A DNA stretch of 64,000 bases from Lingula anatina (Eukaryota > Animalia > Brachiopoda). Positions 1-64,000 of the stretch are shown here, piece after piece. The stretch covers positions 10,354,001-10,418,000 of the forward strand of contig CM120641.1 in the NCBI GenBank assembly GCA_051362555.1, in the 5' to 3' direction. Positions within the stretch are counted from its first letter, which is position 1, and every line of letters begins with the position of its first letter. Below the pieces are notes generated by a model. That model had not been told where the DNA came from and did not search any database. It saw nothing but the letters and a program-made list of their open reading frames with translations. A program made the translations under genes and the position numbers.

Positions 1-259
1 CATTGTTATTGTCTGCTTTTTCAAATATTGGGATTTTCATTATGTGAATTTGAACTCTCATGGTCCAGAAACTGTAATCTTATTGCAGGGGTGAATTGAG
101 GCCGTCTTCTGGGTCTTTCAGATGACGGTCAGATTTTAAAGTTTACATTGACTGGTATCAATTTTTTTCTGTTGGAAGACCATCAAAAGTGGAGGATGGA
201 TCAACAAAGATACTTTGGAATACTGTCAGAAAATATCTCTGGATCTGCTCCTGTTATTG

Positions 260-430
260 ACCATGTTACCTGTTGTGCATGATTAAAAATCAGTGTTAAC
301 TGACTGTGTTATTATAAGCATTATTTATTATTGCATCAAAATTGACAAAATGACCTGTTTTGCATCTTTATTTTCTGTTTTTTGTCTGTACATTTGACAG
401 CTTTGCTGCCTTGTTCTATTCTACAACTCA
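260..430 (+). repeat. Old degenerate dispersed repeat, related to about 3120-3480
   Basis: Shared blocks tgttacctgttgtgcat and tttttgtctgtacatttgacagctttgctgccttgtt occur at both places. Confidence 0.6.
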
Positions 431-628
431 ACTTGAAGATTGAATGTAAAGGTGAAATGTAATATATTTTTCGTTGTTAGACAAAATATGACTGACTATA
501 CCGTATACGAAAAAAAATCATCTGAATCAAAAGATTAGACAACATCATAAAATTATTTGTCAAACATATATATATATATATACAAACACCGCCTTGTAGT
601 TAAATGGCGATTGTTCTATTTCCTCCAG

Positions 629-1304
<676 letters not shown>

Positions 1305-1728
1305 CGTAAATTATAAGGGTGAGTGAACATTTAAATAAAATTTGTTTTACCGTCATTTTGAAAGAATCTTTCTTTGTGTGGGTGGGTGTTTGTTTTACTT
1401 AAAACAATCAAATATTCAATCAGTACACCAGAAGTATCAATATATATTATTTTAAGATTTTTTAAAACTGCATCAGATATATATACTCTACCTCTATAAA
1501 GATCAGATATTCTAATTTTTAAATAACAATAAGTCACAATTGCACTTGATTTCTTTTTGAAGATAGATTATTAAAATTTTATGGAAGTGTTTTATTTGAA
1601 GCAATTAGATATTCAAGGAATGGATTTGTGAATTTTAAATTGAGATGAAAGAGAGAAGGACATTCTTGGACAACACTTGTCTCCATTATTAATATGAGAA
1701 ATGTTTATTGTTGCTTTATTTTTTACAG

Positions 1729-2100
1729 GTGAATGGACTGCTTAAAGTGGAGGTGTCCCTTTCATCTGGATTGTGCATGCAGTTGAAGCATGAAAACATT
1801 GGAAGCTCAGTTTAAGCGATTGCAAGTCTTTGCTGAGAGTAGCAAAACATGTCAGCCATTTTGGTATATTTGTTGATCAATTACAACATTGGAGTGAAAT
1901 TGTTAGCACATTTCTGGGTGTCACAAAAGTAGGAGATTTTTCTAACGCTGATATCTACACTTGGTTCTAATAAACTGAGATCAGTAACTAATAGACATTA
2001 AGCCATGAGGTGTCTGCTTCTCAGGCATTTGTTGCACAGATTTTTTTCTTTAATTTCCTTTGGTTCCATTTCATATATATATAAAAACATGCAAAATAAA
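1729..2100 (+). other. NDUFAB1: Probable non-coding last exon (3' UTR) of NDUFAB1
   Basis: Donor AGG|GTGAGT at 1319 lies 14 nt after the stop; acceptor ttttttacag ends at 1728; AATAAA at 1969-1974 and 2095-2100. Confidence 0.6.
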
Positions 2101-2220
2101 CATTATTTCAAAAAAGATAACTAGTTTTGCTCTTGGCTAGTATATGAGTGATTTACCACTCTAATTTTTGCCCTACATTCTAAATTACAGTACTTAATTA
2201 TCACAAATTTCATTTAAGTT

Positions 2221-2661
2221 CATAGTCCTGTTCTTGAGTTCGATTATCACACATTTCACTTCAAGAGATAACAACTGTTCATTTTGGTCAAAAAATGGAT
2301 TTTCCTGGGGAAAAGGACAATTTTCCATACTAACCAATGGTAAATGAATTCATTCCCACATTCAAAGTTAGTCCCTGTTTTTTTTTTTTTTTTTTTTTTT
2401 TTTTTTGTTTTTTTGTTTTTTGTTTCTAACAAATTTGATTTTTTGGTAATATTCTCTTAAGAGATTATTACAGAGTGTAGCCAACTATGGAGGTCATGGG
2501 GTGTGATGGCAAGCACAAATTCCAAAATAATTGCAGTAACTGTTGGTGGTAAAATAGAATTTATTATATTTCTATCAGTTTTTTACAGTGTATTTATTGT
2601 GAAATATGGATATCTTATGAAGTTGTTATCCCTTCAAGGTCATAGTCCTGTTCTTGAGTTC
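2221..2661. mobile_element. Dispersed repeat (MITE-like), second copy at about 12121-12455
   Basis: Colinear with 12121-12455 (gataacaactgttc...aaagttagtccc-polyT...gagattattaca...tatttattgtgaaatatgga). Inverted motif gataacaact/agttgttatc near the ends. This copy is flanked by the 21-bp direct repeat catagtcctgttcttgagttc at 2221 and 2641. Confidence 0.7.
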
Positions 2662-4186
2662 AAAAATCTTCTTGATTGAGTCATTTTTTTATGTTTTCTT
2701 TTTTAATCAAATATTCATTTTTCACATATTGCCATTTTCAAGGTGTAACTTTCATGGGCCTAAGCACCTTTGGTAGTCACATTTTCTAAATATCAGTGCA
2801 TAATTTAAAATTGGTGGTGATTATGCTGTAACACATTATGTAATATTACATCAAAGTTGAAGAAATTGTTATTTAAGGCACTGTCACCATAATGGCCTTT
2901 TAAGGAAAATCATGTCACTCATGATTCTCAAACTTACTGAAAAGATTCATAGGACTGAAATGCAGCTTGAGTGGAAAACCAGGATGATTGCATTCTATTT
3001 TTCTGAAGCTGTGTAGTTCTTTGTTAAATTTTCATTTTCAACATATTGGTATTTTTAATGAGGGACTTAGATCTCCCTTGGGAATGAAGCCAAATAAATG
3101 TAATTACATTTTCTGAATATCCATGTTACGTATAGTAGATGATTAAAAATTGGTGGTGATAATGCTGTTTTTCATTATTTTGTAACTTGCAAGAACAATT
3201 CTTAGCATTGAAATACAACTCTAATTGGAAAGCCAGTCTGATTGGATTATTATTTTTTCTTGAATTATATTTTTATTCTCATCCTGGCATTTTCAAGACT
3301 ATGCTGGTTACATATTCCTAATATCTGTGTTACCTGTTGTGCATTTTCAAAATTTGGCGTTGATTTTTTTGTAAATTATTTTGTAAAACTGAATCGAAAT
3401 TGGCAAAATAACCTATTTTGTGCATCATTTTCTTTTTGTCTGTACATTTGACAGCTTTGCTGCCTTGTTTTATTATCAACAGTTGTATTTTATATGACAT
3501 ACAGCAATTACCTTATCTATTCTGTTCAGAACAGTATTACAAATTCTGATCATGTCTTGGTTCCTCTACATATATTGGATAGTTACTTTACGTAATTTCA
3601 AAAAGTGGATGTTGTAGATATGATGGACTGAATCACAATTATATTATGGCAGCTCCATTGCTCTAGAATCACGAGTCTTCTCTACCATAAATCACTAATA
3701 TCATTCATGTGACATGTTTGTTGCAAAAGGGATTATTTATTTTCTGTCAAAGGTATGACAACACCAAACCTTTATGTGCCAAACTTGAGTTTCAAAAGAT
3801 GTCAAAATGCTTCCCCAGGTTTTACATTTAGCATTGCATCTTTATTTATTTATTATAATTTTTTTTAATTTATTTATTTTATTATTTTATTTATTTATTT
3901 TTGTGTGTGTATGTTTGTGTCAACATAGGTTTAAAATGTAGATGAGAAAAAAATGGGAAGTGTAAGTCTATGATTACTGTAGGGACAATCTTAAAACTTC
4001 AAAGGGTCTCCACAAATTTAAGTTCACTAAAACAGCCTCACCACATGAACCGTATATAAACTGATGAAAGTGTGAAATCAACAACTAAAACCTGAGTTGT
4101 CTCCTTTGATTTAAAAATTTCAGAGTTTTATTTTCAGTTATATATGGTTGTCACCTTAATCTGCTGAGGAATATAAAAAACAATTT

Positions 4187-5967
4187 AAACTAGACTGCAA
4201 CTGGCTGAAGCCAGTGGCGGAGGATTCCCCTGCAAAATAGGTGTGGAAATGCTCTTACAAGGTCATGTGAAGGTCATGGGTTAAATTTAGCCCCATATTC
4301 TGAAAGAGCATGTGCGAATTGGGGGGGGGGGGCAACAAAACATCACTTTTAGCCCACTTCAATATTTCTCCATGAAATAGCCAAATGACCTTGAAAATGA
4401 GGGTCAAGGTCAAATTTGACATTTGATTTGGGGGTTTTGGGTATATGTTTGGGGTAGTTTATTATAGCATGCTATGACCAAAAACCAGTCTTTCATGGAG
4501 AAATTGCCAAAGTCACGATTTCTGCGATGTCATAAATATTTAAAAATCGATATTAAAAAAAGTAATTAGGCAATCGCTACCAAAGTACGGCTAACCTTAG
4601 ATAAATATATAGGGCATCATTTGCCACTATGATTAGGGCTCTCGGCCTTCCAGTTTTTGAGATCTCGGAAACAAACCTTTTTTGAGCCCGTTTGGCCATT
4701 AGCGACCTTGACCTTGACCTACTTGCATAAAAGTAGGTCATTATCTGTGGATTTGTCTCAGTATCATTGACCATAAGGCCCTTAGCCATATGGCTTATAC
4801 TTTAGGCCTAATGGCAATTTCAAATTTCATAAAATTTGCCTTTTAAAGCCCCTGTGACCTTGAAAAGTAGGTCAAGGTCACTGAAACTGGGTCTGTGGCA
4901 TATTCTTGCCATGGGCTACCTATGATAATTATTTCAGATTTTTTGCGAAAATAAACGCGCGGAAAGAATAATAATAATAAAAACTAGACTGCAACTGGCT
5001 AAAGCCAGTGGCGGAGGATTCCCCTGCAAAATAGGTGTGGAAATGCTCTTACAAGGTTATGTGAAGGTCATGGGTTTAATTTGACCCCATATTCTGAAAG
5101 AGCATGTGCGAATTGGGGGGGGGGGGGGGGTCAACAAAACATCACTTTTAGCCCACTTCAATATTTCTCCATGAAATAGCCGAATGACCTTGAAAATGAG
5201 GGTCAAGGTCAAATTTGACATTTGATTTAGGGGTTTTGGGTATATGTTTGGGGTAGTTTATTATAGCATGCTATGACCAAAAACCAGTGTTTCATGGAGA
5301 AATTGCCAAACTCAAGATTTCTGCGATGTCATAAATATTTAAAAATCTATATTAAAAAATGTAATTAGGCAGTCGCTACCAAAGTATGGCTAACCTTAGA
5401 TAAATATATAGGGCATCATTTGCCACTATGTTCGGGGCTCTGGGCCTTCCAGTTTTTGAGATCTCGGAAACAAACCTTTTTTGAGCCCGTTTGGCCATTA
5501 GGGACCTTGACCTTGACCTACTTGCATAAAAGTAGGTCATTATCTGTGGATTTGGCTCAGTATCATTGGCCATAAGGCCTTTGGCCATATGGCTTATACT
5601 TTAGGCCTAATGGCAATTTCAAATTTTACAAAATATGCCTTTAAAAGCTCCTGTGACCTTGAAAAGTAGGTCAAGGTCACTAAAACTGGGTCTATAGCAT
5701 ATTCTTACCATAGGCTACCTATGTTAATTATTTCAGATTTTTTGCGAAAAAAAACGCGCGGAAAGAATAATAATAACTATAATACTACCAAAAACAATAG
5801 TATTCCCCTATGGGGAATCCTAACTATAATACTACCAAAAACAATAGTATTCCCCTATGGGGAATCCTAATAATAATAATACCAAAAACAATAGTATTCC
5901 CCTATGGGAAATCCTAATAACTATAATACTACCAAAAACAATAGTATTCCCCTATGGGGAATCCTAA
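4187..5967 (-). mobile_element. Two near-identical ~795-bp Helentron-associated non-autonomous elements (HINE, DINE-1-like), nested or tandem, with four tandem 5' heads
   Basis: Bodies begin at 4187 and 4981 (aaactagactgcaactggct). Read on the minus strand: 5' subTIR AGGATTCCCC with short palindrome, (TTA)n microsatellite, core rich in TGACCTTGA/TCAAGGTCA, 3' subTIR GGGGAATCCT, stem-loop ACTGGCT-TC-AGCCAGT and terminal CTAG-TTT. Confidence 0.8.
5777..5967. repeat. Tandem array of four ~47-bp units containing the palindrome attcccc-tat-ggggaat
   Basis: Unit ctataatactaccaaaaacaatagtattcccctatggggaatcctaa at 5777, 5824, ~5871 and 5921. Confidence 0.95.
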
Positions 5968-6445
5968 TAATATTTACAGAGCACACTTGAAAGACAAGTT
6001 TCAAAAATGAAATAAGGTAAGTACTTTTATATGAAATATGATAAAACCTATGAAATACAGTAAACAGATCCACGTGTACTTGTATAATATGTAGCTTTCT
6101 CTTGTGTGAAAGAAACCATATAAGTAATGCTGATGTAGAGTCAGCGCAAAGAACAACAGAAAATTTTTGAGGCCCAATGGCGTGCAACCTTCAGACTTCC
6201 ATGGAGCTATCAAAATTGGGTCTGAAACAAATACTGTTAAATGAACACCGAGATGTTTTAACGGAAGACAATGTCACCAATCCTTTCTCATTTTAGTCAT
6301 TAAAGCCTTTCTGCAAGGAATGTGGTGGGCAAAAATATAGTCCTGAATTCTTAACACAAAGTTAATTCAACTAAAGATTAAACACTTCATAATAAGTAAA
6401 AATGATCCATTGATGGTTGTTTTTGGTTGATTTGTGTTTGTAGCT

Positions 6446-7428
6446 TCATTTCATTTTTTCTCCCTTGGATACAAACTTTCCTGTGACAGCATCTCTCTGC
6501 ACTGCCTTCCATGAGTAAACACAGCCATTCATTGCAATGTATACCCCTTGTCCATTTAAACACTGTAGAGCACCTATGGCAACTCCAACATTGAACTCTG
6601 CGTCTGAGTCTTTGAAAGTATCTGGCTTGAAAGAACCTGTGATGACGATGACTTTATGGCTTAAGTCTTCCTTCCTAGCCAAATATTCTGCAGTCTCTAT
6701 CATGGTATCAGTGCCATGGGTGATAAGGATCTTGCTTTGTGGTGCTTCTCTGCAGGCAAGAAATATGTTGCTCCTTAAAGAAAGAAAAGAAATGAAATTA
6801 CAGTTTATCTGTTAATGAAAACATCATTGACCTCATATGCATAGCAATCACTGGGATTTTGTTATTGTTTTAGACTTATTTTAACTGCCCTCCATCTCAT
6901 TATGAACAGACCTTTTGTTACCATTAAATATCTTAGTCATAAATGCACACCTGTTTTGACTATCATTAAAATGCAAACAGTTTCAAGTTGTGCATTGATT
7001 ACAAAATTGAAACTTTTAACAAAATCAAGGATCTGTTGTGTATGAACCTGTCCTCATCTGTTATGTCTTGGCTATCTTTGCGACAGACAGTTTGATATGT
7101 AATTTGGAAGTTTGTCTGTATTTTGTTGAACATTCTTTCCACTGCTGGCTCACATATCTCAAATGCATATCCCCTTAAAGTCCTAGGGTAGTCCTTGTCT
7201 ATTGTGCCTGAGAATAAAAAATCAAGTGTTGGTTCTATTCAAAAGATGGTAATTTTGGTCATAAAAATAAACACTTAAACATATATTAAAAAGAGTTATT
7301 TATTTATTTAGTTATTTTCATTTTTCTCGGTTTCAATATGAATTTTAAAAAACTTTATATGTTTGGCTCTGTGACGTAGCAAAATATATATAAAAGGGCC
7401 CCCTTGTAATACAACTCTAGATAGCTCG

Positions 7429-7466
<38 letters not shown>

Positions 7467-7538
7467 CGTGCACACATAGTTGCTGCAAATCTGTTTATGT
7501 ACTGCACCTCCAGTTTGAATAGCTAGTATAGTTGACAT
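6446..7538 (-). CDS. Short-chain L-asparaginase (N-terminal asparaginase domain only, RrA-like), 172 aa; exons 7538-7508, 7207-7048, 6773-6446
   Basis: Spliced protein MSTILAIQTGGTIDKDYPRTLRGYAFEICEPAVERMFNKIQTNFQITYQTVCRKDSQDITDEDRSNIFLACREAPQSKILITHGTDTMIETAEYLARKEDLSHKVIVITGSFKPDTFKDSDAEFNVGVAIGALQCLNGQGVYIAMNGCVYSWKAVQRDAVTGKFVSKGEKMK*. Class 1 asparaginase motifs TGGTI, KDS, HGTDTM, TGS and SDA-FN are present. Exons of 31+160+328 = 519 nt form an uninterrupted frame. Confidence 0.92.
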
Positions 7539-7812
7539 TTTTTTGTTTTTTTATTATTTCTTCTGATTACAACCGTACATGTATGCGAGAGCAGCCGCTG
7601 CACTACTTGACACGCCCACTTTTGTGGCTGGCGCCGCAGAATACAGTATTGGGGAATTTACTCACGAGTATAGCGCTTTGGCGTGATGTGAACATTATAT
7701 ATAAATTTTAAAAATCCATATTATTTTATATTTGGTTGATTCAACGAGAAAGTCTCATCCAACCTTGCCATTATTTTCAGATTTCATTTTTATTTCTGCG
7801 GGCTGAAACAAA
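7539..7812. promoter_or_regulatory. Putative bidirectional promoter between the asparaginase (-) and TMX1 (+)
   Basis: The two start codons diverge about 275 bp apart. The gap is locally CpG-rich, has a KLF/Sp-like CACGCCCAC at 7611-7619, and a YY1-like AAAATGGCG overlaps the TMX1 ATG. Confidence 0.7.
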
Positions 7813-10800
7813 ATGGCGACCTCCATTCGTCGGCGAGAAACCGAGATGTTCCTTGTCGTTTTAATCATTTTAGGAATTATCCCAGTCCACAGTGGGACGA
7901 AGACCATTGAGCTTCAAGAAGATAATTGGAGCGACATGTTAGCGGGAGAGTGGATGGTTGAATTGTATGTAAAAGAAACCTACATCTAACAATTTATGTA
8001 CCAATATGATTCCACTGACAGTACTTCGTAAATGAAACTGATGGTTGTATATAGGTAACTGGTTAGACATTGATACATATATTGGGGTTAGTACTTTTAC
8101 ATAAATTATAGTACAGCACAGTCACAGGTAATATTTTACACGGACACCAGAAATAACTTAGTCTATCAGACCATTCACATTAGAAAGTTAACCGCAGTCT
8201 AGTTAACTCCGATTGAATCGCGGTCAACTAAACTGAGATTATTTGCATTCACACTGATACCGGTGTCACGTGAAGAAACCGTCGTCGTGAATAAACCGTT
8301 CTGGCGGATTATTCACGCGGGGGTAGCAGTCAATTGACTTACAGTACGTAGCTGCACATGCATTTCCAACATTTCCCCGTAGAGAAAGTTGTAGTATTAT
8401 CAAATACATGATTTCTTTTTAATGAAAATGACTGAACTCTGAATTGAAAGAACATTGTAGAATGAAAAGATTTATACTACGAGTCTTAGATCTGCCATGT
8501 TTTTTACACAGAGCAAAACAGTTCAGTCACGATCAAAAGCTCACTTCCAACATTCCCCCGTATACTGTAGTAATAAGATTATCAAATATATACTCTCTCA
8601 TGACGAAAACCACTGAATTATGAATTGGAAAATCATAGTTCAGTGCAAACATAGCGCCTACTTAGGACGACATCGTCATACCGGAAGTTACTTCTTTCAA
8701 TCTACCCTCAATGCGCATGTGCAGAACGGTTTCGTCACGGCACGGGTCTATCACGCCACACCGGCAGGGATCAGTAGTGATAGAATTTCAGCAATTGTAC
8801 TTCCTGTTCAGCATGCGCTCTATTGTTCGAATAAGTAAAAATCCGACCCTTTGTATTTACTAGTATATTATTCTATTTCAGATATATGAGTTTACCGCAT
8901 AATGGTGACAAAAGATAAGATACTAATTCTACATGTAGGCACGGCAATACCAATAACCTAAAGCCTATTTTGCAACAGACCATTTTATTCTTGGCACTTC
9001 CTGCTAATTTACGTTGTACCTCACTCTCTGACCATATGGCGAGGAGGCCCTTGACGGCATCCTCAGACCATGATACTCTTTTGCTGCTACTCATACTCAG
9101 AGTACTCAAATAGTTACGAGGATTTCGAAATCAGTTGAATAATTGCCCACTTGTGCACATGCGTTCAATTTTTAAACATCCGGTCTTGACTGCGATTCGG
9201 AGTCAACTCCGATTTAACCCAGCTCCCAGTCTGGGTTTATTTCGACCACGGTCAGGGGTACGTTGTCCGTTCACATTAGAAAAATTAACCGCGATAGGAC
9301 CAAGGTCAGGCCTTGACCGTGGTAGAAAGTGCTAGTGTGAATGGCATAAATATGATATTGATAAATATATCTAAGCTAATACAAATGGTTTATTAGCCTT
9401 TATCAACTGAGCATGGCGTCGTTATGTCCCTGTTTTAGAACTCTTAGACCCCATACAGATGCCATCCGTCTGCTTGATTGGACCAACTCTTCAGGGACTC
9501 TCGCTAAGTGCAATCAGCTGTAAGACAAGTTGCCTTTTGGTTCCCATGTACTGGTGTAATACCAGATAACATGCTACCAGTGGGCCACCGGTGGCTATAA
9601 ACGGCAAACAGCTATCGATGGCCCACTGGCGTACCGCTGGTGGTTAGCTGGTGGTAGATTGCGGTTTATAGCTGCCGGTGCTGCCCACTGGTTGGCCACT
9701 GGTAATGTTGCTGGTGGTCCACTGGTGGCCCATCCGCAATTTTCTGATCGTAATTGTTAAAGGTAGATTTTTTCAAATACATGTACGCGTATTATAATTA
9801 CGTTGCCTTTCCATTACGGCGGATGTGTTTTTCAACCTTTGTTCACTTGTTTCAGAGTGCGCAATATCCTAGCATTTTATTGGCCTATAAAAGTCACGTG
9901 ACATACTGCATGCGATAACTGCTTTTCTGTATTCTGCTTATTCTTCCAAGAGGAAGCATATCATTCAATTTAGCTGTTTGCAATCAGTGAGAGTCTCAAC
10001 AGAATTGGATCCATCCACGTGGACCAATGGTGTCTCTGGGAATGGGTCTTACATGTTACGTATATAATTGTATAATCCAATCATACTTGACCAAGACAAA
10101 CTTTTCCCTGAGACAAGATGTAGGGTTTAGACGAAAGCATTTGTTGTTATGGGTATCATGTTACTGTGTTGCTTCAGTCTCAACTCCACTTTAAAGATGC
10201 ATACAAAGTCAATCTTTTGTCACAAAAACCAACCAAATGCCAGCATATAGTTTCAAGTAGTATAACTAAGAGAATTACCAAAAGGCATTGTTTAATTTTA
10301 CCCGAAAGTGATGTTTGAACAGATTTTTCTGCTAGCATTCTATGCTGTATGTCAATGGGGCAGGAAAGTATGTCACGAAAGTAGGTTAAATTTACAACCA
10401 AAAATTTAAAGAAAGGAGCAGTCTAAAGGTATTTTATGGCTGATCGAGTGATCTTTTCAGTTTATCCCTTGGCATGTTGAATTTATTTGAGTCATATAAG
10501 AATCTAGTAGAAGTGGTTTACATGTGTTACTGGGAACCCACGTTCCACCGATGCTCGGTTCGTATGTACCTTTAAGTTTTTTCCAGTAGAAAGTTCAGAG
10601 CAAAGTGACACAGAAGAGAAATATTTTAAGCCACATCACTCTTGCCTCTACTTGAACTATTTAAATGCTTTAAATTGATCTGAGTAGCATGTAGGATTTT
10701 ATGGGCCATCGTAGCTTTTGATATAATAGCTAGTGAATTCAAGAATTTTTGCAAATCTATGGCCTACTAGTAACCACACCAATCCATGTTAAATAAGTGT

Positions 10801-13099
10801 GCTAGACTAGAAATTGGGCTACATCATCCATTGTTAATCTGAATTCCTTGTCTGTTTATACCAAAGTGTTTTTAAATATGAATCACTTTCTCATACACTG
10901 GTACAGTGTGGTGATGATACCAACTGCATACAAATTTACGGTATCTTAAGTATTCGTTACATGTATGTGTCAAACAATTCCTCACTTGAAATTGGATTTG
11001 TTAAAGTGAATAAGATACTTCAAAATGTTCTTAAATTAAACAAATTATCATTTTTAGAATGTAGGGTTTAAACTGCAGTAAATATTATGATTGGTTATAT
11101 TGCTTGATGAATTTAAACATAGTTCATGTACCAGAGTATAAGGGACCATTCCCAGACCCTATCATACTAACTGTAGATAGATCTACCTCCAAGGGAATTC
11201 TCGCTAAATTGCAATCAACTTAAGCAGCGTAGATGTCTGTCACGCCTAATGAAGCTGCTAGGGGGTAATTAATTATCGTTTAGCAGCTTCAGTAGGCATG
11301 TCAAACATGTAAGCTGCTTAAGCTGATCGCAATTTAGCGAGAAACTCCTTGGAGATGGATCAATCCTGTGAGATCGATCTAGGTATGGAAACCCAGTCTA
11401 AAAGACAAATTTGTATGTTTTTATACCCCAAAACGATATCATGATCCTTTTGTCAGTTGTAGATTTTATATTACAAATAATTTTTTGACAAAATTAATAA
11501 AGTTTTCTCTCTGTGTTTTGTATATTTTCACTCACAGGCAAAGTTCATAAGAGAATCTCAATTTTAACAAGCTTACAATTTTTGTAGAAAGTCTCTGGTC
11601 TTTTTTTTTCTTTTCTTTCTTTTTTTATTTTAAGCATTATGTAGGCAATTTTGACTTGACTTGAATTCGCTTTGATTTGTAAATTACAGTCATTCATCTC
11701 ATATAATGTGCTTATAGGCATATACATTATATTCTTTAGAAATTGAAATAATGGCATAAAGAATGGCTACATGGTATCAGACTCAGTTTGTAGTAGTTAG
11801 TTGTTAAATAAGTAAAAAAAGAATTGTTACAGTACAGTGAGTAGAATAATACTTCTATTTTTGATAGTCACTCACTATTGAAACTAATGTCATTGCACCT
11901 AAGGTTAGGTGACAGATAAGATCTGTTGGCTAACAACCAGGCCAATTATTGTGCACAAACTGGGTGGGTGGCTGGGTGGATGGTACAGGCATACATGACT
12001 AAGTAGCTTATGTCTTGCAAAATTTCCACATTTTAGGTTTTTAGCTTGTTAGCTTGTCTATAGGATTTTTTAACAATAAAAATGCAACTATATTAGAGTG
12101 AAGCCAACATTTAGACTTTCACCACATTTTCATTTAGGGGGATAACAACTGTTCAGTTTGGCAAAAAATGGATTTCCCTGGGGTAAAGGGCAATTTTCCC
12201 ATTCTTACCAATGGTTAATGAATCCATTTGACATCCAAAGTTAGTCCCTTTTTTTTTTTTTTTTTTAAGTCTGGCTTTTTGCAATATTCTCTTATTAAGA
12301 GATTATTACATAGTGTGTCCATCTATGGAGATCACATGATGTAATGGCAAGTACGCGATGTTGGTGGTAAAATAGAATATATTATATTTCTGTGAGTTGT
12401 TTACAATGTATTTATTGTGAAATATGGAAACCATACGAACAGTTGTTATTCCATTCAAGATTATGTATGTTTTATAATTTTGGATTTGCAATGTATGAGG
12501 AAATATTTTTTGCTGTTTAGCAATCTAACACTGATAGCTTGTGAAGCAAGCTGCTGCTTTCTTACGCATATGCCAACGCAATATGCCAACGAGACAGTAA
12601 CTTTGCTAGTCAATAAATCCTGTAGACTATTGGTGATTATCACTTACTTTTGCCAGATGTGGGCAACACTCAGTTAGCTAAAAGCTTCTTTTTTTCTGTG
12701 TGTTTGTGTGTGATTTAGTTGATTCCCTTGGTCTGTGTGTGTCTTTTAGATAGTGTATTTAAGTGCCTTTACACCACTATCAGAAGAAGGAACTCCTATG
12801 ATTGTGTCCATGTTTGACAAGAAACCAAATTACTATGTTTCTTGACTGAAAATGTCATGGGTCAGAATTGAAATGATTAGTTATAATATTGTGCTTTGTT
12901 ATATGTGCAGATTGGTAAGACTGTTATCTTGTACAAGGACTTTTTTCCAGAATTTTTATGTCAAACTTGATTGATTTTTTTAAGCTACACAGAAATGTGA
13001 AAATTGGGAATTTTGTCAATCCTCTTCTTCAGTCCATGCTAAATGTACCTTTACAATACCCATATTTAAAGTTAAAGATTCACACATGCTGCTCCCTCC

Positions 13100-13164
<65 letters not shown>

Positions 13165-16100
13165 ACCTCTAACCTAATTTTACATAACAGTGACTATTAA
13201 TAAATTCCATATTACGTCATATGAATATTTTATTTATTTACATTTATTTATTTATATTTTTAATATATGTGTATTTTTTTTTCAGAATTGATTATTTTAT
13301 TTGAGTTAGTATTAATGATCGTTACAGCTATGCACCATGGTGTCCAGCTTGCCAGGCATTAGAACCAACCTGGGACCAGTTTGCAGGCTGGGGAAAGGAT
13401 CTAGATATCAATGTCGCTAAAGTGGATGTCACACAAAATCCAGGTATTTCATGCACATTTGAAGCTAATGCTTCAAGATTGCTTTTTACCAAAATTTGAA
13501 CTAAAGGGAAAGGTTCTTAAAAATTACAAATGGAGGCAGGAATGAATTGAAATCTGTAACATAGGTTCAAAAGTTTGATTCTGTTTGGCAAAAAAGATAC
13601 AATGTTTTTATATATACATATATTATGTATGTATGTGTGTTTGTAAAGTATCAAAAATAATAGAAGTCAGAGTTTTTCAAACCAGCAATTAGCCTTATTT
13701 ACAATTAAAAAGTTGAGTTTATAATTCATACAAGGACTGGTATTATTGAGAGTCCATATGTTATCTAGTCCCATTGATTGATTGAAAAAAATGATTTTTC
13801 TCAAAGGCAAATTTTTATCTAAGATTTGCCTGGAGATAAGAAAAATGGAATCTGATTTCAGAATTTGAAGGATTTCAGAGTCACTTTGTCTTAAATCAAT
13901 GTCAAAGAGAAATTTGATCAGTGCATTGGTTTACCTTGTTAATGAAATTACCTTTTGTGTGGAGGACTGACCTTTTGTGACAGCAGATCATGCATGACAG
14001 TTTATACTATTAAAGGTAATTTTCCCTCTTAGCTGAGACTGATACTAGATTTTCCACTCTTTTTAACGATTCCAAATCTAAATTTACTTGACATTTTCTT
14101 TTCTTATCTCTTTATAGGACTGAGTGGAAGGTTTCTTGTCACTGCCTTGCCAACAATTTACCAGTAAGTTCAATAAGAACTATCGTTTGTCTAGAGGTAG
14201 AAAGTACTTTTTTGACAGTGGTTCCTGAACCATCTGCTTGGAATACCTTATTTAGATATATTGGCATTTTATGTTACTATCTATGGTATATGCCTTGATA
14301 TATATTTTAATACTTGTTTGCTCTAGATATCTGTCTGTGATGGTTAATATATACTTCTTATATTTCACAATCCAAAAAACTGCCTGTCCCAGTCAGCTTT
14401 TGTTACCTACATATACTAGTAAAATGTAAAAAAGTAGAGATATTTGACAAGCACATATATTTCCTTATCCATAAAGCTTTAGGAGCAGATGGGAAGTTTA
14501 TAGCTTCTTTTAAGATCGTCTTTTAACATTTCTATACTTAATTTCAGTGTTAAAGATGGAGTGTTTCGTGTTTACCTTGGCTCCAGGAATGAGAAGGACT
14601 TAATAGGTTTTGTAGATGACAAACAGTGGAAAGATCTGGATCCAGTACCTTGGTACATGTCCCCGGGAGCGCTACAGTAAGGATTAAAAACAACATAATC
14701 ACACCCAGACCAGGACTAACTTAAAGCAAAAGAAGACTTATTGATGTCACCACATCAGATTGCTTTTTTTTTTTTTTTTTTTTTAAGAGTAAAAAGACTC
14801 TGTGCATATTGTTTTTGTCTGGTAACATCTGTGATCTGTGAGACAATTTTCCAGCCTAAGTTAGTTCAGTTGTTGAGAAGCCTTTGTTGTAAATTTGGTC
14901 AAAATACAGGTGTAACTTTACGAAAATATGTTACAACAAAAATTGTAACAGGTCATGAAATGGCAAAAACTACACCATCAGTAAGGTCATGTTAAAATTG
15001 TAAGTCTTTACTATGTATGTTTTATATGGTATATTAATTGTCTTGTGCACAGTTAAACCAATCACATGTATTGATTGTATTGTTTTTTTTTTCAGCATGT
15101 CTGTCTTGAGCATGTTTTTTAGGCTATCCATGTTAGTTAGGGTGAGTATCGCACAGACAATTCTTTCCTGTTTGGTAAGAATGAGTAAACCAGTGTCTAA
15201 ATGAAGCAATTCAAGGGAACAATAAATATATTTTCACTTTCCAGCATTACATTTTAAAGACGTTATTCGATTATTGTTAATTTCACAAATGAGAGGTCTG
15301 TACACTTCTTCGGAACTGTTAGGCCTGTAGCCAGAGATTTCAAAAAGAAGATTGTTTTGTTTTTTTTTACCTATTTACCCCCTTACTTGGCCTAATTTGA
15401 GAAATGTCATAGAACCTAGGGCAATATTGATTTAGTACAGACCTTTTCTGGACAAAAGGGAAGTTAATTGAACATCTCCCCCCACCCCCCACCCCCCACC
15501 CCACCCCCACCAAAAAAATCACTACAGGCCTGACTGTAGTGTGAACAACCTTGTAGACATGGCTTATGGCATAACCTATGTATAATTTAATTAGGACAAG
15601 TGAAAGTGCATTTGTAATCATTTTAGAACATGGAGATTGGTGCATTCTCTTGTGAATTCTCTAACATTTGACATTTCAGGATTGCCCTTTTACATGGCTT
15701 ACATTTTACATGAACTCAGATTAAAAATAGATAAAAGAAAAAAATGATAATTGAGATTTTTATTTCATTTACTAGAAAAAACAAAAGTCATTTAAATGGT
15801 TTACAGCACTTTCAAGCTTTTAGAAAGATCAGAGAGCATCTGATGATACAGATGTGTTTGAAGTCACCACATGCCCTGTAGAAAAAAAATGCCCCGGGGT
15901 TTTCTGTAGTTATACTACATACCGACCAGATGTGACATTAGAAAACTATTGCTACACCAGTATATTGATCTTTTCATAGAAAATTTCTAAAAACAAAGTT
16001 GAAACTGTCTGATTTCAACACTTTTATCTGAACCCTAGCTCCAAGCTTTCGATGACTAAGGACTGAGATGAGGTAGGCTTCAGAAAAAATGCGTATAAAT

Positions 16101-19100
16101 CAGTTTTAACTTAAAATGTTTCAATAACTGCACACTACTATACAGATTAATTTCCATCAGAAGACTTGAGACTTTCCTCAATATTTCCAGACTATCCATA
16201 ATAATATGACAGAGCTGTACAATGTGCCCACCTGGGGCTCCTACCTCCTGTTTGCAGTAGTCACCATCATGGCAGGATTGATACTGGGACTGGTGAGTGA
16301 GATGTGCTGGACCTGGACCTCTGTTTCTGTTAAAGAAATGCCTCTCAGTCTGTCCATCCAACTGTCCACTTGTCTGTCTGTCTGTCTGTCTGTCCTTCCA
16401 CTTTGACCAATTTAAGATAAATCAGTAGTAGGCCAGAAGTTGAATGTTGTAATTGTTTTATAACAAGACCTCTTCTTACACAATTTGTCAACTATCAATT
16501 AATCTGTAACTTAAGTGGATCAAGTATTTGGTTTAAATGTTCAGACCAATTTCTTTTGGTCAACTCCCACACTCTGCATGAGGTGAAAATCCCTACATAG
16601 CTATAAAAACACTCCTCTACTGCAATTGATAATGACATGTATGCCGTTATGCCAATGACACTGCTGATACTGATACATTATATATGAAGTAATTAGTTGA
16701 TGGAACCCACACACCAAGGGCATAAATGTAGTCTATAATGTACATAGTATATGAAGTATTAGTGTTACATCAATGATTATGTCTGTGGGGAATTATGTGA
16801 TGCATATTATATTGGATAGGTCAGTTGATGTAAAGTAGGCTTTCAGATACAAGTTGTCTACTGGCAAAGGATTGTTGTACTCTGTTGCTACTTTAGCAAC
16901 GTTTTTGTTTTAGCTACATTGCTGAGTGTGAGAGTGGGACCTTTAGTCAAAACATTAATGATATGAAACATGAAATGTTTATCCTTTTTCATTAGATAAA
17001 ATAATCTATTTTGAAATTGATGTGCAAATTTGTTAGTGATGTTATAAATCTAGTAATTAATTGTGTGTGTGTGTGTGTGTGTTCTAGTTAATGTTTAAGC
17101 CAAGATCCTTATGATTTAAATCTGTCCTCCAAGACTTGTGAATATGGAATTATATTACGTGGACCAAAGCACAATTTGATCTTAGATCAGTTAAGTGTTC
17201 TGAGAACCTTGCAACTACCTTTTCCATTCCAAAACTAATGGTTCAGAACAGATTATATTAAATGTCAAAAATTGTATGCAACAAAAACAGTAGTAAAAAA
17301 AAAAAAAAACTCTTTCTCCCTCATCTATTTCAAGGGCCTGGTATTATGTTGTGACTGTCTTTTCCCACCAAGACCAGCAGTATACTTGAAAAAAAAAGAT
17401 GATGACTATTTACCAGAGGACAGCAGTGGCAGAAACACCAGTGCTAATTCTAGGGTGGGTATATTTTATATTGCAAATTTTTCTTATAGACTAAGCTAAC
17501 CTTTTATCTGCCTTCTCACATTGTGTTGTATGTTAGCATAATATTGGAACTTAAGCATTATGTTTTGAAAGGTTCTTCCTTGAAATTACAGGGGGCTTAT
17601 CGCACTTTCACAAATTAAATTCACTTCTTACTATTTGGACAGAAGTTAAACCTGAAGCGAGGGCTCTTTAACAAAGTAAATAGTAAAAATATGACAGGCA
17701 ATGAGGAAAGATTCTCTAGTTTTTGTTTATCAATTGGCAATGCCATGCGTGAGAATTCTGTTTGGGTGATTTTCTTGCATAACAGCCAGACTGTGAAACT
17801 GTCAGTTTCTCATAACAGAACATTGAGTGGAATGCTAAGATATATAACGCTCAATAATGTAAAAATGTTGAACAGTTTCATTAGCTATTGTTTTAAATAG
17901 ACCAGTTAAGATTCATTTGTCAATAGCTATAGCAAAAAATTAAAGGAGGGGCAAGGAGATGAGGGGGCACCTGACTGAACCAGCACACGTGAGGGGTGAT
18001 AGGTGGTAATACCTATCACAGCCCCCATTTCCCTGGTGAAGTCTGACTGTCAGCAGACAAAATATTGGCTGGTAAATATCAGTCAGTTTTTTTTTTTTTT
18101 TTGTAACTATTGACAAAAAACTTAATGGCCGATTCCGATTGTGTGTTTAAAGGCATTAATGATTTTTAACCTATATTAAGCTATCTCGTCTTAAAGGGAC
18201 AGGTGTTAAGGATTGATAAGGCAGCTTCATAGATTTGATGTCACTCTAGGTCACTTTCTCTCATTTTACCCAGCTTTACCCCATCTTTTTTCAGTTCAAT
18301 ACTGCAACCTTGTTAATTTATCTGCCTTGTAATTATCTGCCTTGAGACTATTTACTTTATTCTGTACCAAATTATTGATTTGATAGATGATGAGTTCAGA
18401 ACAAATATAAAAATACATTACTTATGAAATGTCAACCTTGTAACACATTGCACATCACTAATTGACTGCAATGACTTGCAAAATACAGTCCTGTGTGCTT
18501 GAGAGCATGCAGGATCATTAAATATGTAAGTTAACATTTCAACATCCCCTGCTATCATATCTCTGAGGCAGGTTGAACAAAATGCATGTTGACTTTTTTC
18601 AACAAAGTAATTAATCTACTTGGAGTATGAGGGACAAGTATTTTGTTTCTTAATAAAATATGGTTTGTCTTTGCTGAAAATAACTCATACATGCTTTGTA
18701 TAAATATTTAAACTTCATTAGTTTGATAAAATTGAATGAAATTGGAGATTAAACACTCAGGACATAAATTGTAATGAATAGCTGCCAAAACCATAAAGAG
18801 CTTTCTGGAAAATGTGTTTAGACACCACTAGAATGCTGAGTGAATGACTAGGTTGAAGTTGACCAAGGATCCAACATAATACGCTATGTCAGATCCTATA
18901 GTTGTCATAGAACATTCAGGGAAATTTAATGTAAACGCTATTGGGAATCAGTTTCCATTACATAGTGTTTCCTTCTGATAATTTCCCCCTTTATCTGTAT
19001 CAAAAAATATCTGAACTTTTTAATGTAAAAAAAAATTAAATATATATAGCAAGTGGTAAAGAAAAAATAGCTGGATAAAGGTTAGTACTAATATTGAATT

Positions 19101-22100
19101 TAGAGCTGTTTTAACTTATACCTGTAAGTCTAAATATGTCAACAGTCAGGACATTTGCCTTTATATGACAATTACACTAAATTTACTTTTTTAAGTGAAC
19201 CTGACACAGGACACCAGCATGGGACATTTTGAATGTTGGGGATGAGATATGTGTTAAGTAATTCCTGATAATATTTTACTCTGTATTTGTAATTCTCAAA
19301 AGCACACCTGCAATAAAATAGCAATAATTCATAAGGGAATGCATTTTCAACTTGATAATAAATGCTTTGTGACATACATTTACGGTAAAGTCTTGAAAAT
19401 TTCGTCGCTTAAAAATTAATTAATATTTTTAATTGTGTAAATCCGACTAATTTTTCAAAATTACCTCTCCCCGACTCCTGGGTATGACGAAATTTTCAAA
19501 AATCCGGCCTTTGTGCTTTTATCCTTAGCGGCTGTTATCTTTGACCCTCCTATATTGTGGGATATTTATTACTACTTCCTAAGTCATTTTCTGGTGGTAA
19601 ATAATAATCTATTTATTTGTGCATCTCTTTTAAGTTATATTTAACTTACTGTACCCGAAAATATGTTGAGAATTATCTTCTCGGTAAGAAACATACCTCC
19701 TGATAGAGGAGAAGGATCAAGATAAGCCTAATTGCAACCTTGCATCATAACCTGGATGCGACATAATAAAAAAATTACGCACTTGGCAACGTTTGTTGCA
19801 TGCAGGGCTTTTCCCAGGATTAAGTGTCAGGCCTTCCAAAATTACCATCTGTAACTTCCTAAAAATTTACAGGGAGTTAAAATAATTGCTCCCGCTGACG
19901 ATCATCTGCAATTTAAGTTCCTTGAACTAATATAAAAACTGCATTTTATTATTGCTTACATCGCGAACGATCTCCCGATGATGATATGAAAATTGCCTTT
20001 TCGTCTCACTCGGATCGCGAACGATCTCCCTCTGACGTTCTTACGCGAACAAAGTCCTGACGATATTACGCAAACGATTCTTCGCCGAAGATATGCCGTG
20101 AGCGGGGAAGGGGGGGGGGGTAGTTTAAAGATAAGATGAAAAATATATATTATTTATAAAATTCAAAGGGGGAGGGGGGTTAAAATAATGATCTCCTGCT
20201 GACGATCTTCCACGAACGAAGTTCCCTTGAACTAATATGAAAAGTGCATTTTATTCTCGCTTACATCGCGAACGATCTCCCAATGATGATATGAAAATTG
20301 CCTTTTCGTCTCGCTCGGATCGCGAACGAACTCCCTCTGACGATCTTACATCGCAAACAAAGTCCTGAGGATATTACGCGAACAATTCTCCGATGAAGAT
20401 ATGCCGTGAGCGGGGGAAGGGGGGGGGTTAAAGATAAAATGAAAAATATATGTTGTTTATAAAATTCAAAGGGGGAGGGGGGTTAAAATAATGATCTCCC
20501 GCTGACGATCGTTGGCAAACTAAGTTCCTTGAACTAATATGAAAACTGCATTTTATTATTGCTTACATCGCGAACAATCTCCCGATGAAGATATGAAAAT
20601 TGCCTTTACGTCTAGCTAGGATCGCGAACGATCTCCCTCTGATATGATCTTACGCGAACAAAGTCCTGATGATCTTACGCAAACGATTCTCCGCCGAAGA
20701 TATGCCGTGAGCGGGGAAGGGGGGGGGAGTTAAAGATAAAATGAAAAATATATATTATTTATAAAATTCAAAGGGGGAGGGGGGTTAAAATAATGATCTC
20801 CTGCTGACAATCTTCCACGAACGAAGTTCCCTTGAACTAATATGAAAAGTGCATTTTATTCTCGCTTACATCGCGAACGATCTCCCGCTGAAGATATGAA
20901 GATTGCCTTTTCTTCTCTCTCGAATCGCAAACGATCTCCCGCTGATAATCTTACGCGAACAAATATGAATATTTTCTTCTCGTCTCGTTTGGATCGCGAA
21001 CGATCTGTTGACGATATCTCTGCTGAAGATATGAAAATTGCCATCTCGTCCCATTCGCATTGCGAACAATCTCCATGTACGAGTCAGGTAGTCATTAAAT
21101 GGTCCTAAACTGAACATGGCCATGAATAGAAGTGACGGGTACATTTCCCTTCGAGATAATATCTTGATTTTTTCATTGTGTATTCCTCATTTAGGACAGC
21201 CGCCGATAACTATAACGGCGTTACAAATGACAGAGCCGCGGCCTGTGACTTCTATTTGCCGCCTTGAGCCAGGTAATAGTAATAAAACAAAAGACAAAAA
21301 GCCGACGTTCCCGCAATTGAGAACGGGAATTCACATCTAAACCATCTATATTGTGAATGACCGCTCGCAGGGGCACACTATTGTTCCTATCTCCCATTGA
21401 AAGTGTTATCGGCAATGATATCCTGATCGTATCATTGTCTTGAATCAACTGACGCATTACCTTTATGTTTGAGCTGGACAACGCGGCCATATTTGGCGAC
21501 GAACTTTTCAAAAATTATCGAGTACCTCATTTTCAAGGTTGACGAAGTTTTCAAAGGGAAAAAAATTACGTCTGCGGAAAATCGTCGGCCGACGAAATTT
21601 TCAAGAACGACGAAATTTTCAAGACTTTACCGTATCTGACTCAATCACTCCATGTTATACATCCTCCATTAATAAAGCAAGAAGTGTTTTGCTGTTGCCA
21701 TGGTGAATTGATTTTTTTAGAATGAGGAACATTTATTACACTTTAATTCAAGGAAGACTTATGACAAGAGGTTGTCAAAGTAAATTATCGACCAAAATTT
21801 AATCAAAATTTAATCAGAAATCTAAATTATACAATATTTTGTATTGAGTTCATACAAACTTGATAGCTTTTCATTTTCAATATTTAAAAGAGAAAAGAAA
21901 TTTTGAGTTTGAATAAGGTATATGAATAGCTTGAGAATGTGATGTGGACACTTGTTCAAAAACACATGGTTTCACCCCTTCACCACACACTCTAACTCAA
22001 GGAAGAATGATGATAGATTTTTTTAGGGTGCATTCCATAAAGAATCTCCATGTGCCTTACAGAATATCTAGAATTATAAAAAGCACTGACAATAATGCAA

Positions 22101-23328
22101 TAAAATGGCACTGACAATAAAAAGAATGCAAAAACTATCATATTCACTATTTTATACTTCTCACTGCATGGCTTCAAAGTTCAGACGTGTGTTTAAAAAA
22201 TAAAAATTGACAAATTTTCATTGCAAAATTATTGTATCATCAACAATACTTCACTTTCCAGTAATGGATAATATTGACATTTTCGCAATACTTTGAATGT
22301 AAACAGTAGACCCTGTTACAAAATTATTTTTCACTCCACACCATTTACAATATTAATTGTGGTTTTAAAAAAATCAGCAGAGTTAATTATAGTAATTTGT
22401 ATCATAGTTTGGACAAAAATCAACTGTAAGTGAAAAGTAAATGTTTTTACATAGTTTTTATGTTTCTTCATCATTGCCATGAGTAGCTTTTGGAATATTT
22501 TGTCTTATCGTTATTTATTTAGACAAATTTTAATTCATGTTTTTATTCATATTTTTATTAAATTAATGTACTACATGTTTATACATACATTCAAAAAGTA
22601 GTTAAATAAATCAGTGTAAAGACTGTATAAAACTGATTATTATCTTTAAAAATGTCCTCTAAAAATATGCTTTAAAAATATTTAACTGACTTCTGATATT
22701 TATATGACCTTTATTTCCATTTCCTAGAATGTAAAGCACACTACATTTGTTATGTATGAATGATTTTGAACTTGTTAAGTCAGAACATTATGCATGATAC
22801 AATATATGGCATATACTGTTGCTGTTAATGGATTGCACAAAAAAAATAATAATGATGCACTTAAAAGTTGCTGATGGGCCTTCCATTACTCGGGTAGTCC
22901 CTGGGAGCATGTCATTTGCGCCAATGCATTATTGACAATCTTTCAGAAAAGTGAGAAATCATATCTCAGACAGCAGTAAACACTGAGTTTGATAGCTGTG
23001 ACATTTAAGAGAGATTTTCTTTGTATTACTGCTTAATACATTTATTTTTACCTTTCAAGGGAATCAAAGCACTTAACAGTGAACGTTATCTTTTATACTC
23101 CAACTTCAGTGATGGACACTAGCTTAATTTATGGACATATTTGCTTGGTCTTGATTATAAATCCAGTTAAAGTTATAGAAGTATGCGTTAATTCTTCCAT
23201 AAAAAAAAACTTTCAAAATGTGTAAACAAATTTTTTTTTAGGATGATGAGTCTGACATTCCAGATGACACGTCAACAGGACAACCAGAAGAAAATTCTGT
23301 GAGACAAAGACATACAGAATCATCCTAG
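7813..23328 (+). CDS. TMX1: Thioredoxin-related transmembrane protein 1, 265 aa; exons 7813-7964, 13328-13443, 14118-14163, 14548-14676, 15096-15141, 16191-16292, 17335-17454, 23242-23328
   Basis: Signal peptide, then EWMVEFYAPWCPACQ (CPAC active site), VAKVDVTQNPGLSGRFLVTALPTIYHVKDGVFRVY, a TM helix (WGSYLLFAVVTIMAGLILGLGLVL), juxtamembrane CCDC, and an acidic tail ending ENSVRQRHTESS* (RQR motif). All eight exons are phase-compatible, 798 nt in total. Confidence 0.95.
8169..9346. mobile_element. PIF/Harbinger-like deletion derivative in TMX1 intron 1
   Basis: Imperfect TIRs gaccattcacattag / ctagtgtgaatggca, flanks TCA/TAA, subterminal ttcacattagaaa repeats and an internal Myb/SANT-like fragment. 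Confidence 0.7.
8970..9094 (-). pseudogene. Truncated Myb/SANT-like (trihelix) DNA-binding ORF of Harbinger type
   Basis: MSSSKRVSWSEDAVKGLLAIWSESEVQRKLAGSAKNKMVCCKI fits the W-x(11)-W...RN.KVY.KI pattern of Myb_DNA-bind_4/MSANTD proteins; similarity is lost after this. Confidence 0.7.
9560..9752. repeat. GC-rich quasi-palindromic MITE-like remnant
   Basis: Repeated ccactgg/ccagtgg motifs and the inverted pair ccggtggctataaac / gtttatagctgccgg. Confidence 0.45.
10310..10575 (+). repeat. Dispersed repeat, second copy at about 25141-25355
   Basis: Colinear blocks tttgaacagatttt, ttttatggctgat, tttatttgagt(c/t)atataagaa(t/a)ctagtagaagtggttta and gatgct(c/t)ggttc(g/a)tatgtacctt. Confidence 0.8.
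11180..11361. mobile_element. Palindromic (foldback) MITE
   Basis: Arms of about 80 bp: ctccaagg..ttctcgctaaattgcaatcaacttaagcagc...gaagctgcta versus tagcagcttc...gctgcttaagctgatcgcaatttagcgagaa..ccttggag. A related fragment lies near 9490-9520. Confidence 0.75.
12121..12455. mobile_element. Second copy of the 2.2-2.6 kb dispersed repeat
   Basis: Colinear with 2245-2640; inverted motif ggataacaactgttc / gaacagttgttattcc. Confidence 0.7.
13103..13163. repeat. (CA)n microsatellite
   Basis: About 30 perfect CA units. Other microsatellites: (CT)n ~7435-7460, (CA)n ~34655-34691, (TG)n 46327-46364, (CA)n(GA)n ~48893-48940, (TG)n ~53019-53048, (AAAC)n ~54556-54585. Confidence 0.97.
15320..15532. 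mobile_element. Short hAT-like MITE in TMX1 intron 5
   Basis: TIR aggcctgtag / ctacaggcct with a subterminal C-rich tract; actgt occurs on both flanks, but no full 8-bp TSD. Confidence 0.55.
19383..21632. mobile_element. Non-autonomous TA-flanked (Tc1/mariner-like) DNA element in TMX1 intron 7, carrying an internal satellite
   Basis: Perfect TIR CGGTAAAGTCTTGAAAATTTCGTCG / CGACGAAATTTTCAAGACTTTACCG flanked by TA on both sides, with subterminal gacgaaattttcaa copies. CpG-rich relative to its flanks; no transposase ORF. Confidence 0.85.
19872..21072. repeat. ~303-bp tandem satellite (about 4 units) with ~60-bp subrepeats
   Basis: Anchor taaaataat at 19878, 20181, 20484 and 20786; recurrent atcgcgaacgatctccc...gatatgaaaattgcc subunit. 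Confidence 0.92.
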
Positions 23329-23759
23329 GAAAAAGAGTCCTTTTTTTTTCATGATATGCACAGCTGCTCTTGGGACAATAGTACACTGTCAGATACATTT
23401 AGTTGAAAAATAAACGTTAAAAAAAATAGGAATTTGTATCTCTGTATGGTGTATTGTTAGTGTGTTAGTTTTTATGCCTGCAATGGTTTAAAGGATTTAC
23501 TGAATGCATAGTGATAATTAAACAAGCATTATTACAGAGAGGGGGATAATTTTTACATGGGTTTGAAACAGGATTGGGATTTTAATTTTTTTTTCCGGAT
23601 GCTTGCCAAATTACAGGTTTCTTGAAGCAATATTCTGTATTAGATATAAGGTAAAAAATTGAAATATATTTTTATGGCAGTAGATAGTTGTGAAGATATG
23701 TTACATACGAATCACTTTTTCCTCACAGAGAGCAATTACAATGAACATATGTTTATAAA

Positions 23760-24017
23760 CTCATAAACAGATTAGTTGTTTAATAACATGCAGATCTTTC
23801 AGCACCAAGCCCATATTAACCTGTAACCCATAAATTAACCAACACCGTAAAAGTATTTACCACTACCAGAGCAATTACTAGCACTAACATTCATCTGCTA
23901 CGGTAGTGGTAAATACTTTTACAGTGTGTAGGTTAATCTGTGGGTTATGTGGTTAGTATGGGTTTTAGTGCTGAAAGATCTGCAGGTAGTGTTAGTAAAA
24001 GCTAATCCATTTATAAG
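23760..24017. mobile_element. Foldback MITE downstream of the TMX1 stop codon
   Basis: Arms gcagatctttcagcac...gtaaaagtatttaccactacc versus ggtagtggtaaatacttttac...gtgctgaaagatctgc, extending outward with mismatches; loop about 25 nt. Confidence 0.8.
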
Positions 24018-25140
24018 GCCTGAAATTAAGGTGCTACATGCCCCCCCCCCCCCCCCATTCTAGAGTTAGAAAGTTAGTCCCAGGGTAACATGCTGGCTCA
24101 ATTGCAATCAGTACTATTAAGCTGCATTTTCAAAATAAGTCTGTCCAAACTTAGTACAAATGCACCCAGACATGATATATTGAACAAGTGCTAAATGAAG
24201 AGGGTTAATCAGAAACTCATTTTTAGCCGTTTTGAAACTAGCATATTATTTTTTAGTTATGAAATAGATACATCACCAGTCAGTGGGGTGTTTTTTATAT
24301 ATATATGTATGTGTGCAAAGCACACGCCGATGTCACATACATTTTACTGATGAGTGGTATATCTGACTAACATGTATACCATTGTGAATGTCAGGGAGAT
24401 AAGACCTAGGTTTGACAGAGTCATATCCATGTATGAATTGCATGTATGGATAGTTTGCTCTCAATATCCATACAAATAAATTAATGAGGTATCATGTCCA
24501 CGTATATAATTGTGTGTATATATATATGTAACAAGTGGTGGTATCCATGGAGTTGAACGAGGGGGTATTGATCAGAAAAAGCTTGCTTTTATTAGTTTTT
24601 TATGAGTAAGTGGAATTGATCGAAACTAACCTTCATTTTATAAAAAATAATGTCATTTTATGCCTTCTTCAGTTCTAATGCGCAGGTAAATTGGGCTCAG
24701 TTGGCCATATGATGATAATTTTGAACATACTGTCTGCTTAACATGCTATCTCAATTCTTTTTTGTCAAATGGTTTTATGCATCAAATGCTGACAATGTTA
24801 AGCTACTTGAAAGTGTTTGTTGTTTGTAAATGATTTAAACGTAATTTCTGTAGTTATCAATATAGCATTATATTCTGTGGCATAATTGGCTCCAATCAAA
24901 ATGGCATATTCCTGTTCTTTTTTGGAACAAAACTTTATAAGTCTTGATAATATTAATAGCAAAAATTTCAGTTGTAAATTGATATTTTGATGTTGTTGTT
25001 AAATCAAATTTATTAATTTAATTTAAGATCCATTTGAACTCAATTTCTTGCTACCAAAGTCAACCAAATGACACCACAGTTTCAAATAGTCTAACTTGGA
25101 GAAATACTGAAAGACATTGTTATGTATTACCTGATATAGG

Positions 25141-25355
25141 GATATTTGAACAGATTTTCTGCTTGCTTGCTGTGCTGTATAAATAGATAAATAGGTCAGA
25201 TAACTAAGGCAAATTTATGACCACCAATTTAAAGTTCTTTTATGGCTGATTGAATGATTAATTTAATTTATTTGAGTTATATAAGAAACTAGTAGAAGTG
25301 GTTTATGTGAGTTAATCCCTGCCCCATTGATGCTTGGTTCATATGTACCTTAAAT
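25141..25355 (+). repeat. Second copy of the 10.3-10.6 kb dispersed repeat
   Basis: Colinear shared blocks as listed for 10310-10575. Confidence 0.8.
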
Positions 25356-26589
25356 TTCATTTTATCAGTGATTATAGCTTGTACCTACAGCAGAAGTAAC
25401 AGAAATGAAGCTCTGACTTATATAAGTTTTTTTAAAGCTTGAGAGCACAATGTTTTCCAACCTAATCAAAATGTTGACCTGAATGGATGATAACATCAGA
25501 AGAAAAAATGATCACATATTTCAGGCTTTTTAGCTAAAAGAAGTTCCAATTACTATTAGCCAATGGCAAACTTTGCCACTATTAATTTGAGATAGGAAGT
25601 TGTTTTACTATACATGCCAGTGACCAATTTTTGGTTGGACTGTAGTTTCCATGATATTTGCCAGGTACTTTTTCCAGAGTTACTTGTCACAGGTTTAAAG
25701 AAACTTTATTCCGTGTAAACGTTTGTGATGATGGGCAGTTGGCCTGGTGGCATCAGTAAATCATCGGTAGCCTGAATAAAAGAATCCTTAATAAAAAAAT
25801 AATTTTCTTTTAATTGTTAGTTTAATTACTGGAAACAAGAAAACGGATCAGTCCCACTCCAAGGTTTTACATATTGCAATCTGTTGATCACATTACCTTA
25901 ACATCTGGTATGTTCTAGATATGGGGATGTGTTCTTAATGGGGTCACTGAAAGTGGGAATGTACTCTGATTGGCCAATTGACCTACGTAACATTGTTATT
26001 TTTCAGAAAAACATTCTTAGTTCACTGTAAGTATTAAATGGCATCTAAGCTAGAAAAGCAGTTCCGTGAATAATGTTGTTTGGTTCTATCAGAGCAGTAG
26101 AACTGTTAGATTTCTGTCATCTTAGTAATGGGGACATCCTTATATTCGGAGGGTTTATTGTATTTTCTGAAGACTGTAGGAACCAAGTTAAAAAATTGGC
26201 TGCTGTTCCGAGGGCCCAATATGACAAAGGGAAGAGGGTCCGATATTCCAAATGCTTCTTAGTCCAAGGGTCCACTTTTCCAAAAGAGGTTATTAACTGC
26301 CATGATATTGTTCTTGAAATTAATGGAGGTGGCACCAAGTCTCAAACTGTAGGAGATTTAGTTGCTTATGATGTCAAATTATTTTTTTCACCCTGTTACA
26401 TGGATGTTAATACAACGAAAAAAAATTAATTCGCCCGACGTTATTCATGCAGGATTGTAAATGAATTCTACTCGTGCTTACCTATATTCGTAGGTATGTT
26501 TTTTTTATTTATTCTTCACCACATTTGCTGCTTTCTCTACTGCGCCATTTTGTTGTCATCACTCATATACTTTGGCTCATATACTTTGG

Positions 26590-26620
<31 letters not shown>

Positions 26621-29600
26621 GCTTTTGGAATATAGCCATGCATCCTTAATAGTCTGCGGCTTAAGAAACTGCACTCAGACAATGTATACTGTGTTTAAGA
26701 GTGAAGGGATTTCTATTTAATTTTAAAAAAAAAACCCTACCAGAGGTTTTTTTCACAAAAAGGATACTGAATATAGTTCATCTAGCCTCCCTCAGGGAAA
26801 ACCAGATAATAAATGTTTTCAAGATTTCTTGCCAAAGGAAAAACTAATTATTTTTTACCCATTGGCAAGCATTGAACATGCCTTTTAATGATTGAAAGTG
26901 ATAAGCAAATGAAGCTTCTAAATAAACTCATTGTAGTGCATCTGCTTGTAGGTTTCTGAAGTTGCAACTTTAATATAGTCTTTGTTGTTGCAATTTCAGT
27001 TCAATGGCCTAGTGCATTAGACTAATTTGATTTTCATAGTTACATACTCGAGGAGGCAGTGATGATGAGCCTGTTTGAGGCACCGTTGTATCTATCAAAG
27101 GCTCATCAAATATGTTCAATATATTAATCTTCAAAAAAGTGGATTTTAAAATGGAAAATTGTATTAATCTTATCACTGCATAAAAACAGGTTGAAAATGT
27201 TTTCTCTGTACATTGTTGTATGTAAACAGACGCTGTTTCTAAACGTTCTGATCACAATGTCTGTCCGTGTTAGTGCCATGCTCCTTGCTGTCGCATTTTT
27301 GTTTTACTTCACATTTTAGGCTTTGTTTGGTAAAAATGCAGGTTCCTGAAAATCGGTATGATCAGTTTTTTTTATGAAAGTTTTTTCGACGTTCGCCCCA
27401 TACGTTGTGTTTTGCAATACAATTATCCAGTGTTAGTAACCTTATGCTTTTAGCTACAAGATATGTAAGGAAAACTCGGATGTATCACTTTTTGCTTGGA
27501 TGAAAGATTCCCAAGTCTGAAATAGCTCGTGGTTTACCAGAAACGATAAAAATCAGTTCCACTCAAAGCAATTTGATGTGCTCTGCAGCTTTCATGATAT
27601 TTATAAGATACCTTTTTTTTTAATTAACTGGCTTTTAGGAATCAAATTCTACATAAATTGCACGTTCTGATTGTAGTAGGTTTCTTGGCATCGATTTATC
27701 ACATCTTGTTTGAAAAAAAAAAGATCTTAAATCTGAAGTAGCTTTCCTTTAACTCGTGATTTTCCCAGAAACGAGGAATAGGGATCAGTCCCACTCGAAG
27801 TGCTCAGAGCTTATCATGCCAAACCGCCTTCATACGCACTGTGCTCGCACCTATATCGGTGTGATGTCAATCCAAGTGGTATGGATAAATCTCTGTATTT
27901 TCCAGGAACATTGTTACCCGCAATACATTGCAAAGGTACTTTTTGTTATATAGCCCATGGTACCTTAGAATGCACTTTCAAGTTACACCCAAGTGATATT
28001 CTTTTGGGTAGGGGTGGGAGATTGTTGTTGGAATAAAAAAATAGGTGCCAGAGGTTGACTTTCTTCTAATTTTGGCAACAGTGAGAAACGATGTCCCCAG
28101 GGTCTTAGATATATTAACTCCACTGAGAATTAATGTAGCAGGGGCTGCTCCGGTAATTGGTTATAACAGCTTCACTACGAGAGCCAAACACTTGCAGTGC
28201 AGCAAACCTACATGGAGAATGTTTTTTTTTTTTTCGTATTTCAGTATAGGTGACAGCGTGATATCTGAACAATGTTATTCCTATTATCAGAATTTTGCCC
28301 TACTGTCACTTACGTGCACTCCAAGATTAATACGTTGGCTTGTTTCTTAGAGATCCTGTCAATAATAATGACGGGGGAAGCGTTTAATATCCACATTTTT
28401 ATCATTTTGCCATTAAACAGCTCTCCGTAATAAGCAAGTTATAGCATTGGAGATGAAAGAAAAGAGGAACTGCTTTTGAAACATAGTAATCTACATTTAT
28501 TTACTGATGTGCCTAGCTCTACGTGTGGTACTTATCGTGCTTTTACTTACGTTTGATTTAGTAATGAGTTGATTTGTTTGTGTTGGTTAGGAAGATCCGA
28601 TTGAATGAGCGTAAGATTGATTTTCAGATTGTACAAAATCGTCCAAGTGTTAGGACTTCTAACTCGGCAGGTGGCTTAGTTAACACACGTTATTTATTTA
28701 GGAATGAATGCCAGACAAGTGTCCTTTCATTTACTTATTATCAGTTTCAGTTAGTGATTGGTACTTTCATGCATTACCAAAGACGTCTTCAGTCCACAGG
28801 AATTTTAATCAAATTTTAAAGGCATAGATAAGCAGATGGTATGATAACGTGTCTTGTTCAATAAGAATTGGTGTGAAAATGGGAAAATATGAAAAGTGAA
28901 GCCAATTCCGTTCCTGTTGATTAAGCAAAATGCTCCAGAGGATGATTAGCGTCTTGGTTTAATGCCCTGGTGTAATTACCATTAGACAAGAAAGAAGGAT
29001 TATTCATGAAATACTCACTGTTGGGAAACTGAACAGCCCTAGTGTTTTATGGCAACGGCTTCCATTTAAGCACCCGCCAATTTACGAAGAGATTATTATG
29101 TCTATTCAATCATTTCGTCAATCTTGCCTCTTTGATGAAAAGCCACGGAGTTCTTATATACCCCGGTGGTCCACATTCCCAGCAGACAGGTTAATCTGCA
29201 GTTAATCTACGCTTCTTACTGTAATGTCGCCAATAATTATAGCTGCACTCAGATAGTTTCAGTTGCATTTATCATATTGCCGCGACACTGTACGTTAGCA
29301 AGTGGGGTATAATAGTAGCGATACATGGTGTTCTGTAACGCAAACGAGCAAAGAATATTTTGAAGCCAAGCTCCGTTTAGTGGTCATTATTGTGCACGCA
29401 ATTGCCATTTTCCAATGAAATTCAAATGTAAAAATTATAATTATCATTATTTCCCAGTTAGGATGCAAAGATGGATGTACTGGCTAATTTCTTTTATTTT
29501 CAATATTTTGATGCATTGTAGTGGTTCCTGTCGCCTGGCATATCAAAACGGAATGGTTCCTTACCACACTTTACTTACCAGATAAAATGGGGTGTCACCA

Positions 29601-32599
29601 TTTGAGGGACATCTATTTTAAAAATACTATAAGAATAATTTTCATTTTAATCATAAGTATTATAATAAAAAGGCATAACACATATGGTATAACTATTAAA
29701 ATGTTTAGTCGGCTATGTTGTCCATTCCAATTTCATTCCGGTCACACCGTGTTTCGGAGCTGAGGGGCATCTATCTTTCCAAATGTTCAGTCGGCATTGT
29801 TTTCAATGTGGGCACAGTACTTGCATAATTACCAAATACAGGTAAGTACCATGTGATATTTGCTCCTTTCTCACATATCGACGGGAAGAGGAACAAAACC
29901 TGTGAAGTAATTATGCTGAAAATCATGATAGTTGTGTCTAGGTCACTTACATATTTTATATAAGACGAAATTGCTAACTAATGATCATGCAAGTACAATT
30001 GGTTTGAGGTGTTAATCTGCATTATGCAAGGACGCTACATGTAGGCCAAGTGGCATTATTGATAAAGTTACGTTCCTGTAAAAATGAATCTTCGTTAGCA
30101 AGGTAACCAAGATACCGGTGGATGGCCGATGTGGTCGAAATGGCATATGGCCGAAAATGTGGACCGAGCGTTTACGCCCCCTCGGTGCAGTGCAAGGGGT
30201 CAAAGTGTACTCACTATTGCCGGTCACCAGCTGCTAGGCAGTGCAGCGTTCACGTGGGACGTGTTTGTATAACAAGGGACAATTTCTATGAGTGTCAGAA
30301 AGAGATGGATGTGTTTCATCGAGCATAGCATGTAAACATGTTCATTGTATGTCTTCGACGATAGAAACGGGCTTGGTTTTATATCTATGCACACAGTTCA
30401 GCGACAGAATAGAAAGCAGAGAATGCCTATTACCTGACCACAAGACGTACTCGTTTCTGTTACTTTTTGTAACAATTGTCTATTTTGTGTTTTTACATTG
30501 ACTCGTTTGCACTGTATTTAATTAGATACGACGAAGATGGAAAAACGTAGTTATTTTAAATCTTAAAATGAATCAGTCGCTGAAAGACTGAAAAACTGAA
30601 ACTGTAATTTATGTATTCAATCAGAAGAAACAAAACCAAAAGGAAATTAAAATGTCATCCTATTCTTGCAAACGAAATTCATATACAAATCCTGTAGTTT
30701 AATATATCTCATTATGATATACTCCATTCATTATTTCTCCTCAAGTAAACTCACTTGTGTCTATAAACGGGTTTAACCCCAAGAACGCCAACCTTATCCT
30801 TGATCGAACTGCGGTCTGTGTTAGACCTACCACAAGTCAACAACCTTCCAGTATAGAAAGGTAACGACAAAACAGTAATTGCCAAGGACATCATTTCGAC
30901 AAATACATCGTATGTATACACCGTGTACATACAGTCTATTTAAATCGAAATGGAATTGAGAGTCTACTGGGTGTGTGGTGATATGTGGCGTTTTTATGTG
31001 GTTGTAATCTTTTCTAATCAACCCATGTATGAGGTTAATATCTGATGATTGATGGCATATTCTTAAGTGGAAAACATTTTATCACGTGCTTAGCGAGCAC
31101 GTTTCGGTTGGTGATTTGTTACCAACTGATCTATTGATTTCAGTGTCTAATAACTTGTATAAGTTATGACAGGTTATGAGCTGGGATAAGGATGAAGTTC
31201 ACGGCGGCAACGCAAGGGTTCTCGTGTGCGTTTCGCTATCTTTTGAACGAATTACCCACGATTCCAAAATAATTCAAATGAAAGATATATCACAGTTTCA
31301 GGTTTTCCGTAACACACACACACACACACACACTGTAAACCAGCTGCACGTTCGTTTCGGTACCTGCATCACAGGTTGTCCACCTCACATTTCGTATCTT
31401 CTAGTATTACTTCAGATTCAGTTCCGATTGTCCATTCTCTACTAAGTCTGTGAGATTTTATTGGCATTATATAATTTCTATTTTCCTTTTTTATCGGATT
31501 CTAATGACTCAACAGAATGTAATTGGAACTGGGCATTAAATTCCCTTTATATCTAGTTACTTAAACATTCTTGATGCACCTGAACAAAAATACAGAATTA
31601 GCTACTTCATTTGCTCTTCGATTATAGTTCGATTAATCAACGTTTCATGACCTTTTGACAGTCTAATGTAATCTCCATCTGTTCAAATATAGATGATGTT
31701 AAAAGCAAAACTCCTACGTAAAACATTCTATTCAAACACATTGCAGACAACAATGTTCATTGTAAAACCCAAAACTATATTTTACCATTCATTGAAAATT
31801 TGTCTTCATCTGGCGATTTTACCAATCTAGATTTCGTCCAATACATCAGAATTAAGACAAAGTATTCGCCTTTTGCGTAACACAAAATAAGGCATTTAAA
31901 ACACCTTTTTTTTTGTCAAATGACAATGTCAACTGAAAACACATCCTAGCATATCATCGATGTAAAATGAGTTAAGGTTGGGATTTCTCACCTCATCCCT
32001 AAATGGCTTTCTATCATTTAACCTGTACCCTATCGATTAAACACTGTATAGACATGTCTACAATATTGTGGAATTCAATAAAGAGACCCATTTGTCATTC
32101 CTTTACAAGCGTCTCTTGATTCTCGCCATGCTATGACCGAGTCAGTCTTTTGCTTTTTTGCGATAATAGCAGTTGTTAAATATTTCTAAACTTATCCCCA
32201 CCCTCCGATTACTATTTAACAATATCGCATCGGTGAAGACATTTAGAAGATTATACATGCATGCATTTGGACTTTGTGAGTGTTTCAAAGTCCTTAATCG
32301 CTGCTGGGGGGTATGTTCTCAAAATGCCAAAATGATTATACTCTTGATACCCACCAAGTGTATATCGTAGGGGTAATGAGGATGTTGAGAAAGCACATCT
32401 ATAAATGAAGAAACAGAAGAGCCAGCGACTTACTGAACGAAAAAAAAATTACTGTTATACGTGCTTTTGTATAAAAGTCAACAGATATTTTAACAAGTCA
32501 AAATTTTTAAAATATTTGCTGCGATGTGCAAGGGGAATTGACAAATGAAATGTCCTCATGTATTTCAAGACGCATATCTCTGCACCACGTGATTGGACT

Positions 32600-32900
32600 T
32601 CCAAAAGTTCTTCCGAAAAGATCTAGATCTGTTTTGTGGCAATGTGACCGAGAGCAGATGTGTGAATATGAGTCAATAATATTTTCACAGAATACAAAGT
32701 TACTTAAGTGCATGGAGCCATTACCATGTCACGAAAAGATCTAGAGCAATGTTTTGTGCCAATGTGAGCGGGAACAGGCGTGTTAATGTACATGTTTTTG
32801 AAAATAAATAAAAAAAAGCGAGTCAGTTCAATTTGCAAAGAAAATTACATATATATATGTGCGTGTGTGTGTGTAAACTTACGTAAGTATATGGAATGAT
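32600..32900 (+). repeat. Imperfect local tandem duplication
   Basis: cgaaaagatctaga...tgttttgtg(g/c)caatgtga(c/g)cg(a/g)ga(g/a)cag occurs twice about 118 bp apart. Confidence 0.6.
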
Positions 32901-33479
32901 GGTTATGTCATTCTTTGAAGAGATACATATATTCTGTCTTAAATAAGAGATTCATAAAGAGCAGAGAACGGATCTGTTCCATCTGTTCTTCAGCGCGGGT
33001 AATGTATTTCCAATTCATAAGCATTGAAAAAAGACTTTCTTACGATAGACCTCACAATAATGAAATGATATGATGTTATCTTGCTGGAAAAGGTATATTG
33101 CTAACTCGTCTTCTCTATATATATTGACTGTATTGTGTTTTTAATAATATGAAACGTTGACAATGGGCTTATTGAAGACTGGTGCATATATTCTGACACT
33201 CGAATTATGTATTAATGATATGACTCTAATTAAATATTTTATTCAACGAGTTGATGGAACACACATAAACACTACTGCTAAAATGACGAATAAATATCGA
33301 GTTTAGTTGTCACAACACTTTTAATACAGCTGAGTGTAGCAATGACAGGTATTCAACCTTCATGTTATGGACATGAAACAAAATTTCTACAGTAATTTAT
33401 TATAGATGGTTAAACTTGTGTATCCTGTGTAACAAATCTTGGTGAAATCTGAACAGTATCAAAGGTCACATATGCATTT

Positions 33480-34410
33480 ATTGCCCACTCACTGGTGCTT
33501 GAGGTTTTTTAGATGTGGCGTGCTGGACGCAAACAGAAGGGATGTGATGGTCGTTTTGGATTCACTCAAAAACTGTCTGTGTGGTCACTCAGCAGCATCA
33601 CAAGAAGCAACATGTGCTACAAGATATCAGTACTGGTCGTCCCGAAAGACTATAAAGCCCGGGAGGCAAAAGAACTTAGCAAAACCCAAGTGTCTAGAGA
33701 ATCAGCCAACAGCAGATTCCTGGGTTGGGTTCAAGAAGTTCTCCTAAAATCATTTAACCAACACTAAAATGGACCGGCCAACTTCATTACAGTCAAATGC
33801 GTCACTGGAGACTCCTTCTTCAACGTGTTGATAGCGGACTCCATGATTCATGTCAACTTTATGAGAGGATTGGTTATGGCTGTTTGTTGGGCAGTGTTTC
33901 TGTCAACCTTGGCTACCATACATTACGAATGTTGAACTGGTGTTCCTCAGAGAAACCTGAAATACCGACGTCTATATGCAAGCTCTGTCAACAGAAATGG
34001 TACCGTATGCTAGAACCCTTTATTCTTAACTTTCTGTTCCAACATGGCAATGCTCTACCAAATCGTGCTCGCAGAACACAACAATTCAAGGAAATGGGCA
34101 ACTAGACTGGTCTGGTTATTTTCCATAATTGAATCACACAGAGCACTGTGATGTAGGAAGAGATACCCAGGGTATCAAACTGGCTGAGCTGAGACAGATT
34201 CATGTCAAGGAGTGAGCTGTTTTCAGCCAGAAATACATCACCAAAAAGGTTGGGTCATTACCTCGAATAAATGGCGTCATTTGGGAACGGCAGCTACACA
34301 AGATATTAACTGTGTGATGGAATACCTCGTGGCATTACATCACCTTTTTGATGACTGGCGTTGTTCTCCAATCTGTGCTTCCGTGAATGTGACATTGCTT
34401 TTCAGTATAA
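33480..34410 (+). pseudogene. Heavily decayed Tc1-family transposase remnant
   Basis: Frameshifted pieces resemble Tc1: an N-terminal HTH-like segment, EPFILNFLFQHGNALPNRARRTQQF (cf. FQQDNAPxHxAR) and LAELRQI...QKYITKKVGSLPR. Ends in ttttcagtata, like a Tc1 terminus. Multiple stops. Confidence 0.7.
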
Positions 34411-34650
34411 ACTGCCGATAATTTGTCAAATATTTAATTGATCACCAGAAGGAAACCAAATGAAAAAAGTCCCAAAAGTAATTTGGAGTTAGAACATAAA
34501 ATTGTAATATACACACCTGTAAGCTAGTAAGTTGGATGAAGCAATTTAAAGTTTCAAAATTAAGTAATCTGCACATCTAAATACCTCAATAATATAAAAA
34601 AAAATTGATTTTCACCAACATGTTTCACTTAGCTCATCATTCTCATCAGG

Positions 34651-34693
<43 letters not shown>

Positions 34694-36342
34694 TGTAATT
34701 AGAGATGAAAGTTGGAATACAAGAGTTTTGTCCGACATATTTTGGCCAACATATTTCTGCTTATTGCATATTTCTGCAATAAGCAGATACGTCATGAGTC
34801 ATTTATGTCCTTGAAGTAAATCGGGTAAAAAGAGGTGTCGATTTCAATTATCAGGATCATTATGTATTGTCACCTTTCATATTTACGCCAATGTTTCTAT
34901 CATAGAATTTTCCATATGAAAACATCACCTGACCATAATTCCTCCCATAACTAGAGAGCAGAAATGTTACCACCTTGTAATAAAATAATGTCTATCATAC
35001 TCTTAAAAGGAATCGAAGTATCGGTATAACCGGACATCAAAAGCGAAAAATGATATTCCAGGTACAAATACCGCGTGTGGATAATATGAAAATAACTCAA
35101 TCATCGACCCATTCTTTCGAGTCAGCGTATGGAGACGGTATCGTTTGTTGTTGCCTTGACAACGAGAGACGTCACTATTTGGATTCGTTCTTCGAACACA
35201 TTGTCAAACACTATTGGTCTGTGTTATTCTTACCCACAATGGCAACCAATACATTCGGTAAACTCTTGTGTTTAATTAACATAACTTCGAGTGAAATTAT
35301 TGATAAATCGCACGTAGTTGGGTTTGGACGATTTGATGCTTTTGTTGCAAAAGGATGCTACCTTGTTTCGTTATTATAAGCGAACATCCCCATTGTTCGA
35401 CGGTATTCCCTTGTGAGTTCTGAGCTCTTGGTGCATGGAGTCAATAAGAACATTACGGGGGCTATGTGTTTATTGTGTACGTGTATATATGTGCGTGTGT
35501 CTGTGTATAGCAACATATAGCAACTATAGGTTATGTAAACGGCAACCAATTTGATAAAATGCCCGTGCGTAAAGCAACTTTTAGCATGGAGATGTTACAA
35601 TGAACTGTTCCCGTCGGAAACTCTTAGTACATACACAACATCTATCTAAGCTTTGTTTGTGCATTCAGATCCCCTTTGCACGACTTGTTTTGTGTTATTG
35701 TCAAAACTTAATCCTTCTGTCTGTTTGGTAAAAATAGATACCAAACCTTCTTTCTCACGTCTTATATTGAACTTCAGGTAAACATCAATTGACTGGATTA
35801 AGACGGTGCCGAATTATATTCTTCATGCATGGCATTGTGCCTCTTTCTTTGACGCCCCTAGGCATAATCGATACAAAACACATCACCGCCTAATTAACTA
35901 TATTGGACACCTCTCCATTACAGATGAGGCCTACCTGTCACACGACATGTATAGTGCGCATGCGTTGGCAATAGATGACTGCAAAAATTACTTGCGAATT
36001 GATCCAGAGACGCAGTGGCTTTAGTGCCGACCAAACCTGTTATCACAACCAGAAACAACCTCGCGGAGTCAGTACTTAACCACTGAGCCGCCATATGGAT
36101 TAAACAATCATGGAGAACCTTCTTATTTCACGGTGTCAGGGACTCATCAGCGGCAGGAAAATTGAAAATTTTGGGAATAGCGTATTTGACACGGACTACC
36201 CTTATACCACAGAATATGCCACCAATTACCCATAACCATCCGCCTCACACTTCGAGTTTATAAAAGAGAATGTCTCATTACTATGATTACTGGGAAAGCT
36301 TTGTGATCACCAAAGGAGTAAAATAGTTATATATCACCCAAA

Positions 36343-39300
36343 ATGCATGGAACCAAACGAGGATTAGTTGCACCACAGAACACGTTTTTAGAAAATATAA
36401 TTCGTAGATCTAACGGACAACGTAAGTACAACTGTCAGGCACATTAATTATATATATTTACGATATGTATCTTTTGCTTTTGTTTTCGTGGTTGGTGAAA
36501 TGTTGCGCATTCAGTTTTAGGCGTAGGCGGCGCTAGCTTCCATTTGTTTACATTCCATATTTGTTTTTTTTTTTCTTTAGGTTTCCATCGGTCATAAAGC
36601 CGGTACACTTTTTTAAAACAAGTCTTTTTTCTTCTTTGTTGGGGGGGGGGGGGGTCAGCAAACGGAGGTGATAAGCTCTTCTGTTTCAGACGAAAGAAAT
36701 CTTAATTTTTGTCTTGGCTAAGCACAGTCATCCTTATTTTCAATTACAAATGTTATGGCGTAGATTTGGATGCAATGAAAATGAAACGGAGACCAGGGAC
36801 GACTCGTATCAGTTTAAAAGTCGTTGTTCGAATGTCCTGACATATAAATAATTATTGATATCTTTCGAAAAAAAGGTTTTCTAAAAGCACCATGGATTGG
36901 ACAAACTTCAGTTACAAACGTGGCGGTGCCTCAAAGGGATCTTTCATACGGTGTATATGATCTCAACTCTTCTTCGCGTAAGACACACTAACTTGCAAAT
37001 CTTTGAACTGAATTTAACTCTAAACTTATAACATTGAAAATATAAGTTACTGGTTCAGTTAATTTGCCAATATCCACAATACCCACCACACTTGATTTTT
37101 AGACAAAAGAGGAAAAATAGCTGTTTTTATATCTTTCGTGTTTTGTATTCATTACTCAAACGAGTAAGCGTCATGCCACAAAACAAAACAAAAAAGAACT
37201 GATATATCAATATTCCACCTACCTCTGATCAAGTGTCTGTTTGTGTCATTTCGTGTTATCAAAAAAACCCACCTTAGCTACGCCAAGTGTTCACTGTCAT
37301 TATACCATTGATAGAAAACCGCGACCAATTGATTATTTCACAGGCGTTAGTCTATTGCACACAACGCAATATTGAAAAAAGTTCTGTTTTCTGTTTTAGC
37401 AAAAGGGTGTTTTGTCACTCAAACCCTTTTTAACAACACAGTGAAAAATAATAAAGGATCTGCTTTTAAAAGGGCATTTTGTTCAGCCATATAATATTGA
37501 ACTTTCCGAAAACAAAACTTCTCCGCGTAGGTACTGCTTATTCACGTTTTTTTTTTTTTTCAGTAGTGGTATAATACAGCACTGATGTTTCTTTTTTAGC
37601 TATCATATAAAGTCTCATTTAGATAAAAAAAAAAAAAAAAAAAAGATTCTTGGTTTTATTTATACAATGGGCGATTTATCTCTTTTCGTAAAAGGGATTT
37701 CGTCACTCAAACCCAGTAGAGTAATATTGGTATAATCCGGGTTCAATGTTTTCAATTGGAATTCCTTCTCATTGATGAATCGCGAGTCTACCTTATATTG
37801 CTGTATGGGGAAGTCGCCTGTCAGACTGCAACGTGAATAATTTGACTTTAGCAAACGAATCTAATTAAGACTTTTATATGTTCCTCTATCAAGAAGAGCT
37901 TTTTCCACTTTTGCTGACTCGTGTCCGAGCAATATAAAATACTATAATAAAATGAAATGAAGCACAATATTTGACAAAACCTCGAGAAAATGAAGTCTGA
38001 TTTCATCAGATACAGTTATTTCTATGTCCCTTAAACTGTATGAACAAAAGTGTACAAAATCGAGAGTGACGCAGTTTTGAAACTACGCAGTGCACCATAA
38101 AACGGTATCTAGAATGTTCTATCGTAGGTCAAAGCCAAAGTTGGCTGTGCATCGGTGTAGTTATGTACGAGTTGCTTTTACAGAAAATTATTAACTAGCA
38201 AACACCAGAAAAGAATTATAATAAAAATATTTTTCATATGTCAATCGAGAATGTTAGTGGTTATAAAACCAATAAGCCTTTAAAGCAAATGTAAAACGAA
38301 GATATGCTAGCTGAAAATCACCACAAATGTGTTTTTTTTTTTTTACTGTTTGAAATTGGTTCTTCAAATGCAGTACTTCAAGGTAAAACTAATATCTCTT
38401 TCTTATTATATTCAAACAATCATTATCTTACGAATGCAAAATCAGTTTCTCTAGAAAATTAGTACATGTCCTATCGTAGCGGAACGATGCAGTTCCTTTA
38501 TATGTATGAAAGTGTGGACTTGGAGGAAACCCGGTAAAGAAGGCGTGACGTAGTCATTGGAAACCAGTTCCTGGATTTTTGATTCCATTAGATTCATATG
38601 CAGCATTAATATCGAGATATTCAAAATACTCTATCACATACATTTGATTAAAACGGTCTTATTATTCAGTTCTTATTATTATTGTTGTTGTTGTTTTCTT
38701 CTTCGAGTCGCCACCCTGTTTTCGTTGCTGTTCTTGTTGTTGCTCTTTTTCTTGTATTTGTATTCAATACAATTTGGTCAACTTTGTTTGGATGTTGAAA
38801 ACGTTCTTGTTAAGGTTACAGACAAGGTTAGACAAAAACCGTAAAAAACTTTACATGCAGTTTTTGAATAAAAGATAAATCTTCAGTGTTCACTGACTAA
38901 ATCCCTTTGCATTTACACAAATATCATTTTACCGAGGACGTTAAAATTGCGACATTGGGGAAAAATGCAAATCGGCTTTGCAAATTTCTCTTTTCCAATG
39001 ACGTGTTAATTATGGTTAGAATTTCTTGAATTTGAACATTAATTAGTGGCCAGGCGGTTTACTTGGTATTCCAATGTGTCAACACTCCTAGGGTCATAGT
39101 ACTGATAGATAAACAATCCACCGCTTCGAATGATAAACAGTTCTCTTTCAATAAAGGTTTTATCAGGTATAGAGGGAATGCTTTCGATACGAAAATTACA
39201 GGGTAGATTTAATCTCTTTTTGTTGTTTACAGACCTTGTTCGTGTTTTGGTATTTTACCTTAAATCTAAAGAACAATGATTGCCAATTCAAAATGGACGG

Positions 39301-42300
39301 CAATGTCCAAACGTGTTAGTTCCTAAATATTTGCATGTGACAAATAAGATTGTGCTATGACATTAGATAATAATGAAATATATTCATCTTAAAACAATGA
39401 CAGGGCTTTTGATACTGTTACACAAGTTTATGCATGTGTGGTTAAAGCAGAAAGAAATCAACCGGATATTTCTTCGAGGTATTTATGCAGTAACGATAAA
39501 AACACCTTTAGGCGCCAATATTTATTAATTACAGTCACGCAAGGTTCTAATCTATTTTTAATAAATATTTCACGCTGAATTATCCTGCTAATAAGTTCAA
39601 TGTCATCTATATTAGCATGTTTTTGATAGTGGTCAAACAATAAAGATAGGTGCGTAAAGCGACGTCAAAACTTTCACAAGATAGCATATAACTTATTCTG
39701 TTGAATGGTAAATTCTTTTAATAAAAATATTCTACGGCCGACATGGTACATCATATTAAAAAAACTAACCTCATCATCCCGCCTCTTCGCTCGATTTTTC
39801 CTTACTACATTACTTACATTGCTTTTTGGTTTCTGAAACCGTTCTAAGTATGTCACTTTGATAAATTGTTCGTCAATGAAAACTTTGGAACGACACGAAA
39901 AAGCAATTTGACAATTGTTAAGCTTGAAACTAATGATTGTGAAGCTTTAGAACCTAAAACTGTTTATTTGCCCATTTTAGCCTTTTCCATTGCGCGTAGA
40001 TTATGACAAAGCTTAATTGAATTACAATGTTCGATTATAACTTTTTCATACGCTTTGGAAATGATTAATTGCCTTGGTTAACTCGTATTTGAAATATCTG
40101 TGCACGAGTCACGCTCGGGAATACAATAAAAAAGCTACACTTATTATGTGTTTGGTCACTTGTTTTAAGAAATGAAATTAGATCAGCAAAGGCTGATAAA
40201 ATAAGGTACGTGGTGCCCTTTTATTCGATTTGCCACCCAATATTTATAACGTGCACCATGCTGTGACTTATTGTTCATTTTGGCTTTGGTTTCTAGAATT
40301 AAAAAAAAAAACAGCAGCAAATAAGTTGTCATTACAATAGTCGACGTGTCGTGTCTTTTGCTTCCAAATAATGCTTAGATTTGGTTTTACGACTGTCGCT
40401 AATTTATATGAAAATAGATTTTCCGACGTCACACGCCCAATTTCTTCGCTACTCTTGTTACCCTATTAGGTTATCCAATACGCCACAGAGTATCTTGGTA
40501 GACCTATGTTGAGACTCCAATATAAGACACTTTCTGAGGAGTGTATGGTATTTTCTCTTTGTCAATCTTTGCTATTTTCTCATCAGGAAAGTGTAATGGT
40601 TTGTGGGAGTAAAGTACATAGTGACACTGGGCAATCAAATACAAAGTTGATAACAACGACCCCAAATACATATCAAGAACAAACTTAAAATGCTTGAGGA
40701 GTTTGTTTTTCTCTTCTCAGCCAGTTCCAATCTAATTCGATACTTAAATTATGGACGGCTCATGTAATTGCGTGAAAATCGATAACTAATCGAAAAATGT
40801 TGGTTTACTGAAGATTATCACCGTAATATATCACCTCTTATGGTCTGTTAATTAGCTTACAGAAACGAAAACGCAATAAAACAAGGGCGGAATTAGAATT
40901 TTCAGTTCTTCAAGTTAATTTCTAGTTAAGCGATCCACAACCTGGGTCAGCATCCTTTATTCCGTCGGAAACCTGGACTGATGAACGGAAACTTTGCTAT
41001 GAGACCTGTCCTCTCTGAATTCAATTTGCTCCAATACGTGTATGCATTCCCATTCATCTTTTATTAGGATTTGTATTACTGGCTGTGAGTACACTTAAGT
41101 TGATTTAAAAGAGTAGTTTTCAAGGGACTTTTTTTTGTCTGTCTGAGGGTTACTGTTAGTTTTTAAAAACACTTACAGGACATCAAAGAATCCCGCGAGA
41201 TATGGTATTTTTATCCCAAGCTGCCAATGCAAATGGCCGAGATAGTGTCTTCTTACAGTCGGTGTAATGTATCTTTCTCAGTATTTCCCATTACAACATT
41301 AATTTGATTTCCCATAATAGCAGAATGACATATTTCTGCAAGCTTTTCACAAGCAAATTATTTGTATTGTTATTTGGCACCTTTTACGTGCATTCTCCTT
41401 GCCACAGGCCAACGAGTGAAATCATTGTATGGATTTATTAAAACAGCTATCAATGTATACAGAAGCAATTGTTAGTGTATGGTTATTCAAAAATGAGTAC
41501 GCTAAAACGACTTTTAGCCCTTATGAATGCTTGTATATTAGTGCAATTGCAAACACTCTTATGGCAGAATACCCACTCGAGGTTCTTGTGCCTAGTCCCA
41601 CTACTGGTAACTAGACATACAAAGCATGGGTAGCTGCCAGGTAGCTATTTATGATTAAGATAGATCGATCCACTCAGTTTTTTATGATGCTTCCGGGGGC
41701 CATTGTCGAAACTCAATGATATCTTCCGGAAATGTTACAGAAAAACACGGCCTCAATGGCCCATTGATTTCTTTGTACATGAGAGCGTCGCCCGTACACG
41801 GCAACGCTAATACACTGGTAATCTACTACAGATAAATACTATATGTTGATAGATTGGTGATAAGACAGACAAACAGGCAGTCCTTAAATGTACATATAAT
41901 AGCTTGAAGAAACATTTGTAGAGTCTGAAGCAGAGCAGTTCCGTTCGTGCATGCTTGGCTTCTGTGAACATTTGTATAATTGGAACAGACGTAACCGGGT
42001 CAGAAAGAGAAACAACTCAATTTTGGCAAAGATTTTGGAATATTTAATGTGCTTGATTCTAATTTTGGGGCCTCAAGGTGCTTGTTGAAGTAATGCCAGC
42101 ACTATAACTACTTTCATTTATCTTATGTAACCCCATTTTAAAGTCCCTCCGCTGCAGAGATTTCTAATTACATTAAGAGATATAATACTATTTATTCTTG
42201 CAACTAAAATTTGGATTGCATATATACTATGTAAGAGCGACAGAAGTAAACAAAAATCCTTTATAAAATTATCCACTAAAACATAAAAGATTGATTCAGT

Positions 42301-45300
42301 GATCAAAATATATCAACTTCCCTAAAATAATTTAATCAACTTAGATTATACATTAAAGTTTGTAAGGGATAAATTTTTGCAGATCTAGCAGTTCGGAGTA
42401 TAGATCAAAAATTGTGTCTTTGGGTATACTAATGTTCTTTTCACTTTTGATAATAAATGGCTTAGCCTGTCCTTCTATACACACACTTTCAAGCATTTTA
42501 CGACTGAGTTCATTATGACTGCTTTGTACAGATACTTGATTTTCTAATTGTATAGTCTCAAGATAAGAGATTTTAAAAACATTTTCTGGTAGGATAAAAT
42601 TTTGGACTTTCCATTTAGTAAATCCAAATCAGGGTGCCACGCTTTCACGCCGTATTCTGGGCAGGTCTTAAAACAAACAGTAGATTTTCCCGAGGAGAAA
42701 AACACTCTCTTAGAATTCTCATAAAGTGTATTTGAGCTTTGGGACGTCGCTGTTCAACCGTGGCGTCTTTTTAAATTATGGTTTCCCAGTACCCCAAAAC
42801 AAAACAGCAGATGTGCTTGTGTTATACAAAGATATGAAGAATCCATCGATTTTGTTAGGTTTAGCTTTTGGGGAATTTCAAAAAAGCTATTGAGATTTCC
42901 TGGAATTCTCAGCGACCCATACTTGAAATCACTGGATTTCGTGATGCAATAGTCAACATGAAAACTGTACAAGCGAGATTTGCAAAAAAAGTTTCTCAAT
43001 TGTTTTACCGTCCAAGGAGTAGAATGGTACATAATAGAGTTATTGTTCCATGCTATCACTAGGATTAAAGATTAATCTAGGCAATTGAACAGAAATGATG
43101 CCAATACTTAAAAAACACACCATCCGCCAATCAACTAAACGGAATTACTTCTTCACACAGCATGCGTCATATAACATTTATAAGGGAGCTAGCGCACATT
43201 TACCTTTTTCTTAGGGCAAGCCCTTCCATTTTATCACTATCTATATATCGTAGGAAAGGACAACTGGACTTAATGTTGCGGATCTCAGTGAACTCCTACG
43301 GTAGAATTATGTTAATGACAGTCATATGTTTCAAACGGTCCGTTTAATGCAGACACCCCCCTTCCCAAGAGATTCACAGCTCTCTTGAGCAATCGATTCC
43401 AATGTGTAGATTAACAGCAGTTATTTCTTTTTTCATTTGATTAAAATCTTGCTCACGTCACCGACACACCAGTTGCCTGGTGTAACATTACAGTAAATAT
43501 TGAATCTTCCTTTGGATCGTCTTGTTGTCATAGAAAAAGAGTAAATGAAGGACACTCACTCGGTTATTCTAATGAAATTGTTGATAATGTAATTACTTTA
43601 AAACATGTGCCTTTGTTTCTCGTTGGTCTTTGTCTACCAGAAGAAAAATAATTGCTTTCTACAGTTATTACATAATGCGTCTTTCATGTAAAGTCATTTT
43701 TCTCCCAAGCACTTTTCAATCATACCAAAAGCATGGCATGCGATTTGCAATTTGTACACATTACTTCTCTCCCTAAATTTAAATGCAATCGACCACACAT
43801 GTTTGTAGAAAGACATAACCAAGAACATCCCCATAACAAGAAACAACATGTGTTAGAAAAACATAAACAGCATTTAAAAATCATGATACGGGAAATACAA
43901 TTCCCTCAGAAATATAGGTCTGTGCAATGACAATTACCTAACCAGAATGAACATTTGAACAAGACTTTACGTGAATTTATAAATGTCAAGGGAGAATGCT
44001 TCCGCATCACTGACTTCGGTTTTTGTATCAATTAAAACCATCCAGTGTACGAACCAAACAAAGTCCGATTGTTGCTTTAAATTTGCCTTCAGATCAGATC
44101 CCTTTGGAGTTAAGGGTTTGGTAAAATCACGTTTGCCAATAAATCAAGCATTCTGTCATCAGGTTGTACAAACCATAAATCTGTAAGTCCCCGGAGGTTT
44201 GTAGATGATTCCTTCTTGCAGCAGATGTCGAAGGAAGACATCGGTGTACAATACTTTCTGGACGATATCAATGGATCTAAAAAAAACCTGGGTACTAGCA
44301 AATAATCTTTTTAAAAAATCTCTAAAGCAAAGCATGTCTCAAGAATATGATATCTGGCAAAAACCGTGACAACGGGCAAAGACCTTAAAAACAGAATACA
44401 ACTGCCATAACGCCGAATGTACTTAAACGAGATTCATGCCACAGTAATAAATACATAAAAAGCGTTCGCCATTAATGCCACTCATCATGTCAAGGTAGCA
44501 TGTTTATGACGTTTAACGTTTACGTGCTCATTCACTGACATGATAAAACCGTTGACATATGCATCATCCTTTGGATAATCAATACCTTTAGTGTAAGGGC
44601 ACTGGTTCGTACGAGAGAAACAAGTCGCTGATATTCATTTCACCATTTATTACCAGAATAAAAAAAGTGATATATGGGGCAAAGTTGACCCAGAGGGTCA
44701 TGTGTAGCGCACAGAACCACACCAACCACATTTACTCATGTTCACTCACTCAAATGCAGTTTAAACCAACACGCAAGGGCGCGCACGCACGCACGCGCAG
44801 ATACAACGGTTACCAGGTTCTAATGGAATTAGTTATCTTTGAAATTAAGTTGTTGTAGAACTGCTATCAATTGTTTGCAAGTAATAAATTTGTGGATCTC
44901 TGTGGGTATAATACTTGTATACCTTGTCACATGGTAGTTATAAATATGAGTGCTTGGATCAATATAATCGCAAAGTGATCCATATAATCGCCTGGCAGAT
45001 CAGACAGATATACACACTTATTGTACAGTTGATGATATATGATTTCTCGGAAATGCTAGTCTTGTATATTTCTATTTTTGTGACAATCCGGAATAATGTC
45101 AACAAGAATACATTCGACTTAACTGGTTTGTGACTTTAATGGAGGTGACCAAATATATTTAAAATATTATTTGCCTTTGTCGTTAGAAAACAATTTTTGT
45201 TTCTGCCTTGAGATTATTTATAAGTTGTTATTGAAAGAACAAGTAAAGTAATCCCCATATTACAAATCCTATAGTGCTGACGGCAAAATATAACAAAAGG

Positions 45301-46324
45301 TTCGTCAAACGATATCATTCTATCAAAACTCCTTTCACATTGTCATTTCTTTTGTGTTTTTCAGTCTCATTGTGTTCGATGCCTGCATCTGTGCTTAGAT
45401 ATTAAAAAAACACGTTGTCAGGGATTTTGATATTGTTGTTTTCTTAATTATCCAATTTTCAAACAGAATATCAAAATAAGATGGAGTATCAATCTCAACA
45501 ACAACAAACTAATTCATCAAAAATCATTTCTGAGGCACAGTGGAAATCTCTGGTATCCTGTCCTGTGCACAGACATTTAAACCACTTAAGAATCAATTTG
45601 CTTGCCTGCTGAGCATTTTAGGCCTAAACCGATTTCATTTTATCTACCGATTCTGAACGCAGATATTCCTCTGTTTCTGTATAACAAAGAACCAGGTGCG
45701 AGCGTATATATGGCATTACGTGACTGTTGCTGAAATAAGAGCTCTATTTGCGGTTAAAAGACATGAACGGTAAGAGGCTTCATTGAATCATATTAATATC
45801 TATAATATACAGAATATAAAGTATTGACGTGCCTGACAACTTATTAACAGTTGATTAGCGGAGGTGTAGAAAAAACATTCAGCACGAGGCAACTGAAAGT
45901 AAAACAACGTTGATTGCATCTGCTTGGTGTGAGATTGGATGATAAATCACAATGAGATTTAAACGCACAGATCATTTGTGAATTCACTGTGTTTTAAGTC
46001 ATGGTTTATCTCAGAATATTCTGTCAGGAATAATGAAATAACTTACTGCTTCACATGTTAAAAACATATAAAGCACGGGTTGAATCTAACTTATTTGTAC
46101 ACACGACCGTACTGTATGAGCGTGATTTTGTTTCATATACTGCCAATAACACTGCTGTCACGTTCCCCATCTTCATCTTTCCTATTATCTCTCATCCATT
46201 CATCGGTCCATCAAACTAGGGCCGATTCGTATATCGATACATATGCTATATTCATTTGTACGTCATCCGACGTCTGTCCGTCCATCCTTCCACCCATCTC
46301 ACTCTTTTTCTCTCTATTTCTTGT

Positions 46325-46365
<41 letters not shown>

Positions 46366-49300
46366 TCAAGCTTTGTAAACTCACACAAATATACAGCCTC
46401 AGTCAAGTACGGAGCTTTGTTAGTATCATATTAACTTTTTTCTATTTTCATTTAAGTTTTATTTTATGGAATTTTCACCGCGGTGAAAATAATTTTCACC
46501 ACGGTGAAAATAATTTACACCGCGGTGAAAATAATTTACACCGCGGTGGGAATTAATTTTCACCGCGGTGGAAAATAATTTTCACCGCGGTGGTAATTCC
46601 TGGCCATCTCGGCCCGGGTGATGAATAGGTAATGAGAACCTTACATTTGCCAGATTCCGTCACGGTGCATGCTATTGTTACATACACACAAGGTTGGTGG
46701 ATCTGTTCGTGGTGCCACTGCCGTTAAATATATTTGTGATGTGTTTCTTAGATCTTATCTTAATAGATGTAATATCGGTTTCTTCGGAAAGGTTTCTTTC
46801 TACCAATATTCCCAATAATACACAAGTTATTATAAAGGGAAAAGCCACGTACAACATTGCAGCATTTCGGTGATTTTTAATCTATTCGAATACTGCCCGC
46901 TTCCTCCAGATTACTGGGATGATTGGCACATAGACGGTTAAACCGCGTGCATGTGCATGTGCTTGTCTTTATCAACGTCCTTTCCAGACATCTGGTAAAT
47001 GTTGGATTCGTATAACCTACATGTATGCATTACCCGGGCCAAGATGGCCAGGAATTACCACCGCGGTGAAAATTATTTTCCACCCCGGTGTAAATTATTT
47101 TCCACCGCGGTGTAGATTATTTTTCACCACGGTGAAAATAATTTTCACCGCGGTAGAAATAATTTTCACCTCGGTGAAAATTCCTTAACATAAAACTTAA
47201 ATGAAAATAAAAAAAGTTAATACGATACTAACAAAGCTCCGTAGTCAAGCTTTTTTTTTTCTTTATTACAGACAGCAGTTTTCTCCTAGCCAACGCTCAG
47301 ATTGTTGATTACCCCATTGTCTACTGCAATGAAGGTTTCTGTAAACTGTCGGGCTACACCCGGGCGGAGGTTATGCAGAAGAGCTGTAACTGTGCTTTCA
47401 TGCACGGTGAGCGGACAGACCCGGACACCGTTACCCAAATCCAGACGGCTCTGGAAGAATGGGAACAGATCCAAGTGGAAATACTGCTTTATAAAAAGAA
47501 CAGTAAGGTTCTTCTTGATGCCGATGAAAATATGTGGGAAACTATCGAACCAATTTTTTCGAACTTTGGTCTACTAAGTTTAAAATTGCAAATCTAATTA
47601 CGTCTTTCTGGTATCTCTGTAATGTTCAGACAATAATTCCCTTTTCCTATTGAACTAATTCAATATTTGCCAATCTATGACGTGTTTTGAATTTGATAGT
47701 CAATTTGTAACATTATTTCTGTGACCTCTAAACGTTTTTCTTTAGATCGTCACTCTCAGATACAACTATATTGCGAAAGGACAAAAATGATCAATCATGT
47801 TTTATTACGTCTTGACCATCTCCCTTATTCTTTAAGGGGGGCATGCACTGCTATCAGGGACACCACTTTGGCTCATGGAACACGTGGCACCTATCAAAAA
47901 TGAAAAGGACCAAGTTGTATTGTTTCTTTTGACATTCAAGGACATCACTGCTTTGAAACGACCCATATGCGAAGACGACGGAAAGGGTAAGTGCAGTGGA
48001 GATAGAAACTGTGGTGACATTTCTACGACAGCACAGTTAAAAGTATGGAAGGAAAGCAATCTTTCACGAGCTGTTTTCACCAGTTCACGCCTCATTGCCT
48101 TTGTGTAAGGATAGAAATGAATGTGAAACTTAGCAATGAAATTAGTTCTTTTCTGTACAAAAGTAAATTGAAAAAATACTGATTGAACATGAGGTGTTTA
48201 CGTCACCATCCTTCACGATGACATCTATGGGTGTCAAGGGACATATAAAACGCAAGTTATTTCATTTTGAGTGGTTATCGTAATTTATCCGAGACAAGTA
48301 GTTTCTTTACATTAATCGCTGACTAAATTACACAGCTTGGATACTGAATTCAATTTAATTTGAACGCCAAACGATAACAACATGCGCTGGTTGTGTTCTT
48401 TAAGAAAACTGGAAATGTTCGAACCCATGGATCATTTTAAAGCGATATCCTGTGGCAAAACGTAATCAAGTTTTTTTTAATTGATTTTAATGAAACACAT
48501 GTTGCATCTATTTTAGAGGAATCATAGGTTTAACACAGTTTGTCAATTATCAAAACGTACTGTCATATTTTTCAGGGTTGAGTAAGTTTGCCAGACTTGC
48601 TCGGTCAGTTACAAGAAATAAATCTGTTGTACTGCAGTATTCGAACCAGCTGCAAGCCCCTGCTACCACCTCGAAAATTCCTCAAGACAACAACAGACCC
48701 TTTTCTTTGGCGCACGTAAGTACTATCTTTCTTATTGTTTAAAATGATTCTTATGTTACAATCGTGGTTTCCGCAACAGGGGGTTGATGAAATGATCTGG
48801 CAGGGGTAAACATGTAGCTGCTCTATTTGATTGCAGTTTAGTTAGATCTACTTGTGCTATACTTGTGCAGATAACATTTTTCAAATTTTGTAACACACAC
48901 ACACACACACACACACTCAGAGAGAGAGAGAGAGAGAGAGTGTATAGTGATTTGTGTATAAATTCCAATTGTAGAGTTAACTATGACGCTTTTGTCCTTT
49001 AAACCCCGCGTTTGAAATAAAAAATCTAGTAAATATACATGAAGCAACAAGTAAAAGAGGTAAATACTTGTTGCAATAGTCGTGCGAAGACTGGTGATGT
49101 GAGGTTTAAAACAAGGTTCCAAACGACAGCAGTCTATTATTATTTTATTATTGATAAATCAAATGTAACATCGTCAAAAACAAAGTCCCCGTCCAATTCC
49201 AAAAACGCAAAAGCTTAAATGCCTCCCGAGACGCGTGTCTGATTCAAGGTACCGAAAAGCCGATTCATCATGTGGAATAATGAAATTATTGATGCGGTGT

Positions 49301-52300
49301 GCCAAGGTGTATAAGCTTAAGACACGTAACATTGGTTTGTCTGCTGTAAGTCAATACACACGGAAAAATCTTAGTTATCACTGTACACTTGTCAGTTACC
49401 ATGACAACTGCATGCAACGTCAGGCAAGGGATCAAACTGACAATGGTTGTTTAACCCACCATTTAAAGGCAATATGCCATTAAGTCATTGGTCTGGAAAT
49501 CTGTTCAAGTTTAAGGTCGCCTTATTAACGCTGGCAAACGTTGCGCCTCCCAGTCAACAAGAGATGGTTCAATAGTTAGTCTAGTTCAAGCCTCTGCCAC
49601 ATGTTTTGAACAATTGTTTAACATGAGAGCTGTAAGATTTTTCAGGGTTTTTTTATTAATCTTTCTTGTGCTAATATGATGAAAAGTATCCAACAGGACT
49701 CATTTTCATGGAAAATTGCCTGAGAAGCCCAAACGGATGAAAAATGATTTTTGGGGAGGGGGGATATTAGGAAAATGATTCTTTGAATTGGTTTGAATTG
49801 GCTTGTTATCCTACTCATTTTGGAATGTATTGTTATAAATGTTAAATTATAAAATTTAAATAAAATTGGGAATATGAACATTGTAAATAACCCATATTCA
49901 ACAAATTTAAGATTATTTCAATAAACAGTTGCTTTTCTAGAACTAGAATTTTCTACAATCGACTCGTAGTTTAAAATGGTTGCTGGACTGACCTGGTTTA
50001 CAAGTCACCCATGAAAAATTCTCAGAATATGAGGCTGGGATCCTAATAACTGTGTAATTTCACTTATAAATTTTCTACAAAGAGCTCTTATTTAAACCTC
50101 AAATCGTATATTTGTCAAAACAAACAAATTATTCCGATATCGATATTCCATAATAATCTGGAAACATTTAACTGTAGTTGACTAAAGTATGGAAGAAGGG
50201 GAGGATGAGGTCATTTATCAGAAATGAAACTGAGGCTATAATAGAAACGGCAGATAACTGGATGAAAAAATACCCCTTAATCCATATTTTGGATCTGTTT
50301 TTCCTAACAAGGGAAAATAACGTTACGTATTTCTTAAAAAGGAACAAAACACATACAACCAACAACGCAGTAAGTTTTATTTTGGATCTGTTGGATTCAG
50401 TCAGTCGAAATATTCAGTTTCAGACATAATGACTTAGCTGACTGTGTAATTTAGACTTGAGCACGACGTTCTGCAGAGCTTAATGCATCACTTGAATTAC
50501 TACAAAGGTGTGGATCAAAGTAATATTCAATTAAGTTTTGACTTATACTGGAAACAAATACACAAGTGATACGAGAACTTCATTTAATGGGAAGACTAGG
50601 TGTCACCTAAGCGCTTGATAATTTCGTCAACACAATAGATATTGCTGATGTTAATTTTGAAAATCAATATCTCTAATGGAAAGGCGTGCTACCGTTAATT
50701 CCTGGTAACTAAAACGTGGTTACTCTTGGTTTTCTTCCATTCAGTTTGAAAGTCGATTCCATACACCTCCAGCGAGTATGAAGGTAAATGGTTGCCAGAA
50801 ACGCAGGGTGTTCATATACACACCAAAAGGCATACATCGCTGCTGGGTTTACTGAGCCCATTATCTACCCATGTCACCGGAAGTTTCTTTACAGAGATGG
50901 AGAATTCCATTAGGCATCAAAAGAATGGAGATCGTTTTTAAAAAGTCTTTTGCATGACAGATTTCAATGCTTGACTTCAAAGAAAGCATTGCCTAATGAA
51001 CTCCGGAATACCTGCATTCTTTACTCTCCAGTGTCAACTTTCCGGTTTTTATCTGCTTTTGCTGGAACTTAAATATGACAGATAAATGGAGAAAATTATT
51101 GACTGTTCCCTTTAAACAATTTTGGTTAAATAGTGATTTATAATTCCTTTGTGTATGTGCTCCTTAGTCACACATAAGCTGTGTGTGTTTAGGCTCAGAC
51201 GACATCCCCTAGGAAATTACTGGGCAAATGTGTCAGTCTGCGTAACGTTCTGTGTTGATAAACGGGATATACTAATGGTGGATAAGTGAGTAATAACACA
51301 CTTCCCGTCATTTATAAATCATACCGCTTCTTGTTGTATTCCCTTGTTGTTTAGAAATAATTTTAATGTAGGGATATCCTTTCTCATTACTGCAAGGAAA
51401 CTTCAAGCTCCCAAAAATATATCGTTCATTTGTAAACCCCATATTTCCTTGTTACTTTCCGTTAATGATTTTTAATGAAAACATTCTTAACCGACATCGG
51501 TAAGAAGCCTCTTAGATGCATCTCGGGTTTCAGTCTTGGAGTCACCGCTAAATAAGCAATATCCCTTTTGTGGTGCAGTTATTGGAAACCGCACTGGAGA
51601 AGTGGTTGTGTTACAAAAACAAAAAAAAAAAAAAAAAACAAAAAAAAAACAAAAGCCGACACTCGAGATTGCGAAAAACGTAACAACAAATGTCTTCATA
51701 GTTACATTTATAAATCTCACATGATTTGTATTTTCCACGAGGCTTACTGCCTCGTGACCACGCAAATGTTCTGTTTCTTACTATTCATGCTGTGCTGGTA
51801 TTACTCTGCTTTCCACCATTATAATCATCCGTTTAATTAAAACAATACGTATCATTATGTTGACACGGTTAACCTATGCCCTATCATGTACAAACCGCAC
51901 TTTTCTTTTTTTTAACTTTCAGATAATGAACTTTAATGCTGACATCCTACCTCAATACCGCCAAGAAGCCCCCAAGACCCCACCACACATCATACTTCAC
52001 TACTGTGCATTCAAAGCCACTTGGGATTGGATTATTTTAATATTGACGTTCTACACGGCCGTAATGGTTCCTTATAACGTGGCATTTAGGAGTAAAACTA
52101 TGGACGGCGTGGGATTGCTCGTGGTGGACAGTATAGTGGATGTGGTGTTTTTCGTTGATATCATACTCAATTTCCATACAACATTTGTTGGCCCTGGGGG
52201 AGAAATAGTGTCCGATCCAAAAATAATACGAATGAACTATTTGAAAAGCTGGTTTGTTATAGATCTCCTCTCCTGTCTCCCGTATGATGTCTTTAATGCA

Positions 52301-53052
52301 TTCCAACACGTAGATGAAGTAAGTTGCCAGTTGGAAGTTTGGTTTGAAATAAGTGTAATGTAACAGAATATTTTTAATCGTTGATATTTCAATAATGAAA
52401 AACATTTCGCTTTTTTTTTAGATAATTGTAAAATCCATAGATTAATATCATAAACACGATGATTTGCAAACTTTAAATGTATTACAAAATACAAAACCCA
52501 TTCTAATATGTCCAGAAGTCGATTATATCAAACTTCACTTCCAGAGCATCAGCAGTATATTCAGTGCCTTAAAAGTGGTTCGCCTCCTTCGGTTGGGGCG
52601 GGTAGTTCGTAAATTGGACCACTACTTAGAATATGGAGCAGCAGTCCTGGTAATCTTGGTATTCTGCTTTGTCCTGGTGGCCCACTGGTTCGCCTGTCTC
52701 TGGTACAGTATAGGCATGACGGAGGTCCAGAGTGGCCTGGCTTTCGGATGGCTTCAGTTGTTGGCCAACAGAACCCAGCAGCCGTTCTATCAGACTAACT
52801 CTACCGGTGAGTTTGAGGGAGGACCGAGCAAAGATATGAGCTACGTCACTGCCCTGTATTTCACGCTGTCGTGCATGACCAGTGTTGGATTTGGCAATGT
52901 AGCAGCAAACACTATGCTGGAGAAAGGGTTTACCATCCTCATGATGATCGCTGGATGTAAGTATACGACCATAACTTGATATCAGAATAATTTAAGAGAC
53001 TCTTTTTTTCTCTTTTTAGAGAAAAAGTTATATCAACCAGTTCATATATCCC

Positions 53053-53092
<40 letters not shown>

Positions 53093-56000
53093 ATTATTGA
53101 CGACAGGAGTCAGAGATGTTTCTTAAGGAAGCATCCAAATATTTTGGACGTTATATATATTTTATTCCTTGATTTTATGTTACAAAGTGGCGCATGAGAC
53201 CTAAATCTTCGTATATTAATTGTTTTCTAAATGAAAGGGGGAGGGGGCTAAGCAAAAAGCATTGTATAACACCTGTTGCATAAGTCTGAGATCATAGCCT
53301 ACCACTTCCGGTACATGTTCCACTCACAATCAATAGTTCACGTCTTCCAATAGGTTTCGCTTTCAGTTAGTGATTGTTTTTATTCTTAGAAAAGAAAGAT
53401 ATATCATTTTAACATATTGCAAATGGCAGAGTACACAATGGACCTACAAAAGACATGCAAAGGTCAGAAAGCCGGTGGAAGATCATTAGTGAAAGTCTTA
53501 GTCTACATGCTGCTGACACATGGTCGTCTATGTGAAAAACGTCTACGTATTGCACTCTAATAAGGGTCAATGAAGGGCGAAAACGTTTACAATGCAAATC
53601 CAGTACATAAAGAAATCTATTTATCCTTTCTAACAGGTTAATTCTAGTTCAAGGACTGATAATCTTAAAAACAAGATAAAACTGGTAGTGGTAATGCCTT
53701 TTAGAATAAAAAAGATCGGTCTTTGGGTAGAAATTCTAACTTTTAAGGTGTATTCTTATTCCCGCATTCTCTATTGCGGTTCTTACGCAACATGGGATAT
53801 AACGAAAATGCTTTGAGGATGGTTGACGTCTGTGTTCCATATTAAACATCTACAATTACATTACAGTAGCATATTTTAGCTTATAAAATATCCCAACGCA
53901 TATAAAACATATAGGCCTACGCGTTTCAAAATGAGCTTATCTTAAGTTTACAACTTCCTTCTCTTAAAAATATATATAATTGGCTTCCGCCATCTTCTAT
54001 ATTTGATTACAATTCTCAGTTTCGCAATCCCTGCATAGAATAAAACCATAGACACACGTTGCCAACGGTATTAATTGTTTGCTGTATATAAGCCTGACGT
54101 TATTTCGATTGCAATATACACTAATTGCGCGGATACCAACAGTAACAAGGGTTTCATTCCGGCTTGTCTATGTAGCAATTCCCTCCACTGCTGCCTTTCA
54201 CCGGCACGACACTGGGGACCTGTCAACACGATTGCCAACACTTGTTCTCTGACCATCGGTTCCCTCTTATGCGGCACTTAAAATTGATTAAGTTACTTCC
54301 CACAGGAATTCTCTATCATAGACTTTTCTGTGAGCACTACGGAAGTTCAAACATGGGCCTGAAACCGTCACCAGGCAATGATGGTAATAAGGCAGATTTA
54401 TGGTCGGAAGATACTCACGCTACACTTATGATTTGGTTGATTTCTACAATGATATTTTTTTGCAATGCGACCCAGAAATAAGTTCATTTTGAATTCTCTG
54501 ACATCCTACCAGTAATATACACTTTGCATGAAAAGAGTTCAGCGTGGAAACAAGCAAACAAACAAACAAACAAACAAACAAACAAATAAATAAGTATTAA
54601 AATAAGACACCCAAGCTCGAATTATGCCCTTGTGTTTCATTTAAGCAATAACAAGCTTTGTATGTGTCTCGTCAAAGAGACAATTGTTTACATTTCTGTT
54701 GCCCCGAAGGAAACTCATTTTCGCCTTCTCCAGTTACGTGTAATATGGAATGTCAATCTTATTTTATTTTGTCAAGAATGACATTAGATAACGGGTAAAC
54801 TCGGGTAATCTCAACGTGCTTCCAAACACCAAGATTCAGCACATTGAAGTGAATAATCAACACTCTTACGCGGCCCAGCGTTGGCCTCATTTATTTCAAG
54901 AAAATACTGTTGGATACCTACCGCGATTAAGTAGAGGAAATACCACCTAGCTTCTTAAAAGGTGACACGATTTTCCCATTATGTTACAAATCAAAGAAAA
55001 TTTCTGAATAAGACAAGACCTGTGACTTTTTCTTAAATTTTCCTGTAATTGAAGTGGTATTCATGAGTAGAATCATTGTCCTTTTAGCGGAATGTAAGTT
55101 GAGATGCACTTATTAGTGGTCTATTTTAAGTGCTAGATAAAAGGGTTTGGAACCTGTTTATTGATGAAGTACATTGACATTCTATTGTTTTCAAATATCA
55201 ATTCTATTGTATCAAAAATCTACCAATTTTAAGGGTAACTTGTATTTTTTAATTTAGTCACGCATAGCGAACATAAATCACTAGTTCCAGTGAGGTATAA
55301 TTATGGCATGCAGTACGGGTTGACAGGGCACATTAGGACATCAACGTCGTTTAAAAAACTGGATTTTACATTTGAAATCTTCGAATAGTATAAATGATTT
55401 TATTAATTTTCGAAGATAAAGACATTTACATAACATTTTAAAACGTTGTGACTATCACATTTTTTCGATTTAGCATGGATTATTTAGTGTGTTCTCTGAG
55501 TATCACGTTCTCTTCGTTTGCTCTCATTGTTTATAATCGGTTGCTATGAAACATTACCCGCAAACAGTCGCCTTGTAAATCTCACTACGCACAAAGAAGA
55601 TACAATTACTCATTTAATAATAAAAAACTTATCGTATATCATTCCCATGCGTATATTTTCCTTTTTTTCAGCATTACTCTATGCAACCATTTTTGGAAAT
55701 GTCACCACCATCTTTCAACAAATCACTTCATCTACAGCGCGCTATCACGAGATGCTGAATAGCGTTCGAGAATTTATGAAACTCCATGATGTTCCTAAGG
55801 CTCTCGGAGAACGCGTAATGGATTACGTCGTATCCACCTGGGCTGTAACAAAGGGCATTGATACAGCAAAGGTAATTAAGGGCTGACATCATATAAGAAC
55901 ATTTGGTAAAAATAACATTAACATTTCCTTCTTTAGCAAATGCTTTACATTGTGATGAGTGCAAGTTATACTTTGTTTCAAACGCTAATGAGGGGCGGAG

Positions 56001-59000
56001 GGGGGGGGGGGCAATAATTACCTTACATAGATGCAAGGTTAACTTTAATGTTTCGAACCTTATAACTATCAAAATAGTCGGTATTAACAGTTCATGAATA
56101 AAGAGAAAGCAGAAAATGGACAGCGAACGACACTTTCGATGTTGTAATTCGATGATCTGTTTTTGTATTCATGTCCTATTTCAAAAAGCAAAAGGAGGTT
56201 CGCTTCACTTTTGCAATGTAAAATGGCAGACCTATTGAAACTGGCGGATTTACAGTTCAGTTCACAAAACTCCTGCTATTTCAAAAGATATGATATTTCC
56301 TTCAGGCAACTTCCTATTGTTAATTCAATGAATATTCAATGGATTTCTTTGAATTTTTGCTTATTGATAGCATACCTTTGCGTCAGGTTATTCAACCACA
56401 ATTCAGAGTCAATAACAGTTGATATTTGATGCAACCTTTACGGATATTTTTTAAGTGAGAATATTTTCTTGTAACGGATTTCTTCTGTATGAGATATTAG
56501 TAAGTATCATGCTGCTTCCCAAAGGATATGAGACCCAACGTATCCTGTAACTTTAGCACAAAATAATTCATTTAAAATTCGAAATCATTCAAATGTTCAT
56601 TGTTTCGTCGATTGTCTTTCTTTCTAGACTGGAAACTCTTGCCAAAGGGATGCAAACTTTAACTTTTACCTCTCATCATATTAATAGAAGTTAAAATAAA
56701 GGGTATTTTCAGACCGATTTCACCTAAATGGTTTCTAACAAAAACGGCAGGTTTATAATTGACGTGCTTTAAAAAATTTCCATCGCAAGGCATTTATTTT
56801 CAGTTTTCTTTTTACTATTTTCATATGTCAAAATAGCTAATAAATCGTTTGAAAGCCTACAGTCGTGTTAGCTTTACAGTTATATACATATAAAAATCGA
56901 CGTAGGCTTTATATTCTTCTTTAATTGTATCTCCTCCATTTATTTATATTAGGTTTTAAACTACTGTCCGAAGGACATGAAAGCTGATATCTGCGTCCAT
57001 CTCAACAGAAATGTCTTCAACGAGCATTCCGCTTTCCGTCTGGCAAGTGACGGCTGTCTACGTGCATTGGCCGTACATTTTAGTATGCAGCACAGCGCCC
57101 CGGGGGATACAATCTACCACCAGGGGGAGTCTTTGGACCAACTCTGCTTTATTGTCAGTGGTTCCTTAGAGGTTATTCAGGACGATGAAGTGGTTGCTAT
57201 TTTGAGTATGTATTTTTTGACAATACATTTTTCTTTTAATGCTGACACTGAGGGTTGACCTTGGATGTTTCAAAACGGTTTACAAGGTTTTTGATAAATT
57301 GATCAGATTAGCTAGACAGTGATTTATAATTTTAATACAATTTATGTTTTATTCAGTCTATTACTATTGTTTATTTGTACATATACCTTTCCCATCGGTT
57401 TCTCAGCCAGTGCATAACGTAAGTGCGATGTATTGCGTGTATATTTTATTTCTTTGGACTTTCATCACAGTCATTCCATTCCATTTATCTTAAAAGAAAC
57501 GGTGATACAAGTCTGCTTGCTTTCCGAATGCCGTTACACGATAAAAAGTCATTCACTCATAGGGTTCTGGTGCTTTATTTCAAGACCGAAACACAATTGG
57601 CTTCTGTATAGGTTCCAGAAAAGCGGGCTCGCTAACCCCCTATTCCGTTATGTAAACCTACCTCCATCCACAGTTATATATTAAATTATTCTCAGAGACG
57701 ATCTCTGATTTATAGCTTAAATTATGAAGGTACAACATAGGCTGCCAAAGTCATATTTAAAGCATTGATTTCTGAGTCTAGTCAATATTTTGTTGAGAAT
57801 TAAATATGGTTGGTTGGAGCAGGTGTTGTGATTGCGTGTTATTTCGATGCAAACAGCGAGCACCGCATGGTGTATTTCCTTGGCTGTATTCCATTAAGCA
57901 ACCTCAGTGCAATGACACGACATTTTGTCATAGCATCTTGGCTGAATTTCAAACAAAAGGGTAGTAGACAAGAAATGCCTTAATGTGGTTTGTCCTTGAA
58001 GACGTATACATACTATACACTATATCTATACATGATCGGAAGGATAGGTGTGTGATTACTGACTACTGGTTCGAACTATATAATAAATTGCATAGAGGGA
58101 AACATACAATTTGTACATGTGCTGCCCTAAGCGTTCTTTCTTGGGCAGCAGACCTTGCCTCAAAATAAAAACTATTAAAAAAATTCAGGGCACAAAAATG
58201 TTCTCTTAAAGGAATGATACTAATGTACCTTTTCGTACATATCGACTGTTCCTTGTTTTTAGGTAAAGGTGATGTTTTTGGAGATTTCTTTTGGAGAGAA
58301 CATACAGTTGGGCAGTCTGCTGCTAACGTTAGAAGCCTGACGTATTGTGACATTCATATCATAAAGAGAGAGCCATTGTTGGAGGTTCTCGACTTCTACC
58401 AAAACTTTGCCTCTTCGTTTGCAAGAAACCTGACGCTGACGTACAACCTGAGACACAGAGTAAGTATGATTATATATAACGGAAATCTTTCATTCGCCAA
58501 TTCTAAAATGATTAATTTTTTTTTTCTTAATGCATCTAATAACATATAAGCTGAACAATCATTGCACTAAAACGAAAATATGGATAGTTACTGATAGTGA
58601 GGTCTCAGAGTATGGTCATGTTAAGGACTCGGTGATTGAAATAAGTTTGGTGTTAAGATGCAGGCAGATGCAGGCGTGTGTGTGTGTGTGTGTATGTGTG
58701 TGTGCATGTTCCTTCTTGATATAGCGATAGTGGCTCTTCCATTGCTAAATAATTCACGTGCGCCGTTTGTTATTTCAGCTTATATTTCGCAAAGTAGTCG
58801 ACGTCAAACGAGAAAAAGAACTAGAACAAATGAGAAAAAACGACCCCTCCTTTGACATATCGTCCAATCATCCAGTTCGAAAATTAATCTCGAAGTTCCG
58901 AAAAATCGGGGACAAACACCCCCATGGCGACGGAGAACAAGGGAATAACAGCCCCAGAGGGCAGTCTAGTCGGCCTGGGAGCGAAGCAAAAATGATCACG

Positions 59001-59990
59001 GTCACAGAAAGCCCAGTCCCTCCTGTGCCTAAGGTATCAAAATGGCAACGAATGTTGAACGGTGACGCAGGTAAAACGTCCACTCCACCTGTCCATGACG
59101 ACCCCCCTCCGCCACCCCCACCTAAACCTTCAATCCCGAAAAAGGCACCGCGATTTGCCATGTTTAATTCCAATAAACATCACGAGGGTGGAGACGAGGG
59201 AAAATCGCTAGTGAGTCTTAAAAAATCGGATTCAAGAGATAGTGGGATCCTACAAAGCACAAGTGACCAAAAACTGAATAAGTTTGAAAACGATGAGTCC
59301 ACCCCCCACAGCTCTGGGAGAAGCAGTCGGGAGGGCCACGGGCCGCCGTTACACGGCTTATCTCCGTCTGAACAGCAGCTTATTGGATCACTTTATGACA
59401 TAAAATTAGAGATCAAAGACGAAATATCGGCTTTAAATAGACGGATGACTAGGATCGATGAACAAATAGGAGATATTTTAAGAATGTTTTCGAGGGACGT
59501 GACCCCTTCATCAAACAGGACGAGTGTATTAAGTTCGTGTGGCAGTTCGAATAAAATAAGCGAAGAACCGTTATCCGAGGTGGAGTCTCCAAATCACGCG
59601 CTGGTTTCTTCAAAATCATCATCAGACTACACGCCACCTACAGCCAACACGTCGTCAGAACAGCCAATGCCATCCACTGCCTTGGGGCCGCCCAAGGGAG
59701 TTAAACCTAAAACACAAGGTCAAAAAGGACCTGTCCCGTTAAGGAAACCTGCCACGGGGGCCATAAAGTCCTCCCGAAATTACACGAATGCAGGTTATAG
59801 TAGTTCGTCAGGTGACCAGGAGAACCATTCAGCTGTTAGTGATTCTAGTGAGCCGGGCCATGCAGACGGCGGTAGACACGCCCACAAACAGCGAAAGACA
59901 TCTGGGAAGAAGAACGAAGTTCACCCACAGGTCTTCCCAGACGACGAAGATCAGAAACCGATAAAAGATCGAGATTTAGACATTCTTTGA
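36343..59990 (+). CDS. eag: Ether-a-go-go voltage-gated K+ channel (Kv10, KCNH1/5 orthologue), ~1082 aa; exons 36343-36421, 47272-47502, 47858-47986, 48576-48715, 51923-52318, 52545-52956, 55672-55871, 56953-57205, 58263-58459, 58779-59990
   Basis: PAS-cap [24 protein letters not shown]; [29 protein letters not shown]; [14 protein letters not shown]; S4 [19 protein letters not shown]; pore TSVGFGNVA; C-linker and CNBHD with the YNL intrinsic ligand; calmodulin-type [12 protein letters not shown]; [10 protein letters not shown]; C-terminal coiled coil. All ten exons are GT-AG and phase-consistent, 3249 nt in total. Confidence 0.96.
46408..47243. mobile_element. IS3EU-like MITE with ~200-bp TIRs and a 6-bp TSD in eag intron 1
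   Basis: Termini TACGGAGCTTTGTTAGTATC / GATACTAACAAAGCTCCGTA; TSD GTCAAG at 46402-46407 and 47244-47249. Each arm holds tandem ~21-bp palindromic units ttttcaccgcggtgaaaataa. TAYGG ends with a 6-bp TSD fit IS3EU as I recall it. Confidence 0.85.
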
Positions 59991-61594
59991 CCATGATAGA
60001 ATCAGTAGTGTTGGGCATGATCTGATGGGTTTTTTTTTTCGTAGAAGGGGTCGATATTTAAAGACTTGGCAAGGGATGCCCGTTTTGTTTTGAATTCGCT
60101 AGTCATTGGTCAAAAGGCCGTATGAATGGTGCAAGCAAGATAAACTGTGATTTGGACTTCTAACGAGGGGTGGGGAAAGAACGCTATCTTTTCTGTACGT
60201 ATGCAAACGATTCTGTGATATATGACTCGGACGGAGGAAAAAAATCACAGCACATTCAAGAAAATGAGGTATGCATACGGTGGACAGATGCTTGGCCCAC
60301 CTCGATTATTTCATTCACTACATATGAGACTATGTGTATATGGATACACAGGAACAGCTGCGTATGTCCCTGTGTGAACGCAGACTGAAGATGGCGTTAT
60401 ATAGCAAAATTCTACCATTTTTTGAAAGAGCCCATTGTTTTGTCGATTTTCTGTCTCTATTTTAATCTAACATTATACAAACATCATTTTAACATTTAAA
60501 CATTCTTGTGTCTTGTCTTTGAAGCTCACGTTATTTACATCTATATAGGTTTATTAAATTAGCATCGGAGGTTGCATATTTTATTCCTAGAAATTCTTTT
60601 AGTTTGATATTTTATCGTCGCCTGCGAAATTTACCCTTTTGGCCGAAGGCGAATCTATGTGATAAATGTTTCAAATTGGATCTGAAGGTAAGTGGTGACG
60701 TTCGTTTTTTTTTTTTTTTTCAATGAAAATTAGCATTGTAATAAGTGCGCATTTTATTCCTTTTTTTTTTGATCACTAACACACAAATTTTTTTATTGAA
60801 TCCGTTTAATTCATTTTCGTGATGATGCATTTCATTACTATTTTATTAGAAAATCATTATTCTCAGTCTGATCTTTGAATTTTTTCATTGTGTTTATCTT
60901 CGATTTCATGTGAAGTGTCAAACATCGATTTCTAGTAACACCTACCCATAGAGCAAACACATTTATCTTTTTGTGGGTTTAGAGGACGCTGTTTTGTAAT
61001 TACCATGCAACGGCCTACTCTCGGCATGCAAAGTGCTGAATTGTTATTATTCTAGGAAGTAGCTATATTTTTGCTTACAACAAGCAACATAGTTCTTAAA
61101 GGTACTATTGCCTGTTATCTTCAATTCTGCGATGTAACAAAGATTGATATACAGTTCAATACTCAGAGCTTACGTTTATTGAAAGTTGATCGTTTCTAGA
61201 GTTTAAAAGAGTATAGCTTCAAAGAGTACCTATAAAATGTTCTTACATTTCTTTTATATACACACGTTTAGTGTTTTGAAATATAATTTTTGTTTACAAT
61301 AAACAACTGTATTCTTATGCAAATAAAACTGTAATATAAGTATTTCCACGTGCTTTAAGTCTTTCAAATTTCATCTTTTGTTATCAGACAATTTTGTAAG
61401 TAGGCTACGCCTTGGCAGAATGGGTGGATTTTACTTCAAAAGATAGAACACCGTTAGACTACCCGTATTACCTCGCAGAAAATCACGTCTGATTATGAAC
61501 ATGTTATCATTGTGTAGCACATGATTGATTCGATTTATTCTTTGTGCTTGAGTAAAAGACCTATCTCTATGTTTTTCTTGCATAGTTGTTTGGG

Positions 61595-61696
61595 GGTGGC
61601 CGGCTCATGTCTTAGTTAAACTATTAAACTTAGTTAAACTCTTATTAAACTTAGTTAAACTCTTATCCAAATTACACGATCCAGAACTGGCCCCCT
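61595..61696. repeat. Small MITE-like remnant with a ~21-bp tandem repeat
   Basis: cttagttaaact occurs three times between ggccggctc and gaactggcc. Confidence 0.5.
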
Positions 61697-62271
61697 GGGG
61701 ACGTGAGTTTTGACAGCGCCCCTGGTTAAAAGCTTTGAGATTGCTTTTGGGACGTTAGAGTTTAGATTGAAGTATAAAAGTTCCTTTGATGCGTTATCAC
61801 GTGTTTGCGAAGAGATGAAAATGGTGATAGAACGTGTCCGTCTTATAATTCTGATTCGAATTATATTAGATAACTATTTATTGCCGTATTCAATATTATC
61901 GGCTGTTGTTTCAGTTCAGTATGATGTGAGAGAGGTGTCTCGCCTCTGTATGTGTTTGACCTGAAGGGCCGATTGTCCGAGATCCGCACAGTGTGGCGGG
62001 GGAAACGAAAGGGGGGTTGGACTGGTTGCAGGTTTGCAAAGTATAGATAACCTCTATACACGACTTGCCTTTAAACGCCCTTAAAGGACGAGTTGTGTAA
62101 TTGATTGTCACCACGTGACCTGAATAAAGAAAGATTAAGATAAATTAAAATTGAGACTCTAAATGTAAAAGGCCTTAAAGGCGTTATACGAACGTCTCCC
62201 TTGCCAGAAGTCTTAGTTGTGAGATATCGTTGTGACCAATACAAGACCAGTACAGGTGGTTGACTGGGAGG

Positions 62272-63278
62272 CCACAGCCTGCATTGTGGTAGTTGCGACG
62301 GTTGTGCTCCACAAACTAATAGATGATCTTATCAGTTTTTAAATCAATTATTTAACTGCTTTAAACATATTTTTATTTGGAATTGGTGCCTTTAAATAAC
62401 AAGGCTTAACGCCATTTCACCAATAAATCACATTTTATAGCCTTGCGGGTATGTTAATCATGAAAACTAGCAAAAACCCAGATATGAACTGAAATGGCAC
62501 TTATTTGCATGATTGTGTTTGCCGGCTTTCCGACTTGGCTATATTTGATCCAAATTTTCATCAACTATGCACCCGATCAAGCAATAAACGGTTTATATTA
62601 AGAAACAAATAATCAAAACTCATACAGAATCAATACTGATGGATTTATCTTGTGATATGCACTCTAAGTAATAAAAAACTGCACAGAAATCAAATTACAA
62701 TTTATAAAATACTACCACAAATACCAAATTGAAAACTGGGAGGAGCGAAGCACATTGCATATGTTGTAAAAGATCTTTGGCTAGAAAGGCGTAACATGCG
62801 TCACTTTAAATAGCATGTCTTTCGGTACTTATAATAGTTTTTATAAATAGGAATTCGCCTTCTTAGCATATATTTTGTTATTAAAAAAATATCAGATAAG
62901 ATATATGCAATGGTCTTGCTTTATTATAACCCCTGACGATATTCTACTGAACAAAAGCTGTAAATTGTCTTACTGGATGCGTAGTTAATGAAAATTTTGA
63001 TCAAATATATCCAAGTCAGACAGGCGGCAAACACAATCATGCAAATAAGAGCCATCTCAGCTCATATCTGTAGTTTTGCTAGTTTGCGTAATTAAAATAT
63101 CTGTAAGACTATAAAATGTGATTCATTTGTGAAATTGTGTTAAGCTTTGACAATTAAAGGTGTCAATTTTAAGTAAAAAGATGTTAAGATCAACGAAATA
63201 ATTTATTGAAAAACTGATATGATCTCCACCAGGTTATGAGGATCACAACCGTCGCAACTAGCACAATGCAGGCTGTGG
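62272..63278. mobile_element. ~1-kb foldback element with ~300-bp diverged TIRs and CACAG termini
   Basis: ccacagcctgcattgtg(g/c)tagttgcgacggttgtg is inverted at both ends. Arms continue inward, e.g. cttatttgcatgattgtgtttgccg / cggcaaacacaatcatgcaaataag. No TSD is visible. Confidence 0.85.
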
Positions 63279-63311
63279 TGTAAATGCACAGGCATCATGA
63301 TCTGATAGACT

Positions 63312-63346
<35 letters not shown>
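63312..63346. repeat. 35-nt poly-G tract
   Basis: Uninterrupted G run; its length may be affected by assembly error. Confidence 0.9.
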
Positions 63347-63347
<1 letters not shown>

Positions 63348-64000
63348 GCACGAATGCAGAGAATGATGGACCAGTCCTTATTTATTGAATATTTGCGTCA
63401 TTAAATATTGCACTGTTACTTAATAGCAGAGATGCCAATTATATGTCATAGACCAACGTGTCAGACAAAACGCCCGTCATCCTGTCTCTAAATACAAAAT
63501 GCAAGATTTCCAGAAAAGACGTTTCATGCTTGGGAAAAAAAAAAGGCTCCTTCAGAAATATTTTCGTTATCTACTGCTGCAAATAAACTACAGTGACCCA
63601 TATTGTTTAATATGCAAGATCAGCATGGTTACATTGAAAAGTATGCTAACCGATCTATTGAGGCTATTTTAAATTGTAGAGAGCGCAACACAGCTTTTCT
63701 GTATTCTACTCAACACAAGGAGGCGAGTTAATCTGTCAATCTGATTTCATTCAGAGAGAGTTCCCGCAGAGTTTAATCTACCTTAGAAGAATAGTTTCAT
63801 TGGGAATGGAGCCCTTAGTCTGAACTAAATGTACATACCAAGTATGGAGGCCCCTACTAATACATATATTGGTTTTGTTTTGATGTTTTTACTGTATCTT
63901 ACTGTGAAGAGCAAACATTAAGTTGTGATTAATGTGTAAGGGTCCAGTTAATAAATAACTAAGGGTGAAAAAAGTCAAATTAATGCCCTTTTCTCAACTG

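Follow-up and report, generated by a model that had tools for sequence, protein, structure and literature searches.

The 64-kb window, by which we mean the whole stretch of Lingula anatina DNA that was analysed, carries on its minus strand a three-exon gene for a small protein of the asparaginase class. The joined coding exons (31 + 160 + 328 = 519 nt) encode 172 amino acids and a stop, and an in-frame stop lies immediately 5' of the initiating ATG. The features of the gene, in window coordinates, are given below; RrA is the short-chain asparaginase of Rhodospirillum rubrum.

7508..7538, minus strand: coding part of exon 1 (31 nt), with the ATG at 7538, residues 1-10 and the first base of the Gly11 codon
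7208..7507, minus strand: intron 1 (300 nt, GT..AG), phase 1 within Gly11, with a GA microsatellite inside
7048..7207, minus strand: exon 2 (160 nt), with the predicted nucleophile Thr12, Lys15, Tyr17-Pro18, Tyr24 and Asp55-Ser56-Gln57
6774..7047, minus strand: intron 2 (274 nt, GT..AG), phase 2 within Arg64
6446..6773, minus strand: coding part of exon 3 (328 nt including the stop), with Thr85-Asp86 and Arg157
6494..6496, minus strand: codon of Arg157, at the position of the RrA catalytic Lys158
6050..6445, minus strand: 3' untranslated region, its end approximate, with continuous same-orientation RNA depth in three of four runs and no joint
7539..7812, no strand: intergenic spacer, 274 bp from ATG to ATG, between the asparaginase gene and a divergent TMX-type thioredoxin gene

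Phase compatibility alone is weak evidence for such a splice model, since open frames also arose from 455 of the 12,240 GT/AG combinations tried, and RNA reads were therefore needed. Both intron donors fit the usual consensus poorly. Four RNA-seq runs bearing the same species label were used, with about 6-25% of each run read; three of them are stranded. The 274-nt joint (6772/7047) occurs in all four runs (13, 1, 2 and 17 reads) and the 300-nt joint (7206/7507) in three of the four (5, 0, 1 and 3 reads), and RNA depth is about zero across both introns. Depth extends 5' to about 7600. In the three stranded runs the reads are oriented opposite to those of the plus-strand neighbour, and coverage continues some 400 nt beyond the stop, to about 6050, with no further splice joint listed there at the partial read depth of these runs. 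The joints, together with the lack of an onward one, indicate that the gene is expressed as predicted and, at this depth, is not spliced into a C-terminal domain. The sequence-only reading of this DNA had proposed three phase-compatible exons and an intact 172-residue product, and had named onward splicing into a C-terminal domain as an outcome that would refute it; the RNA joints confirm the former, and no such splicing is seen at this depth.

RefSeq already holds an L. anatina protein of 172 residues, XP_013415002.1 (our P0001), annotated as "L-asparaginase 1", which differs from the window at one position: residue 22 is Gly in RefSeq and Arg in the window, and no variant is listed at that residue in reads from the four runs. 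Variants in the RNA reads at 6477, 6661, 6671, 6695 and 6761 comprise two synonymous and three non-synonymous changes (K163M, S102G and E90D), all of them away from the active-site residues; in run X7, three sites differ in every read. A tblastn search found no second copy of the gene in the 64-kb window.

The surroundings are those of an ordinary animal contig, not of contamination. Head to head with the asparaginase gene lies a spliced gene for a TMX-type thioredoxin membrane protein (7813-17500, plus strand), with higher RNA coverage and a PF00085 match on its exon at 13329-13445. Read orientations are opposite on the two sides of the spacer, which is likely to be a bidirectional promoter. 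Further along, at 47232-59987 on the plus strand, PAS, pore and cyclic-nucleotide-binding (cNMP) exons define a voltage-gated potassium channel gene, putatively of the EAG family to judge from its PAS and cNMP domains. On the 3' side of the asparaginase gene there is a duplicated segment of about 800 bp (about 4250-5000 and 5050-5750) and a tandem repeat with a unit of about 50-56 bp at 5780-5970, onto which RNA reads from elsewhere map.

Pfam places PF00710 over residues 4-155 of the protein (E 1.7e-21) and finds otherwise one weak, sub-threshold match; PF17763 and ankyrin are not among the domains it lists for the 172 residues. N-terminal hydropathy is low (best 11-residue value 1.15) and the domain begins at residue 4, which suggests that there is no signal peptide. 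The architecture expected from the sequence, an N-terminal domain with no C-terminal domain, ankyrins or signal peptide, thus stands. In the available text of PMC10949315, short-chain asparaginases (scASNases) are cytoplasmic, are 160-185 residues long and form tetramers through their active-site loops, and RrA has 172 residues; the available text of PMC12951835 files them as class 1 type s and notes a Thr-Lys-Asp triad. The Lingula protein, at 172 residues (family range about 160-185), with PF00710 only and no onward splicing, falls within the size and domain bounds of the family. RrA is its best match in a PDB sequence search (E 1.7e-26, the best long class 1 enzyme reaching 1.6e-9), in a profile search (4.6e-35, against 3.7e-16 for the next family) and in a structure comparison (Z 22.6, rmsd 2.5 over 160 residues; next family Z 18.6). 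The predicted monomer has a pLDDT of 82.5 and a TM score of 0.82 to RrA; its active-site loop is modelled poorly, with pLDDT below 50 at residues 16-18, 20-22 and 24-27. In sequence and predicted fold the protein is nearer RrA than the type I and II enzymes, in agreement with the earlier proposal of a single-domain, RrA-like gene.

Animal ASPG joins a class 1 N-terminal domain to a C-terminal domain, and a gene that holds the N-terminal domain only could be read as the truncated or mis-predicted 5' half of such a two-domain asparaginase. We find this scarcely credible. At the depth read, the RNA reads show no onward splicing and refute it; the NCBIfam type I and type II models (TIGR00519/TIGR00520) give 52-54 bits against cut-offs of 260-314; PF17763 is listed in none of the 36 longer homologs scanned; and RrA is a much nearer relative of the protein than any long enzyme. 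The C-terminal domain, the length of at least 300 residues and the model scores that define type I and II enzymes are all lacking here. With E. coli AnsA (type I) and AnsB (type II) and animal ASPG the protein shares a homologous N-terminal domain, the GGT and HGTDT motifs, PF00710 and the fold (Z about 17-18), whereas those long enzymes have a C-terminal domain and the triad lysine (seven of seven checked) and no Lys15 motif. A quick tree without RrA, which carried a long-branch warning, parts short sequences from long ones at SH-aLRT 95.

The protein and RrA share, besides the 172-residue length, restriction to the N-terminal domain, lack of a signal peptide, the predicted fold and 34-37% identity. 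The RrA site comprises, in the available text of PMC10949315, Thr16, Lys19, Tyr21, Asp57, Ser58, Thr87, Asp88 and Lys158. The first seven correspond to Lingula Thr12, Lys15, Tyr17, Asp55, Ser56, Thr85 and Asp86, so that the predicted nucleophile (Thr12), the Thr85-Asp86 pair, the substrate-binding pair Asp55-Ser56, and counterparts of the family-specific Lys19 and loop Tyr21 are all in place. The eighth differs: Lys158 aligns without gaps to Arg157 (PDB 8uoo and the K158M mutant chain 8upc), and the canonical class 1 Thr-Lys-Asp triad (RrA 87-158-88) is therefore absent. The RrA motifs and length given in the sequence-only reading are all borne out by the 8uoo alignment, but that reading missed the swap, and because the catalytic lysine of RrA is an arginine here, activity cannot be assumed from motif colinearity. 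The active-site loop also differs from that of RrA. It has two extra residues and contains Tyr-Pro as well as another conserved aromatic, Tyr24; for the trans-acting Asn26 of RrA there is no conserved equivalent; and Gln57 comes after Asp-Ser. Again unlike RrA, the Lingula gene is eukaryotic and has two introns, and the activity and tetramer of its product are predictions.

In the same register, Lys occupies column 157 in seven of seven long class 1 enzymes, as it does in the three short relatives from bacteria or archaea that were checked; over 496 aligned domains the column is Arg in 359 and Lys in 116. The residue goes with the loop. Among 497 rows (19 of them with gaps), those with the Tyr-Pro loop and aromatic 24 have Arg in 343 of 361 cases (Lys in 8, other residues in 10), and Lys is found in 104 of the 117 rows that lack that loop type; the rows being related, this association is one subfamily signature and not independent covariation. 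Across 40 named eukaryotic homologs, fragments and duplicates excluded, Arg157 is present in 39 (the exception, Lottia, has Lys), Thr12 and Lys15 in 39 each, and Tyr17, Pro18, Asp55, Ser56, Thr85 and Asp86 in all 40. That the site is conserved across animals as distant as sponges and chordates implies that selection has kept it intact. Judged from these alignments, Arg157 and the Tyr-Pro loop mark an uncharacterised subfamily. Lys158 is described in the available text of PMC10949315 as only moderately conserved in the family, so Arg157 sets the protein apart from the RrA subtype but leaves it inside the sequence family. The alignment published in that paper may already show the arginine; a term search of its three text supplements gave no match.

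The same available text reports that RrA K158M has no activity and that K19 mutants retain 0.08-1.06%, from which it follows that the second lysine (Lys15 here) matters. With the triad lysine essential in RrA, Arg157 might leave the protein feeble or inactive, its role being that of an Asn/Asp-binding sensor or regulatory module, and among the 36 longer homologs scanned the domain is indeed fused to dual-specificity-phosphatase-like, p25-alpha, RRM, Myb and zf-BED domains. Several of these fusions, however, are known from one gene model each and could be artefacts of annotation. The two catalytic threonines are conserved, as are Asp86 and Lys15; bacterial members lie in catabolic operons; and the Lys at 157 in Lottia and in 8 of 361 loop-type sequences suggests that Arg and Lys are interchangeable. 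We consider loss of activity improbable.

Other arrangements of the domain were seen along the way. The dual-specificity-phosphatase-like fusion accounts for 10 of the 36 longer homologs (P0297, P0302, P0313, P0315, P0319, P0337, P0361, P0389, P0411 and P0424); these come partly from marine metagenomes and are probably algal. Four chains (P0222, P0310, P0316 and P0384) carry tandem short asparaginase domains, possibly a covalent form of the tight dimer. Two plasmid-borne Lys-type short asparaginases adjoin, respectively, an o-succinylbenzoate-synthase-like gene of the enolase family (Roseovarius, L081:343-1992) and an NhaC-family transporter (Halalkalicoccus, L082:1-1971).

Named animal homologs come from sponges (Corticium and two Oscarella), molluscs, an annelid, a flatworm, nematodes, a tardigrade, echinoderms, hemichordates, amphioxus and a tunicate, which with the brachiopod we take to make ten animal phyla; the named protists are Norrisiella, Biecheleria and Incisomonas. 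A search of representatives at 50% identity gave 2527 matches at E ≤0.001, 150 of which were listed. Vertebrate, insect, cnidarian, fungal and land-plant names do not occur among the matches listed (the best 120 of up to about 8000 per search, with 30 proteins looked up). The ESM Atlas returned bacterial PF00710 clusters only and is uninformative on range. Prokaryotic relatives at 43-60% identity belong to Bacteroidota, Ignavibacteria, CPR bacteria and several archaeal groups (the best 80 of 567 confirmed), and among the matches listed the best animal ones are interleaved with prokaryotic ones at 55-62% identity.

The main tree has 55 rows and 163 columns. It omits 38 of 93 rows: the long class 1 outgroups, near-duplicates, and rows on long branches, Mesorhabditis, Fasciolopsis and Ramazzottius among them; neither RrA nor any ASPG sequence was in the trees. 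The 18 named animals all share a branch, of moderate and unstarred support (85/86), to which Incisomonas and one further protein also belong. A branch of 28 rows takes in every named eukaryote, along with two prokaryotic loci and two rows of unassigned domain (91/81). Support is starred for the groups of sponges, bivalves and starfish. Forcing animal monophyly (animals plus P0121) raised lnL by 7 units (p-AU 0.71) and forcing monophyly of the 24 eukaryotic or putatively eukaryotic rows gave a p-AU of 0.51, neither being rejected; joining Lingula to its closest prokaryote, L001, cost 26 lnL units (p-AU 0.11) and was not rejected either. By these AU results the trees alone fix neither origin nor donor; they favour, but do not prove, a single animal origin. 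A FastTree of 504 rows placed Ramazzottius apart from the other animals. When four long class 1 enzymes served as outgroup the root fell inside the molluscs, under a long-branch warning, a placement that we judged an artefact.

Intron positions offer evidence that bears on vertical descent independently of the trees. We searched with a DNA pattern in which the Gly11 codon must be interrupted by a splice acceptor, so that intron 1 was selected by the pattern and intron 2 was not. The pattern was found in six metagenome contigs, which represent four distinct genes, and in none of the other 89 loci. The position of intron 1 is shared by L091, L092 and L095, and its acceptor side also by L094; all four distinct genes have a GT donor in the Arg64 codon, at the identical phase-2 position. 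L095 has the same three-exon layout (31, 160 and 304 nt), exons 1 and 2 being identical in length to those of Lingula, and lies in the eukaryote-rich branch without a close sister. Gene models of Lottia, Asterias, Amphiura and Pinctada start or diverge at the Gly11 boundary, in indirect agreement. The gene likely goes back at least as far as the common ancestor of sponges and bilaterians.

If the brachiopod lineage had acquired the gene fairly recently from a bacterium or archaeon, and its introns later, this might account for the roughly 60% identity to prokaryotic proteins, for a GC3 of 0.40 against 0.45-0.62 in four exons of the neighbouring channel gene, and for an AU test that did not reject Lingula with L001. 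Yet homologs occur in ten animal phyla, the tree resolves subgroups of sponges, bivalves and starfish with starred support, and the two introns sit at shared positions, down to the 31- and 160-nt exons of L095, which makes such a transfer very improbable; distribution and shared introns largely refute it. The sequence-only reading had offered two origins, and the lineage-specific one, horizontal acquisition followed by intronisation, is weakly supported at best. The other, an ancient and patchily retained gene, fits homologs that run from sponges to chordates and into three protist groups, and introns both shared with four eukaryotic genes.

We give a probability of about 60% to the following reading: that this spliced, expressed host gene encodes a 172-residue protein of the scASNase family, likely inherited vertically since the earliest animals, which is predicted to be a cytosolic, low-affinity enzyme converting L-asparagine to aspartate and ammonia. 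Direct evidence covers the structure and expression of the gene, its family, the conservation of active-site residues and the change from Lys to Arg. If RrA is a guide, four protomers would assemble through their active-site loops, and Thr12 would attack the side-chain amide of asparagine to form an acyl-enzyme while Asp55, Ser56 and Asp86 hold the alpha-amino-acid end of the substrate; Thr85 would then position the water for deacylation. The available description of scASNases has the tyrosine supplied in trans at the tetramer loops, with negligible glutaminase activity. Because arginine is a poor base, Lys15 and the remodelled loop (Tyr17-Pro18...Tyr24) would do a larger share of the proton transfer now that the triad lysine is missing, and Arg157 may mainly pair with Asp86.

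The true substrate might instead be an asparagine analogue, most plausibly beta-hydroxyasparagine from the turnover of hydroxylated proteins, or D-asparagine, with L-asparagine a side substrate of the Arg-type subfamily. The Arg-type short asparaginases of Bacteroidota, Ignavibacteria, CPR bacteria and archaea (L001-L080) resemble the Lingula protein at 43-60% identity, the closest having the Tyr-Pro loop, aromatic 24 and Arg157; they differ in being intronless and, in one subclade, in their linkage to a BhcB/serine-racemase-like gene and Rid. By motif, 13 of 80 prokaryotic loci (16 by cluster membership) have a PLP gene of the serine-racemase family downstream on the same strand, either 0-48 bp away or with one Rid gene in between, and a Rid imine deaminase is present in 7 of the 80. 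The best NCBIfam matches of the PLP enzyme are the beta-hydroxyaspartate dehydratase BhcB and threo-3-hydroxyaspartate ammonia-lyase. A known pathway runs from the amide through hydroxyaspartate and iminosuccinate to oxaloacetate, and these neighbours would complete it. E. coli AnsA, moreover, hydrolyses erythro-beta-hydroxyasparagine according to the available text of PMC8071972.

Against an analogue substrate, the PLP neighbours score below the BhcB and ammonia-lyase cut-offs, and the linkage is limited to a single subclade, made up mostly of Bacteroidota and frequently carrying Trp at position 24, so that it may reflect a single event. That subclade is not reliably sister to the eukaryotes, and the other prokaryotic loci of the 80 have no shared neighbour of that kind. 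We therefore hold the analogue reading to be possible but unlikely. The operon is worth recording in its own right: in Bacteroidota an Arg-type short asparaginase, an optional Rid gene and a BhcB/serine-racemase-like gene directly downstream occur together in L020, L022, L044, L050, L055, L061 and L062, and likewise in L066, L068, L074, L076, L078 and L080, an arrangement that suggests a catabolic route for hydroxyasparagine or hydroxyaspartate. In the literature searched we found no characterised prokaryotic Arg-type member. A doubtful but broader proposition is that Arg-type short amidohydrolases, common to animals from sponges to chordates, many protists and diverse prokaryotes, might use the second lysine in place of the triad lysine and clear beta-hydroxyasparagine or another asparagine analogue.

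RrA has a Km of 2.9-3.6 mM for L-asparagine and a kcat of about 58 per s in the available text of PMC10949315. That text also places members of the family in eukarya, "as will be shown in a separate study". Our search covered the open literature, subscription journals lying outside its scope, and found neither that study nor any characterised eukaryotic or Arg-type member, Arg-type class 1 asparaginase or Lys-to-Arg mutant. To call this an overlooked class, as the sequence-only reading did, was thus an overstatement, given the automatic RefSeq annotation and the RrA authors' statement on eukaryotic members, but it was right in so far as no characterisation was found. Novelty is partial: the gene belongs to an animal branch of a known family, and what is distinctive is the subfamily-wide replacement of a catalytic lysine.

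The therapeutic interest suggested earlier is limited by the millimolar Km of RrA, and such relevance would be small unless the Km of the animal enzyme lay far below that value. For animal biology, the known asparagine amidases of animals are ASPG and the Ntn-type enzymes, and the gene described here would be a third type. For the family, a natural Lys-to-Arg change at a residue essential in RrA amounts to a direct test of the class 1 mechanism. If the Arg-type enzyme is active, the Thr-Lys-Asp triad would not be universal, and the role of the family-specific second lysine could be probed with a few mutants.
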